Positions 1-64,000 of a DNA stretch of 64,000 nucleotides are shown piece after piece. Position numbers and translations under genes: made by a program. Location of the stretch: the NCBI GenBank assembly GCA_019828565.1, contig JAHDYR010000053.1, forward strand, positions 346,214 through 410,213, written 5' to 3'. This DNA comes from Carpediemonas membranifera BICM (taxonomy: Eukaryota > Protista > Fornicata). Numbering within the stretch: the stretch's first letter is position 1; every line of letters begins with the position of its first letter. The notes beneath the pieces were generated by a model that saw nothing but the letters and a program-made list of their open reading frames with translations, was not told the DNA's origin and ran no database searches.

Positions 1-483
1 AAGGCTGAGGTCCGCGCTGATGCGGAGAGTATGCTCGAGGCCCGCACCAAGGAGGCTGGTGTCGCTGCTGTCCACGACGCACTCGCAGACGCGCCAAAGA
101 CCACACCGGCCGGGATGTTTATGACCCAGCTGGCCGCTGCCGTTGCCCACTGGGCGACGAACTCGGCCCGGATCAATATGGCGCTTTCAATGCTCCTCAC
201 AAACATCGTGACAAACCCACTATACACTGGTGCGGTCGACAACACCGGTGACGGTGACTCCATGTCAGTTTTCAATGCCCTGGGGCTCGCCAAGACCGAG
301 TGCCAGAGCTTGATCCCGACTGACCACGACGAGCAGCTTGAGGCGCTGGGGCGGGCCGCGGAAGGTGTGAGGGAGGTGCAGGGCGGGACTATTGACCCGC
401 TGACCAACTCGATCCTGCTCGACCTCACGGCGATTGAACTCGACGAGATTAGCAGCCTGTGCGCCAAGCTCCTGGCGGTGTGA
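1..483 (+). CDS. 3' end of a helical protein of unknown function (starts before the window)
   Basis: Frame open from position 1 to TGA 481-483; C-ending codon bias; GTAAAT at 502-507. Confidence 0.6.
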   Translation, partial: KAEVRADAESMLEARTKEAGVAAVHDALADAPKTTPAGMFMTQLAAAVAHWATNSARINMALSMLLTNIVTNPLYTGAVDNTGDGDSMSVFNALGLAKTECQSLIPTDHDEQLEALGRAAEGVREVQGGTIDPLTNSILLDLTAIELDEISSLCAKLLAV

Positions 484-776
484 AGGCGTGGGTAGCCATA
501 GGTAAATATCGTATAAATGCCGTAGGTAAATGGCTGGGCTTGGCTTGTGTGTCTATGGGTTTGAAGAGATACAATCATGCTCTTGGATGAACGCTCACAT
601 CTACTTTGTTTGCGTGAATACGACTTGAATTGGCATCAAGGCCGACTGTAACAGGTAGAGTAAATCGTTTGGACTGTGATCCAATCATGCTGATTTGGGA
701 TTTATGTGATCTCACGTAATTCGTCAGATTCATGTATCGCATCAGGCACACAGCATAGACAGCCCGTGTGGAGGTA

Positions 777-2524
777 ATGAACTTCACTCAGCGTTTGTTA
801 CACCTCCCTGAACCTATAATACAGTGCTTGAGCATCTCTTACGAGTTTCCAAGCTCACAGATGTCTTCTCCGTCATGTGGGAGTATCTTAACCATTCTGG
901 CGACCCAGTAATGATCGTATCTCAGCTTGTACTAATTGCCTTCGTTTTATGGGTACGTAGCACTACACTAAGCACCGTTACATAGGTTCTTTTCCGTTAC
1001 AACACGCCTAACAGCAAGCGTCCCAGAGAGGTTCGCCCCGCCGATTTCAGCGACAGGTTCGCCCAATTCATGACCTACCGCAAGCCCTTGGCCCCCAAGT
1101 CCCGCCAGATCACGCAGGACCGCTACACAATCGTCAAGCACGGTTCCTTGAACGACTCAACCCCCAGTGACAACCCCGTCGTCACCCGCGTCAAGGACGC
1201 CGCGGGCGACGTTGTTGACCTCACTGACTTCAGCACTACCGACTTCCTCCGCCTCTCTCGCAGTGTGGGCTCGCGCCAGGCTGCGGAGACCACGATTGCG
1301 TCCTACGGCGTCGGGTCCTGTGGCCCCAGAGGCTTCTACGGCACGATCACCCCCCACATGGACCTCGAGAACCACATTGGTGAGGTCATGCGCGGCCTGT
1401 ACAACGAGCTGATCGCCCTGTGCGGCAAGAAGTGGGCCCCCACCTCTGCCGAGTCCCACGCCGCCATTGCCTACTCCTTTGGCTACGCAACGGTCTCTTC
1501 CGTCATCAGCGCCTTCGTGAAGCACCAAGATTACGTCGTCTACGATGAGGCGGCCCCCTCCTCCATCCAGACTGGAGTGAACCTCTCCAAGTCAGCCCAT
1601 GCCTGCGCCTACGCCCATAATGTGCCCACTGGCGGCCACAGCAGCGGAAGGGTCGCCTCTTCCGTTGAATCTGCCATTGAGCGCCTCGAGGGCGCTGCTG
1701 CTCTTCAGACGAGAGACAAGCAGATCCGCCGCAAGTTCATCGTCATCGAGGGCATAAGCGCTCAGCGCGGCACCCTCGTAGACCTCCCCGCCGTCCTCGC
1801 TGTCGCCCGCAAGCACCACTGGCGCGTGCTCATCGATGATTCCTTCGCCATCGGCGTCCTCGGCGCCAAGGGCCGTGGTACGATCGAGCACTACGCCGAC
1901 CAGGGCCTGCTCTCGGACCCGGCGATGGTGGAGTTCATCAGAGACTACGTGATGGTGACGTTCACCTTCAGCAACGCCCTCGGCTCCATTGGCGGCGCGT
2001 GTTTCGGCACGAAAGAGTCCGCGGAGTTCCAGACTCTCAACGGCCTCGGCTACATCTTCTCTGCCTCTGCCCCGCCGTACCTCTGCACCGTTGCTTCCCA
2101 CTCCCTTCGTACGATCACGGACGAGTCCGAGGCCGACCTCGCGACTCTCAGAGAAAACGCAGTATATCTACAGGATAAGCTGGTCAACGCCGGTCTACCC
2201 GTTGTCTCATCCCGTATCAGCCCCATGAAGATCATCAAGATGGCCCACCCCGACGGCGAGCTGCCCGAAGGACTCCGCCGGGCGGACCAGCGGGCGATCT
2301 CCAAGTTCGACGACGTCCAGGCCAAATACGCGAACGTATGCCGTGTTCTCCGTGCCGAGAACGGCTTCCTCGTCGACCGCCCTGCCTTTAGCGAGCTGGA
2401 CGTGCTTCCTTCCCCGATCCAAGCTTCCCTGCGCGTTTCTGTGTCGAACAAGCACTCCCACAATGACATCGACCGCATGGTCCGCGTCCTTCGCACGGCC
2501 CTGGTCTCTGAGTTTCAGGGGTGA
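777..2524 (+). CDS. LCB1: Serine palmitoyltransferase subunit 1 (LCB1/SPTLC1); introns 793-824 and 953-985
   Basis: YGVGSCGPRGFYGT motif; the PLP-lysine position reads FSNALGSIGG (no Lys, LCB1-type); two GT-AG mini-introns add an N-terminal TM segment (MNFTQLL...LVLIAFVLWVLFRY) in frame with ORF 1070..2524. Confidence 0.9.
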
Positions 2525-2530
2525 GTAAAT
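2525..2530 (+). promoter_or_regulatory. Putative polyadenylation signal GTAAAT (representative copy)
   Basis: The same hexamer follows the stop codon of at least 13 genes in the window, strand-specifically. Confidence 0.7.
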
Positions 2531-2713
2531 TTCCTATCCTTTAGCCCGCTGGTATTCTTGAATGGTAGACGCTGGTGCCAGAGCCGCTTCAAAGAGAGAT
2601 GTGGCCAGTCGCGCTGGCAGCAATAAGGCGGTGTGCTTGCATCTCTCGGCACGCTGCAAGCACCAAGTCACCTGGTCGTGGATGACTCTACGACTTCGAC
2701 AAGGGCCCTTCAG

Positions 2714-3030
2714 ATGGGATTGTTCGATAAGGTCCTCCCGTCGCGCGTTGAGAAGGAACGTAGAGAGGTTGAGCGTCTATCTGCTGAGATGAAGCGGCAG
2801 TTCCTCCAGGAGTACGTTCAGACCGTCACTGACCGTGCTTTCTTGAAATACGTCGATTTGAGCACACCTACGCTTTCAAACAAAGAGAAGAGGCGTTTGT
2901 AGCGTGAATTTATCATTATATAGAGATCAAGAGCTTTGTAGAGCGCTTTACTGTTGGCTACACCACCATCATGCGAGAACGGGCTGGCATCTCCAGCCCC
3001 CTGGACTTCCTCGCTCCATTCGGGTTCTAA
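2714..3030 (+). CDS. Small Tim (Tim8/13-like) protein lacking cysteines; intron 2895-2923
   Basis: Spliced 95-aa product ...QEYVQTVTDRAFLKYVDLSTPTLSNKEKRQIKSFVERF... follows the TDxCFxKCV-x-LsxkExxCLxxCVeRF pattern with all four Cys replaced. Confidence 0.65.
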
Positions 3031-3140
3031 GGCAGTTGAGATGGACCATAGAGTTGTATCTACCCCTGTCGCCATGTATAAATGCACGAATCGTCGTCGT
3101 GCTCTTTTCTGGCAAAACGAGCAGATACGTCACAACTCTG

Positions 3141-4328
3141 ATGAGAACGAATGTGGTGGCTTTGTTTACCATTTCAATAGTGCTTCGAGTGCTATTCCTT
3201 GTCTTTGGCACACGTATCGATGGCTCCGACGGTGTGCAGTACACTGATATCGACTACCATGTCTTTTCTGACGCAGCACGGTATATTACCGAAGGAAAAT
3301 CGCCATTCGAGCGTACCACATATAGATACACTCCATTCTTGGCTCTCATGCTCGTCCCGAACATCAAGCAAGGGTATTGGTTCGGCAAGGCTCTATTCGC
3401 CACCACCGACATCCTCTGCGGTGCCGCTCTCCAGATTTCCACCCACTCAGTGATAGCAACGTCTATATGGCTCCTCAACCCGTTTGTATTCATCGTCTCG
3501 ACCCGCGGCAACGCTGATTCCCTCGTTGTCCTGTGCTCGCTCCTGGCCCTGACCTCAGCCTGCTCGTACCGGGATAACCACGGGAGAGCTTCTTTCTATG
3601 GGTCTGCTATTGCTCTAGGCGTTGCGGTGCACCTGAAGATGTATCCCGTGATCTATGCCCCGCTCCTCTACTTGTCCGTCGGCCCACATCGTCCGACCCT
3701 TCACCACCTACTCCGCAGACCCCTGCCCAACCGCGACCAGGTAGCATACACCCTCCTGTCCGGCGGCACATGTCTCGCCCTCCACGCCGCTGCCCTCGTG
3801 TGGTGTGGCCGGCCCTACTGGGAGGAATCTGTGGCGTACCACTTTATCAGGTCAGACCACAGACATAACCTGTCGCCGTGGTTCCTTCCACTGTACCACG
3901 CATACTCTACGGGCCCCTCGCTCCTCTCTACACTCGCCTTCCTCCCTCAGGCGGCCCTGCTCGTCGGCATCACTCTTCGCTACCGTAGTTTACCGTCGGT
4001 AGGGGCGTTCTTACTCACGCTGGCGTTTGTGGCGTTCAACAAGGTCAGCACAGCTCAGTATTTCGTCTGGTGGATTGCATTTGTCCCGTATGTCTACCTT
4101 CACTTGAAGAACTTCGCGGCCACTCTTCTCGCCTTCGGTCTGTGGGCACTAGTCTTCGTACGCTGGCTCCAAGTAGCAACCAGGCTCGAGTTCCACTCTG
4201 AGCCCGTCCTGGCTGAGGTCTGGGCCCACTCCCTGGCCCTGTTCGTGTGCTACGGTCTCATCGCGGCGGCAGTCATCTGGTCGGTCAGGACTAGAGCTGA
4301 GGCCGGGGTGGGTAACGGTGTGCCGTGA
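3141..4328 (+). CDS. PIGM: GPI mannosyltransferase I (PIG-M/Gpi14)
   Basis: YTDIDYHVFSDAA, SPFERTTYRYTP, STRGNADS, HLKMYPVIY, DHRHNLS and FNKVSTAQYF motifs; multiple TM segments. Confidence 0.93.
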   Translation: MRTNVVALFTISIVLRVLFLVFGTRIDGSDGVQYTDIDYHVFSDAARYITEGKSPFERTTYRYTPFLALMLVPNIKQGYWFGKALFATTDILCGAALQISTHSVIATSIWLLNPFVFIVSTRGNADSLVVLCSLLALTSACSYRDNHGRASFYGSAIALGVAVHLKMYPVIYAPLLYLSVGPHRPTLHHLLRRPLPNRDQVAYTLLSGGTCLALHAAALVWCGRPYWEESVAYHFIRSDHRHNLSPWFLPLYHAYSTGPSLLSTLAFLPQAALLVGITLRYRSLPSVGAFLLTLAFVAFNKVSTAQYFVWWIAFVPYVYLHLKNFAATLLAFGLWALVFVRWLQVATRLEFHSEPVLAEVWAHSLALFVCYGLIAAAVIWSVRTRAEAGVGNGVP

Positions 4329-4951
4329 CTATGGCTGCATGTTGTGAGCTCCAGTGGCTAATGCAGGTCACTTCGCGGTGGCAATAAAATGTGATAAAGT
4401 TGGTGTTCGCTTATCGGGACTGTGGAGGCTTGGGTGACGCTTGCCAGCAAGGCTGAGCCGCTTATGATGAGTCTCGTCGAGTCGAGCAATTTTGGACTGA
4501 GACCGCCGAGTTGCAGTGGTGTGAACGTGGTGAGGTTGCTAGTGTCAGGAAATGAACAAAAGAGTCTGATCTGACCCTTATTTCAGAGGCAAGAAACCAC
4601 TGTCATGGCACAAGAAGCTGGTCCGACAGGCGGACATTTCAATGAACTCGGGTGGCATTGAATCGAAGTGACAGTTGATGGTCTGAGACGTCCGGAATTT
4701 TCCAGGCCTGGCATAGTCACACCCAAGGGGCAGGATGATCAGCAAGGTATGCATTATTGACCTCAGGCCAGAGTCCCAGAGTCCCATCTCCGTCGACCAT
4801 GGAGTGGCCAATGATTGCTCGGTCGTCGGGCCCTTTCTGAGACATCCAAGGGTGGTCATCGCGCTGGCCGACATTGTATTTATGTGATTTACGCTTGCTT
4901 CACGTTAATCTTGCTGGAGACAAACAAGCAGACCAGCAAACACACGAATCA

Positions 4952-5479
4952 ATGAAGTTTGGAAGTAAGGGAAAGAAGAGCATAACGGCACTTGTTGTCG
5001 GTTTGGATAACAGCGGGAAATCTTCCATTGTGAACCAGTTCAAGCCGAAGAAAATGATGGTGAAGGAGATCACGCCAACGGTGGGCTTCAAGATCGAAGA
5101 ATTCAAGGCAGCAGGCACAAGCTGGAAAATGTATGATATGAGTGGCCAAGGACGCTACAGAAACCTTTGGAGCAAATTCTATCAAGAAATCGAAGCCGTG
5201 GTGTTCGTTGTGGACGCCTCAGACCGCCTCCGCATGGTTGTAGCCCGAGAGGAGCTCAAGACAGTCATCGAGTCGCCCGAGCTCTCCCGCGCGCCTGTGC
5301 TGGTCCTTCTCAACAAGACTGACGTCGCCGGCCACGAGGACAGCGCGACAGTCATGGACCTGCTCGAGCTCCCACAACTCCTCGCGAGCCACACATGGAC
5401 CATGATGTCGGCATCGGCTGTGAAGGACGAGGGGCTCGAGGACGCCCTCAGTTGGATCGTGTCGTCTGTACGCACTTAG
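4952..5479 (+). CDS. ARL6: Arf-like GTPase ARL6/BBS3
   Basis: GLDNSGKS, DMSGQGRYRNLW, SDRLRMVVAREEL and NKTD motifs. Confidence 0.9.
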   Translation: MKFGSKGKKSITALVVGLDNSGKSSIVNQFKPKKMMVKEITPTVGFKIEEFKAAGTSWKMYDMSGQGRYRNLWSKFYQEIEAVVFVVDASDRLRMVVAREELKTVIESPELSRAPVLVLLNKTDVAGHEDSATVMDLLELPQLLASHTWTMMSASAVKDEGLEDALSWIVSSVRT

Positions 5480-5743
5480 AGGCCCGCAGCTTGGTAAATA
5501 TTGCGCATTGGATGGTGTGCGTGGAAAGGGGTTTGTTTGTTTTTTATTGATTGGCTGGCCGGGAAACGTGGTTGAGTGAAGGTGATGTAGGTGAGGATTC
5601 ACCTGAACGAGAAAACTGCAGGCAGGAGAATTTGCGATGAAGGAGCAATATGCGCACAGCTAGTGTCCAACCATGTTGCCCGGTTGACTGCGGCACATTG
5701 ACGCTTTCATTTTCGAAAACCTGCGAAATCAAAGCTGCGAGAA

Positions 5744-8350
5744 ATGGGCGAACGAGTGTTCTTCCGGGTCCTAACGGACAGTGGAAAGAACTATCGCATC
5801 CTTATTTCCGAATCAGACATGCCAATCCTCCGTGTAAGCTCTATTAAGAAGAACCTCACGGCTACAACGTCAATCCCCGCCGTAGAGCAGGCCTTATACT
5901 TCCACGGCCGCGAGCTTCAGGACTACGAGACAGGAGAGGACATTGGCCTCCAGCCCGGTGCCCAACTAGTCATGCGCCGTTCCAATCCCACGGTCACCTC
6001 GCCACAAAACCAGTCCGGCCAATCTGTCTACTCCGCGCGGGACTTCGCCGAGTACCCGCCCAGTGAGGTCATCGGCATGGCCCAGTCGACCCACATGAGC
6101 ATGGCCGGCACGGATTACCGCACGCCAGTGAACCAACACGCCGCTCCACCCCGCCCTGCCCGGTCGGACGACGGCGTTCCTGTAGACAACACGGGAGGTC
6201 GACGGGGAATGTATGACGAGCGCTCTGTTGCGAGCGAGCGCCCTGCCGTGTCTGAGATGCGGGTTGACTACGCCCGGCCGGACCAGACCCAGACCCGGCC
6301 CGCTCCCGTGCCCACGCAGGCCGCAGCAAGCTTCAGCCAGTGGACAGGCACGAATGTAGCGACTATGGAATACGACTACGACGCAGGCCCGAGCCCAGAC
6401 CAGACCAGGGTCCCGCGTGAACGGTCGATGATCCCCGACCACCGGAGCAGCTTCGCCCGGCCTTGGCAGGGCCAGTGGGGCCAGCCCCAGGCCGACACCC
6501 AGCCCGTCGGGCAGGGCCAGCTCGTGACACAGCAGCAGGCGACCCGGGACGAGGACAGGGGCGCCGTGTCGGAGGCAGTCATGGCAGAGCTCGAGGACAC
6601 GAAGCGACGCATGGTGGCTGACCATGCAAGCATCCAAGCCGAGCGGAAAGCTCTCGAGGACATGCGGGTCGACTTTGCCAAGCGGTGGGAGATGGAACAG
6701 GAGAAGTGGACCGAGGCGAGGGTTGAGCTCGTCGAGTCGTACGAGAAGCAGCTCGATGACATGCGCCGGGTCTGCGAAGAAGCACGGCGCGAGGCAGACC
6801 GCGCGCGAGAGTCAGCAGCGTCTAGGCCGGCCAAGGTGGTGCGTGATGACTCGTGGAGGAAGGAGAAGGACGAGATCCTCAACACCTGGGGGAAGGAGAC
6901 CGAGAAGCTGACCAACGCGTACAACCACGAGAAGGCTGTGTGGGAGAGCGAGAAGGCAAAGCTCCAGCAGGCTCTACGGGCTGCCCAAGACGGCGTGGAG
7001 GAAGCCAAGACGCAGGCGGAGAAGGCACTGCGTCAGGAGATGGCGGGCGTCATGGACGAGCTCGAGACGGCGAACAACGAGGCGTTCTCCCTCGCCATAC
7101 AGCTCCGGGACGCCCGTGTCCGAGAGGACCAGCTGAAGAAGAGGATCAACGACCTCGCCACCCCCATGGGAACCGAGGCCGCCGAGTCACGCGTCGCTTC
7201 GGGCGAGTTGAGCAGACTCAGAGCTGAGCACGAAACCACCTTGCGCCAACTTCAGAAAGAGGCTCTCGCCCGTAGACAACTCCACAACACTCTCGAGGAC
7301 ATCCGCGGCGCCATCCGAGTCGTCGTCAGAGTCCGACCGACCCTGCCCGGCGAGGACTCGACCAACGCACTCAGACCGGACGCCCACCTCACCGTCGCTG
7401 AGGACAGGCTCACAGTTCACCTCAATCAGCATGAGGCTCGCGGTTTCGACTTTTACAGAGTGCTAGGCGAGGAGTCGACCCAGGAGGACACGTTTGCAGA
7501 GGTCGAGCCTCTCGTGCAGTCGACTGTCGACGGATATAATCTGTGTATCATATCTTACGGCCAGACTGGCTCGGGCAAGTACATTTACTTACTTACTTAC
7601 TTACTTAGGACATTTACGATCATAGGGGCGCCCGGTAAGGCTGACGGTGTTGTCCCACGTGCCATTAGGAGTCTATTCCACATGTTAGACAAGTTGTCAC
7701 GCGGTACGGGCCATGTTGCGGTCATATCTGTGGCCCTGGTCGAGCTGTATCTAGACAAGCTAACAGATTTGATCCCGGCCGACCGCCAGAGCCACGCGCC
7801 CCTCGCCATCCGTCAGGGTCGTGACGGCCAGCCCCGCGTGCAAGGTCTCGGTTGGCACACGGTGACAACTGCCGATGAAGCGATCGAGATGCTCATGGCT
7901 GGCCTCTCCCACCGCCATACCGCCCAGACGGCCATGAATGAGACGTCTTCCCGCTCCCACACTGTCTTTACGGTCAAGGTCCGGACCCGAAACATGCACT
8001 CGTCGACCACGACCGAGAGTAGGTTGACTTTTGCTGACCTGGCCGGAAGTGAGCGTGTGGCGAAGAGCCACTCGGCTGGGGATCGGTTGAGGGAGGCGCA
8101 GAGTATCAATACGTCACTGTCAGCGCTGGGAGACGTCGTTACTGCGCTTTGTGCCAAGAGATCGCACATCCCTTACCGCAACTCCAAACTGACCATGCTG
8201 CTCCAGCCGTCGCTCGGAGGCAACAGCAAGACTGTGCTTTTCGCCAATGTGAGCGGTGTCCCACAGCATGTGTCTGAAACGCAGAGCACGCTCTCGTTTG
8301 CTAGCAAGGTGAAGACCGTGAAGAATGTTGCGATTAAGAACCTCAAGTGA
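5744..8350 (+). CDS. C-terminal-motor kinesin (kinesin-14) with N-terminal ubiquitin-like domain; in-frame intron 7579-7608
   Basis: RRQLHNTLEDIRGAIRVVVRVRP neck; YGQTGSGK-TFT restored by splicing; SSRSH, DLAGSER, HIPYRNSKLT; central coiled coil. Confidence 0.9.
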   Translation: MGERVFFRVLTDSGKNYRILISESDMPILRVSSIKKNLTATTSIPAVEQALYFHGRELQDYETGEDIGLQPGAQLVMRRSNPTVTSPQNQSGQSVYSARDFAEYPPSEVIGMAQSTHMSMAGTDYRTPVNQHAAPPRPARSDDGVPVDNTGGRRGMYDERSVASERPAVSEMRVDYARPDQTQTRPAPVPTQAAASFSQWTGTNVATMEYDYDAGPSPDQTRVPRERSMIPDHRSSFARPWQGQWGQPQADTQPVGQGQLVTQQQATRDEDRGAVSEAVMAELEDTKRRMVADHASIQAERKALEDMRVDFAKRWEMEQEKWTEARVELVESYEKQLDDMRRVCEEARREADRARESAASRPAKVVRDDSWRKEKDEILNTWGKETEKLTNAYNHEKAVWESEKAKLQQALRAAQDGVEEAKTQAEKALRQEMAGVMDELETANNEAFSLAIQLRDARVREDQLKKRINDLATPMGTEAAESRVASGELSRLRAEHETTLRQLQKEALARRQLHNTLEDIRGAIRVVVRVRPTLPGEDSTNALRPDAHLTVAEDRLTVHLNQHEARGFDFYRVLGEESTQEDTFAEVEPLVQSTVDGYNLCIISYGQTGSGKYIYLLTYLLRTFTIIGAPGKADGVVPRAIRSLFHMLDKLSRGTGHVAVISVALVELYLDKLTDLIPADRQSHAPLAIRQGRDGQPRVQGLGWHTVTTADEAIEMLMAGLSHRHTAQTAMNETSSRSHTVFTVKVRTRNMHSSTTTESRLTFADLAGSERVAKSHSAGDRLREAQSINTSLSALGDVVTALCAKRSHIPYRNSKLTMLLQPSLGGNSKTVLFANVSGVPQHVSETQSTLSFASKVKTVKNVAIKNLK
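7579..7608 (+). other. 30-nt intron containing a (TTAC)n microsatellite
   Basis: GTACAT...TTAG interrupts the kinesin P-loop GSGK|T. Confidence 0.85.
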
Positions 8351-8454
8351 GGCTTGTAGAGTATAGTAGTGATTAAAGGCTTCCATGGTTTGGTACATGA
8401 CTCAAAATGTAACATGTAATTCGGGATTGGTTGGTTTGAACGAAAAGCGTTTGC

Positions 8455-8754
8455 ATGGGTCGCCGTTGTCCGGGTCTTCAGAAGCCTTCGAGTATTATCG
8501 CTGTAACCAAGCTCCGTGCTGTGAAGAAGAAGCGCCAGGAAAAGCGTAAGATGGCTGAGAAGAACGGCTCTGCGAAGCAACCTCTTGTCCAGAAGCCGAT
8601 CACCAAGAAGCAGCTGCGCAAGCAGGAGCACAGACGGAAAATGGCCAACAAGATTGAGAACAAGCCGATCGAGGACCAGTTCGAAGCCCTCATGGAGATC
8701 AGCGAGGAAACGACCCACAAGGGCGAGGACGCCGTCCAGGACGTCGAGGTGTGA
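8455..8754 (+). CDS. Small Lys-rich protein, unknown function
   Basis: 99-aa ORF with coding-like codon usage; GTAAAC downstream. Confidence 0.55.
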   Translation: MGRRCPGLQKPSSIIAVTKLRAVKKKRQEKRKMAEKNGSAKQPLVQKPITKKQLRKQEHRRKMANKIENKPIEDQFEALMEISEETTHKGEDAVQDVEV

Positions 8755-8904
8755 GCTGAGTAGTGCTTTAACCCATATTGCAGCTTGTGTAAACGTGCGG
8801 TTGTTTATGTCTCCATCGACCTACCGGGGGACGAGGCAACGAAAGGACGAAACCCAGCCTTCTGCCGAACCATACTACCGAATTTATCGAGAATATGAAT
8901 CCGT

Positions 8905-10722
8905 TTAAATCAACCGCTTCCTGTTTTTGGCCTTCTCCAGTTGTCTCAGTTTCTCCCGTTTCTGCTTCCTCGCCTCGCTTTTCTTGCTCCCGATTATTCG
9001 AACCACGGGAATAGTCGCACCCTTGTTCTTAGCGCTCTTCTCCGGCTTACCAGACTTCACCTTGGCCTTGTCGAAGCTCTTGGGCGTCACGGGGGCCTTC
9101 ATCCCGACCGTCTTGCCTCCAGCAAGAGGGTTTGGTCTGCCCGACATCGTCAGTGCCTCAAGCCCGTCAGAGTCTGACCCGCTCTCTGAGTTACTGTCGG
9201 AGTCATGGACGTCGACAGTCTTCGGGGCGGGTGTCTTGGGGGTTACGGGCTTGGCCTCGGGCTTGGGGGTCTGCTTCTCCGCCTGGCGCTCGGGCTTCTT
9301 GTTCGAGTCGCCCTTACCCTTGTCCATCTTCTCCTCCTTCTTCTCGACCACCTTCCCCTTCATCTCCTTCCGACTTCCCTCGAGTCGGTCCGCCACCTTC
9401 ATGAAGTCCGTCTCGACGTCCATGACCTCGGTCTCGTCAGACGCCGCCTCCAGCTCCGAGTCGAGCTCCAGGTCGGACTGGACCATCACACGAGGCCTGC
9501 GGGTCTTGGAGCGGACGTGGTCGTCGTTCTCATCGTACGCGATGAAGTCGGACGCGTCTGTCAGGGCGTCTTCGTCGTCGTCCTCGTCGTCCTCGAACCG
9601 GTCAAGCGTGTCAGCGTCGCTCGGCTCCTCGTCGCCGCGGACATCGTCCATGCCCAAGGCCATGGCCATACCAGCGCCACCGGCCCATCTAGGAACTTCT
9701 GGAGCCCTCCTGATATCGTCCTTGACCTCGTCCACCGTCATTTGCCTCAGCGCCGTCGCCCTTTCTCTCACACGGCACAGGAACTCAAGGGCGGGGTGGG
9801 TCGCCCCGGCCTTGCACTCAGCCTCGCTCGGGAGGAGGCTGAACATAGCCAGCTTCTTCCGATCGAGACCAGCCCGTTCGAATGCCCAGGACGAGGTCTT
9901 TTGTTGGGCAAGGAGCTTCTTCTCGGCGTAAAGGAGCATGTGACCTAGCATCTCAGCCTCTCTCCGCTGGGCCTGGGGAATGGGGCTCTTGGGAAAGAAC
10001 TCCTTTGCTGCTGCGTTCACGATACGCACCATGGAGTCAAAGAACTCAAACCAGTGGGGCATCTCGGTACAAGAGTCGGCCGCATCCTTGAGCAGCTTGC
10101 GGTGCTTCTCCAGCCAGTCCTGAGACCGCACGTGCTCCGCTGCCCGGCCCCGCATGACCCGCTCAGTGCACCCCGTGTGGACGAACTTGCACTGGACAAG
10201 GCCTCGGAGGCATTCGACGGAGTGCCGGTCGAGGTCGCGGCGGAGGACCATTTGGAGGCAGCCCTGGCACTTGATGGGCTCCGTCGGGCAGAGGTGTAGG
10301 TCAGTTGAACCGAGGAGGCACTCGTGGCAACGTTCGCAGAAGGTGGGCTTGAGGGGGCAGGACTGGATGTGGGCCTCGAGCTCGGAGGGAGTGCAGGTGT
10401 GGATGCAGCCGTCGTGGGGGCACTGGCGGAGAGTCTGGGGGCATTCGATCCTCAAGTGGCGCGCAAGGTGGCCTACGAGAAGCTTCTGCTGGCATTTGGA
10501 GCAGGAACCCTCAAGCAAGCTAACACACTCGTTCACTACATGGCCAGGAATAGCCGAGGTGATGTTCTCACGACATGCCGGGCAAGATTGCTGCGTTCTC
10601 TGGTGTTCGAGCAGGCAGGCACGGCAGAAAGTATGCCCGCATGGAACAATACTCACCGCGGAAGAGAAATGCTGGAGACAAATGCTGCAGCGCAAATGGT
10701 TCGGGACATCTGGGACCTCCAT
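8905..10722 (-). CDS. RING finger + TRAF-type zinc finger protein with acidic/Lys-rich tail
   Basis: CSIC...PCGHTFCRAC...CPAC RING; repeated CxHxGC...H..xC TRAF fingers. Confidence 0.85.
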   Translation of the reverse strand: MEVPDVPNHLRCSICLQHFSSAVSIVPCGHTFCRACLLEHQRTQQSCPACRENITSAIPGHVVNECVSLLEGSCSKCQQKLLVGHLARHLRIECPQTLRQCPHDGCIHTCTPSELEAHIQSCPLKPTFCERCHECLLGSTDLHLCPTEPIKCQGCLQMVLRRDLDRHSVECLRGLVQCKFVHTGCTERVMRGRAAEHVRSQDWLEKHRKLLKDAADSCTEMPHWFEFFDSMVRIVNAAAKEFFPKSPIPQAQRREAEMLGHMLLYAEKKLLAQQKTSSWAFERAGLDRKKLAMFSLLPSEAECKAGATHPALEFLCRVRERATALRQMTVDEVKDDIRRAPEVPRWAGGAGMAMALGMDDVRGDEEPSDADTLDRFEDDEDDDEDALTDASDFIAYDENDDHVRSKTRRPRVMVQSDLELDSELEAASDETEVMDVETDFMKVADRLEGSRKEMKGKVVEKKEEKMDKGKGDSNKKPERQAEKQTPKPEAKPVTPKTPAPKTVDVHDSDSNSESGSDSDGLEALTMSGRPNPLAGGKTVGMKAPVTPKSFDKAKVKSGKPEKSAKNKGATIPVVRIIGSKKSEARKQKREKLRQLEKAKNRKRLI

Positions 10723-10819
10723 GCTTTGAGAAATGATCCAATCAAATCACTCAGACTCTGGGCCATCAATCAAACAACCAATCGAATGGTGAGTTTAGTG
10801 AGACTATGGTACAAAATCA

Positions 10820-12025
10820 TCAGCGGAACAGCAGGCCCCGCACCTTCCGGACATCCGGACTCTGCACGGGTGACCCATGGTCAATAAGAGCCGCCACCCT
10901 GCGGTGCTCAGGCCCCTTGAGTGCCCCTGTCTGTGATAGCTGGGCCTGGAGCTTCCGGATCTCTCTCGCCTTGTCTGCCAGGGCCTGGGTCAACTCGCGA
11001 GTTTCCCTGGAAACTGCGCGGTCGGCCTCAGCGGCTACAGCCTCTAGCTCGGTCTGGTGGGTGCGCCTCAAGTCGTCCACCGTTCTCTGATGCTGCAACT
11101 CAGCCTGGCGTCTCATCCCCCGCTCCTGGCTCAAACTCTGCCGGAGACTTTTGATCTCGTCATTCAAAGTAGGGTCATCGCGGACGGAGGATGCCCGCTG
11201 CTGGAGGGACATGTTCTCGTTGATTAGTCTGTCGCACGCGGCCTCCATGCTCGCGGCAGTCTGCTGCTGGCGGGACAACTCGCCCTTAACTCGAGCGAGG
11301 TCGGCCCGGACGGCGCGGAGCTCGCGGTCAGTGGCGAGGGCCATCTGCTTGTGGGCCTGGAGGTCTACTACGCGGGTGTTAGCCTCATGGAGGGCCTCCT
11401 CGCATTGCTTGAGGTCGCGTCTGAGCAGCTCCTCCTCTGTCGGCCCAGACTTCTTCGCATACTTCGAGTCGGTCCCTCCGTCTGCGAGGATGATCTTGAA
11501 CTGGTCGAGCTCTGCCTCTAGCCTTCTGACTTTCTTTTCCCATCCCATTTCACGGACCTTTGTCTGCCGTTCGAGCGAAGTGAGTTCGCTTTCTGCCTTG
11601 TCTGCTCTCAAGCGTTCTTTAGCAGCAGTTTCGCGCTCCTTGTTCAGCTTCTCGGTGAGTTGCATAGCTGTGTCGGCACGATTTTGGATGAACTCCTCAA
11701 ATTGCCGCCTTTCACTCTCGCGGCGCTTCTGGAGATTCGCGAGCTCTTCTTGTAGAGATCGGACGTCTACACGGTTGGAAACGTGCTCTGCATTCTCGTA
11801 TTTGCTCTGGGACGTGAGATCGTCCGGTTGTGTTGTCCTGGAGCGAACAAAAGAAGGCTGTGCGGTGTCTAGCTGTGCAATGGATAGAGATGTGGAATCA
11901 AGCCTCGCTTTGCTCAACGGCGAGCCAAAGGAGACGAGTCTTTTGTTCATGCGACGCGAAGAGCGGCAAAAGTGCGGGGGACGAAGCTGGCAGCAGCCAC
12001 CTGCGGGAGGCCCATTACTGGACAC
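10820..12025 (-). CDS. Coiled-coil protein, unknown function (probable start MNKRL at about 11950)
   Basis: Long E/R/L/Q heptad-rich ORF. Confidence 0.65.
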   Translation of the reverse strand: MSSNGPPAGGCCQLRPPHFCRSSRRMNKRLVSFGSPLSKARLDSTSLSIAQLDTAQPSFVRSRTTQPDDLTSQSKYENAEHVSNRVDVRSLQEELANLQKRRESERRQFEEFIQNRADTAMQLTEKLNKERETAAKERLRADKAESELTSLERQTKVREMGWEKKVRRLEAELDQFKIILADGGTDSKYAKKSGPTEEELLRRDLKQCEEALHEANTRVVDLQAHKQMALATDRELRAVRADLARVKGELSRQQQTAASMEAACDRLINENMSLQQRASSVRDDPTLNDEIKSLRQSLSQERGMRRQAELQHQRTVDDLRRTHQTELEAVAAEADRAVSRETRELTQALADKAREIRKLQAQLSQTGALKGPEHRRVAALIDHGSPVQSPDVRKVRGLLFR

Positions 12026-12243
12026 GCACGTTATCCTGACCCAAAGCCATTCTCACCAGCTGTATGATATTTCTGGCGCGCTCGTGTGTCGTGCGAAACA
12101 GTCGGGAATTTGGTTCATACGGCTCTCCAAGGTCTGGCACAACCTTTCTACCCTGACTCATTCATTGATCTGTTAATCAAATCCATATCTCATCTCATTT
12201 ACCCGATATCCCGATCTCCGCAACTCGGGAGAGAAGACATTGA

Positions 12244-12685
12244 ATGCCCGAACTCAGCTATATCGACATGGACAGCGGCCTAGATGCTAAGCAAGGCTTC
12301 TTTGCAGCAAACAAAGTCATATTCCGTCGTGTTTCGCTCTGCGTACGCGCTTTCAACGTCATCGCGCTCCTGGCCTTCATCCTCGGAGCTCTCCTGGCCA
12401 TCCCGACTGCACTTATCATCCTTTTCACCACCAAATCGATCATCATGCCGGCCATTGTTATCTTCCTCGGCCTCCCTCATCATTGTCGGCGTCCTCGAGC
12501 TCCTGGTCGAGCTCATCTGCTTCCTTGCTCTGAGCAAGGTCCAGCGCCTCCTCACCCCAGTCTTTGTCCTCGCGTCCATTGCTAAGGTGCTGGGCGGTGT
12601 GGTGTATTCTGTGGTGGTGCCGGTGCTTTTAGTCAAGGTATACATCGTGCTCATGGTGGTGTTCGCGTTCATAAGCCATGGATGA
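12244..12685 (+). CDS. Small multi-pass membrane protein with an apparent +1 frameshift near 12470-12476
   Basis: Hydrophobic helices continue from ORF 12244 into the frame of ORF 12284 at ...GGCCTCCCTCATC... Confidence 0.5.
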
Positions 12686-12795
12686 GTGTAGTTTGGGAGA
12701 CACACCAGTATCCACCATGGCCACCGCACTTTAAAACACAAGAACTGTAGCGTTCAGACTCAAGTATTCTTATCCTGTGCGGCACAAGAACGACA

Positions 12796-13860
12796 TTGCA
12801 TATGCGGGAGATCGAAGAGTGCATCGAGCGCTACCAATACCATTCAAATGAGCTGCAACGACAGTATCGGCTCTTTAACATCCGCGAGAAGGTCAAGGGC
12901 CGCCGTACTGTGTTGCCGCTGCCCCATCACAGCATGTATCGATTCTCATTCGGTTCTCCACAGAAACTCAAGTACGTATCTGGTTGGGATGGCACTGAGT
13001 TCAAGATCAAGCTGTTAGAGGAGCTCGTACGAAAACTCTTGCTGAAAATCTCCTTCCTGGTCTTGCTGGAGAACTCCCAGCTGAGTGTGGAAGCTTCTGC
13101 GCTAGCAGTGTATAAGGAGAGGAATACTCTCAGCACAGCCTTCCGCTCTTGGCGTAGATCAGCCCGACGCCGTTCCGACAAGCATGGCGATGAATCGAAA
13201 CCAAGGCCTTCCAGGCCCGCTGGTGATGAACACACCAAGTCCAAGAACATACGCGCTTCCCAGTCCACCTCTATGTCCGCTACAAGCCGGAGGACTTGGG
13301 GCAACTGGGAGGAGATTGCCACAAGTTCCCTCATCAAGGGCCGGGATGGGTCAGCCCCACTGACAACAGAGGAGCACGGAGGGCTTGGTGGTGGTGGTTA
13401 CCACATGTATAATAGCGGCAGTGACCAGGGGGGCGGGCCAAGGGATGTCTCAGCCAGTGATGCTCAGTCAACCGCCCCAGCCCGACCTGACACCAGGCAT
13501 GGTGCTGCCAAGCGATGGGCTGGGGTCCAGAGCAAGGGGCCTCCCACTAGAGCTGGGCCAAATGAGTGTCAAGCCGTGGCCCAAGAGAAAGCAGTCTTGG
13601 ACGACGATAGTAGAGAGAAAGAAGCCGACCCAGACCTTGAGTGGGGTCCTGGAGGCGTCCCAGACTTCCGGGGAACAGTACACGGGGACCACGGTGCCGA
13701 ATGGTCCGACTCAACCAGCCGTATGTCCGACTGGGCCGGCAGTCCTGGGGCAAGTCCCGAGCAGGTTGACCCTGACAAGCAACGCATGGCATCTGATATC
13801 GTCAGCGTCGTCAGGTCCGCCAGGGTGAGTCTGGAGGCCATCAGGGCGAGGCACAGGTGA
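12796..13860 (+). CDS. Hypothetical protein (start uncertain)
   Basis: 354-aa ORF; low-complexity C-terminal half. Confidence 0.5.
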   Translation: MHMREIEECIERYQYHSNELQRQYRLFNIREKVKGRRTVLPLPHHSMYRFSFGSPQKLKYVSGWDGTEFKIKLLEELVRKLLLKISFLVLLENSQLSVEASALAVYKERNTLSTAFRSWRRSARRRSDKHGDESKPRPSRPAGDEHTKSKNIRASQSTSMSATSRRTWGNWEEIATSSLIKGRDGSAPLTTEEHGGLGGGGYHMYNSGSDQGGGPRDVSASDAQSTAPARPDTRHGAAKRWAGVQSKGPPTRAGPNECQAVAQEKAVLDDDSREKEADPDLEWGPGGVPDFRGTVHGDHGAEWSDSTSRMSDWAGSPGASPEQVDPDKQRMASDIVSVVRSARVSLEAIRARHR

Positions 13861-14000
13861 AAGAGCCGTGCTGGGGCTTTAGTTGTTATTATTATTGTTA
13901 GAGCAGCGGTCGGGCGAGGTCGTGACTCAGTTCTCTTGACTTCATCACAACTTCATCATCGCAAATAAATATAAACGCCCAAGAAAGTAATTATTTTACA

Positions 14001-14885
14001 TCAGTCGATGACGTAGTCCATATCCCACTCCGGTGCCGCCCGATCAGGGGCCAAGAGGTCATACGTGCGTCCCCGCCGATCTCTTTCAATACAGCGCCGC
14101 CCGTGTTCGCCGGGCCCACGCATGGGCACCTTCTTCGTCATCTCCTCCACGTTGAACGACTGGGTCGGGGCGATGAACTTCTTGCCGTGGCGGAGGTCCG
14201 CGTCTGGTTGGACGCCGACCGTGGGTTTCTCCTCAGGGTCGAGTGTGAAGTGGCGGCCCTGGGTGCGAATCAAGGCATCCTTGCGGTTGTCTGTGGCTGT
14301 CTCCACGTGGTGGACAGCGGAGGAGACTGTTTCCTGGTCCGTGTCTGCGACCCAGCCCGTGGAAGGGGCCATGCCGAGGAAAACAGAGCTGGCCACGTTG
14401 CGGCGGCGTACTACCTCTTGTTTCAAAGCATAGGTCTCTTCCTGTCTTGCTTTTCTGGCTGCAAGTTGGTTTTGGACTTCGTACTCAAGCTCGCGGCGTC
14501 TGTCGGCGGGAGTCATGAGGGTGCCGGAGCGCGGGGGCTCTACTTCTACAATCTTCTCATCCTCCATGGTGCAGCCGCTTCCGGTGGGCTTTGCACGGAC
14601 GAGAACTTGGCGTTTGCCGTCAACATTCGCTGATCGGGAAGAGACCGGCTGAACATTCACGAATCGCTCTCTGAGGTTGGACGTAATCTTATCCGCGGAC
14701 TTATCATCCAATCCAACAGTTGCTACAGTCATTTCCAGGTTGGAAACTCTGTCGCGGGCTGTTGTGGTGTAGCGTGGGATGGTAACATGCTTTGGACGGG
14801 AATTGAGAGTGGCACGGGTGTTTGGAACGTCAAAAAATGTCGTTATCCGCTCCGCAGCGGACATACGTGATTGTGTGCGCTGCAT
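14001..14885 (-). CDS. Hypothetical protein
   Basis: 294-aa ORF followed by an AT-rich 3' region with GTAAA. Confidence 0.6.
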   Translation of the reverse strand: MQRTQSRMSAAERITTFFDVPNTRATLNSRPKHVTIPRYTTTARDRVSNLEMTVATVGLDDKSADKITSNLRERFVNVQPVSSRSANVDGKRQVLVRAKPTGSGCTMEDEKIVEVEPPRSGTLMTPADRRRELEYEVQNQLAARKARQEETYALKQEVVRRRNVASSVFLGMAPSTGWVADTDQETVSSAVHHVETATDNRKDALIRTQGRHFTLDPEEKPTVGVQPDADLRHGKKFIAPTQSFNVEEMTKKVPMRGPGEHGRRCIERDRRGRTYDLLAPDRAAPEWDMDYVID

Positions 14886-15088
14886 ATGCCAAGAAGAATA
14901 TCGTTTGGCGGGCTAAACTGCACAATGCTGAGAACAGCCGCTACGCCTGCTGGCACCTCCAGCCAGCCTTGTATGACACAACCATCACCACCCAACCCAC
15001 TATGCCTGCTATAATTTACGACGGTCGCGTCAAGTACTTAAAGCAGGTCGACTACCCCAGCAACAAAAAACAACCCAGCCCAAGCTCC

Positions 15089-16297
15089 TCATAAACTGTC
15101 CATGTCGATGGTCTCCGGCACGCCAATATCCTCAGTAGACCCAGCCTCAAGCTTAAATCTCAAAAACTCGCTCTTCTCGTTGACCATCTCAATCTGGTGC
15201 TGCACGGCGCGATGCCACTCCTCTGCCTCCTCCTCATTTGCCATGGAGAAGACGTACTCCCGATCATACGCCGACTTGAACCTCAGTATGAACTTCTTAC
15301 TCGTGTCGGTGGCAGTGACGGTGTGTTCTACGGTGCTCATGAGGAGCGGCAATGACCGGATGGCTTGGAGGTCGTCCTTGGTCTTGTAGTACCGTAGGGA
15401 GAACGCGGTAAGTGCGAAATACCTAGTTTTCCAAGTTCTATAGATCCCACCGCGCTTTTTGAAGAATCCCTCCTTAATGACTTTCGTCTCCGGTCTCTCG
15501 ATGGTGAACACGATGTTGCAGAGCTTGATGACATGGTTCTTATCGTCTGGCCGACTCAATACTTCGCTGATGACCTCCTGGATGTTATCCTTACTAACAA
15601 TGTTCTCTATAAGCGTAGTCGGTTGGTAATTCGCACACCGCTCCGAGAACTCGCCAAGCATCACTGGAGACTGGCCTAGCTGCGATCCAAGCGGCACTTC
15701 CGCCGCGATGGCCAGCCGGATATACATACGTTCGCTCTTGTCCTCCACCGCCGTCATGGCAAACCAGTGGGCTGGCATCACATAGTTCTCGTGCGCCACA
15801 ACGAATAGTACTGGGAGGGAAAGGGTGTAGTCCTCGAGCGTCCCTGTGTCGGTCGTGACGAAGTTGACGTTGATGTCGTAGCAACGGTCGACGGAAAAGG
15901 CGCAAGAGAAAGTCATCTCGCTTCGCCAGACGGCGTGTAGAGACTTCAGCTCTTCCATGCCTGTTTCCGCACTTTGGCCGGCCACAGAAACTGTCGTTTC
16001 GAAGAAATCTCCCTCGTTGTCAGAACAGGGGCGGTAAACCTCTAATACGTGCACGCGCAAGCCCAAAACAGCAACCTCGGCCTGTGCACGAAGCTCATTA
16101 AACTGAATAGACTCGTTCCGTTGCCTCTTGGATTGTTTGCGGGGCTTCACGGCCCCGGGACCTACTTGTGGCTGAGCGCGGAGCCCATTGTACTGCATTG
16201 ATTCATTTCGTGGCATGTTGCGCTGTTTCTTAGGCTTGGGATTGTAATAACGGTTGTATGGACTCGGATTCTTCGGTTTCGATCCGCCAACTCCCAT
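15089..16297 (-). CDS. PH-domain protein with a C2-like region and N-myristoylation motif
   Basis: MGxxxSK start; IKEGFFKKRGGIYRTWKTRYFAL...EEWHRAV PH domain; duplicated RNESxQxNxLRAQ motif. Confidence 0.8.
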   Translation of the reverse strand: MGVGGSKPKNPSPYNRYYNPKPKKQRNMPRNESMQYNGLRAQPQVGPGAVKPRKQSKRQRNESIQFNELRAQAEVAVLGLRVHVLEVYRPCSDNEGDFFETTVSVAGQSAETGMEELKSLHAVWRSEMTFSCAFSVDRCYDINVNFVTTDTGTLEDYTLSLPVLFVVAHENYVMPAHWFAMTAVEDKSERMYIRLAIAAEVPLGSQLGQSPVMLGEFSERCANYQPTTLIENIVSKDNIQEVISEVLSRPDDKNHVIKLCNIVFTIERPETKVIKEGFFKKRGGIYRTWKTRYFALTAFSLRYYKTKDDLQAIRSLPLLMSTVEHTVTATDTSKKFILRFKSAYDREYVFSMANEEEAEEWHRAVQHQIEMVNEKSEFLRFKLEAGSTEDIGVPETIDMDSL

Positions 16298-16552
16298 TGC
16301 GACTTTCGGCAGTTAGTCGAGACGAAGCATGGGCATTGGGGATGCTGAAGCCGAATAGCATGGCTAACACGGCGCTTACTAGTCCCTATCCGATGTACAT
16401 TCACACCCATCCTCCCAACCCGGTTTCCCGGATGAGATACAAATCTCCCGCTCATCTCGCGCCAAGGTCATCGTGACTCCAACAAGCAACAATTAAGATT
16501 TACCCGCTCAGCCCGCAAGGACGCTTGGCGTTCCACGATCGCTACCACAAGC

Positions 16553-17257
16553 TCATAACTTCGAGAGATCGCGCTTGACGTCGCTGACCCAATGGCGGCA
16601 AGTCGAGAAGAACGGGAAGCCGCAGACGAGCCAGATGGAGATGAGCGCGACAGTGATGACGATGCAGATGATGAGGAGGAGGAGCTTCATGTTCTTCATC
16701 CACATCGCCCGCTTCAGCGCCTGGGACTGCGACTGGAAGCTGCGGGCCTCGCTCTTGAGGTTCTCGGCGTCGGCCAGAAGGGTGTCTATCTTGTCTCCGC
16801 GGTCGATGACCTTGCTGATGTTGTCGACCATGATGTTCTTGACGTCGTCGATCTGCGCTTGCACGCGGTTGATGCGATCAGCCTCGACGTTGTTCGAGAA
16901 GTAGGTCATCTGGGACGAGAGTACCCGGGAGAACTCAGAGTTGAGCTGGTATGAGCGAGCAGAGTACATCTTGTCGCCATACGTCGTGGTGAAGCGCTTC
17001 TTGATGTCGGCGAGGAAAGAGAAAGCAATACGCTGAGCAAGCTCGTTATCAGCAAGGCACATGTAGCATAGACCATCCTCAACTATATAATGGATGATGC
17101 AATCGTCGTAGGTGTAGGAATGGCGGCTGTCGGGGCCATTGGCCACGTTCTCGATGAGGGAACGAGTAATGGAGCTAAAGTTGCCTGACCGGATGGAAAA
17201 CTCCGCGAGAACCGTTGTGCCACGGGAAACTACAGAATAGATGAGAGAGCCCGGCAT
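16553..17257 (-). CDS. VAMP7: Longin R-SNARE VAMP7
   Basis: LIYSVVSRGTTVLAE longin domain; IMVDNISKVIDRGDKID R-SNARE motif; C-terminal TM. Confidence 0.92.
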   Translation of the reverse strand: MPGSLIYSVVSRGTTVLAEFSIRSGNFSSITRSLIENVANGPDSRHSYTYDDCIIHYIVEDGLCYMCLADNELAQRIAFSFLADIKKRFTTTYGDKMYSARSYQLNSEFSRVLSSQMTYFSNNVEADRINRVQAQIDDVKNIMVDNISKVIDRGDKIDTLLADAENLKSEARSFQSQSQALKRAMWMKNMKLLLLIICIVITVALISIWLVCGFPFFSTCRHWVSDVKRDLSKL

Positions 17258-17378
17258 AACCCGTCTCTGTCGTCGTTAACTTTTTCTTTCACTCGCAGTT
17301 TTCTGGCACCGCCGCCAGCCACACAAGCGCCTGTGCACGCATGACCATGAACGCCCTGAGCAGCACACCACCCGTCCT

Positions 17379-18049
17379 TCAGCCCTTCACGTCCATGGAA
17401 GGTCCGATCGAAAGCCACCGGATCCGACGACCTGTCTCCAACGAGCAGTCGCCCTCGAGGAGTGGCTGTGTGCCCCTGGTTACTATGACCCCGATCCTGC
17501 CGCCACCGGCCCAGCTGACGGATACGGTGAGCCCGCCAGCACGATTGAGGACATTCGAGACTCGATATCTAGATACATCTCGATCTGACAAAGATATGAT
17601 GACTGAACCATATCTGTGGCGTTGTATGACGACTGCCTTGAGGATTCCTATGATATTACCCAGGTCGTACTGCTTTCGTTGGTCATCAGGCGCCTCGATA
17701 AATTCAGAGAGGCCGAGCACGGCAACAACACGCGGAGCAGGGCTTGCGAGCACTAGATCGTGGGAGATGAACTGGTGGAGCTCGGCAGTGGTCTCACACG
17801 TGACTATACGGACCCTGGAGAGCTTGGCGGAGTCGATGACTGCGCCTGCTGGGAGTGAAGGGCGCGAGGAGAACGAGTTCGTGGTTCCAACGACCACAGC
17901 GTACTCATCGTTGCCTAAAACATTGCAAATGGCGGTTAACGCGATAGATCCGTCGATCTTGCTATAGAAAATGGATGGCGGCGGACGAACATCTCGGGAC
18001 TCATCGATATGCATGCAAAGTCGTAAGAATCGGATATGAACTGATGCAT
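17379..18049 (-). CDS. SWSAP1-like divergent RecA/Rad51 paralogue; intron 17962-17990
   Basis: IDSAKLSRVRIVTCETTAELHQFIS...PAPRVVAVLGLSEFI resembles the SWSAP1 core as I recall it; a GTTCGT...ATAG intron gives start MHQFISD. Confidence 0.55.
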
Positions 18050-18339
18050 TTTCTGCACTAGATCCTGATCAGTCGACGAGAAGAAAGAATCGGCACGCAA
18101 CGACATGCGAAAGGGTCCTTCTTGGCCATTTACGGTTTATGCACAGCCGATACATAAATCAACCCCCGAAGAAGCATCAACCACGCCAGGCGACTACTAA
18201 GCCGGCATTCCGCCTTTCCATTACCTCTCCCCCGGCATGCTCCTTCCAGCACCGCTTGAACAAGCCATCAATCCCCGACTCCATCTCCGACCCCACTAAA
18301 ACTTTTTTACGCACGCTAATACCAAACACCGCACATAGC

Positions 18340-19179
18340 TCAATCATTTGCCAGGGGTGTCCCGGGCTTCGACGAGCGCGAAGTTGTTAAAACAACGAGG
18401 GTTTCGACAAAGATGTCGAAGGGCAAGAACGAATGGCGCTCCATCGCCGACTCCCGGGCATCTCCTGTCTCCTTGCCCATGCGACCCTGAATGAAGATCA
18501 TGTGAGTCAGCGCCACGAGTCTGCGTCTAAAAGGCAGACAAGTGTGGACATAGCTTGCCCTAACGAGGGTTACGCCCGCCTTATCGTCCACGAAGCACAT
18601 GATGCCGTGCTGGGCGTCCATGGCGGCCAGGGCGAACCCCATGATGAGGCGGGGGATCTGCCCGATCACTCGGCGGCAGGGGGAGGTCAGAGCAGCCTCA
18701 CGGTGCTCCTCGCGGATCATTACTATGGGGCAGAGCTCGCCACGCTCAGAGTATATGCCGTGGACGTCGAATTCGAACCTGAATGTGGATCCGAGAATAG
18801 AATACGTCCGTTTCATCGTCATGGGGGCAGCACTCAGCTTGAGGACCTCGGCGTTGTACTCCTCCTCTATGCGGGAGCGGATGACGTCTAAGTGGTTGTC
18901 GTCAACGGCAAATGCCTGCGGCAGTAACGAAGCGTTCATGTTCACGTGAGCGGTGTCTGTGAGCGTGGAGATGGTCACAGGTGTCGTAGTATCAAGCAAT
19001 GAGAACAGACGGTTCAGCAGGCTAGTGCCTTTTCGGTAATCACTCTCAATGGACACGTTTTTCGAAGGGTACTCTGGAAGAGGGAGATACTCCGCCGCTA
19101 TCACTGGGATTTCAGAGAGACCAGTGTTCATGGGCGCCTTGTAGTGCTCTGAACGCGCCACGGGTGTTGAATCAGCCAT
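18340..19179 (-). CDS. Hypothetical protein (probable start MADSTP)
   Basis: Part of a 328-aa ORF; no recognised domain. Confidence 0.55.
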   Translation of the reverse strand: MADSTPVARSEHYKAPMNTGLSEIPVIAAEYLPLPEYPSKNVSIESDYRKGTSLLNRLFSLLDTTTPVTISTLTDTAHVNMNASLLPQAFAVDDNHLDVIRSRIEEEYNAEVLKLSAAPMTMKRTYSILGSTFRFEFDVHGIYSERGELCPIVMIREEHREAALTSPCRRVIGQIPRLIMGFALAAMDAQHGIMCFVDDKAGVTLVRASYVHTCLPFRRRLVALTHMIFIQGRMGKETGDARESAMERHSFLPFDIFVETLVVLTTSRSSKPGTPLAND

Positions 19180-19338
19180 CGTGGCCGGTGAAGGAAAATG
19201 GAGCGCTAAAGTGCACGTAGATGTCGACTCAGGGCAACCGCACTGCCTTAGCGTGTTCGGCAGGAACAGATACACTTTATGCCATTTCTGCTCCGGGCCT
19301 GGACCTTCAATCTCCTCTCGAACCAATATTTACGTCTG

Positions 19339-21522
19339 TTAATGCGGCTCCGGCACCCTCTGGTAAATATACATATATGCCATGTGCAACGGCGGCTTCT
19401 CCACCACCGCCACCTTCGTATCATTGGCCACGACCCAAACCTTCCCGGCATCACTCCCAACACCCTCCGACACCAGCTTCGACCCGTCCACCAGCCTGTG
19501 CGCCACATAGTGGCCGCTGCCGGTGTCTCTGCCCCTGTGGGTGACCGTACTCACGAGCTCGTACCGATAGAATCCGGGTGCAGGATAAGGGGTTGGTTTC
19601 TTCGCGGGGACGACAAAGTCGGGGTGCTCGAGGAGCCAGTTGATCGCCCCCTCGACCTCTGGGATGTTGGACAGGGCGTACTCAGCCTGGTCCTGAGTGA
19701 ATCCGAACTCGACGATCCTCGCAACGCTGTTGGACGACGCAGGGGCCACGGAAACGTCTTCGAGTTGCTTTGGCTGATCAATGAGGTCTAGCGCCTTCTC
19801 GAGCGAGTCTCCGGACAGCATGGCGGCCTTTTCGCTGAGCACGGGGTCGAAACCCATGTTGATCAGCTGGTACAGAACCTGGTCGTTTGGTTTCGTCGGG
19901 AAAGCTTCCATCGGCTTCTCAGCAGCAGGAGGTTCAGTAGCAGCGTGCTTGCCGAGCTCCAGGCTGGTTGCGGGTGTGAGTGGGGTGAGCAGTTTCACGG
20001 GTTGGTATGCCGCGTCAAAGGAGAACCGCTTGGCCGTGACGACGAGGAGCTCGGGGAACTGCTCCATGGAGGCCGTCTGGGTGCACGCGCGGCAGCCGCA
20101 CGACTCGCACCTGTACTCCACCGCCGCGGGCTGGAAGAATGCGGTGATCATTTGTTGAACGGCCGCGCCGTCCTGAACATCTGCGACAAACAGTGGGAGC
20201 TCGGTCTCCTGCTGGCCTGTGCGATAGAGGACGGACCCGCAGGCGGTGCACTCCATGCGATATCTCATGGTAAAGTGCCAAGGGCCGTGCTTACCCAATA
20301 AATGCTGGTCAAGCGCAGTAAATAGCTGGCCCGCAAACTCCATGGCATCCTGCTGCCTACCCTGCTCCTCTCCAGTGCACAGCATGGGGGCAGTTACCCT
20401 GACCAAGTCGGCCGTGTGCGGCTCGATCTCCGACCTGGGCACTCCAGGCTCGAGGGCCGCACGGAGTCGGGCGAGCTGGCATTTGACACAGCTGTACGGG
20501 GAGGGCTGGGTGCACTGGGCGAAGTGTGTGGTGAGGGGAAAGGAAGTGCGTACCTCGGGGTTGAGCAGGATCGCCTGGGTGACAGAGGAGGCGTAGCACA
20601 GGTTGCCGGCATTATGGAGGCCCAGGACCCAAGGGCCGTGGGCTGGCTTGAGGTCGGTGCCTCCTTCCAGGGTTGAGAGAAGGTCGAGGTTGTTGTTCTG
20701 GTCGACTGTGAGTTGAGTCAGCGTCTTTTCAGTCGCCGAGAGCTTGCTAATATCCAGACCAAGGCCGTTGAGGTGGCTGACCAGGCTGTCGTCGGTGACT
20801 TCGTCGTCGCAGGCATAGCAGTGGACATCATTCGAGTCTGCCGAGAGTGAGCCGAGCTTCACTGAGAGTGGGTGACCAGTCTGCTTAAAGTGCTCGAGCG
20901 CATGCCCCTTACCGCCTGTACCGTCGTAGTTAGCCCTGCCGCATGCCAGGTGGCCGCACGTGAGACATAACCAGAGGTTGTCGGTCTGGTCGCATCCTTC
21001 GGCATGGCAGTGGGGCTGTGACGTGTCTACCGGGGCCAGGGGCTTCTGGTCAAGGCTGTCCACGTGGGGGCAGGTGCTCTTCTGGAACTCCCACCCCTTC
21101 TCGGCAGCCGCGGAGTCGAAGTCAACGGCCTCGTCGAGCTGGCGGCACAGGGTGCCAATGTTGGCGGGGCAGCTGTCGAGGGGGTAGTTCTTGAAGGATC
21201 CGTAGTCGAAGAACGTCACAGTGCTCTTGGTCTTGATCGAGGGCTTCACCTCGAGCTTTGTGGCTGGTCCCTGGGGAAGGTTCTCGACCTCAAGGAGTCG
21301 GTGGCAGTAGCCCATGTGTTTTGTGCGCTCGGCATGGATGTGGAGGTGCTCCTTGCAAAGTGCAATGTCGCACTCGAGGCAAAGGTACAGCCCCTCGGTC
21401 GCACGCTCGGTTTCGAAGCAGTAGGCGCAATACTTCTTGTGAGGCTCGCAAACGACACGTGGCTGGAAGTTTTCTAGTACCTGAAAGCGAGTAAATGATG
21501 ATTCGTGCTCTTGTGGGTCCAT
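19339..21522 (-). CDS. UBP14: Ubiquitin-specific protease USP5/USP13 (Ubp14, isopeptidase T)
   Basis: ZnF-UBP NLWLCLTCG...GHALEHF; GLHNAGNLCY Cys box; QQDAMEF; two UBA domains; HRGRDTGSGHY His box. Confidence 0.92.
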   Translation of the reverse strand: MDPQEHESSFTRFQVLENFQPRVVCEPHKKYCAYCFETERATEGLYLCLECDIALCKEHLHIHAERTKHMGYCHRLLEVENLPQGPATKLEVKPSIKTKSTVTFFDYGSFKNYPLDSCPANIGTLCRQLDEAVDFDSAAAEKGWEFQKSTCPHVDSLDQKPLAPVDTSQPHCHAEGCDQTDNLWLCLTCGHLACGRANYDGTGGKGHALEHFKQTGHPLSVKLGSLSADSNDVHCYACDDEVTDDSLVSHLNGLGLDISKLSATEKTLTQLTVDQNNNLDLLSTLEGGTDLKPAHGPWVLGLHNAGNLCYASSVTQAILLNPEVRTSFPLTTHFAQCTQPSPYSCVKCQLARLRAALEPGVPRSEIEPHTADLVRVTAPMLCTGEEQGRQQDAMEFAGQLFTALDQHLLGKHGPWHFTMRYRMECTACGSVLYRTGQQETELPLFVADVQDGAAVQQMITAFFQPAAVEYRCESCGCRACTQTASMEQFPELLVVTAKRFSFDAAYQPVKLLTPLTPATSLELGKHAATEPPAAEKPMEAFPTKPNDQVLYQLINMGFDPVLSEKAAMLSGDSLEKALDLIDQPKQLEDVSVAPASSNSVARIVEFGFTQDQAEYALSNIPEVEGAINWLLEHPDFVVPAKKPTPYPAPGFYRYELVSTVTHRGRDTGSGHYVAHRLVDGSKLVSEGVGSDAGKVWVVANDTKVAVVEKPPLHMAYMYIYQRVPEPH

Positions 21523-21580
21523 TGCGTTGCTCGAGCGCTGGATGTAGCTTTTGGTGATGTGCAGAATATGGTGATGACAC

Positions 21581-21676
21581 TGTGCTGTGTCAAACAATGT
21601 GTTTATACTGCGCAACACTGCCCTGTCTCCCTCCTACTCACGTCTTAAGTCGGTAGGGAGATCGTCTTCTTCAGGG
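21581..21676 (-). mobile_element. Relic 3' end of element C family (shortened LTR 21581-21617, PPT and internal sequence)
   Basis: Reverse complement is near-identical to 35144-35245, with about 6 bp missing from the LTR. Confidence 0.85.
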
Positions 21677-22385
21677 TTGTCACAATCAATCAGCTTCGTT
21701 CCTTGACATCACGATCAATCTCACTCAAATTCCGTCTCCTCATGTTTTATGCGGCGCAGTAACACACCAATCTCATGGCGTCTGCTCACGCAGGTCAAGT
21801 TATAGGTTATAGGTGTTCGCACTCAACCCCGTCGGGCTGGGTAGAGTTCAAGTTACGGGGATGACACCGGGCAGGGTTAGAGCAGTACGGAGGAAGCTGG
21901 ATGCGGTGGAGTGCAGTTGGTGAGTAGTCCTCGAACATCACTTTGGTGAGCTGCGAATCATACCAACCTCGGATTCAGAATGACTGGGCAGCGAGGCTTG
22001 CATCAGCCCTGCTGGTGTGCTCGTATCAAGCGCTCTGGATGTGAGGGGAAACATGGAACAAAGGCCTCGGATCGTCGCCAAATTCTCATTTATGCTAAAC
22101 TGCACTTTCGTATACTTAAGCTGCACAAATGTCACAGTGGCACGTCACGCTGTCGCTCGCCAGGGAGCAGTTTAGTGTCGCTGTAACGAGAGCGTGAAAC
22201 AGAGAAAAGGAATGCTATAACTGTCATTGCGACACCGTGGAAGCCTGCACAAGCATTGGACTCTTCGTATCCGACAACTTGGACGACTTTACGTATTTAA
22301 ACCATTTACTGGCCTTCTCCTGGCAGAATTCTCAAAACTGGTCGCATGCATTGTGAGATCACGCATGGCTATTGAGTGGATATGA

Positions 22386-25300
22386 TCAGGCTACAGCCAA
22401 TGCATGAAGACGTATGAGATGCCGAGGGGCGGCTTCCAGTGCAAGCTCGTAGTTCTGGTGCCAATTCGGGGGTAGGGGAGCTTCAGGCGCCGGGCTTGGC
22501 TCATTCACCTCAGCAGGCACCGCTGGCCCTGGTCCATGGTCTGGGTCGGGGGACCACTCAGTGGGGGTGGGCACGTCTGCTGTGGGGTAGACGTTGAAGT
22601 AGTGGCCGTGGCGGAACCCGACGCCGTCGGTGAAGGCGATAAAGCGCGAGGCGACATACTGCGTTGGATACGAGCAGTGGAGCACGAGCTTGTCGCTCGT
22701 ATCGTCGTGCTGGGACAGCTCGAGGTAGAAGCGCTCGATGGACCGGTGCACGCTGCCGCCGGCAGAGACACAAGCATACTGGATCAGCTTGAACTGGCTG
22801 ACGGTCTCTGCTCTGACCCGCCCCGACAGGTACAGCTGGATCGCCCAGAGTGCGGGCAGGTTGACGAAGTTCTTACCCTCGAACATCCCGCGGAGCTCCT
22901 CGTGGGTGTACCCCGTCTCGGTCAGGTCGATAGGGGCACTGTCGCACCCCAGCAGTGCCCGGGCGGCGGCGCGGGTCCATTCGGGCTCGTTGCTGAAGAG
23001 GGTCGGGTCCAGGTTGTGTAGGGCGAAGAAGGCGCAGTCGCCTCCACCAGCGTTGTTGCGGTAACGGGCATTACCGAGCGCGAAGCCATCGTGCAGCTCC
23101 GAGCTTTGTGCGTCCAGTACCTGGAACAGGCTGATGTCGAGCGGCGGGTGGGGCAAGGCGGGGAGTGCCGGGCGATGCTGCAGCTGTGGGAATGCCCTGT
23201 GGATGTGATTGAGGACGCCTTCCCCTAAATCAATAAAAGGAGTGGCGTGTGCCGCATGAAGCGCGTTGACGCGCCCCAGTGGAAGGAGCGGGTCGGCGCC
23301 GTGATCGAGCAGCCAGTGGGCGAAGCCTTCCCGACCCCCCTGAATGGCGGCGACGAGCGCGGTTGTGCCTCGATTGACAAGGTTGATGTCGACCTTCGCC
23401 TTCAGAATCGCGTCGCACATCGCAGGCCTCCCCTCAATAGCCAGCAGCGGGTGGCCGTCAGGGAAGGCGTCGTCGACGAGGCCACCAGTCTTGAGCAGCG
23501 CGGCGAACACCTTTGCCTGGCCGCTTATGAACGCGTTGTACAGGGGCGACCGGCCCTCACGGTCGAGGCAATTGAGGACGACGGGGCCGAACTTGTCGCG
23601 CCTGAAGAGGGGTTTAGACCGGATCCTACGGACGTTGCCGCTGATGACGTGGGCATGGAAGGCGTCGCTCCTCTCCAGCGCCTCCCTGACGCGGTCTTTT
23701 TCTTTCAGGGCGGGCATCGGGTCCTTGGCGAGTGAAAGAACCGGGGTGAGCCGGTCGATGTCGGTCTGAATCTCCTGGATTTGCGAGGCGAGCTTCCGCA
23801 ACTGGTCAGGGGATGAGGCCGACTTGAACTCTGCCAGAAGGCGGCTGGCGCGGGGCACGTCGGCGTCAGTGTACAAAGCCATGTACACACTCGCCAAGAC
23901 GACGACTTTGTCCTTGGCAGGCGGGATGCTCGCGTCGATAGGTGCGATGGCGGGCACAAAAGACCCGACGTTGACGGCGATCTTGCTGTAATCCTCGGGA
24001 TGGTCGAGCAGGTTAACGCACATCTTGTGGTTGTTGGCCTTGGCGATATCCCTGGGAAGCACGGTCCCAACAGAGAGATACGGGTTTGCCCCAGCCGCAA
24101 TGAGCAGCCTGAGGACATCGAAGTGTCCCTCAATCGCTGCATGAAACGTGGCAGTGAAACCCAACTTATCGTGCGCGTCGACTTCACACCCAGCCTGCAG
24201 CAGAAGGTGGACACACGTGACACGGTTCGCTTTTGCTGCCCAGTGGAGAGCGGTCCACTCTTCCGCGCTGGTCGCGTTGACGTCAGCACCATGCTGCAGG
24301 AGGGCGTGAACGATGGCGTCATGGCCTTCGAATGCGGCAGCACCCAGGCATGTGACGCACTTGCTGCTTTTGTATGTGCTAGCTCCAGCAGCCAGCAATA
24401 TCATTACGCTATCAATTCGACCATGATTACAGGCCAAGTGAAGCGGTGTGCGCTCATCTTCGGTGACAAGGTCGAGCGTCGCCCCGGCCTTGATAAGTAG
24501 TGCCACGATCCTGTCTTGGTTGTAATATGCAGCTGTATGCAGAGGTGACCACCCGTCGTCATCAGCCACGTCGACCATATCTGGATCGGCGTTCAACAGC
24601 ATCTCTGCGATGTCAACAAACCCCCTATCGGCAGCAATATGGAGGGCGCTGCAGCCACTGGGAAGAGCCACTGTGCAGTCGGCACCAGCATCGAGAAGGA
24701 GCCCGATGATGGTGGTGAACCCCTCGAAAACCGCGGCAATGAGCGGCGTTCTGCCAGTATTCGTGCGCACATTCGGGTCAGCGCCTTCATTAAGCAGGAA
24801 TCGAACGGATTTGGTCTCGCCGCTGACACACGCTATGTAGAGAGGGGTGGCGCCATCGTCGGTCGGTTGATTAATCAAATTTTGCTTTCCGGCAAATGCA
24901 ACAAGTCCGGCAAATGTAACGTCCCCGTCCCGAACGGCTTCGTGGAACGCAGTGTCGCCCTTGGAAGACCAGGCCTGGTAGCCTAATAACGGTCGCAAAG
25001 TGAATGCGAGACTCAATCTGTATATAGTACTAATGCTCTTTGCAAGAAAAGAAAACTCCCAATACCAAGTCTTCACGCTGGCAAAGAGACCTGATCTCAA
25101 GGGATGGACGCCTTGGAACGCAACCTGCTCCACATAATAATGGTATCCAGAAGAGGTGGTCCAGATCATGTCCAGCGAGGGCGGGGGTCGGACGGGGCGG
25201 GTGGCGAGCGAGCCCACCTCGAAGTCTAGCGGGCCGCATAGCTCTGGGTGGTCGAGCAGGTCGACGCAGTCCGTGTGGCCCTCTGTCTGGGCGATATCCC

Positions 25301-26861
25301 TGGGGAGCCGGGGCCGGCGTATTCGAGACGTCCTACCAGAGATGGCCAGGTCGGCCCCTGCCGCCACGAGAAGCTTGACGACGTCTGTGTATCCTTCTCT
25401 TGCAGCTATGAAGACTGCTGTGCGACTAAGCGGACCTCTTGCATCAACATCGCACCCAGCCTGCAGTAGTAGTCGGGCACACGTAACACGGTTCCTCTTG
25501 GCGGCCCAATGGAGTGGGGTTAACCCACCCAGTTCGGCCGCGTTGACATCGGCGCCGGATTGAAGGAGGAGCATAATGATGTCGTCAAGCCCATTATAGG
25601 TGGCGATCGTCAGACAAGTCCCGAATGAGCAGTGGTAGGCCGCGTTGGCCCCCGCATTCAGTAGCTCTTGGGCACTCTCGACGTGACCACCACGGCATGT
25701 CAACAGCAGGGCCGTACAACCTTTCTTATTCCGCAGGTCGAGGGTCGCCCCGGCATCAATGAGCAACTTGATGGCCTCGGTGTGACCATTATCTGCTGCT
25801 TCCATGAGTGGCGTGCCTAAACTGCGATCGCGACGATCGACGTCAGCGCCATTCTCGAGCAGGAGTCGGGCACAGTGAGCATGCCCGTTCATGGAAGCTG
25901 CGTGTAACGGCGAGAAGCCAGTCTTCTTGGCCACGTCGACCATGTCGGGAGTAGTGTCCAGAAGCAGCTTAACAACGTCGGCATGACCAAAGTAGGACGC
26001 GAGATACAGGGCGCTTGCTCCATCCGGACGTATCTTGGTGCAGTCGACTCCTGCTTCGATAAGCACGCTCGCGCACTCTGTGTGGCCATTGCTGAACGCT
26101 GCCATGAGTATGGTCTTGCCGTCATTGGCGCACAGCTCGGGATCCGCACCGTGCTCGAGGAGGAGGCGGGCGACTCCGGTGTGGCCATTAACTGCGGCCG
26201 CAAAGAGAGGGGTCCATCCGTCGCTGTCAGGGCCGTCTAGGATGGATTGATCGGCGTCCAGCAGCAGCTTGGCGATCTCTTCGGAGCCGTTCTCAGCAGC
26301 CATATGCAGGGCGTTGTGGCCGCTTGGACGGGCCTTGTTGCAGTCGGCTCCTGCTTTGATAAGTATGCTAACACATTCTGTGTGGCCCTTAATGCACGCT
26401 GCCATGAGGGCGGTATCGCCATCATCGTCCTGCAGGTCGAGAGCCGCCCCGGCATTAATGAGCAACTCTATGATCTCGGTGTTGTTCTTAATTGTTGTAG
26501 CGATGAGGGGAGTCCGATCAGCAGCACCGCGGAGGTCTGGGTCCGCCTCAGCTTGGAGCAGGTCTCGAACAAGGTCGACATTGCCCGCGACCGAGGCCTC
26601 AAACAGTGGAGACCACTGCTGTGGTTCATCATCTGGTGTCTTGCTAGACTCTGTCTCCTCCAGTGACGCTGTCCGCACCGTCTCGGGGCCCAGCGGGCCT
26701 GTTGCTGGGGAGGAGCTTGGCCTCGACGGAGCAGATGAGCTGACGTCCGTTGGGACGAATGGAGAGAGAGTATTTGTCGTACATGCGTCGTTTTCTTCAT
26801 TGAGCGCGCTATCTGAAGGCGCGTTATTGTTCTCAGCTTGCATGTTTTCGGGTTCTGTCAC
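22386..26861 (-). CDS. Large ankyrin-repeat protein with a C-terminal OTU-like cysteine protease domain
   Basis: Over 20 TPLxxA...LLxxGAD repeats; GGGDCAFFAL Cys box and RHGHY His box. Confidence 0.85.
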   Translation of the reverse strand: MTEPENMQAENNNAPSDSALNEENDACTTNTLSPFVPTDVSSSAPSRPSSSPATGPLGPETVRTASLEETESSKTPDDEPQQWSPLFEASVAGNVDLVRDLLQAEADPDLRGAADRTPLIATTIKNNTEIIELLINAGAALDLQDDDGDTALMAACIKGHTECVSILIKAGADCNKARPSGHNALHMAAENGSEEIAKLLLDADQSILDGPDSDGWTPLFAAAVNGHTGVARLLLEHGADPELCANDGKTILMAAFSNGHTECASVLIEAGVDCTKIRPDGASALYLASYFGHADVVKLLLDTTPDMVDVAKKTGFSPLHAASMNGHAHCARLLLENGADVDRRDRSLGTPLMEAADNGHTEAIKLLIDAGATLDLRNKKGCTALLLTCRGGHVESAQELLNAGANAAYHCSFGTCLTIATYNGLDDIIMLLLQSGADVNAAELGGLTPLHWAAKRNRVTCARLLLQAGCDVDARGPLSRTAVFIAAREGYTDVVKLLVAAGADLAISGRTSRIRRPRLPRDIAQTEGHTDCVDLLDHPELCGPLDFEVGSLATRPVRPPPSLDMIWTTSSGYHYYVEQVAFQGVHPLRSGLFASVKTWYWEFSFLAKSISTIYRLSLAFTLRPLLGYQAWSSKGDTAFHEAVRDGDVTFAGLVAFAGKQNLINQPTDDGATPLYIACVSGETKSVRFLLNEGADPNVRTNTGRTPLIAAVFEGFTTIIGLLLDAGADCTVALPSGCSALHIAADRGFVDIAEMLLNADPDMVDVADDDGWSPLHTAAYYNQDRIVALLIKAGATLDLVTEDERTPLHLACNHGRIDSVMILLAAGASTYKSSKCVTCLGAAAFEGHDAIVHALLQHGADVNATSAEEWTALHWAAKANRVTCVHLLLQAGCEVDAHDKLGFTATFHAAIEGHFDVLRLLIAAGANPYLSVGTVLPRDIAKANNHKMCVNLLDHPEDYSKIAVNVGSFVPAIAPIDASIPPAKDKVVVLASVYMALYTDADVPRASRLLAEFKSASSPDQLRKLASQIQEIQTDIDRLTPVLSLAKDPMPALKEKDRVREALERSDAFHAHVISGNVRRIRSKPLFRRDKFGPVVLNCLDREGRSPLYNAFISGQAKVFAALLKTGGLVDDAFPDGHPLLAIEGRPAMCDAILKAKVDINLVNRGTTALVAAIQGGREGFAHWLLDHGADPLLPLGRVNALHAAHATPFIDLGEGVLNHIHRAFPQLQHRPALPALPHPPLDISLFQVLDAQSSELHDGFALGNARYRNNAGGGDCAFFALHNLDPTLFSNEPEWTRAAARALLGCDSAPIDLTETGYTHEELRGMFEGKNFVNLPALWAIQLYLSGRVRAETVSQFKLIQYACVSAGGSVHRSIERFYLELSQHDDTSDKLVLHCSYPTQYVASRFIAFTDGVGFRHGHYFNVYPTADVPTPTEWSPDPDHGPGPAVPAEVNEPSPAPEAPLPPNWHQNYELALEAAPRHLIRLHALAVA

Positions 26862-27561
26862 AGGAGTGGATTCTGCTTGGATGCGTGTGTCTTGATTATA
26901 ATTACTGTCACTAGAAGTGCACGTTCCAACACAAGTACCTGGACGACAAGGCGTAGATCGCGAGATCGGACACCCAAGCTACTTGTGACATAATCTGCGA
27001 ACGGTTGGTAATCTGCGAAACGACCTCGGCCACAGCAAGTCCCGTGTTCCGATGATTCGCAGGTCTCGCATAAGTCTGCTGGGGTGCTTGGGGTCGTCTA
27101 TCACCAGCTTGACCCAGGGAGGAAGAGGATGCTCTGCTTGGTCTTCGATACAGGGGCCCAAAAGGATATAAAGACTGTTTACGACTTTCGCAGGAAAAGG
27201 GCACAGTCTCGAAGTGAACCTGAACTTAGCCGAACCGAGCCGACTCTTGAATTCCGGTACAGGGTAAGAAAACCATTGAACACGCAAACAGGTGTCGATC
27301 CCAGCCCTGAACACAGGCTCGCTGATCCCCCCAGCAAGCTCGCTCTCAGGCCACATTTCGAGATTCCGTCTGAACCCGACTTGGACTGCCGGCTCAATGT
27401 ACTGCAGCGCCCTGATGTGGGCGAGCAGGGTCGACCCGAGGGACTGCTATCATTGAATGAGCGGGACACCATCATCCGGATTCAATGCCTCTTCACACCC
27501 AACATCTCAGTTCCGCCCAGGCCACCCAACCCGCATTCAGCTACTTTACTGCGACTCGGCC

Positions 27562-28803
27562 TCACTTGAGAGACCCGTGGCCATACAGCCTGATAGTACC
27601 GTCTTCGTCACCCGTTATTATTCTCACAGCCTCCAGAGCCGATGGTCCAATCGCCATTGTACACACCACAGGCGTATCGACCTTAAATTTCATGTAAGAT
27701 CTCGACTTATCTCTCCTAAATCTCGTAAACACAGGATTAATGGTCGGCACGTATTCATAGTGCCTCGGCCATAAATACACCCAACTCGTATCCCCGCCCG
27801 AGCAGATCAGATCACCCGACGTCGTCGTCGAGGGACGTGACACAGTTGTCTTTGTCGTATGACCGAGGAACGTTCTCTGGCTGAGGAGCGTGTCGGCGCT
27901 AAACACTCTAATCCTGCAGTCCGCGGATGCTGCGATGATGCTGTTCTCGTCAGGGAAAGCGATGCCAGTGAACCGGCCCACGGTGGGCTTATGCCACCCA
28001 GTGAGAGGTCGGAGGTCGACGGCATCATAAACTTTAAGATGCCCGGTCATCGTGCCTACCACAAGCTTTGTCCCGCCTGGACAGAAGCGCACGACGGTGG
28101 GCATCCCCGGAGTCTGGATTTTCGCGAGAACTTTCCTCGATTCAGCGTCAATGAGTCGCAGCATGCCGTCAGCTGCCGCGGTGACCACGTACTGGTCCAT
28201 TCTAGGGTGTATATCGGCCGACATGACGTGAGCTGGGTGGGTCAGGGTCTCCACCGCAGTCTCCTGGGTTGGGTGCCAGATGCGGGCCGTCCCGTCTGCT
28301 GAGGCAGTCACGAGGAAGCCGGAGACTCCCCAGGAGATGTCTAGGATGTCAGCTGTGTGTCCTGTGTGCGTTGTCGCGGGTGTGAGGCGGTCACCGACGT
28401 TCCACAGACGGACTATAGTGTCTCTGCCGACTGAAGCGAGTTGCTTCTTGTCAGGAGATCTGGCGAATGCCCAGATTGCACCGATGTGGTCTTTGACTGT
28501 CTGGAGCTCCTGGATGGCCGTGAGGACGGGCTCCGAGATTTGATGGTGTGAGACCTTGACGCGGCGGCCGGGAACGGCAGGTGATGGCGCACGAAGCGGT
28601 GGAGGCTTGAGACTAGCGCGTTTTAGCTGCGTGAGAGGCGCTGTCAGTGCCGCGGTGTCGCTGTCCTCGAGAAGGTTGATCACCTGGCCGGAATCGAGGT
28701 CTTTGATGAGGAACTGCTGCTCTACTCCTGTACAAATCGCATCTTCACCATCAGAATGATCAGAGGCGGTTTCAAACTCGTCGTTATCTTCATCTGAGGA
28801 CAT
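27562..28803 (-). CDS. WD40-repeat protein (WDR44-like)
   Basis: FLIKDLDSG motif; HIGAIW...VRLW and GHTADILDISW...ARIW repeats; acidic FFAT-like DEFETASD N-terminus. Confidence 0.8.
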   Translation of the reverse strand: MSSDEDNDEFETASDHSDGEDAICTGVEQQFLIKDLDSGQVINLLEDSDTAALTAPLTQLKRASLKPPPLRAPSPAVPGRRVKVSHHQISEPVLTAIQELQTVKDHIGAIWAFARSPDKKQLASVGRDTIVRLWNVGDRLTPATTHTGHTADILDISWGVSGFLVTASADGTARIWHPTQETAVETLTHPAHVMSADIHPRMDQYVVTAAADGMLRLIDAESRKVLAKIQTPGMPTVVRFCPGGTKLVVGTMTGHLKVYDAVDLRPLTGWHKPTVGRFTGIAFPDENSIIAASADCRIRVFSADTLLSQRTFLGHTTKTTVSRPSTTTSGDLICSGGDTSWVYLWPRHYEYVPTINPVFTRFRRDKSRSYMKFKVDTPVVCTMAIGPSALEAVRIITGDEDGTIRLYGHGSLK

Positions 28804-29069
28804 TTTCACACGTTCCGAAGTCCGTTGTTGCACAAATTTAGCGGAGATCCGCCAAATCTCAGCCCTCCTCGAACCCGCAGTCATAGGCTCGTACGAACAT
28901 TGAAAACACAGGTCGACCCTGCTATCCCTCAGAACGCCGAGCTTGGGCAGAGTCACGAACGACGAGAGAAGGAGTGAAGCAGTGCCGACCTCCGCGATAA
29001 CTTTAGTCATAGACCTGACGAGCCAGGCCACACATGGAAACGCATAGACACAGCACCACCAGCCCAGCC

Positions 29070-30017
29070 TCACCCGGGGCTGAACTCGGATCCACTCCTG
29101 CTGCCGTCCGAGAGGTCACTGTCAACCGTCTCCGCAGTTATACTCTGTTCACTCACTACGCTGCCCTCATCCCCACTATCCACCTCATCTTCCTCTTCCT
29201 CCTCATCCACGGTGTCGTCAACCCCCTCCAGGACCCTCCTGGCCAGTGCAAGCACCGCGGGTACAGGGTTCTTCATCCGTGCCTCCTCCAGCACGTCCAG
29301 GAACTCTGCATTACTGCCACTCATCTCATGGAGACTGGCAAGCACCGCCATGAGTGGGGCCTGGAACAGAGGCCGCCCGTCCTCGTCGAGCGGGTTTGTC
29401 ATGTGGCCCTTGCCCCTATTAGACACGTGTCGGGTCTTCTTCGGCATTTCTGGCGGCTTCACGCCCACTGCTTGTCTCATCACCCTGATCGCTTGGGCGA
29501 TTGCAGTTGTTCGACCCACACCTTCGCCCTGGTTTTTCGCTGAGACGTACAGAGCCATTCCTATGACTGCGTGGCACAGGCGTGGGACGGGGAGCTCTGA
29601 GCGGGTGTAGGGGGAGGAGAGCGCGGAGAGTTCGTTCGCTAACTCGCGGGATTCAAGGAAAAGAGGAACTTCGGGGTCGGGGAAGCGGATTGCACGGTCC
29701 AGGAGCGTGGCAATGGATGCTGCAACGCACTCTAAGATGTGGAACTTCGCAGGGAGGGGCTGGAGGGGACGCATCTGCCGTTTGATGAGGCGACCGAGGA
29801 ATTGGAGCACTGTTCGGCGAGAAGCAATGGTCTCTAACGATGACTGTTGGATGATTATGAGCAGAGAGTTCCAGGTAGTGGAGCTGAAGCTCTTGGGGAC
29901 GTCAGCAAGGCGAAAGATGAACTCTTTGGCCTTATTGTAGTGTCGGTTGGTTATGAGAGCTTGGATTATCGCATCAGACGACCTGTATGGGGTCTGGATG
30001 TTCAAAGATCCCGTCAT
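29070..30017 (-). CDS. Helical protein with acidic tail, unknown function
   Basis: 315-aa ORF. Confidence 0.6.
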   Translation of the reverse strand: MTGSLNIQTPYRSSDAIIQALITNRHYNKAKEFIFRLADVPKSFSSTTWNSLLIIIQQSSLETIASRRTVLQFLGRLIKRQMRPLQPLPAKFHILECVAASIATLLDRAIRFPDPEVPLFLESRELANELSALSSPYTRSELPVPRLCHAVIGMALYVSAKNQGEGVGRTTAIAQAIRVMRQAVGVKPPEMPKKTRHVSNRGKGHMTNPLDEDGRPLFQAPLMAVLASLHEMSGSNAEFLDVLEEARMKNPVPAVLALARRVLEGVDDTVDEEEEEDEVDSGDEGSVVSEQSITAETVDSDLSDGSRSGSEFSPG

Positions 30018-30284
30018 TCAGGCCGTCGTCGACGCTGAGCCCTGTTATCGTTCTGGAGTTACGTGACGGTAAATCATGAATCTGGGACCTGATTCAACAG
30101 CAGCGTGGACAAAATACCGTGCCTGTTGTTGTCTGGCCGCCCAATCCGAGGATAAGACACAACCAGCCTTGCAAGCATGTCCGAAACAGGCAGCCAAGCA
30201 GCTCACCCGCTTCCCTCTACTCACATCATCAACACCACCCTCTCCACCCCACCCCACCAGGTTCTTCTCGGCATTTACAAATCC

Positions 30285-30845
30285 TCACAAGGGCCTGCCC
30301 CGCTCAGCCATGGCCCTGAATCCGTGGCCCTTTCTGTCCATTACAGCCACCGGCGACAAGCTCGGCTCCCTTCTAGCTATGGCGGTGTTATTGATGTTCC
30401 CCCGGCCGTCGTCAGCCGTGGGGTGAGCCGGCGAGCAAAGCCACGTCTCGCGACCGCTCACAACCGCGATGAACTTGTATTGTATCTCGCTCCCTTCGCT
30501 CAGAAGCTGTATATGATGCCAGCTGTCAACACCTCTGATGAGGGGGTAGCGCTCGTTCCAGTCGCACCAGGAACCGGTGACGAAAACAGCCGTCGCTGTG
30601 GGATGAACAAGCTCAAATATGACTGGAATCCTTCTCTTTTCAGGATTGATCGTCTGTAGCTGCTGAACATCAGCGCTAATGGAAGTGGTGGGAACCTCAG
30701 TCCATTTCTTGGCCTTACGAGACTGTTGCTGGAAATACTTCACGTCGTTGGCGATCATCTGGTTGTTTTCGAAGTTGCTTTGCTCGATGATTCCTTCTGC
30801 TAGAAGCATGTCATCGAATGTTCGTGTCAAGTTGTTTGTGGCCAA
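30285..30845 (-). CDS. AMPK-beta-type glycogen-binding (CBM48) domain protein; 5' end probably spliced
   Basis: VFVTGSWCDW, QYKF, W...PTADDGRGNINN. Confidence 0.75.
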   Translation of the reverse strand: MATNNLTRTFDDMLLAEGIIEQSNFENNQMIANDVKYFQQQSRKAKKWTEVPTTSISADVQQLQTINPEKRRIPVIFELVHPTATAVFVTGSWCDWNERYPLIRGVDSWHHIQLLSEGSEIQYKFIAVVSGRETWLCSPAHPTADDGRGNINNTAIARREPSLSPVAVMDRKGHGFRAMAERGRPL

Positions 30846-31208
30846 CTGTAGCGGTTGACCTTGAAATAATCATTGACCAATGAGGACTGCCCGAGGGAAG
30901 CGTGTGGGGCGGGGGTTGGGGGTGGGGGGTGACCCCAGTGTCACAGGGACACTGACTGTAGAGTGCAGTTTATGACCGCAGACACGGGAAAAGTTGTGAC
31001 CCATGGGGCGACAGCAGGGGTAGGCGGACTGAGTGGAGCCCGTGGAGACCAGCCAAGACTTGACATGTCAATCGACGGAGCGATGATATGCCAATACTTG
31101 CATACATTTCACCAACCATAAATTGGTTGCTTGTACATATCACCCAGCCAATCAACGCATGCAGGAGCTCTTTACTGCATCAGAACACGACCGTGCACTC
31201 ACACGTCT

Positions 31209-31763
31209 TCACCCGTGCTCATCGTCCGGCATCACCAACCTCCGCCTCGGTGGCCTCGTCCTGGTCCTCTTACCCGACCCCGACTCCGGAACCATCCTCT
31301 GCCTATCCGGTCCAGGGGTCTTGCCCGGGTTGAGTGTGAGAGGCGTCGCGTCGATGCCGGGAATTGTGCGGTCGGCTTTTCTCGTGCTATGGGGCTTTGG
31401 CGTGCGGAAGGAAAGAACCTCGGCGACTGGGGGTGGGGTGGCGGGTCTTGGGGCTAGCTCAACGGACGGAGGTGAGTTTCGGCGCTTGTCCGTCCGAATG
31501 AAGTTCGAAAGAGCGTTGACTGTGATCGTTCCGTCTCGATGCTTGAGCGTTGGCGCAACCTGGTATGACGCAAATGCCTTATCGCTCCTCAACGAGTATG
31601 AGTTGTCGATCCGTTTCAATCGGGTGGCGCTCTGGGAGAAAATCTTCTTGGCCAAGAGGTTGGCGGCCTTCCTCATCTTCCTGTTTGACCTTTCATCCAG
31701 TGTAGAGCCTGTATTTGTAAACGTTGATTCCTCATCTCCTCCGACAGACGATTCAGGCGGCAT
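31209..31763 (-). CDS. Pro/Arg-rich hypothetical protein (probable start MPPESS)
   Basis: Open frame; no recognised domain. Confidence 0.45.
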   Translation of the reverse strand: MPPESSVGGDEESTFTNTGSTLDERSNRKMRKAANLLAKKIFSQSATRLKRIDNSYSLRSDKAFASYQVAPTLKHRDGTITVNALSNFIRTDKRRNSPPSVELAPRPATPPPVAEVLSFRTPKPHSTRKADRTIPGIDATPLTLNPGKTPGPDRQRMVPESGSGKRTRTRPPRRRLVMPDDEHG

Positions 31764-31819
31764 CACCTCGGTTGTTTCGTCTATTCTGCGAAAACAACGC
31801 AGGTTAAAGCCCACACAAT

Positions 31820-31862
31820 TGTGCTATTGAAGGGTCGAACAATGTGTTTATACTGCGCAACA
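31820..31862 (-). mobile_element. 43-bp solo LTR of element C family
   Basis: TG...CA termini; flanked by 5-bp TSD ACAAT (31815-31819 and 31863-31867); 41/43 identical to 35203-35245. Confidence 0.9.
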
Positions 31863-32104
31863 ACAATCGGACCCGTGTGTGTGTTTTATGTCCATTCGCC
31901 CGACTGACTGTGTTGCAAGACCTAGCCCTCCCACATGCTGCTGGGTTGACCGCCGCTTTGTTCCTCTGCTTAGTCAGGATGCCAGTTGTTGGACCATTAA
32001 GCACCCGCCTCGGTGCCTGGAGTAACGAGGTCACACAGTGTGTGCAGCAACCCCAGGCCACAAACAAGCACCGCGAGTGCAACCCGATTACCATTTACAT
32101 CCCC

Positions 32105-33646
32105 TCAGACCTTTGGCTCCGTTACATCCAGCATGAACAGAGCAAGCGACACCCGCGTTGAAGCACGGTGGATTGCAGCCACACTCTTCTTTGCCGCCGC
32201 AATATCCGCGCTCCCCTCCACCGTAAGTTCCCTCAGACGTGCCATCTCACTCTCAACTCTGACTAAGAGATGAAGCATGCTCTCAGCCGCCCGCTCAAGC
32301 AGACACTCAAGAGCTAGCTCCTCGTCGATCGAGTAAATGTACAGGCTGCGGCCCGGGGCGTGGTCCGTGGTGCGAGGTACACTCTGCATCTTCATCAGCC
32401 CGTCGTTCATCAGTGCATGGGCTCTGGCGCTGACTTCCTTGGCTGGCAGGAGACACGCGTCCGCCATCTGCTTGAGCTCTGTCTGCTTCTTCTCCCGCAC
32501 GAAACGCCAGACTCTGACAGCTTCCCGGCCGTATCCCAGACGAATGAACTGATCAAACGCCCTTCCCCTCGCATGCTCCCATAAATCAGCCATGTTGATC
32601 GTGAGCTGGGTCCCCTCGTGTAGTGCCGATCCGTGCTCCGTCTGGATCACGCTGAAATCTGCCCAGTTGATCATGAACTTGATCATCTGTCGCAGTTTTT
32701 GCAGGTCGGACATGTCTTTCGTCTTCTCAGCCTCCGACTTCCTCGACCCTGTAGTGTCGACCGTGCTTTGAAGCTCCATCACTGTCTTGCCGAACAGACT
32801 GTCGCATAGACCATCGAGGGTGAGGCTCTGGCCAGGGGCTTCAAGGATGGCCCGGACAAGGCTGGGTGAGAGGTCGCGGTATTGGGGACCGGCGAAGAAG
32901 AGGTCGGCGACCATTGAGGTGATGATGTCGAGCTTCATGCACCTCATAAGAGAGTCTGTCGCCACCGTGAAGAGCACAGTCGGGTCGATCCGGGTGGTAG
33001 AGGTCTCGCCCTCCTCCGTCTCGTCCATCTCGGCTAGGTTGACCGCCACACGCTTGGTGGGTGCGGTGGACTTGCGGCCGAGAGTCTCTTTCTTGGACTT
33101 ATAGATGCGGAACAGGCCCTTGTCGACTGTTTCAGCACGTACAATGAAGCCCTTCGTGCTAAGGTTGGCAAATGCCTGCTGGGTGAGGCGCTCGAGGTCC
33201 ATGGAGAGACTCTCGAGGTCTGGAACGGTGCCTTCGAGCTTGCGGAGCTCTTCGAGGACATCGGCGACCGTCATCCGACCCTTATCGAGGATCATCTGGA
33301 AGACACGGGATGAAATACGGTTCAGCTCAGACCAGCGCATGCGCTCGAGCTCGTTAATAGCATCGTCGCGATCGGAATTGAGGCGATTCATGACGTTTGG
33401 AACGAAGAGATGGAAGTAGATGTTTGGAGTGACTACGATGTATCTGGGGTCATCAAACACTATCATTCCATGCTGCATGAGGCGTAGCATCAGCTGGCGG
33501 ATGACATTATACGCTAGACCAGTGTTTCGGCTCAAATCCTCAGTGTTGCTGCCAGGATTGTTTAGCAGAGACACAATGATATCTGCAGCTGACTTTCCAA
33601 GCCTATCAGACACAATACGCTCCAGAAGACGCGTCGTATACAGCAT
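32105..33646 (-). CDS. RPC3: RNA polymerase III subunit RPC3 (C82/RPC62)
   Basis: N-terminal winged helix LMQHGMI; YGREAVRVWR...KQTELKQM; QSVPRTTDHAPGRSLYIY. Confidence 0.85.
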   Translation of the reverse strand: MLYTTRLLERIVSDRLGKSAADIIVSLLNNPGSNTEDLSRNTGLAYNVIRQLMLRLMQHGMIVFDDPRYIVVTPNIYFHLFVPNVMNRLNSDRDDAINELERMRWSELNRISSRVFQMILDKGRMTVADVLEELRKLEGTVPDLESLSMDLERLTQQAFANLSTKGFIVRAETVDKGLFRIYKSKKETLGRKSTAPTKRVAVNLAEMDETEEGETSTTRIDPTVLFTVATDSLMRCMKLDIITSMVADLFFAGPQYRDLSPSLVRAILEAPGQSLTLDGLCDSLFGKTVMELQSTVDTTGSRKSEAEKTKDMSDLQKLRQMIKFMINWADFSVIQTEHGSALHEGTQLTINMADLWEHARGRAFDQFIRLGYGREAVRVWRFVREKKQTELKQMADACLLPAKEVSARAHALMNDGLMKMQSVPRTTDHAPGRSLYIYSIDEELALECLLERAAESMLHLLVRVESEMARLRELTVEGSADIAAAKKSVAAIHRASTRVSLALFMLDVTEPKV

Positions 33647-33856
33647 CTCGCCCTGTTTTGCGCGCCTACACGATGCTTGAACCTTAAGCTGCACTTTCCG
33701 TTCAAGAAGTCTGCCATAGACGATTGAGAGTCCTACTTTACTGCTTGCACTGTGCACTCTATGATACTTCAATTCAAGCCAGACGATGAGATGACGACGA
33801 GCCGGAGAAACACTCGGCAGAGCCTCACACCAGCCATATCCAGTATTTAAAAGCGT

Positions 33857-34694
33857 CTATTGGCTCAGATAGCCCCCGAACATCTTGGATGCGTAGACAA
33901 GGCCGACGAGCGACGTGAAGGGCACGACGACGATGTACACGACCGGGATGAACTGCGAGATGAAGAACCCAGCGAGGTTGATGCCGCAAACGATGAGCAT
34001 CATCTGCCAGTTCCGGAGACCGCCCATGACGGAGAGCTTGACGACGGCAAAGAGGCCAAGGGTGGGCTGGCCAGCCATGAGGTACATGAATGATCCGTTG
34101 ATGAAGCAGAGGAGGATGGGGATGACCCAGATGAGGGGGAAGATGATGATGAAGGGCAGGATAGCGACGACAAAGACGGCGGTCTGGTAGTAGAGGAAGT
34201 GGGGAATGAACTCGGTGGGGGGGAGGAACCAGTCCTTGCCGAGGGGCACGCGCTCGCCACGGAGGCATCGGATGAGGGAAAGGTGGGCTGTGCCGTTGAG
34301 GATCATGAAGACAGCGCCGAGGGCAATAGTGGCGACGAGGAAAACGAGGACGAGGATGATGCGCCACAGGAGGAGGAGGGAGGGGAATGAGATGGCGTTA
34401 AGGAACCAGTCAACGGCGGCGTTGAGAAGAAGGCCGACGACGGCAAGGGCGACAAAGCCTGCGATAACACCGTACTGGGCGCCATAGGCGGCAAGATAGG
34501 TGACGATTCCGGGGCTAGGAGCGATAAGGGCCTTACCGCAATCAGTAATATCTTCAATGCTGAGCTGGAAAGTGGTAATGTCGGCCTCAGTGATCTTCCT
34601 GTCCGTCTCCAGACGGAATGGACTGAAATAAGAAAAGGGAATGCTATACAAACATGCCAGTATCGCCATCAGTTGTTGCGTATGCTGTGTTCAT
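33857..34694 (-). CDS. Multi-pass membrane protein; intron 34623-34653
   Basis: Several TM helices; a GTTTGT...TCAG intron gives start MNTAYATT. Confidence 0.7.
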
Positions 34695-34717
34695 CGAGAT
34701 TAACAAGTTGATCTCAA

Positions 34718-35245
34718 TGTTGCGCAGTATAAACACATTGTTCGAACCTCCAGACAGGGCCTGAAAGGAACGATCAAAGTGCCAAACTGTACAACATCAT
34801 CCGTCCGTAGACGAATGTTGGCGGTTAGCCAATTGATGATACTGGAATGATGTTGGAAGGCGCGTGATCGATGTGCGACTGAACGGAGAGCCACTGAGCT
34901 CATCTTCCGTGGCAAGAGAACGCCACAGGATGTTCTCTGCAGCACTCTTGTCCCGATGATCAACATTCAGAGCAGCTGGTCATTGATGAAGATGACATAT
35001 AAGAGCCGACGATGAACACCATTACCAGCATATACAAGTGTAGAAGTGAATTTAATGTGGAATAGAAGACAATGAGACGACGTGTGAGCGATTGTGAAGT
35101 TTGCAGCTGTGCTGACGTCCACGAAGAAGACGCTTTGTGGAAGCCCTGGAGAAGACGATCTCCCTACCGACTTAAGACGTGAGTAGGAGGGAGACAGGGC
35201 AGTGTTGCGCTGTATAAACACATTGTTTGACCCTTCAATAGCACA
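34718..35245 (+). mobile_element. Element C: non-coding, TRIM-like or deleted LTR element (5' LTR about 34718-34756, degenerate; 3' LTR 35203-35245)
   Basis: Direct repeats TGTTGCGC[A/T]GTATAAACACATTGTT[C/T]GA; PPT 35181-35202; TSD CTCAA at 34713-34717 and 44360-44364 (right copy split by element A). Confidence 0.8.
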
Positions 35246-35248
35246 CTC

Positions 35249-35335
35249 TGTTGTGATTTCGTAATCAGTTGATGTGTATTTAGTGTGTGTATTTAATCTA
35301 AATGAAGTACCATCCACAGCGCTTTATACGCCAAA
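35249..35335 (+). repeat. Element A 5' LTR (87 bp)
   Basis: Identical to 44271-44357. Confidence 0.95.
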
Positions 35336-35351
35336 TTGATCAATTTGAGCT

Positions 35352-35937
35352 ATGCAGTCCGATTATGACGCTCGTATAGCGGCACTAGAAGAGACTATAG
35401 GTAATCTGGTCACTCTCGTGAGTTCTCTCGCGAAGAAGCCCGATGTTCGTGCCCATGATGTCCCTGATTCGGATTCCACGCTTGATTCTTCATGCCTTGA
35501 GTCTTTCGAGACTATCTTTAAGCTCTTCCCCTGCGACTTCAAGCCGGGATCGATCGAACGCCAGATTTTCCATTGCGCTCTCCCCTCCTCGAAGGAAGGG
35601 TGGTTCCGCTTGATCCTCGACTATGACGCACACCTTATCAAGCATCCCAATGTTGCTTCGATCGCCGCTTCGTTGCTCCCTCATTTGGGGACCATCTCCC
35701 TACTGCCTCAATTCACCAGGGTCTCTGCCGTCCTTAAGCTCGCCCAGGGCAAAGAGGCTTACGTCACTCCGGAGAGTGAGGTCACTTACACCCAAGCTCG
35801 GGACAGTCTGAACGAAGCTCTGAATTCCCTTATCTCTCAGGCCGTGTTGCCCGACGACAATCTCATCGTCGAGGCTTGGCTCTCCAAGTTCTTGGAAGCC
35901 GCTAAGCCTTCAGCAACCGCCAACTCGATCGCCCTTG
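35352..35937 (+). CDS. Element A gag, N-terminal part (joins 40525 after removing B)
   Basis: Removing B and one CTTG restores the frame ...NSIAL-AKFAHRV... Confidence 0.9.
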
Positions 35938-35998
35938 TGTCATAAGGCATCCACGTCCGCAGTTTATGTAAATGTTCCAATCTCTTCGCCCCGGCACA
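35938..35998 (+). repeat. Element B 5' LTR (61 bp)
   Basis: Identical to 40460-40520; contains GTAAAT at 35968-35973. Confidence 0.95.
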
Positions 35999-36014
35999 GT
36001 GATCACTTTCCGAA

Positions 36015-37625
36015 ATGAATAATTGGATTCCGCCATCACTATCGGACTTCTCTAGAGAGTCCGTTCGCGCGTTCAAACGCGCCCTCACGTTCGCGCAGAA
36101 GCATGCTCCTACCACAACCGTCATAACGGCTTACGAGTGCCTCACCGAGGATCAAGTCAGTCATGTCCGATTTGTCCGCAACGTCGACGTCGAAGCACTC
36201 AACGACGCAGAACTTCTCGCCGAAATCACCGCTCTTTCTTTCCCGAGAACCCTTGAGAAAACCATCCAAGAAATCCGGGCCCTCACGCAGGACCGAACCA
36301 AGTCCACGATCGAGGCCGTATCTCGTCTCATGGCTGAGACCGAGGAGCTGCGCTCCCACGCCCATGCCCTTCTCAACGCCGAGCTCGGCGCCAAGCCAGA
36401 GCCCGAGCCCGCCGAGGTGGATGAAGACGAGGCCGCCCTCAGCAAGGTCATCACCCAGAAGCCAGACAGCACGCCGAGTGAGCAGGACACCCCGAGAAAA
36501 GCCAGCCCCACCCGCGGACTCGATAAGATCATCGCCAAAGCTTTTATCGCCGCCCTTCGCCCGGTCTCACTTGCCAACCGTATTCAGCAAAAGTGGGACC
36601 TCTCTGGCGCCCGGGACATCGATAGCTTATTTGTGCACACGCGCGAGCTCATACTGCACGCCATTGACGCCCGTGAAGTCCTCGGAAGCGTGATTCAAGA
36701 CATATCCATCACATCCTCCAGCACGAGCTCCATCACGAGCTCCAGCACTGGCCCGAAACATAGCCAGAACGCCAACACCAGATCCCGCCGCGAGCGCCGG
36801 CGCCCTCCTCCATACGCGTGCTCCTGTGGAGGCATGCACTGGAAGGCTGATTGCCCGCACCGCGGCAGCACGCCCGGACAGCCCCAGGCTACCAAAGGCC
36901 ACCCCGCCGCGGCCCGCGACGCCAGACCGGCACATCAGCCGCAACGCCAGCCCCAAGCGGCCAACAAACCGGCCCAGCCACAGCCGGCACCAGCTGCTCA
37001 GAAGCAGCAGCAACAGTCATCCCAGCAGCCACAGCCTCGCCCCGACGAGAGACGCGCTGGGAACATGGTGCTCCGGGACAGATCCAAGCTGATCAACTCT
37101 CGTCCAGGAGTCCACGAAGTCGAAGTCGCACACAATGCTTGTGATGATGCCTTTATCGAAGAAGTTGCCGCTTCAACTGCATTCTCAGTTAAGGGAGCTG
37201 TGAATGACCAAGAACAGGTGATATTGATCGATAGCGGCTCCGCAATCACGATCATCTCCACAACCTCCGTTAAGACGCTCCAACTCGTCACACATGAGCT
37301 TGAAAAGCCATTTACTGTTCAGTCCGTTACCAATGAGCCCATCCTCATCACTCACTACGTCCAAGCGCGGATCACGTTGCCCAGCACATCTGGAAACGTC
37401 ATCGTCGATCTCATCCTCTACATCATGACGCGCGCCACTGAACGTGTGCTCATTGGATGCGACGTGCTTCGCGCGCTCGGTTATCTCTCCGAGAGTGGCC
37501 TCCACATCCCACTTCTTCCGGATTCACGCCCGGAGGACGCCACCGATGGCCTCCCACTCCACAAGTACCTCGACGCCCCCCGTCGAGGCCGTCTCCTCAA
37601 GCGAGTTTCACACCGACGCGTGTGA
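36015..37625 (+). CDS. Element B gag-protease
   Basis: Zn knuckle variant CSCGGMHWKADC; aspartic protease ILIDSGS...VLIGCDVL. Confidence 0.9.
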   Translation: MNNWIPPSLSDFSRESVRAFKRALTFAQKHAPTTTVITAYECLTEDQVSHVRFVRNVDVEALNDAELLAEITALSFPRTLEKTIQEIRALTQDRTKSTIEAVSRLMAETEELRSHAHALLNAELGAKPEPEPAEVDEDEAALSKVITQKPDSTPSEQDTPRKASPTRGLDKIIAKAFIAALRPVSLANRIQQKWDLSGARDIDSLFVHTRELILHAIDAREVLGSVIQDISITSSSTSSITSSSTGPKHSQNANTRSRRERRRPPPYACSCGGMHWKADCPHRGSTPGQPQATKGHPAAARDARPAHQPQRQPQAANKPAQPQPAPAAQKQQQQSSQQPQPRPDERRAGNMVLRDRSKLINSRPGVHEVEVAHNACDDAFIEEVAASTAFSVKGAVNDQEQVILIDSGSAITIISTTSVKTLQLVTHELEKPFTVQSVTNEPILITHYVQARITLPSTSGNVIVDLILYIMTRATERVLIGCDVLRALGYLSESGLHIPLLPDSRPEDATDGLPLHKYLDAPRRGRLLKRVSHRRV

Positions 37626-40467
37626 GATACACGAGCTCTCCACCAAGGCCCAGACCGACGAGCTACATTCGATCCTCCGTCGGTTCGATCACCTATTCGA
37701 CCCCGTCATAAGCAAACAGCCGTGCTCGTTTGCCCCTATGCGCATCCCGCTTTACGACAACGCCCCTCCGATCCGTCTTCGCCCGCGCAACCTACACCCG
37801 AAGAAGCTGGAGTGGCTGTTGCCATACGTCGAGCGCCTGCGCCAGGACGAGATCACACAGCCCTCTGAGGGGCCTTACGCAAGCCCCATCGTCCTGGTCG
37901 CAAAGGGCGACGCCTACCGTCTCTGTATCGACTACGGCCGCCTCAACTCTTGGACAGTACCCGACCGGCACCCGATCCCCAACATGCGAGAACTCCTCAA
38001 CCTCGCGTCGGGCTGCACACGCTTTGCGACGCTAGACCTGACGTCGGGCTACTGGCAGGTGGCCATGCACCCAGACGACGTGCCTAAGACGGCCTTCACC
38101 GCCCCGGGCGTCTACGAGGAATTCCTCAGGATGCCGTTCGGCCTTTGCAACGCGCCTTCTCACTTCCAGCGGGAGATCGAAGGCATGCTCGCCCCACTGT
38201 TGTACAAGGGCGCCAACCCCTACATCGACGACATATTCATCTACGCCCGTGACGATGACTCCTTCCTACGCATTCTCCGCGACCTGCTCACACGCGCGGA
38301 CGCTGCAGGCGTTCAGTTCAGCGCCAAGAAGGGAGTCTTCGGCACCACCAGCGCCAAGATTGTCGGCTTTACGGTCGACCAGGCCGGAGTACACGTCGAC
38401 CCAGCCAGGACCCAAGCCCTACGCGATCTACCTGCACCCACCAACGTCCACGAGCTTCGCGTAGTCCTCGGACAGTTCCAGTACCTCGCATCATTCGTTC
38501 CCCATACACGACACGAGTACATGAGACCTCTCAACGATCTTCTGCAAAAGGACCGTCTGTGGGAATGGACAGCGGAGCACGACGCCGCTTTCGACGGCCT
38601 GAAGACCCTGTTCACTGACGATCTCTTTATCGCACATCCGGACGCCGACGCCGACTGGACGCTCGAGACAGACGCTAGCAACATCGGAGCAGGCGGCGTA
38701 CTATGGCAGACAAAGGACGACAAGACACAGGTCCTCGCCTACTTCTCTCACACATTCACGTCAACCCAGTCGCGCTGGGCCACGTGTGAGCAGGAGCTAT
38801 TTGCCATTGTCTTTTGCCTTACACACCCGACCCTGTCACCCCTCCTACGCCTGAAGAGGTTCCTCCTACGGACCGACCACCGTAATCTTATTTACATGAT
38901 CGCCAAGTCATCCGAGAACGACAAGATCAACCGGTGGAGACTGACATTAGCAGACTACAAGTTCGATGTCGAGCACGTTCCCGGCCTACAGAACGCAGTC
39001 GCAGACGCGCTGAGCCGCTGCGGTCACTCGACCTCGCCCACTGTCGCAGCCATCACGACTGACTCCCGCTACCATGACACACTCATCAAACACCAGACAG
39101 ACGACTCTACCGTCTCCAAGCTGACCGTAGACAGCGACGGTCTTCGCCGCAAGGACGGCCTCGTCGTCATCCCTACTTCAACCGTGTGCAGACCCCTCCG
39201 AAAGGAGCTGATACAGATCGCCCACAGAGGACACCACGGCGCCAAGGCTACCATCGAACGCCTGAGAGCAGACGGCTATACCTGGACAGGCTGCACAACA
39301 GATGTCGAGGAGTTCATCGCCTCATGTGACGAGTGCCAGAAAGCTCGCCTACGCAACTTCGCCGAGGCAGAGCTCCGCACAACAGCAGTGTACAAACCGT
39401 TCCACACTGTCGCAGTGGATACTATTGGTCCAATCCCGGCAGACGCAGTCGGCTCCAGATACATCACAGTTATGGTCGATATGTTTACTCGCTACACTGA
39501 GTTGGCCGCGACGGACGAGAACACAGCTGATGCAGCGTCAGAGGCCCTCTGGCGCCAGGTGATTACCCGTCATGGGACTCCCCTGTTCATCAAGTCCGAC
39601 AACGGGCCTGAGTTCACCGGCAACGTCGTCAAGGCCCTGCTCGAAAGCGCGGACATCACCCAGCAATTCACCCTCCCCTACCACCCTCAGTCGAATGGGC
39701 TGGTAGAGCGTCGTAACGCGGAGGTCATGAAGCATCTTCGCTGTTTGATCCTCCAATCCGACAAGTTCTCCCGTTGGAGCGACCTCCTTCCGGTAGTTCA
39801 GCTGCTGCTGAACACAACCACCTGCAGCGCCACTGGGGTCACACCCCACGCCATGCTGTATGGAGACCAACTCGACCCCAGCTCCACAGTCGCTAGAATC
39901 CTCCGACCGAGCGACAATGACTCGCCCCTTGCCTCAGCCTCAGCCTACATCACTTTACTTCGAGCCCACCTCTCCAAGTTGACCTCTAGGGCGGCCGAGA
40001 AGCAGCGCGAGACTGTAGACAAGCGCCTCGCCAAGGCCAACGCCGACCGCCAGCCGACTAGCTTCAAGGAAGGCGACCTCGTCCTGCTCAACCGGACGAA
40101 GACCCCAAAGCTGCATGGCTTCGCCGGCCCGTTCAAGATTCTCGCCATCAAGGACAACAACACCCTTCAGCTGGTCGACCTTTTCGAGAGCGCCCCCTTC
40201 ATGGCTCACGTAGACCAGGTCCTTCCTTTCAACACCAAGTCGGGGCTCAGCCGCCTGAAGAACCTCGCCGCCTCCGACGAGCAGACGTACGTCGTGCAAG
40301 GCATCGAGAAGCACCGTCGCCGCAACGGCACACTGCAGCTCCTCGTCTGCTGGGAGGGCGACTACGATCCCACATGGGAACCCGCTGACGGGCTCCGCCA
40401 CGTCACTGCGGCACGTGACTACCTCAAGTCCCACAAGCTCAAGCTTAAGGGGGGTAGGATGTCATAA
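37582..40467 (+). CDS. Element B pol: RT, RNase H, integrase, chromodomain
   Basis: LDLTSGYWQ, MPFGLCNAP, YIDD; TDAS RNase H; HH-CC and D-D35-E integrase; GPF motif; YVVQGIEKH...WEG...TWEP chromodomain. The start given is the inferred frame junction. Confidence 0.95.
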   Translation, partial: VEAVSSSEFHTDACEIHELSTKAQTDELHSILRRFDHLFDPVISKQPCSFAPMRIPLYDNAPPIRLRPRNLHPKKLEWLLPYVERLRQDEITQPSEGPYASPIVLVAKGDAYRLCIDYGRLNSWTVPDRHPIPNMRELLNLASGCTRFATLDLTSGYWQVAMHPDDVPKTAFTAPGVYEEFLRMPFGLCNAPSHFQREIEGMLAPLLYKGANPYIDDIFIYARDDDSFLRILRDLLTRADAAGVQFSAKKGVFGTTSAKIVGFTVDQAGVHVDPARTQALRDLPAPTNVHELRVVLGQFQYLASFVPHTRHEYMRPLNDLLQKDRLWEWTAEHDAAFDGLKTLFTDDLFIAHPDADADWTLETDASNIGAGGVLWQTKDDKTQVLAYFSHTFTSTQSRWATCEQELFAIVFCLTHPTLSPLLRLKRFLLRTDHRNLIYMIAKSSENDKINRWRLTLADYKFDVEHVPGLQNAVADALSRCGHSTSPTVAAITTDSRYHDTLIKHQTDDSTVSKLTVDSDGLRRKDGLVVIPTSTVCRPLRKELIQIAHRGHHGAKATIERLRADGYTWTGCTTDVEEFIASCDECQKARLRNFAEAELRTTAVYKPFHTVAVDTIGPIPADAVGSRYITVMVDMFTRYTELAATDENTADAASEALWRQVITRHGTPLFIKSDNGPEFTGNVVKALLESADITQQFTLPYHPQSNGLVERRNAEVMKHLRCLILQSDKFSRWSDLLPVVQLLLNTTTCSATGVTPHAMLYGDQLDPSSTVARILRPSDNDSPLASASAYITLLRAHLSKLTSRAAEKQRETVDKRLAKANADRQPTSFKEGDLVLLNRTKTPKLHGFAGPFKILAIKDNNTLQLVDLFESAPFMAHVDQVLPFNTKSGLSRLKNLAASDEQTYVVQGIEKHRRRNGTLQLLVCWEGDYDPTWEPADGLRHVTAARDYLKSHKLKLKGGRMS

Positions 40468-40520
40468 GGCATCCACGTCCGCAGTTTATGTAAATGTTCC
40501 AATCTCTTCGCCCCGGCACA
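40460..40520 (+). repeat. Element B 3' LTR
   Basis: Identical to 35938-35998. Confidence 0.95.
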
Positions 40521-40524
40521 CTTG

Positions 40525-43500
40525 CGAAGTTTGCGCACCGTGTATCACTCATCGTCCGCATCCTAGGCATGCGAGACTCCTACTCCGAGAAGGCTCTCTC
40601 CTCTGTTATCAAGGCCACCTTGCCGAAGACCCTACAAGCCCATTGGTCCCGGATTGCCCGTTTAGGCAAGTCTGCTTTCGATGAAATCCTGGCAGACATG
40701 GTCGCCAACGAGGAACGACTCGAAGATGCTCGCGTCCTTGTGGATACTCGCGCTCGACTCATTGAGTTTGAGACATCGTCGACTGTCAAGCCTGACAGTT
40801 CCTCTGCCAAGAAGCCTGAACCCTTCGTTCCCACGGTCAAGCCCAAGCCCGAGGTTCATCAAACTGGTCCCTCCTCGGCCCAGACTCAGGTTGTCGCACC
40901 CACTGGTCAAACCTCTGCTAAGGGTTCGTCCACTGTCATCGCTGATCTCACTGACAAGTCGGTCAGTCCCGGCGAGGGCTTCGTGTGGTGTCCATTCCAC
41001 AAGAAGTGGGGTAAGCACTCGACTGACAAGTGTTATCTGAACCCGAACCCTCCGGAGCGCGGCCATTCGAACGCCATCGGTACTCATAGCCAGCCCGCCA
41101 ACGTTGTCATAACGATCGATGGTCACGAGACCCACCTCCCCGCCCTTGCTGATCAGTGCAGTGAGGCTTCTTACCTACGTCTGCGTGAGTGGTCTGATAT
41201 GACTAAGGACCTATTCCCGGCAACTCGTCCCTCGGGACACATCATGATCTCCGCCAACAACTCCGAGACGATGGCCCTCTTCGATGCGAAGTTACTGATA
41301 ACGCACAAGAGACCCGGCTGCGTTCCTTCCGCTATCTCCGAGACATGTGTGGTGCATGTGATGCCGGACTTGAATGTCCCTCTCATCCTCTCTGAGGAGA
41401 TCTCGTCTCACTTGGGGCTCCTCAACCCCGACGCGGTTACACTTGGTCGTCCCGAAACCTCTGACGCTTCACACGATCCCCTTGCAGACATTCCTTCTTC
41501 TGTCGACTCATTAATCGAGACTGCTACTGCGGACACGATTCCTGCTATAAAGCAGCGTGTCTGTTCCCTTTTGAATCGGTATCGAGAGTTGTTTGAGAAG
41601 CCAGACTCCCTCCCAGCCAAGGCCAGGCCCATGATAGTGAGGCTGCGGGAAGGTGCCGAACCGGTTGCCGCGAAGCCCTACAACATGTCCAAGCCTCTGA
41701 GAGAGATGACCGACGACATCATCGACGACCTTCTCGCTCGCGACATTATCGAGCGCAGCTCGTCCCCCTGGGCCTCGCCTCTTTTCTATGTTCACCAGAA
41801 GGATAAGGAGAGAATGGTCTTGGATTATGTTCAAGTCAACGCCGTGACGGTGCCGGAACCCGTGCCTCTCCAAGGCTGCGATACCTTGCTAAGACAGGCT
41901 GCCGGTATGAAGTACTTTGCCTCATTAGACCTCCGTTCCGGGTACCACCAGTTCGAGCTGCACGAAGACTCTCGCTACCTGACTTCCTTCGTCTGCCACA
42001 GCGGGCAATTCCAGTTCAAGCGGATCCCATTTGGCCTAATGAACGCCCCCGGCCATTTCCAGAAGGTGATGTTGGAGATCTTTGATGACATCGTGAGAGA
42101 GCGACGCTTGATCATCTACGTTGATGACCTACTGGTAGTCGGCCGGAATGCCGAGGAATTCCTCGAGAACTTGGAGGCTGTCTTGGACCGCCTCGTCTCT
42201 CACCATCTCCGTTTGTCCGGAAACAAGTGCAAGTTCGGCACTGACTCGGCTCGTTTCTTGGGTTTCATCGTGAACGAGAGTGGCATGACTATCGACCCGG
42301 ACAGATTGCTGGATATCGACAACCTGCAGGAGCCTAGATCTCTCTCTGAGTTGCGCGCGATCCTCGGCATATTCAACTATTGTCGTCAATTCGTTCCCCG
42401 ATATACTGAGGTCGCCCATCCTCTCTTGCGCCTACTCAAGGAGACCCCCGTTCCCTTCTCTCTGGACGACTCAGCCCGCGAAGCTCTGTCCGATCTGAAA
42501 GAGATTCTCCGGAATGCGGACATGCTTCATCATCCTGACTATAACCATCCCCTTAGACTCCAGACCGATGCTTCGGGCTATGGACTCGGCGCCGTTTTGT
42601 ACCAAGTCATTGATGGCGAGACCCGCTTCATTTCTTTCTTCTCTCGTGCCCTCTCCGGCTCGCAGTTGAGCTGGTCTATAACTGAGAAGGAGGCTGCTGC
42701 CCTCTACGAAGCCGTCTTGAAGTTCGACAGTTTCCTCAGAGGAACTTCCTTTGTTGCTGAGGTTGACCATAAGAACCTCACCTTCTTGACTGCTAGCAAG
42801 TCGGAGAAGGTCAACAGATGGAAGAACAGACTAGGAGAGTACATGTTCGAGATCGCTTACATCCCCGGAGAGACTAATGTCCTTGCTGACACTCTGTCTA
42901 GGATGTTCCAACCGAAAACTTCCTTCTGTAACGCTGTCCAGTCTCGCCTCCCCGTTCTATCTCAAGAGGAGAAGGTTGATCTATTCCGCAAGGTCCACGG
43001 CAACGCTCTTAGCGGTCACAAGGGAGTAGCCGCCACTGTTCAGACCCTCAAAGACCTAGGCCACGAGTGGGAGAACATGTCTTCGGATGCGGCTACCTTC
43101 ATTTCCAGCTGTGGCATCTGTCAGAAATTCCGTCTCCAGAAGACTGTCAAGACGCAACTTGGCCACCTTGTCACCGACACCCCTTTTCACACGGTGTCTA
43201 TCGATGCCATTGGTCCCCTGCCAGTAGACGAGTCGTCTGGATCCAAATATGTGCTGACAATTATTGACAACTTCACAAGATGGGTCGAGCTGGTCCCACT
43301 GAGTGACCTTGGCGCTCTCAGCGCTGCCGAGGCCTTGGTGGAAAGAGTGTACTCACGTCACGGTTTGCCCCACTTTTTGCACTCCGACAACGGCTCCCAG
43401 TTCGTCAACGACACCATTGCTGCGTTGAACCGGTCTCTGCATATCGAACACACCACCATTTTCCCTTACGTCTCCCAGCAGAACGGTATAGCTGAAAGGG

Positions 43501-44286
43501 CCAATCGCGAGGTTAGGCGTCATCTGAAGACCCTCTTGCCTTCCCTTGGAAGACGTTGGAGCGACTGGAGTTCCTGTCTACCTCTGGTCCAGTTTGTCAT
43601 GAACAACGCCAAGCACAGGATCATTAACACCACGCCCTACGCCATGCTCTATGGCGATGTCCTTTCCCCATCCAACAGCCTGTTACCGAGGACGTTGACC
43701 CCTAACCTTGACTCTTACGAGTCCACCTCGTCTTATACCTCCGGGTTGCTGAGCAGATTGAGGGAGATCCACGACCTCGCCAGAGCCACCCAGTCCTCTG
43801 CCTTGGACTACCCCTCAGTAGAGCCTGATGTCTTCAAGCCTGGCGACTATGTCCTGCTGGCCCCACCTAAGGGTCCGCGTAGCAAGACGCTCCCGAATTA
43901 CCGAGGCCCATTCATGGTGAAAGACTCGCTTCCGAACAACCAATACGCCTTACAGGCCTTTTTCAGGGAGGGCGGAGCTGGTGTCACATGTACACCGTCT
44001 GAGGAGGTTCCATCGATCCTTCTTAACTGAGGAGGAGATATCTGAGCTCGCCAAGTTTGATGATGATGATGAATTATACGTTGTCGAATCAGTAGTGAGC
44101 CATTCGACCGATGAGGACGGGAACATCGTTTTCAGACTACGCTGGAGCGGTTACGAGCCTGAAGAAGATACTTATCAGTGCTATGATGAGGATGTGAGAG
44201 GAAACGAACAAGTTGAGTCGTATATCGACGCACACAAGTTGCGCGGCAAGCTCTTTGGAGAAGACGGAGGTGTTGTGATTTCGTAA
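40525..44286 (+). CDS. Element A gag C-terminus and pol (PR, RT, RNase H, IN, chromodomain), with a +1 frameshift at T5 43959-43963
   Basis: LDLRSGYHQ, IPFGLMNAP, YVDD, TDASGYG, HKG...CGIC, SDNGSQF, GPF; chromodomain YVVESVVSH...RWSGY in ORF 43981..44286. Confidence 0.93.
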
Positions 44287-44357
44287 TCAGTTGATGTGTA
44301 TTTAGTGTGTGTATTTAATCTAAATGAAGTACCATCCACAGCGCTTTATACGCCAAA
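44271..44357 (+). repeat. Element A 3' LTR
   Basis: Identical to 35249-35335. Confidence 0.95.
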
Positions 44358-44651
44358 CACTCAAGCAAACCCTAAACTGCGATCATTAATCACGGATGGT
44401 CAGCGAGCTCGCATGGGTATGAACCAGTAGCACTGCACCTCATATGTTCCTCCAAATCATATGGCGAGGATTTTCAAGGCTGCTGATTCCCATCCCTTTG
44501 TGATTACAACATCTACAGCTGCCGCCAGAGTCAAGAATACACAAAACGAAGCAAAGAACTCTATCAGACGTCCAAAAGTATTAACATAGCGCGTAAAGAG
44601 TGTGCAAGCCAAGCATGTTACACTCGACATGCTCGATGATTGGCAACCCAG

Positions 44652-46271
44652 CTATGACAGCTCAGCACTAACTCGCCCCGCAAAGTCGCTGATATCCCTC
44701 GCCCAGGCCTCCAACGACGCCTTAGTAGCGTCTACGTTCTTCATGAACACCGTATTCTGCTTCACTATCCTCGTCATCTCCTCCCGTGCTCTTTCCATCT
44801 CTCGGACTGCATCGCCTCCCTCCATTGGCTGCTCAGTAGCCCGTCGGCGCATCGCTGCCTCCAGGCATTTGCTCAGCTCTGCCTCTGTGTGTGCAGGTGG
44901 GGCCGATCTCAACTTCCTCAGCTCAAGCTCGGCGTCCCATCTTGCATGCTCGGACTCGGCCAACTGAACCAGAGTCGAGTCGAGTCTGAGTCGAATCTGA
45001 CTCACCTCCTCATCCCTCGCTAGCCTGGCCTCCTCCCTGTGTCTGGCAGCAGCCATCTCTGCGTCTCTCCGCGCTTCGTAAAGAGCCTCGTCCTTTGCCT
45101 TAAGCTGCGCGGTTAAACGGTCAATATCTCTCTCAAAGCGTTTCCTCATTGCTCCGCTCTCTGCCCGCTCGATGTTCTCCTTCATTGAGGTAATCCTCGC
45201 CTCCAAGTCCTCTTTCAGCTGTCGCGTGGCGGTCTCGGCTTCGACTTTAAGCCTGGACTCCCGAACAATAGCCTCGTTCGCCTCCATATTCAGCCTCTGG
45301 AGCTCCTCTAGCTTCACTTGGAGCTCCTTGTTCTTCTTCCCGAGTGCCCCCTGCGACGTGGTCACGGTCTCGACCTTATCCTGCAAGACAGTCAGCTTCG
45401 ATCGGAGGCTCTTGTTCTCACGAGTGAGTGAGTCGACCTTTGTTGTGTCTACCCTCGGCGGAGCCTCTTGCTGTGCGAGCACGGTCGCTTCGAGTCTCTT
45501 GACTTCCTCCTCTCGCTTGGTCAGTTCCCGTCGAACCATTGCTGCCTTTTCCATCGCTGCCTCTGCCGCAGCCATCTTTTGGTCGGCAGCATCAGACCTC
45601 ATGTTGGCTGCATTCAACTCCCGCTCAAGAGTGGCCACCCGTTTGCGCCACTCAATATCAGTCTTGGGCGCATGTGGGTTGCGGCGGTTCTGCAACGGGT
45701 AGGTCTCGCGTTCTGACAGGTCGCGCTCCTTACTGGATAGTCTGCGCTGGAGATCATCGTTGCTGCGTTTCAGCTGTTCGATCTCGGAGTAGAGCGCTCG
45801 AATGAGGACACTTTCTGACTCCTCAAAGGCAATTTTGGCCGAACTCGGGGTCAAATGATCTGTACCATGATCCACAGCTTCTACAGGCGATGGCTCAGTC
45901 CTTTTTTCGCTCCGTTTCGCGATTTGTCTCTTCGTTGGCCGCCTCCTATTGGGCACAGGGGATGGGCCGGTCTTTGTCACCAGCTCGAGAGCATCCTCGG
46001 GTTCTACGGGGGCAGATGGTGTTATCAGAGTTTCCCCGAGAGTCATGAGCACCATGTCCTGGTCCCAATTGTCTCTGTGCCCGTCTTTCGTCTTCATCGA
46101 AAATTCGCAAGTCCGCACTTTTGTCAAACTGGGCTGTAATGGCCTGTTGAGTCGAGTGCCCACTGACCATTCCCGGCTGTGTATTTGCATGTCTCGACCG
46201 TTCCTTGAGAGCTCTGGCAATGGTGACTCTGCCCGAGTCGACCCATCAATAGACTGCGAGGTGATAAGCAC
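44652..46271 (-). CDS. Coiled-coil protein (probable start about 46097)
   Basis: Long heptad-rich ORF. Confidence 0.7.
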   Translation of the reverse strand: MLITSQSIDGSTRAESPLPELSRNGRDMQIHSREWSVGTRLNRPLQPSLTKVRTCEFSMKTKDGHRDNWDQDMVLMTLGETLITPSAPVEPEDALELVTKTGPSPVPNRRRPTKRQIAKRSEKRTEPSPVEAVDHGTDHLTPSSAKIAFEESESVLIRALYSEIEQLKRSNDDLQRRLSSKERDLSERETYPLQNRRNPHAPKTDIEWRKRVATLERELNAANMRSDAADQKMAAAEAAMEKAAMVRRELTKREEEVKRLEATVLAQQEAPPRVDTTKVDSLTRENKSLRSKLTVLQDKVETVTTSQGALGKKNKELQVKLEELQRLNMEANEAIVRESRLKVEAETATRQLKEDLEARITSMKENIERAESGAMRKRFERDIDRLTAQLKAKDEALYEARRDAEMAAARHREEARLARDEEVSQIRLRLDSTLVQLAESEHARWDAELELRKLRSAPPAHTEAELSKCLEAAMRRRATEQPMEGGDAVREMERAREEMTRIVKQNTVFMKNVDATKASLEAWARDISDFAGRVSAELS

Positions 46272-46356
46272 CGCACCGAAAGAACTGTCTTGCTACTCGC
46301 AGCCGAATCCATTTATTAAGACCCAATCCCAGGATAAAACTAAAATGACACACACC

Positions 46357-48339
46357 TCAGAGCCTCATGGGGGGCTTGTCCAAAAGCATGCCAAGCTGGT
46401 TCAAATGAGCCACCGCCTGCACAGTAAGCGGGTTCTTCTTGCCCAGTTGCTTCTTATACAGCTTCACCGTTGTCTCCACCATGGGGTACGATTCCTCGGC
46501 GATGAGCAGCTGGATACTCCGGGGCAGTTCTACCTGAACCCGATCGCTCTGCCGCTGCTTGACCATCTTCGCATAGTTCGCCTTGGCTGCGTCCTTTGTC
46601 TTGTCACGCCACCGTTTCGCTAAAGTGCGCGCCATAATTGTCCCCGTAAATTTCGCCATCGCCGATGAAGCAGTGGAGGATCGTTCCCGAACAGCAGGCG
46701 CGGCTGACCCCATTGCCTCTAGTAAATGCTGCGGTGCTTGAGGGGGGATTCCAATCGACTTTGCAAAATCGCCGTGCTCCGCTGGTTTGTCACCCGCCTC
46801 CTTCGACTCGACGCCCAAGTCACTCTCAGACCCAGATGACAATATGCTTTCAGTGTGGGCATCGTGCACAACCCGCCCGATATCCGAGAGTGAGTCACTC
46901 AATGACTCCACGTCAGGGTCAGAGTCACTCGAGTCGACGACTGAAACAGCAGTCAGGTCCTCAAACCCGTCCCCACTGACTCTCGACAACCGACTGTCTG
47001 CTCGCCCAGCCCGACTTCCTCGACTTGAGATGTGACGCCGCGAGACTGTTCTTCCAATAACCCGAGCACCTTCCTCCGGCACGCCGTCAGCCTGACCCGA
47101 CCTGTTGGTCGAGAGGGGCGACTCCAACTCTGACTCCAAGTGCTCGACGGACCCCACGTCAGACAAGCGGGACTCGAAGCGATGGACCAGGTTGAGCTCG
47201 TCCGTGCCAAAGTCTGAGGGCTCGCTGTCATCGTTCACATCATTTGATTGGGCAGGCGTGTCATCATCGGAGCTGAGGTCGTTGACCACCCTGTTGATCT
47301 GCTGCATGGTCATCGTGGCACGCGGGTTAGGCTCGGGCGATGGCGTGGGTGGTTTCACAGCCGACCCTGGTCTCGAGGGGGTCCGGGCGACCACCTGGGT
47401 TGACCCGAAGTCGTGCGGCACGGCCTGCTCCTTGTCCTGTGTGGGCGACTTGTGTTTCTCTTCGTCTGGCATACTCGGGGCGGGTTCGACCAATGGCGTC
47501 CGGTCGCGTGCGATATTCATGTCTGTTTCCGCCTTTCCGATAGAACCTAGGGCTGCCTGGGAGCCGTAACCGTGCTCGGCGGCCGCGGTCGAGGCGATTC
47601 GGCCAAGGTTACTCTCACCCAAAGTAGCCCGGCGCGCATTGGCGTCTGAGGTGTTCGCAGGGACAGAAATGGGCCGCGGGGAAGCGAGTGGAGCCACCTG
47701 AGTGACCCCTGCGACTGCTTTCCGCTGGCCCCGATCGAGGCCGGCCGAGGATGACTCCCGTTCAATTTTGATTACTCGCGCCTTAGTTGCCTCCACAGCT
47801 GTCTCTTGGGCCGAGCTCATCCGCTCTTGCTTCTTGTCAGCGGGTAGCCCGATGTTTGAGGGGCGCGAGAGGTTGCTCTCCTTGATAGTGCGCGGCATCT
47901 CCGTGGGACCTTTCAAGCCGAACATCCGATCAGCCTCGCTGTTGGCAGGACGCTTGTGCTTCTGCTTGGTGGTTGCCTTGGCTCTGCGGGTGCCAATTTG
48001 GGGTGTTCGGACCGGTGGAGGAAGAGACTGGGGCACGCGGGGGCGTTCTGGCTCCATAACCTCGCCAGTTGCCGGATCATTGCCACCACGAAAGGGCTGA
48101 ATCGATGCAGGGTTCTTCTCCTTGCTGACCCCGTCGGTAACTGGGTATTTGTCGCCAAGTTCCAGTGGTTGGAGGCTTTGAGGCGTTTTCTTCGACTTGT
48201 GAGGACTCTTCCTACGCCCTGTGCTTCTTGATGGCATCTTTGGCTCCCCAAGGTCCAGGGGAAGTGGCCTAACCATCCTTGTTCTGCGTTGGTCCCTCGA
48301 AAATACATAGCCACGTACCACGTAATTCTCACCACCCAA
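46357..48339 (-). CDS. Mostly disordered protein with a C-terminal TPR-like helix pair (start uncertain)
   Basis: S/P/D-rich; LYKKQLGKKNPLTVQAVAHL resembles a kinesin-light-chain-type TPR. Confidence 0.6.
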   Translation of the reverse strand: MGGENYVVRGYVFSRDQRRTRMVRPLPLDLGEPKMPSRSTGRRKSPHKSKKTPQSLQPLELGDKYPVTDGVSKEKNPASIQPFRGGNDPATGEVMEPERPRVPQSLPPPVRTPQIGTRRAKATTKQKHKRPANSEADRMFGLKGPTEMPRTIKESNLSRPSNIGLPADKKQERMSSAQETAVEATKARVIKIERESSSAGLDRGQRKAVAGVTQVAPLASPRPISVPANTSDANARRATLGESNLGRIASTAAAEHGYGSQAALGSIGKAETDMNIARDRTPLVEPAPSMPDEEKHKSPTQDKEQAVPHDFGSTQVVARTPSRPGSAVKPPTPSPEPNPRATMTMQQINRVVNDLSSDDDTPAQSNDVNDDSEPSDFGTDELNLVHRFESRLSDVGSVEHLESELESPLSTNRSGQADGVPEEGARVIGRTVSRRHISSRGSRAGRADSRLSRVSGDGFEDLTAVSVVDSSDSDPDVESLSDSLSDIGRVVHDAHTESILSSGSESDLGVESKEAGDKPAEHGDFAKSIGIPPQAPQHLLEAMGSAAPAVRERSSTASSAMAKFTGTIMARTLAKRWRDKTKDAAKANYAKMVKQRQSDRVQVELPRSIQLLIAEESYPMVETTVKLYKKQLGKKNPLTVQAVAHLNQLGMLLDKPPMRL

Positions 48340-48456
48340 CCTTCTCCGCTGGGCCTCCGTGCTGCCTCGGGGACAGTGGCGTCGTCAGCATAGGCGCTTG
48401 GCGGCATGACATCTGCTGCGCAGATTACGGGTCATCATCGCAGCTCTTTGCAGACA

Positions 48457-49181
48457 ATGTCGAGCGTCCTTGCTCCAACGCCCCCAGGAGAGAAACACTC
48501 TGTGGATAGGTTTGAAGCCATCTCATTCCCGGAGTTTGTTGGCTCTTCATACGGCAACCCCTTCGCGAAACGTGGTATATCGGCCCCAGGCCCCGACGAG
48601 GTCTTTAACGACGAAGCACCATTGCTTGAAGGCATGTTTTGCCCATATATTCTTACTCAGAGCTTGGAATTGATTTGTGGGCGATGAAGAAGAAGCTCAT
48701 TTTCTCACTCTTCCCTTTCCGCGAGGCCCCGGTCGACATTGCGTCCAATTCAGAGATGGCTTTCCCCATCTGGGCACTTGTAGCCCTCTCAATCATCCTC
48801 CTTTTCGCCAAGAAACTTGTCTTCAAGCAGATTCTGGCCACTTTCCTTCTTTCGACTGTTGCCCTCGACGGCCTCATCCACCTGATGGTCTCAGAGTTCA
48901 CAGCCAGGAACAGGGACGGTCCCATCAGCACAGAGATCTACATGGTGATGTCCGCCATGGGCTACGGTGTGCTTCCCGTCCTCTTTCTTGCCGTCAGCAG
49001 GACCCTGCTCGTCTCGTTCAAGTCTTGGGTCGGCGGGGCTCTATGCGTTGTGACTCTGGTATGGGCTGCGTCTATTAGCACACAGCTGCTGTCTAGGGCG
49101 ATGGCTGTGCCGCAGCAGAAGTTCATCATTGCCTACCCTGTAGCGATGATTCATGCCGTGATGATTCTCATGCTTGTGTGA
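48457..49181 (+). CDS. YIP1: Yip1-family protein (YIPF5/7); GC-AG intron 48632-48660
   Basis: Splicing restores EAPLLEELGID; SAMGYGVLP motif; about five TM segments. Confidence 0.8.
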
Positions 49182-49315
49182 GCAGCGTGAGACCTGAGTA
49201 AATATATGGAGCTGGATGCGTGGTATGCGGGCTAGTACTGCGTCTCTGTGCTGCCTGCAGGGTCGACACTGAGGTCGACATGATGGTGCAGGCTAGCACT
49301 TAACGCTCCGAGCCG

Positions 49316-52300
49316 ATGGACGAGCATCAAGAAGTGCTCTATTCCGATAACAAGGCAATAGACACACCTTCTGAGATCCCAGAGGGCCTTCAGAATGCAA
49401 TTGAGAACGTTGTACAGCAAGAGAGCAAAATTATGAGTGATTATGAACAGTTCCCCGCTACAACGGGCAACAATGAACACATTAATGGCTTTGTGAGTCC
49501 TACTAGTGGACAGGTTGACCTCGCATCTGAGCCCGTCGCTGAGCCCGTCGCTGCTCCCGTCGCTGCTCCCGTGGCCGAGCCCGTCGCTGAGCCCGTCGCT
49601 GCTCCCGTGGCCGAGCCCGTCGCTGAGCCCGTGGCCGAGCCCGTCGCTGAGCCCGTCGCTGCTCCTGTGGCCGAGCCCGTCGCTGAGCCCGTCGCTGCTC
49701 CCGTCGCTGCTCCCGTGGCCGAGCCCGTCGCTGCTCCCGTCGCTGCTCCCGTGGCCGCTCCCGTCGCTGAGCCCGTGGCCGAGCCCGTCGCTGCTCCCGT
49801 CGCTGCTCCCGTGGCCGAGCCCGTCGCTGAGCCCGTCGCTGCTCCCGTGGCCGAGCCCGTCGCTGAGCCCGTGGCCGAGCCCGTCGCTGAGCCCGTCGCT
49901 GCTCCTGTGGCCGAGCCCGTCGCTGCTCCCGTCGCTGCTCCCGTGGCCGCTCCCGTGGCCGCTCCCGTCGCCGAGCCCGTCGCTGCTCCCGTCGCTGCTC
50001 CCGTGGCCGAGCCCGTCGCTGCTCCCGTCGCTGCTCCCGTCGCTGCCCCCGTGGCCGCTCCCGTCGCTGAGCCCGTCGCTGCTCCCGTCGCTGCTCCCGT
50101 GGCCGAGCCCGTCGCTGCTCCCGTCGCTGCTCCCGTCGCTGCTCCCGTGGCCGAGCCCGTCGCTGCTCCCGTGTCCGCTCCCGTGGCTGAGCCCGTCGCT
50201 GCTCCCGTCGCTGCTCCCGTGGCCGCTCCCGTCGCTGAGCCCGTGGCCGAGCCCGTCGCTGAGCCCGTCGCTGCTCCCGTCGCTGCTCCCGTGGCCGAGC
50301 CCGTCGCTGCTCCCGTCGCTGCTCCCGTGGCCGCTCCCGTCGCTGAGCCCGTCGCTGCTCCCGTGGCCGAGCCCGTGGCTGAACTCGTCGCTGCTCCCGT
50401 GGCCGCTCCCGTCGCTGAGCCCGTCGCCGCTCCCGTGGCCGAGCCCGTCGCTGCTCCCGTGGCCGAGCCCGTGGCTGAGCCCGTCGCCGCTCCCGTGGCC
50501 GAGCCCGTGGCTGAACTCGTCGCTGCTCCCGTGGCCGCTCCCGTCGCTGAGCCCGTCGCCGCTCCCGTGGCCGAGCCCGTCGCTGCTCCCGTGGCCGAGC
50601 CCGTCGCTGCTCCCGTGGCTGAGCCCGTGGCCGAGCCCGTCGCTGCTCCCGTCGCTGCTCCCGTGGCCGAGCCCGTCGCTGAGCCCGTCGCCGCTCCCGT
50701 GGCCGAGCCCGTCGCTGCTCCCGTGGCCGAGCCCGTGGCTGAGCCCGTCGCCGCTCCCGTGGCCGAGCCCGTGGCTGAACTCGTCGCTGCTCCCGTGGCC
50801 GCTCCCGTCGCTGAGCCCGTCGCCGCTCCCGTGGCCGAGCCCGTCGCTGCTCCCGTGGCCGAGCCCGTCGCTGCTCCCGTGGCTGAGCCCGTGGCCGAGC
50901 CCGTCGCTGAACCCGTCGCCGCTCCCATCGCTGAGCCCGTGGCTGAACCCGTCGCTGCTCCCATCGCTGAGCCCGTGGCCGAGCCCGTGGCCGCTCCCGT
51001 CGCTGCTCCCGTCGCCGCTCCCTGTCCGCTGCTCCTGTCGCTGCTCCCGTGGCCGCTCCCGTGGCTGAGCCCGTCGCTGCTCCCGTCGCTGCCCCCGTGG
51101 CCGCTCCCGTCCGCTGCTCCTGTCGCTGCTCCCGTGGCCGCTCCCGTGGCTGAGCCCGTCGCTGCTCCCGTCGCTGCCCCCGTGGCCGCTCCCGTCGCTG
51201 AGCCCGTCGCTGCTCCCGTCGCTGCTCCCGTGGCCGAGCCCGTCGCTGCTCCCGTCGCTGCTCCCGTCGCCGAGCCCGTCGCTGCTCCCGTCGCTGCTCC
51301 CGTCGCTGCCCCCGTGGCCGCTCCCGTCGCTGAGCCCGTCGCTGCTCCCGTCGCTGCTCCCGTGGCCGAGCCCGTCGCTGCTCCCGTGGCCGAGCCCGTC
51401 GCTGCTCCCGTCGCTGCTCCCGTCGCTGCCCCCGTGGCCGCTCCCGTCGCTGAGCCCGTCGCTGCTCCCGTCGCTGCTCCCGTGGCCGAGCCCGTCGCTG
51501 CTCCCGTGGCCGCTCCCGTCGCTGAGCCCGTCGCCGCTCCCGTGGCCGAGCCCGTCGCTGCTCCCGTGGCCGCTCCCGTCGCCGAGCCCGTCGCTGCTCC
51601 CGTCGCTGCTCCCGTGGCCGAGCCCGTCGCTGCTCCCGTCGCTGCTCCCCGTGGCCGCTGCCCCGTCGCTGAGCCGCTCCCGTCGCCGCTCCCGTGGCCG
51701 AGCCCGTCGCTGAGCCCGTCGCTGCCCCCGTGGCCGTCGCTGCCCCGTGGCTGAGCCCGTCGCTGCTCCCGTCGCTGCTCCCGTGGCCGAGCCCGTCGCT
51801 GCTCCCGTCGCTGCTCCCGTGGCCGAGCCCGTCGCTGAGCCCGTCGCTGCTCCCGTGGCCGCTCCCGTGGCCGAGCCCGTCGCTGCTCCCGTGGCCGAGC
51901 CCGTGGCTGAACTCGTCGCTGCTCCCGTGGCCGCTCCCGTCGCTGAGCCCGTCGCCGCTCCCGTCGCTGAGCCCGTCGCCGCTCCCGTGGCCGAGCCCGT
52001 CGCTGCTCCCGTGGCCGCTCCCGTCGCTGAGCCCGTCGCTGAGCCCGTCGCTGCTCCCGTGGCTGCTCCCGTGGCTGAGCCCGTGGCCGAGCCCGTCGCT
52101 GAACCCGTCGCCGCTCCCATCGCTGAGCCCGTGGCTGAACCCGTCGCTGCTCCCATCGCTGAGCCCGTGGCCGAGCCCGTGGCCGCTCCCGTCGCTGCTC
52201 CCGTGGCCGCTCCCGTCGCCGAGCCCGTCGCTGCTCCCGTGGCCGCTCCCGTGGCTGAGCCCGTTGCCGCTCCCATCGCTGAGCCCGTGGCCGAGCCCGT

Positions 52301-55300
52301 GGCCGCTCCCGTCGCTGAGCCCGTCGCTGAGCCCGTCGCTGCTCCCGTGGCTGCTCCCGTGGCTGAGCCCGTGGCCGAGCCCGTCGCTGAACCCGTCGCC
52401 GCTCCCATCGCTGAGCCCGTGGCTGAACCCGTCGCTGCTCCCATCGCTGAGCCCGTGGCCGATCCCGTGGCCGCTCCCGTCGCTGCTCCCGTCGCCGCTC
52501 CCATCGCTGAGCCCGTGGCCGAGCCCGTGGCCGCTCCCGTCGCTGAGCCCGTCGCTGAGCCCGTCGCTGCTCCCGTGGCTGCTCCCGTGGCTGAGCCCGT
52601 GGCCGCTCCCGTGGCTGAGCCCGTTGCCGCTCCCGTCGCTGAGCCCGTCGCTGAGCCCGTCGCTGCTCCCGTGGCTGCTCCCGTCGCTGAGCCCGTCGCT
52701 GAGCCCGTCGCTGCTCCCGTGGCTGCTCCCGTGGCCGCTCCCGTCGCTGAGCCCGTCGCTGAGCCCGTGGCTGCTCCCGTGGCTGCTCCCGTGGCTGAGC
52801 CCGTGGCCGAGCCCGTCGCTGAACCCGTCGCCGCTCCCATCGCTGAGCCCGTGGCTGAACCCGTCGCTGCTCCCATCGCTGAGCCCGTGGCCGAGCCCGT
52901 GGCCGCTCCCGTCGCTGAGCCCGTCGCTGAGCCCGTCGCTGCTCCCGTGGCTGCTCCCGTGGCTGAGCCCGTGGCCGAGCCCGTCGCTGAACCCGTCGCC
53001 GCTCCCATCGCTGAGCCCGTGGCTGAACCCGTCGCTGCTCCCATCGCTGAGCCCGTGGCCGAGCCCGTGGCCGCTCCCGTCGCTGCTCCCGTGGCTGAAC
53101 CCGTCGCTGCTCCCATCGCTGAGCCCGTGGCCGAGCCCGTGGCCGCTCCCGTCGCTGCTCCCGTCGCCGCTCCCGTCGCTGCTCCCGTGGCCGCTCCCGT
53201 CGCCGAGCCCGTCGCTGAGCCCGTCGCTGCTCCCGTGGCCGAGCCCGTCGCCGCTCCCGTCGCTGCTCCCGTGGCCGCTCCCGTCGCCGAGCCCGTCGCT
53301 GCTCCCGTGGCCGCTCCCGTGGCTGAGCCCGTTGCCGCTCCCATCGCTGAGCCCGTGGCCGAGCCCGTGGCCGCTCCCGTCGCTGCTCCCGTGGCTGAAC
53401 CCGTCGCTGCTCCCATCGCTGAGCCCGTGGCCGAGCCCGTGGCCGCTCCCGTCGCTGCTCCCGTGGCTGCTCCCGTGGCTGAGCCCGTGGCCAAGCCCGT
53501 CGCTGCTCCCGTGGCCGAGCCCGTCGCTGCTCCCGTGGCTGAGCCCGTTGCCGCTCCCGTCGCTGCTCCCGTGGCCGCTCCCGTCGCCGAGCCCGTCGCT
53601 GCTCCCGTGGCTGAACCCGTCGCTGCTCCCGTGGCCGCTCCCGTGGCTGAGCCCGTTGCCGCTCCCGTCGCTGAGCCCGTGGCTGAACCCGTGGCCGCTC
53701 CCGTCGCCGAGCCCGTCGCTGCTCCCGTGGCTGAACCCGTCGCTGCTCCCGTGGCTGAGCCCGTTGCCGCTCCCATCGCTGAGCCCGTGGCTGAGCCCGT
53801 GGCCGAGCCCGTCGCTGAGCCCGTGGCTGAACCCGTCGCTGAGCCCGTGGCCGAGCCCGTCGCTGAGCCCGTGGCTGAACCCGTCGCTGCTCCCGTGGCT
53901 GAACCCGTCGCTGCTCCCATCGCTGAGCCCGTGGCCGCTCCCATCGCTGAGCCCGTGGCCGAGCCCGTGGCCGCTCCCGTGGCTGAGCCCGTTGCCGCTC
54001 CCATCGCTGAGCCCGTGGCTGAGCCCGTTGCCGCTCCCATCGCTGAGCCCGTGGCTGAACCCGTCGCTGCTCCCGTGGCTGAACCCGTGGCTGCTCCCAT
54101 CGCTGAGCCCGTGGCCGAGCCCGTCGCTGAGCCCGTGGCTGAACCCGTCGCTGAGCCCGTGGCCGAGCCCGTCGCTGAGCCCGTGGCTGAACCCATCGCT
54201 GAGCCCGTGGCTGAGCCCGTTGCCGCTCCCATCGCTGAGCCCGTGGCCGAGCCCGTCGCTGAGCCCGTGGCTGCTCCCATCGCTGAGCCCGTGGCCGCTC
54301 CCATCGCTGAGCCCGTGGCCGAGCCCGTCGCTGCTCCCGTGGCCGAGCCCGTGGCTGCTCCCGTGGCCGCTCCCGTGGCTGAGCCCGTCGCTGAGCCCGT
54401 GGCCGAGCCCGTGGCCGCTCCCGTGGCTGCTCCCGTGGCTGAGCCCGTGGCTGAGCCCGTGGCTGCTCCCGTGGCCGCTCCCGTGGCTGAGCCCGTCGCT
54501 GCTCCCGTGGCTGAGCCCGTTGCCGCTCCCATCGCTGAGCCCGTGGCTGAGCCCGTGGCCGAGCCCGTCGCTGAGCCCGTGGCCGAGCCCGTGGCTGCTC
54601 CCGTGGCCGCTCCCGTGGCTGAGCCCGTCGCTGAGCCCGTGGCCGAGCCCGTGGCCGCTCCCGTGGCTGCTCCCGTGGCCGAGCCCGTGGCTGCTCCCGT
54701 GGCTGAGCCCGTGGCCGAGCCCGTCGCTGAGCCCGTGGCCGAGCCCGTCGCTGCTCCCGTGGCTGCTCCCGTCGCTGCTCCCGTGGCTGCTCCCGTCGCT
54801 GCTCCCGTGGCTGAGCCCGTCGCTGAGCCCGTCGCTGAACCTGTCGCCGCTCCCGTCGCTGCTCCCGTGGCCGAGCCCGTGGCCGCTCCCGTGGCTGCTC
54901 CCGTGGCTGAGCCCGTGGCCGAGCCCGTCGCTGAGCCCGTGGCTGCTCCCATCGCTGAGCCCGTGGCCGCTCCCATCGCTGAGCCCGTGGCCGAGCCCGT
55001 CGCTGCTCCCGTGGCTGCTCCCGTGGCTGAGCCCGTGGCTGAGCCCGTGGCTGCTCCCGTGGCTGAGCCCGTGGCCGAGCCCGTCGCTGAGCCCGTGGCT
55101 GCTCCCATCGCTGAGCCCGTGGCTGCTCCCATCGCTGAGCCCGTGGCCGAGCCCGTCGCTGCTCCCGTGGCTGCTCCCGTGGCTGAGCCCGTGGCTGAGC
55201 CCGTGGCTGCTCCCGTGGCTGAGCCCGTGGCCGAGCCCGTCGCTGAGCCCGTTGCCGCTCCCATCGCTGAGCCCGTGGCTGAGCCCGTGGCCGAGCCCGT

Positions 55301-57530
55301 CGCTGAGCCCGTGGCCGAGCCCGTGGCTGCTCCCGTGGCCGCTCCCGTGGCTGAGCCCGTCGCTGAGCCCGTGGCCGAGCCCGTGGCCGCTCCCGTGGCT
55401 GCTCCCGTGGCCGAGCCCGTGGCTGCTCCCGTGGCTGAGCCCGTGGCCGAGCCCGTCGCTGAGCCCGTGGCTGCTCCCATCGCTGAGCCCGTGGCCGCTC
55501 CCATCGCTGAGCCCGTGGCCGAGCCCGTGGCCGAGCCCGTGGCTGCTCCCGTGGCTGAGCCCGTGGCTGAGCCCGTGGCCGAGCCCGTGGCTGCTCCCGT
55601 GGCCGCTCCCGTGGCTGAGCCCGTCGCTGCTCCCATCGCTGAGCCCGTGGCTGAGCCCGTCGCCGCTCCCGTGGCCGCTCCCGTCGCTGCTCCCGTGGCT
55701 GAGCCCGTCGCTGAGCCCGTCGCTGAACCTGTCGCCGCTCCCGTCGCTGCTCCCGTGGCCGAGCCCGTCGCTGAGCCCGTCGCTGAACCTGTCGCCGCTC
55801 CCGTCGCTGCTCCCGTGGCCGCTCCCGTGGCCGCTCCCGTCGCTGAGCCCGTCGCTGAACCTGTCGCTGCTCCCGTCGCTGCTCCCGTGGCCGAGCCCGT
55901 CGCTGCTCCCGTCGCTGAGCCCGTCGCTGAACCTGTCGCCGCTCCCGTCGCTGAGCCCGTCGCTGCTCCCGTGGCTGAACCCGTCGCTGCTCCCGTCGCT
56001 GAGCCCGTCGCTGAACCTGTCGCCGCTCCCGTCGCTGCTCCCGTGGCTGAGCCCGTTGCCGCTCCCATCGCTGAGCCCGTGGCCGAGCCCGTGGCCGAGC
56101 CCGTCGCTGCTCCCGTGGCTGCTCCCGTGGCCGCTCCCGTGGGCGAGCCCGTCGCTGCTCCCGTGGCCGCTCCCGTGGCCGAGCCCGTGGCTGCTCCCGT
56201 GGCCGCTCCCGTGGCTGAGCCCGTGGCCGCTCCCGTCGCTGCTCCCGTCGCTGAGCCCGTGGCCGAGCCCGTGGCTGCTCCCGTCGCTGAGCCCGTCGCT
56301 GCTCCCGTGGCCGAGCCCGTCGCTGCTCCCGTGGCCGCTCCCGTCGCTGAGCCCGTGGCTGAACCCGTCGCTGCTCCCGTGGCCGAGCCCGTGGCCGAGC
56401 CCGTGGCTGCTCCCGTCGCTGAGCCCGTCGCTGCTCCCGTTGCCGCTCCCGTCGCTGAGCCCGTCGCTGCTACTGAGAACGCCAACGACGCAGACCCCGC
56501 AGACCCCAAGCCCGACGAATCGGCCGACCCCAGCTCCCTCGAGGCCGAGATCGCCCGCATCGATCTCCTCCGCATCCGCCGCATCCAGGAAGACAAGGTC
56601 GAGCGAGCCCGCCTCGAGCGCGACCGCCGCAAGCTCGAAGCAGTCGAGCTTGCCGAACGGAAGCGGGCCGAGGCCGAGGCCGCTCTCTCTGCCGTCGAGC
56701 TCGAGACCCGCGAGAGGTTCAAGAAGGATCGCTCGACCGCTCAGGTGACTGCCGAGCGGGCTCGTATCGACCGCATGGAGAAGGAGAGCCAGGGCCGCCG
56801 CCGCAGGGCCCGCGAGCTCCTCGCCAAGCTCCGCACTGACCGCAACAGACGCCTGGGGCGCCAGATGGACTTCATGTCGCCAACCATCCCCCTGCCTGCC
56901 CAAGCTCAGAGCCCGATCGAGGCCAGGTCTCCCGTGGTCGTCCAGGACTTGATTTCGGCTACTGAACGCGCTAGGGACGCGCAGAAGGCGCTTGTGGACT
57001 ATTCTCATGCAGCTTTGGAAGAGGCTCGAGTAGTGAGACGTCTTTATGATGAAATGGCGCAGAAGAGCAGAGAGGCGTATCACGAAGGCAGCAAGGTCCT
57101 GCTTGCGTCAAGCATGCAGGAGCAGCGTGCCGTGATTGAGCAACGTCGGGTCGATATGCACAATGGGGCCAAGAACGCAGCCGACCACAAGGCCGCCAAG
57201 CGCGACGCCATTCAGGAGCACACCTACGTGCCCTCCTCTCCCATCGCTATGCGTCGCCCGTCCACCGCCAGCGCTGAGATGCGTACGATGCCGCCCAAGC
57301 CGACCCGCCCCTCCACTGCCCAATCCCGTCGTGTCTCCATCAGACACACCCCGTCGCCCCAGATCGAGGCCGAGTGGACAAGCAAGTTGCCGTCTACCCA
57401 GCTGAGAACGGGACTTCCGATGGGTCCGAGGCCGAAGCGGGCGAAGAGTTCCTACATGAACGTCGAGTCGAAGATTGCGGGGACATTTAGGGAGAACTCG
57501 AGGAGGCAGAGCATTTATAAGAAGAAGTGA
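49316..57530 (+). CDS. Giant (about 2700 aa) PVA[A/E] tetrapeptide-repeat protein with a C-terminal coiled coil; local frame breaks in the array
   Basis: Unique N- and C-termini read in frame with the EPVA/APVA repeat; synonymous third-position variation across units. Confidence 0.75.
49529..56471 (+). repeat. 12-bp coding minisatellite (GAG/GCT)CCCGT(C/G)GC(T/C), about 6.9 kb and about 580 units
   Basis: Read directly from the sequence. Confidence 0.97.
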
Positions 57531-57802
57531 GGTGTAAATTATAGAGTTTATGAGTGTTGTGGGTCGAGTGAAGTGGCGGGGAGATGGTAATGAACTTCTC
57601 GTTTTGATGTCTTGAGCAAAGAAGCCATCGAAAACGTCGACAGAAGAAGCCAGCACAGGCCGAATGTCATGGAAGTAGGGGCCGTGAATAACCATGTGAC
57701 TGCCTTAGGATCGATATTGCCAGTCTTCATTTTTTTTCGCCAATCTCTTTTTTTCAAGCAATCACTTTTTTCTTCCTTTGACGACGAAGGTAAGGATTTC
57801 TC

Positions 57803-58582
57803 ATGGCCCGTTCCGCTGCTAAGCACATGAAGCGTATCAACGCTCCCAAGTCTTGGATGCTCTCCAAGATGGGTGGCATCTTCGCCCCCCGTCCCTCCCA
57901 GGGCCCCCACGCCGTTCGCGAGTCCATCCCCCTCCTCGTGATCCTCCGCAACCGCCTCAAGTACGCTCTTAACCAGCGTGAGGTTACCCTCATCCTCAAG
58001 CGCAAGCTTGTTGCCGTTGACGGCAAGATCCGCGCCGATCCCACCTTCCCCATCGGCTTCATGGACGTCCTCTCTGTCAAGAAGTCTAACGACCTCTTCA
58101 GAATGCTCTTCGACACCAAGGGCCGCTTCGTCCTCCACCGCATCTCCGAGGAGGAGTCCAAGTTCAAGCTCTGCAAGGTCACCAAGATCGTTGTCGGCCA
58201 CGCTGGCATCCCCCACCTCTACACCAAGGACGCCCGCACTGTCCGTTACCCCGACCCCGCCATCAAGGTTGGTGACACCGTCAAGATCGACCTCGAGACC
58301 GGCAAGATCGTCGAGTTCGCCCGCTTCGAGCTCGGCGCCCTCGCCTTCATCACCGGCGGCAACAACACTGGCCGTATCGGTGTCGTTTCCCACATCGAGC
58401 GCCACATTGGCACCCACGACATCGTCCAGCTTACGGACGCTGCTGGCAACCACATTGCCACCCGCGCCGACAACGCCTTCATCATCGGCACCGGCTCCAA
58501 GCCCATGATCACCCTGCCCGCCGGCAACGGTGTCCGCAAGACCATCATGGAGGAGCGCCGCGAGCGCCAGGCCAAGAACTAA
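57803..58582 (+). CDS. RPS4: 40S ribosomal protein S4 (eS4)
   Basis: MARSAAKHMKRINAPKSWML...LRNRLKYAL...ITGGNNTGRIG. Confidence 0.98.
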   Translation: MARSAAKHMKRINAPKSWMLSKMGGIFAPRPSQGPHAVRESIPLLVILRNRLKYALNQREVTLILKRKLVAVDGKIRADPTFPIGFMDVLSVKKSNDLFRMLFDTKGRFVLHRISEEESKFKLCKVTKIVVGHAGIPHLYTKDARTVRYPDPAIKVGDTVKIDLETGKIVEFARFELGALAFITGGNNTGRIGVVSHIERHIGTHDIVQLTDAAGNHIATRADNAFIIGTGSKPMITLPAGNGVRKTIMEERRERQAKN

Positions 58583-58876
58583 GTTTCTTGCTGGTCAGTA
58601 AATCCACGGGATAGTGTCTAGTCGTCAAGGACGACCACAACAGCCGCCTCATGCCAGGTAAGGTCAGTTTTTAATAACATCAATCGCGGGAAGCAATAGG
58701 AACCCGGTGCCGCTGTGCGCTGAAACGTCCGGAACATGCAACCCGGCGGTCTCCTCTCAATACTGGGCGATCTACCCGACCCTCTCATCATCGGAGTACC
58801 CGTCCCCTTGCCTAAATCTCCGAATCAGGTCCGTGCCGGCAAAAATTCTTTTTTCTTGCAAACGACAACTCTCACG

Positions 58877-60484
58877 ATGTCTACCGCTGGCAAGCCTGGT
58901 GTGAACTTCCCATTGAACGATGAGGGCAAGCGCCCCACTTCTACTCTGAACAAGCAGATTATTGCTGAGGCGATGGGCGCAATGGACGCCAAGGCCAAGG
59001 AAATGGTCCTCAAGACCCCTGACTGGCGCCACCGCTATGCTGATCAGCTCATCCGCATGGTTGAAATGGGCTGTGCGTCTGAGAAGGCCGCTCTTGATCA
59101 GGCTAAGGCTGGCATCGAGTACATGCACAAGACTTTCACCTACATCAAGGACGGCAACGAGATCCCCTTCGATGAGGCCATGATTGCGATCAAGGACCTC
59201 GGTGACTACAAGTACACTGGCGTGATCAAGGGCACCGGTGCCCCCGTCGACGAGTACACTATCCCCTATAAGAACAAGAAGCTCACGGGCGAGGCCCTCG
59301 TTCGCCAGGTTGACAAGTGGGTCGCCGCCGGCACCATCGAGCCTTCCGCCGGCGAGGGCATCAAGGCCATGGCCGAGAAGCCCGAGCTCCTCGCGAACCT
59401 CAAGAACCGCCGCTTCGTCCTCCTCGGCGCCGGCTCTGCCATGGGTCCGTTCCTGACCCTTATGGCCCTCGGAGCCCACGTTGTTGCGATCGATATCGAC
59501 CGCAAGCCCGTCTGGCAGCGCCTGATCAAGGTTGCCCGCGAGTCTGCGGGCACGATCACTTTCCCTCTCAAGAAGCCGATGGATCAGCTCAAGGACGACG
59601 AAGAGATCGCCGAGAATGCTGGCTGCGACCTTATGGGCGCCACCCCCCACATTGCCAACTGGCTGTGCTCTCTTGACGACTCGACGCCCTTTACGATCGG
59701 CGTCTACGTCTACCTCGACGGCTTCCTCCACGTTCTCCTCTCAATCGCCTCCGACGCCATCATCAAGGCCATGTGCGCCAAGTACGCCTCCAACCCACGC
59801 ATGGTCTCCCTCGGCTACCTCTGCACCCCCACCGACGTCCACGTCGTCCCCGCCGAGGCCGCCCAGGAGTCCCGCCAGCACTACTCTGCCGTGACTCTGG
59901 ACAAGGTCTGGGAGTCTGGCATCCACATGCTCTCTGGCGGCAAGTTCCTGCAGAAAAACACTCGCCCCGCCATCAAGGACGAGAAGGGCAACGAGCTCCA
60001 CATCATGGACGAGCTGTCCATCGCCCAGGGTCCTAACTACGCCCTCGCCAAGCGTCTGCAGCACTGGCGCGCGATGGTCGCCCGGTCCGAGGGCCACCCC
60101 GTGTCGAGCAACATCGCCCCGTCCACGGCCACGGTGTCGGTCATCCACGCCAAGACCTTCGCCTGGGCGTACGGTGGGATGCCCCACTTCAAGCCGATCG
60201 AGATCTTCGAGCCTGCTACATCGAACGCGGTGATGTGCGCGCTTCTTTTGTCCGACGTCATGACCGACGACACCATCGCCAACCCTGAGCGCCAGCTGGC
60301 CAACCCCCAGCAGCTTTTCTCCGAGGGCGCGTTCCACGGCGGCCTGTGGCGCACTGCGTACAAGCTGGACTCCATTGCTGAGACATCCGTGCTCATTTAC
60401 TGGATGGACCGTCTCAAGTACGTCCTGTACGCTATCCTGCTCATCCTCATCATCGTGGTGAAGAAGCTCGTGCTCAAGAAGTAA
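58877..60484 (+). CDS. Uncharacterised Rossmann-like enzyme with a C-terminal membrane anchor
   Basis: VLLGAGSAMGP, VVAIDID, QGPNYALAK (YxxxK); strong codon bias; hydrophobic tail flanked by Lys. Confidence 0.8.
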   Translation: MSTAGKPGVNFPLNDEGKRPTSTLNKQIIAEAMGAMDAKAKEMVLKTPDWRHRYADQLIRMVEMGCASEKAALDQAKAGIEYMHKTFTYIKDGNEIPFDEAMIAIKDLGDYKYTGVIKGTGAPVDEYTIPYKNKKLTGEALVRQVDKWVAAGTIEPSAGEGIKAMAEKPELLANLKNRRFVLLGAGSAMGPFLTLMALGAHVVAIDIDRKPVWQRLIKVARESAGTITFPLKKPMDQLKDDEEIAENAGCDLMGATPHIANWLCSLDDSTPFTIGVYVYLDGFLHVLLSIASDAIIKAMCAKYASNPRMVSLGYLCTPTDVHVVPAEAAQESRQHYSAVTLDKVWESGIHMLSGGKFLQKNTRPAIKDEKGNELHIMDELSIAQGPNYALAKRLQHWRAMVARSEGHPVSSNIAPSTATVSVIHAKTFAWAYGGMPHFKPIEIFEPATSNAVMCALLLSDVMTDDTIANPERQLANPQQLFSEGAFHGGLWRTAYKLDSIAETSVLIYWMDRLKYVLYAILLILIIVVKKLVLKK

Positions 60485-60662
60485 AGAAGTTGTTGTTTCG
60501 CGGAGTCTGCCAGTTCCACTCAGCGAGAGAGAACGCGTGATGTACGCCGAAGGAGACAATTATAGTAGGTTTGGAGAGCCACGTCTTGGTATCGAGTGTA
60601 ATTGGTGGCGAGAGCGCTGAAACATGATTTATGACGCGCGTAATTCTTTTCGCAAACTGACG

Positions 60663-60986
60663 ATGATGTCCCAATCTCAAGCTCTAGACCAGCTGGTGGA
60701 CTTCCAGTCCGCTATTCCGAAGATATCTCGGATGGGCGGTGGAGGATCGCGGACAAGGCTCTTTGCCTGCGTCCGTTGCCACCTTTTGAAGACGAAAGAG
60801 CAGTTCGACAAGAACCAATGCGAGAATTGCCCTGATTTCGACAGCTTCGAAGAGAACACGACCAGTATCTACGAAGGCATCGTCACTTTGATCAACCCGA
60901 AGGAGAGCTACGTCGGGAACGTCCTCGGGCTTTCTGACGTCATCCCGGGCATGTACGCGATGACCGTAGGCTCCTCAGCTGAGTGA
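60663..60986 (+). CDS. SPT4: Transcription elongation factor Spt4
   Basis: ACVRCHLLKT...CENC, NTTSIYEG, PGMYA. Confidence 0.92.
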   Translation: MMSQSQALDQLVDFQSAIPKISRMGGGGSRTRLFACVRCHLLKTKEQFDKNQCENCPDFDSFEENTTSIYEGIVTLINPKESYVGNVLGLSDVIPGMYAMTVGSSAE

Positions 60987-61098
60987 GAGGCATCTAATGG
61001 CTGAGATACACCGCTAGCAGCTCATAAATAGTGTTCGCCCCCTGCTCTTAATCTTTCCTCTACCATATCACGCAACATCTCACACCCAAAGTGCACAT

Positions 61099-62091
61099 TT
61101 ATCGCATACCAACCAACACCACAGCCCCAAGGCCAGTAGCACCCACCGCTACATGGGCGAGAGTCGGAACAATCGCAGACCTCGTGCGCCGAGCCACCAC
61201 CGTCAGTAAGGCCGCGGTGACCAGATTGCCCACAGGTGAGACAATCACAGCGTTCAGGTAGAGCCAGGCCAGCACCACGTGGACCACAGTAGCGCCATGT
61301 GCACGGGTAGCGGCACCCCGAAGCAGCAGACCCTGGCCAAGGACTGGGATGGCTGTCAGTAAGCCTAGCACGATGAATAGGGAGGGGACTAGTGCCTTGG
61401 GGATCTCAGTGGAGCCTAGGACAAGGTTGCCTCTTGAAACTCGCAGGATGGTCTCGACGGGGTAGCGGATTGGCGATATGTGGAGCGAATTGGCCAGAGA
61501 AAAGTAAATAGACTCGCCGATCGCCCATGTTGCGAGTAGAGCGATGAATACCACTGGTACAAGGGCCATCTTCTTAATCGGGGGGCGCGTGGGCTTCTGG
61601 ATGGCCAGTGCTGCCGCAATCATGACCAAGCCTGGCAGCGTCCGCGTGAGGGCGAGGGCTATGACTGGCGTAAGAAGCATAGACAGTGCCGGGTATGCCA
61701 AGGTGCTGTTACCAAACATGATTGCGGTCGGCACGAGATACAGCAGGAGGACTGGGAGTGGCATGTATCGTCTCAGCATCTCTCTGACGCTCAGAGTCTG
61801 TATGGACGCGATCATCTTCACGTGGGTCTTGCTTGTCGGGGAGCGCAGAGCTTGGGGGCCGACAACTGTCACTTCGGGCGTGGGAGAGCGATGGAATGCG
61901 ACAGGAGAGAGATCTGAAAGACGGCGCTTTCTTTCGTGAATGTTTTCGGAGCGTGGAGCACGCGGTGGGCGGTGGTGGGTGTCTGGAATGCGGGCTGGAG
62001 GCAAATGAGCTTGCATGTGCGTGGGAAACGACGGTGTGAGCTCTGTATCTGACACGTGAGGACTTTCTAAATCACGATGAAACTCGCTCAT
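61099..62091 (-). CDS. Multi-pass membrane protein, degenerate CAAX/Abi (CPBP) protease-like
   Basis: GQGLLLRG (cf. EExxFRG) and RRTRSAIVPTLAH (cf. rtgSl..il.H). Confidence 0.5.
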   Translation of the reverse strand: MSEFHRDLESPHVSDTELTPSFPTHMQAHLPPARIPDTHHRPPRAPRSENIHERKRRLSDLSPVAFHRSPTPEVTVVGPQALRSPTSKTHVKMIASIQTLSVREMLRRYMPLPVLLLYLVPTAIMFGNSTLAYPALSMLLTPVIALALTRTLPGLVMIAAALAIQKPTRPPIKKMALVPVVFIALLATWAIGESIYFSLANSLHISPIRYPVETILRVSRGNLVLGSTEIPKALVPSLFIVLGLLTAIPVLGQGLLLRGAATRAHGATVVHVVLAWLYLNAVIVSPVGNLVTAALLTVVARRTRSAIVPTLAHVAVGATGLGAVVLVGMR

Positions 62092-62401
62092 GTTTTGTTG
62101 TGGAATCTCAAGCGATCATGATGCGAACATCCGGAATATTCGCAGTGTGCTAATCTGACAAAACCAACGAACAGGCGACATGAATGAAGCACCCTGACAG
62201 GGCCACAGCAACAGCCATTCTTGAGCCATTCTTGAGATTTCTTTCCGCAAGTCAGGCAGGCTGAATTTGTGAGAAAATGACTGCCAATAGCATGCTGTTT
62301 ATGATCGTAATATGCTGTTAGCACACCCTAGTAGGCTCTGTGCTCGTCATTCTCGCCCAGAAATTCTTCACTTCGCATTTTAAGGAAGGAACGGCATCAG
62401 G

Positions 62402-63421
62402 ATGATTCCTGGCTTAAAACGGGTTAAGCAGATCTCATATGCCAATATTCCTGCTGAAGCAAGGCCATCAGCCAATACAGGCCCCGGTGGCCCCGCAGTG
62501 AACCTTGGAAGCTTGGATGTTGTGCGTCCACCATCAGCAAGAGACGACGAGGAGGCCTACCTGTGTATTTCAGGGTCCAAACGCAGGTTTCGCCCACCAA
62601 GTGCGCATAGAATGTACCGGCCGATGTCTGCGACGCTTCCAACCTCGCCGGAAGAGACATCGAGCGAAACCCCGCGTTCTTCTCGCACAAATACCTCCAA
62701 ACCATCTTACCAGCCAACCCGCGCGCAGTGGAGGACGCCTGCTACCCGGCCCCAGCCCAAGACAGAGCGGCCTCCTCCTAGATCCCGTCCAGCCTCCGCC
62801 CAATCTGAACTCGAGAAAAAACACAAGCTCGCTGAGACCGCCCCATTCACGCCCAGGTCATACAGGCCAGGATCAGCCCGGCCATCGTCAGCCCGGTCAT
62901 CATCATCCCGTCCTTCGTCTGCCCGACCCGCCTCAGCCCTCATCATTGAGCCCAAGGAAGTTACGAGCGCCCTTTCACTAGGCGGGCCCAAGCCCAACTT
63001 CCCGCGGCCCGGGTCAGCTAGGGGGATGCCTCTCCCTGTGCCGTCGATGGTTCGGCCCGGCACACCCCGACGAGCCGTGCCACACCCCATGGCCTCGCCC
63101 CGGCAGGGCTCGCGGAGTTCATCACGACCAATGTCAGCCCGCCCAGGCACACCAGTCATGGACACGCGGTCGACCTCACCGTTCGCCCCAAGGCCTGGCA
63201 CGGCTCCGCTGACTCCGGGCGGGAGTGTGAAGCATAACATTTATGTCTCACCCACCCTCCAGATGAGTTACAGACTGGCCCCGGCCAGGAATCTATCGCC
63301 CAGTGCAAGGAGTACGACTAGACTGCCCGTGAAGAAGCGGGGTGTCGTGCCCGTCCCGTTCCAGTTCGCCACGGCCGTGAGGGCGCGAGATAAGTCGGTG
63401 GGGCAGGGGCCGTGGATGTGA
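62402..63421 (+). CDS. Basic disordered protein with RPxSA/RPGTP repeats
   Basis: About 10 RPx[ST][AP] motifs; GTAAAT at 63469-63474. Confidence 0.65.
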   Translation: MIPGLKRVKQISYANIPAEARPSANTGPGGPAVNLGSLDVVRPPSARDDEEAYLCISGSKRRFRPPSAHRMYRPMSATLPTSPEETSSETPRSSRTNTSKPSYQPTRAQWRTPATRPQPKTERPPPRSRPASAQSELEKKHKLAETAPFTPRSYRPGSARPSSARSSSSRPSSARPASALIIEPKEVTSALSLGGPKPNFPRPGSARGMPLPVPSMVRPGTPRRAVPHPMASPRQGSRSSSRPMSARPGTPVMDTRSTSPFAPRPGTAPLTPGGSVKHNIYVSPTLQMSYRLAPARNLSPSARSTTRLPVKKRGVVPVPFQFATAVRARDKSVGQGPWM

Positions 63422-63548
63422 GCGAGGGATTGTATCATAGATATTACCAGATACGGCTTGTCCGGTTAGTAAATCGCTGCCGCGTTTTTCAGCTTTTCCC
63501 GTTTCTTGCTTCAAACCATTTTTTCATGCCAAGTTTCGTCATTTATCA

Positions 63549-64000
63549 CTACTCGGTTACGTCCAGCTCAGCCACCTGCTGTGCCAACGCGTCCTCGGCC
63601 TCCTCCTGTGCCCGCTTCTTGTCAGGCTGTCCGGTCTTCTGGTTCTTCACCTTGCCCTTCTTCAAGGTATGCTCGGCAACCCAGTTGGCCTTGGCCTTGA
63701 GAACCGGTTTCTTGTTCTTGCTCAACTCAGCGGTCAGAGTCACATCAAATGAATCCATCAGATTCAGTGTCATATCTCCAATCATATCCTTAGATACGGC
63801 AACTTCTCCGAGTGTCCACTGGCCCTTCTTGGGCGATACAGTACTAGCAGGCAGCTGCTTGGCATCCATGTCAAACGAGTAGTCCAGCTCCGGGATATAC
63901 ATCATACATGTTTTCTCCTTGAGCACAACGATAAATGCACGATGATCTGCGCTCTTGGTCTTACGCTGGTGGTACAGGGCCCATAGGAACGCCTCTTCTG
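63549..64000 (-). CDS. 3' end of a gene starting beyond the window; possibly an S1/OB C-terminus of a Dis3-family RNase
   Basis: Frame appears open to the window edge; beta-rich AFIVVLKEKTCMMYIPEL segment. Confidence 0.4.
   Translation of the reverse strand, partial: EEAFLWALYHQRKTKSADHRAFIVVLKEKTCMMYIPELDYSFDMDAKQLPASTVSPKKGQWTLGEVAVSKDMIGDMTLNLMDSFDVTLTAELSKNKKPVLKAKANWVAEHTLKKGKVKNQKTGQPDKKRAQEEAEDALAQQVAELDVTE

Follow-up and report, generated by a model that had tools for sequence, protein, structure and literature searches.

How does an LTR retrotransposon start reverse transcription when the position at which a tRNA primer would bind is occupied by a palindrome? The question is raised by two elements, one nested in the other, within the 64,000-nt stretch of Carpediemonas membranifera BICM DNA analysed here (the window; all coordinates are positions in it). 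The host is gene-dense, with long uninterrupted open reading frames for eukaryotic proteins; its USP5 has 49% identity to one protein and about 25-32% to the remaining matches of near-full length. Comparing the window with itself revealed two pairs of identical direct repeats, which are the LTRs of elements that we call A and B. Element A (35249-44357) has 87-bp LTRs that start with TG and end with AA, not CA, and is flanked by a 5-bp target duplication. Element B (35938-40520) lies inside the gag gene of A and has 61-bp LTRs with TG..CA ends and a 4-bp target duplication. The features of the two elements are as follows.

35244-35248, + strand: 5-bp target-site duplication on the left of A, repeated on the right at 44358-44362
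35249-35335, + strand: 5' LTR of A, 87 bp, TG..AA (self-comparison, sequence reading)
35332-35347, no strand: palindrome of A, 16 bp, of which 35335-35344 (terminal A, 8-nt core, T) is conserved in the family
35336-35351, + strand: leader of A, 16 nt, primer-binding position
35352-35937, + strand: 5' part of A gag, split by B; its end is the left 4-bp target duplication of B (35934-35937)
35938-35998, + strand: 5' LTR of B, 61 bp, TG..CA
35998-36007, no strand: palindrome of B, 10 bp (terminal A, 8-nt core, T)
35999-36014, + strand: leader of B, 16 nt
36015-37625, + strand: gag-protease open reading frame of B
37429-40467, + strand: pol frame of B, stop to stop (RT, RNase H, integrase, chromodomain)
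40288-40404, + strand: chromodomain of B (PF00385, E 2e-4)
40447-40459, + strand: polypurine tract of B, a purine-rich run ahead of the 3' LTR (sequence reading)
40460-40520, + strand: 3' LTR of B
40521-44030, + strand: remainder of A gag-pol (3' part of gag, RT, RNase H, integrase)
44077-44226, + strand: chromodomain of A, in a frame that differs from pol in the window copy (PF00385, E 6e-7)
44257-44270, + strand: polypurine tract of A (sequence reading)
44271-44357, + strand: 3' LTR of A

A and B are young Ty3/gypsy retrotransposons with chromodomains. Pfam domains for RT, RNase H and integrase occur in gypsy order in both elements, and a Pfam protease is detected in B and not in A. The order protease-RT-RNase H-integrase, together with the LTRs, target duplications and polypurine tracts, places them in Ty3/gypsy. 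The chromodomain at the integrase end scores above the PF00385 cut-off in A and below it in B; in five relatives its E values run from 7e-5 to 0.12. The joint that A would have without B (35933 to 40521, with 4 ambiguous letters) is present in contigs of four out of four runs. We further note that contigs of all four runs differ by one base at 43959, near the A chromodomain that is out of frame with pol in the window copy, and that a copy of A lacking 41601-42937 is seen in contigs of X1 and X2. In B, gag and pol lie in different frames near a C run (near 37575), and the two closest relatives of B have a single open reading frame. LTRs (61-104 bp) and leaders (13-21 nt) are very short in the two closest hosts (A, B, L002-L010 and L021), and longer in relatives elsewhere.

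At both 5' junctions a leader of exactly 16 nt, without TGG, separates the LTR from the gag ATG, as the initial annotation had described; every coordinate and letter that it gave for the two leaders and palindromes held on re-reading the sequence. Both palindromes take in the last A of the 5' LTR. That of A, at 16 bp, is the longest of 50 perfect palindromes of at least 10 bp in the window outside a tandem array. Palindromes of 10 bp, like that of B, occur 38 times in the same DNA, so the B palindrome alone is weak evidence. Position is more telling. A palindrome is counted here as in register if it includes the base preceding a given position and has its centre 4-6 nt beyond that position; by this definition the background is 0.19-0.31% of positions, or about 1e-5 for the A and B junctions together.

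The two LTRs had been called otherwise unrelated, which overstates their difference, as both carry a TAAATG motif 24-31 nt ahead of the LTR end (35299-35304 in A and 35969-35974 in B, by sequence reading). Similar motifs occur in relatives, and 8 of 19 host open reading frames have [GT]TAAA no more than 50 nt past their stop codon. One contig departs from the A 3' LTR at 44334 with 28 unlike letters. From these letters and this contig, TAAATG/[GT]TAAA and 44334 are a candidate poly(A) signal and site. Contig starts at 35305-35306, considered as a transcription start, were discarded because they coincide with a 31-mer branch point of the LTR. Further contigs start at 35317 and 35332; contig ends mark no transcript start or end. 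Pairing of the A leader with its own LTR (9 bp, bulged) was also discarded, being no better than in shuffled sequences (0.70; 0.92 for B).

The palindrome recurs in the relatives of A and B. A protein search gave seven close relatives, and a metagenome scan (28 of 64 parts) gave at least 80 loci; among the matches listed, at least nine come from a single assembly, which contains the closest elements. Those nine loci yielded ten 5' junctions, all with a perfect palindrome made of the terminal A of the LTR, a core and a T. In a first RT tree, seven loci from other metagenomes grouped with the palindrome elements. When these seven loci and L020 were inspected, the junction was evident immediately in four (L020, L027, L052 and L078), each of which has the palindrome, and L061 was recognised later as a fifth. 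The four were examined after the first tree had flagged their group; L020 itself entered a later tree only. Two further scans added 16 loci, six of them with a junction of the same kind. Beyond A and B, 21 of the 22 visible 5' junctions among the matches listed share this layout. The palindrome is thus in register at 23 of 24 visible 5' junctions (22 tabulated plus L061) on the A+B side of the tree, among the matches listed, which bears out the family-wide conservation that the initial annotation had proposed to check. Relatives share descent, so these counts are not independent events; even so, 23 of 24 against a background of 0.3% excludes chance. The one visible miss, L093, sits on a long branch and has a 10-bp palindrome 40 nt before the ATG that does not reach the terminal A.

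Twelve palindrome-side elements (L006, L007 minus, L009, L015, L066, L084-L088, L090 and L095) were left out of the counts because their contigs do not include the 5' junction. L003a and L094 are included in none of the trees, and L096 is weakly placed. The LTR ends are set by two copies with different flanks in four elements only (A, B, L008 and L021+); the remaining ends were placed by motif, with the ACA that precedes the core at 18 of 22 junctions as an independent check. Elements of the lineage are often nested in each other (L003, L007/L006, L021 and L010), as in the window, and the L010 element adjoins an RT-like frame of another type. L084-L091 and L093-L097 are eukaryotic retrotransposon contigs within bacterial genome bins, probably through binning contamination.

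Analysis of conservation and variation at the site indicates that self-complementarity and register are selected, and that the letters are not. The 22 tabulated junctions hold 15 distinct cores in three lengths (8 nt in ten, 10 nt in ten and 12 nt in two), with an overall GC content of 22%. The centre of the palindrome shifts with core length, the terminal A is always paired, and the outer A:T pair is invariant. All 45 pair cells of the 8-nt cores are paired, 12 of them by double change (nine of the ten junctions, L021 minus being left out), as are all 60 cells of the 10-nt cores, 13 by double change (all ten junctions). The compensatory change that the initial annotation saw between A and B, keeping a palindrome across the LTR edge, is therefore a family-wide pattern: the 105 aligned cells contain 25 double changes and no mismatch, one-sided change or G-U change. 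None of 500 shuffles reached the covariation score, a figure that is not a probability since the shuffles ignore relatedness, and sliding the register abolishes the signal. In 20 of 22 cases the element or locus contains a single copy of the core, and one of the two exceptions is a circular overlap of L005.

Pairing does not extend beyond the LTR edge as a rule. Past the terminal A, 16 elements have no further pair, four have one, one has two and one has three, which is the chance level, and the C of CA is matched by the following base in only 4 of 18. The 16-bp length in A is therefore probably luck, and the LTR edge bounds the constraint, as it should if the site serves priming. The shared nTGATCAnTTT and the 16-nt leader had been put forward as common features; they are present in A and B, and the TTT, the TGATCA and the length are not family traits, with leaders in relatives ranging from 12 to more than 100 nt. 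A T at position +2, apparently invariant in 11 elements, is broken by L020, L027 and L096.

The palindrome and the TGG site fall on opposite sides of one branch. A careful RT-RNase H tree of 46 rows separates, with support of 100/99, a group of 15 palindrome rows and five rows then labelled junctionless from 26 others, which include all 12 TGG rows. A quick tree of 86 rows gives the same split with support of 93, unstarred. Both elements had been described as chromoviruses, which stands as far as the chromodomain goes; membership in the Tf1/sushi group does not stand, since a grouping of A and B with five sushi-like rows is rejected (p-AU 1.2e-7). The best trees, which are unrooted and use reference rows picked by source name or Pfam, place A and B outside the group of plant and sushi-like elements. 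The test does not reject a position as sister to all chromoviruses together (p-AU 0.46, again unrooted and with uncurated reference rows). Outgroup loci with a readable LTR end mostly have TGG sites. A palindrome preceded by CA occurs somewhere in non-coding DNA at 11 of 64 outgroup loci; of the three examined, that of L018 lies inside an LTR that ends at a TGG, and those of L037 and L062 showed no tie to an LTR end. One TGG-type outgroup locus, L024, has a 10-bp palindrome across the LTR edge (50-65) with TGG 6 nt in, which is either chance or possibly an intermediate state.

The comparisons that follow draw on portions of the cited papers. A plant survey distinguishes three primer types for LTR elements, namely a whole tRNA, half a tRNA and the element's own 5' end (PMC6317226). 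For the first, TGG is found within 0-5 nt after the LTR at none of the 22 junctions. The second is recognised by a complement to an internal tRNA segment; ARAGORN and Rfam searches, which gave no match, detect no tRNA gene in the window or at 19 loci. The third is exemplified by Tf1/sushi elements, which resemble A and B in being Ty3/gypsy elements with a chromodomain, no tRNA site, a short site directly after the LTR and a primer that is probably their own RNA (10.1101/2022.12.06.519325, PMC4600332, PMC6317226). They differ in that the 5' end of the Tf1 transcript pairs with the site in cis, for which the published criterion is a complement of at least 10 bp inside the 5' LTR (PMC6317226), and the A/B lineage has no such complement. 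The best anchored match is 3-6 nt in 11 LTRs, with 2 of 22 shuffle tests at p of about 0.04-0.05 and the rest higher, in a search run with no Tf1-type positive control; in the 38-444 nt of upstream DNA from 22 elements it is at most 7 nt. The initial annotation had found no convincing complement of this kind in A and B, and the wider search agrees.

Palindromes in this register have been described before, in the GalEa elements of fungi. These Ty1/copia elements carry a Conserved Hairpin Site, CHSeq1, of 9 bp directly after the 5' LTR, which is palindromic with the final A of the LTR, and have no tRNA site in the portions of the study cited here (PMC5445492). Two main sequences of a single length account for 85% of families, with a second arm, CHSeq2, 12-41 bp downstream; the authors suspect a role in priming, and no model known to them fits (PMC5445492). 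A and B share with CHSeq1 the central TGATCA and the exact register, and inclusion of the final A of the LTR extends to their lineage. GalEa elements nevertheless belong to the Copia superfamily, whereas A and B have the order protease-RT-RNase H-integrase-chromodomain, with integrase after RNase H. In contrast to the two main sequences of one length in GalEa, the A/B lineage has its 15 cores of three lengths. The CHSeq2 arm of GalEa is absent at all 22 junctions, where the best downstream match has 3-6 mismatches. Closer in classification are the Skipper elements of dictyostelids, Ty3/gypsy elements with a chromodomain whose priming is unexplained in the cited portion of the source (PMC5006619). 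Like the A/B lineage they are protist elements without TGG and without a complement in the LTR; they differ, by description and without being in our trees, in having a polypyrimidine stretch instead of a palindrome (PMC5006619). We found no description of a palindromic primer site in Ty3/gypsy elements in the open-licence literature. The feature is real and strongly conserved in a protist Ty3/gypsy lineage, with one published analogue, in another superfamily.

Starting from the observed palindrome, its register and covariation, and the observed absence of both TGG and a Tf1-type complement, we consider it likely, if only slightly on the favourable side of even, that the perfect palindrome at the primer-binding position of this Ty3/gypsy lineage primes the minus strand in trans: in place of a tRNA, its partner would be the same palindrome on another RNA molecule of the element. 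For a site that lies at the primer position, takes any letters, is symmetric through its centre and ends at the LTR edge, a second copy of the element's own RNA is the one RNA guaranteed to be complementary. Two element RNAs would form a duplex of 10-14 bp, and RNase H of the element would cleave one of the strands immediately ahead of the final U, at a point one pair within the duplex. Cutting of an RNA duplex by RNase H to make a primer has a precedent in Tf1, reportedly (the title of a 1996 paper by Levin) and in a description of that element (10.1101/2022.12.06.519325). Extension would start from the 3' end so created, which would pair with base +1, and the first DNA base would be placed opposite the terminal A. 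When the plus strand copied the primer, each arm would be rewritten from the other, and a mutation would be erased or mirrored. Such rewriting would explain palindromes that are perfect yet fast-changing, and the observed lack of G-U intermediates is what it predicts. The primer might come from a genomic RNA that is sacrificed or from a transcript with a short leader, one that begins at the terminal A and would give a Tf1-sized primer of 9-13 nt. A short transcript of this kind would solve both the cutting of one strand only and the plus-strand stop, and would explain why the symmetry ends there.

Several points count against priming in trans. The duplex is short and AU-rich (cores of 22% GC, with core duplexes of -8 to -15.5 kcal/mol), and its symmetry invites cuts in both strands, by which the site that the second strand transfer needs would be lost. 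If the primer were a long 5' fragment, it would have no obvious plus-strand stop. Arm rewriting assumes an inherited primer, whereas the primer of Ty1 is reportedly not inherited (the title of a 1994 paper by Lauermann and Boeke).

Other readings have to be weighed against the same evidence. The palindrome might serve solely as a dimer-initiation signal for packaging two RNAs, with the primer coming from an unknown host RNA or a distant segment of the element. Retroviral dimer initiation signals are palindromes, as discussed in the cited part of PMC5445492, and the covariation and dimer energies fit this reading equally well. In retroviruses and in the tRNA-mediated dimer of Ty3, which likewise pair two RNAs through a palindrome, the palindrome is additional to a tRNA primer site and lies in a hairpin loop or on the tRNA. 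In the A/B lineage the palindrome takes up the first 9-13 nt following the LTR, leaders go down to 12-14 nt with no other primer site there, a pure dimer signal would not have to keep its edge tied to the terminal A in cores of three lengths, and in 20 of 22 cases the core is unique within the element or locus; we regard dimerisation alone as unlikely. The initial annotation had proposed that the palindrome pairs two RNAs or folds back and that cleavage would supply the primer; the family test lends this proposal support, and the energies favour the dimer (-13 to -21 kcal/mol, against 0 to -3.6 for a hairpin, over 11 junctions). A single RNA cut after the palindrome and snapping back on itself as primer is accordingly improbable: hairpins of 4-7 bp do exist at some junctions, but these energies are weak, the central pairs would be loop and yet covary as strictly as the outer ones, and a cut in the template would part the primer site from the genome.

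We give slightly more weight than to the hairpin, although still little, to a DNA primer, in which plus-strand strong-stop DNA or cDNA ending in the palindrome would anneal to a fresh RNA and start the minus strand. DNA with such an end can pair with the RNA site, and it would symmetrise the arms, which fits the absence of G-U pairs; this route however requires an earlier round to start, and the inverted LTR tail that would have to be trimmed is found at none of the ends of A, B, L008 and L021. A host tRNA fragment or small RNA with a self-complementary end, one for each family, is very unlikely. Priming by half a tRNA is known (PMC6317226), but none of the sites starts with TGG, and 15 cores of three lengths, from about a dozen data sets, would each need a palindromic RNA end of their own. 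Hardly credible at all is that the palindrome acts in DNA, as a dimeric protein site or in integrase end processing, or is there by chance. Dimeric DNA-binding proteins favour palindromes, and L024 has one beside a TGG site; against this, the letters change freely, unlike those of a protein site, just one base of the conserved part lies within the LTR, and chance has to face 23 of 24 junctions against 0.3%.

Priming in trans by a second RNA, if it holds, bears on more than this locus. A broader reading, to which we give a little less than even credence, is that A and B represent a widespread, undescribed protist Ty3/gypsy lineage with a fourth mode of starting reverse transcription, namely self-priming in trans at a self-rewriting palindrome, possibly with a 9-13 nt primer from a transcript starting at the last A of the LTR, and that GalEa Copia elements reached the same solution independently. 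In the cited portions of their descriptions, GalEa and Skipper fit none of the three primer types and are unexplained (PMC5445492, PMC5006619); the lineage of A and B supplies what GalEa lacked, many sequences and three lengths. If the reading is correct, such elements would be freed from host tRNAs, very short LTRs and leaders would be allowed in a compact genome, and it would be clear why annotation tools that seek tRNA sites miss them.

The window holds other repeats beside A and B. A third, non-coding family with 43-bp TG..CA ends is present at 34715-35245 (+), 31820-31862 (-) and 21589-21685 (-); one copy is solo with a 5-bp duplication, and another is 531 bp long, with a right target duplication into which A inserted. 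The 5' end of this family matches its 3' repeat over 28 nt only and has no palindrome of the kind found in A and B. Its summed contig depth is about 24,000-28,000 per bin, compared with 35-45 for A gag, so the family must be either extremely numerous or expressed at a very high level. A 12-bp tandem array of about 7 kb (about 49424-56400) carries open frames of more than 2,300 codons on the minus strand.
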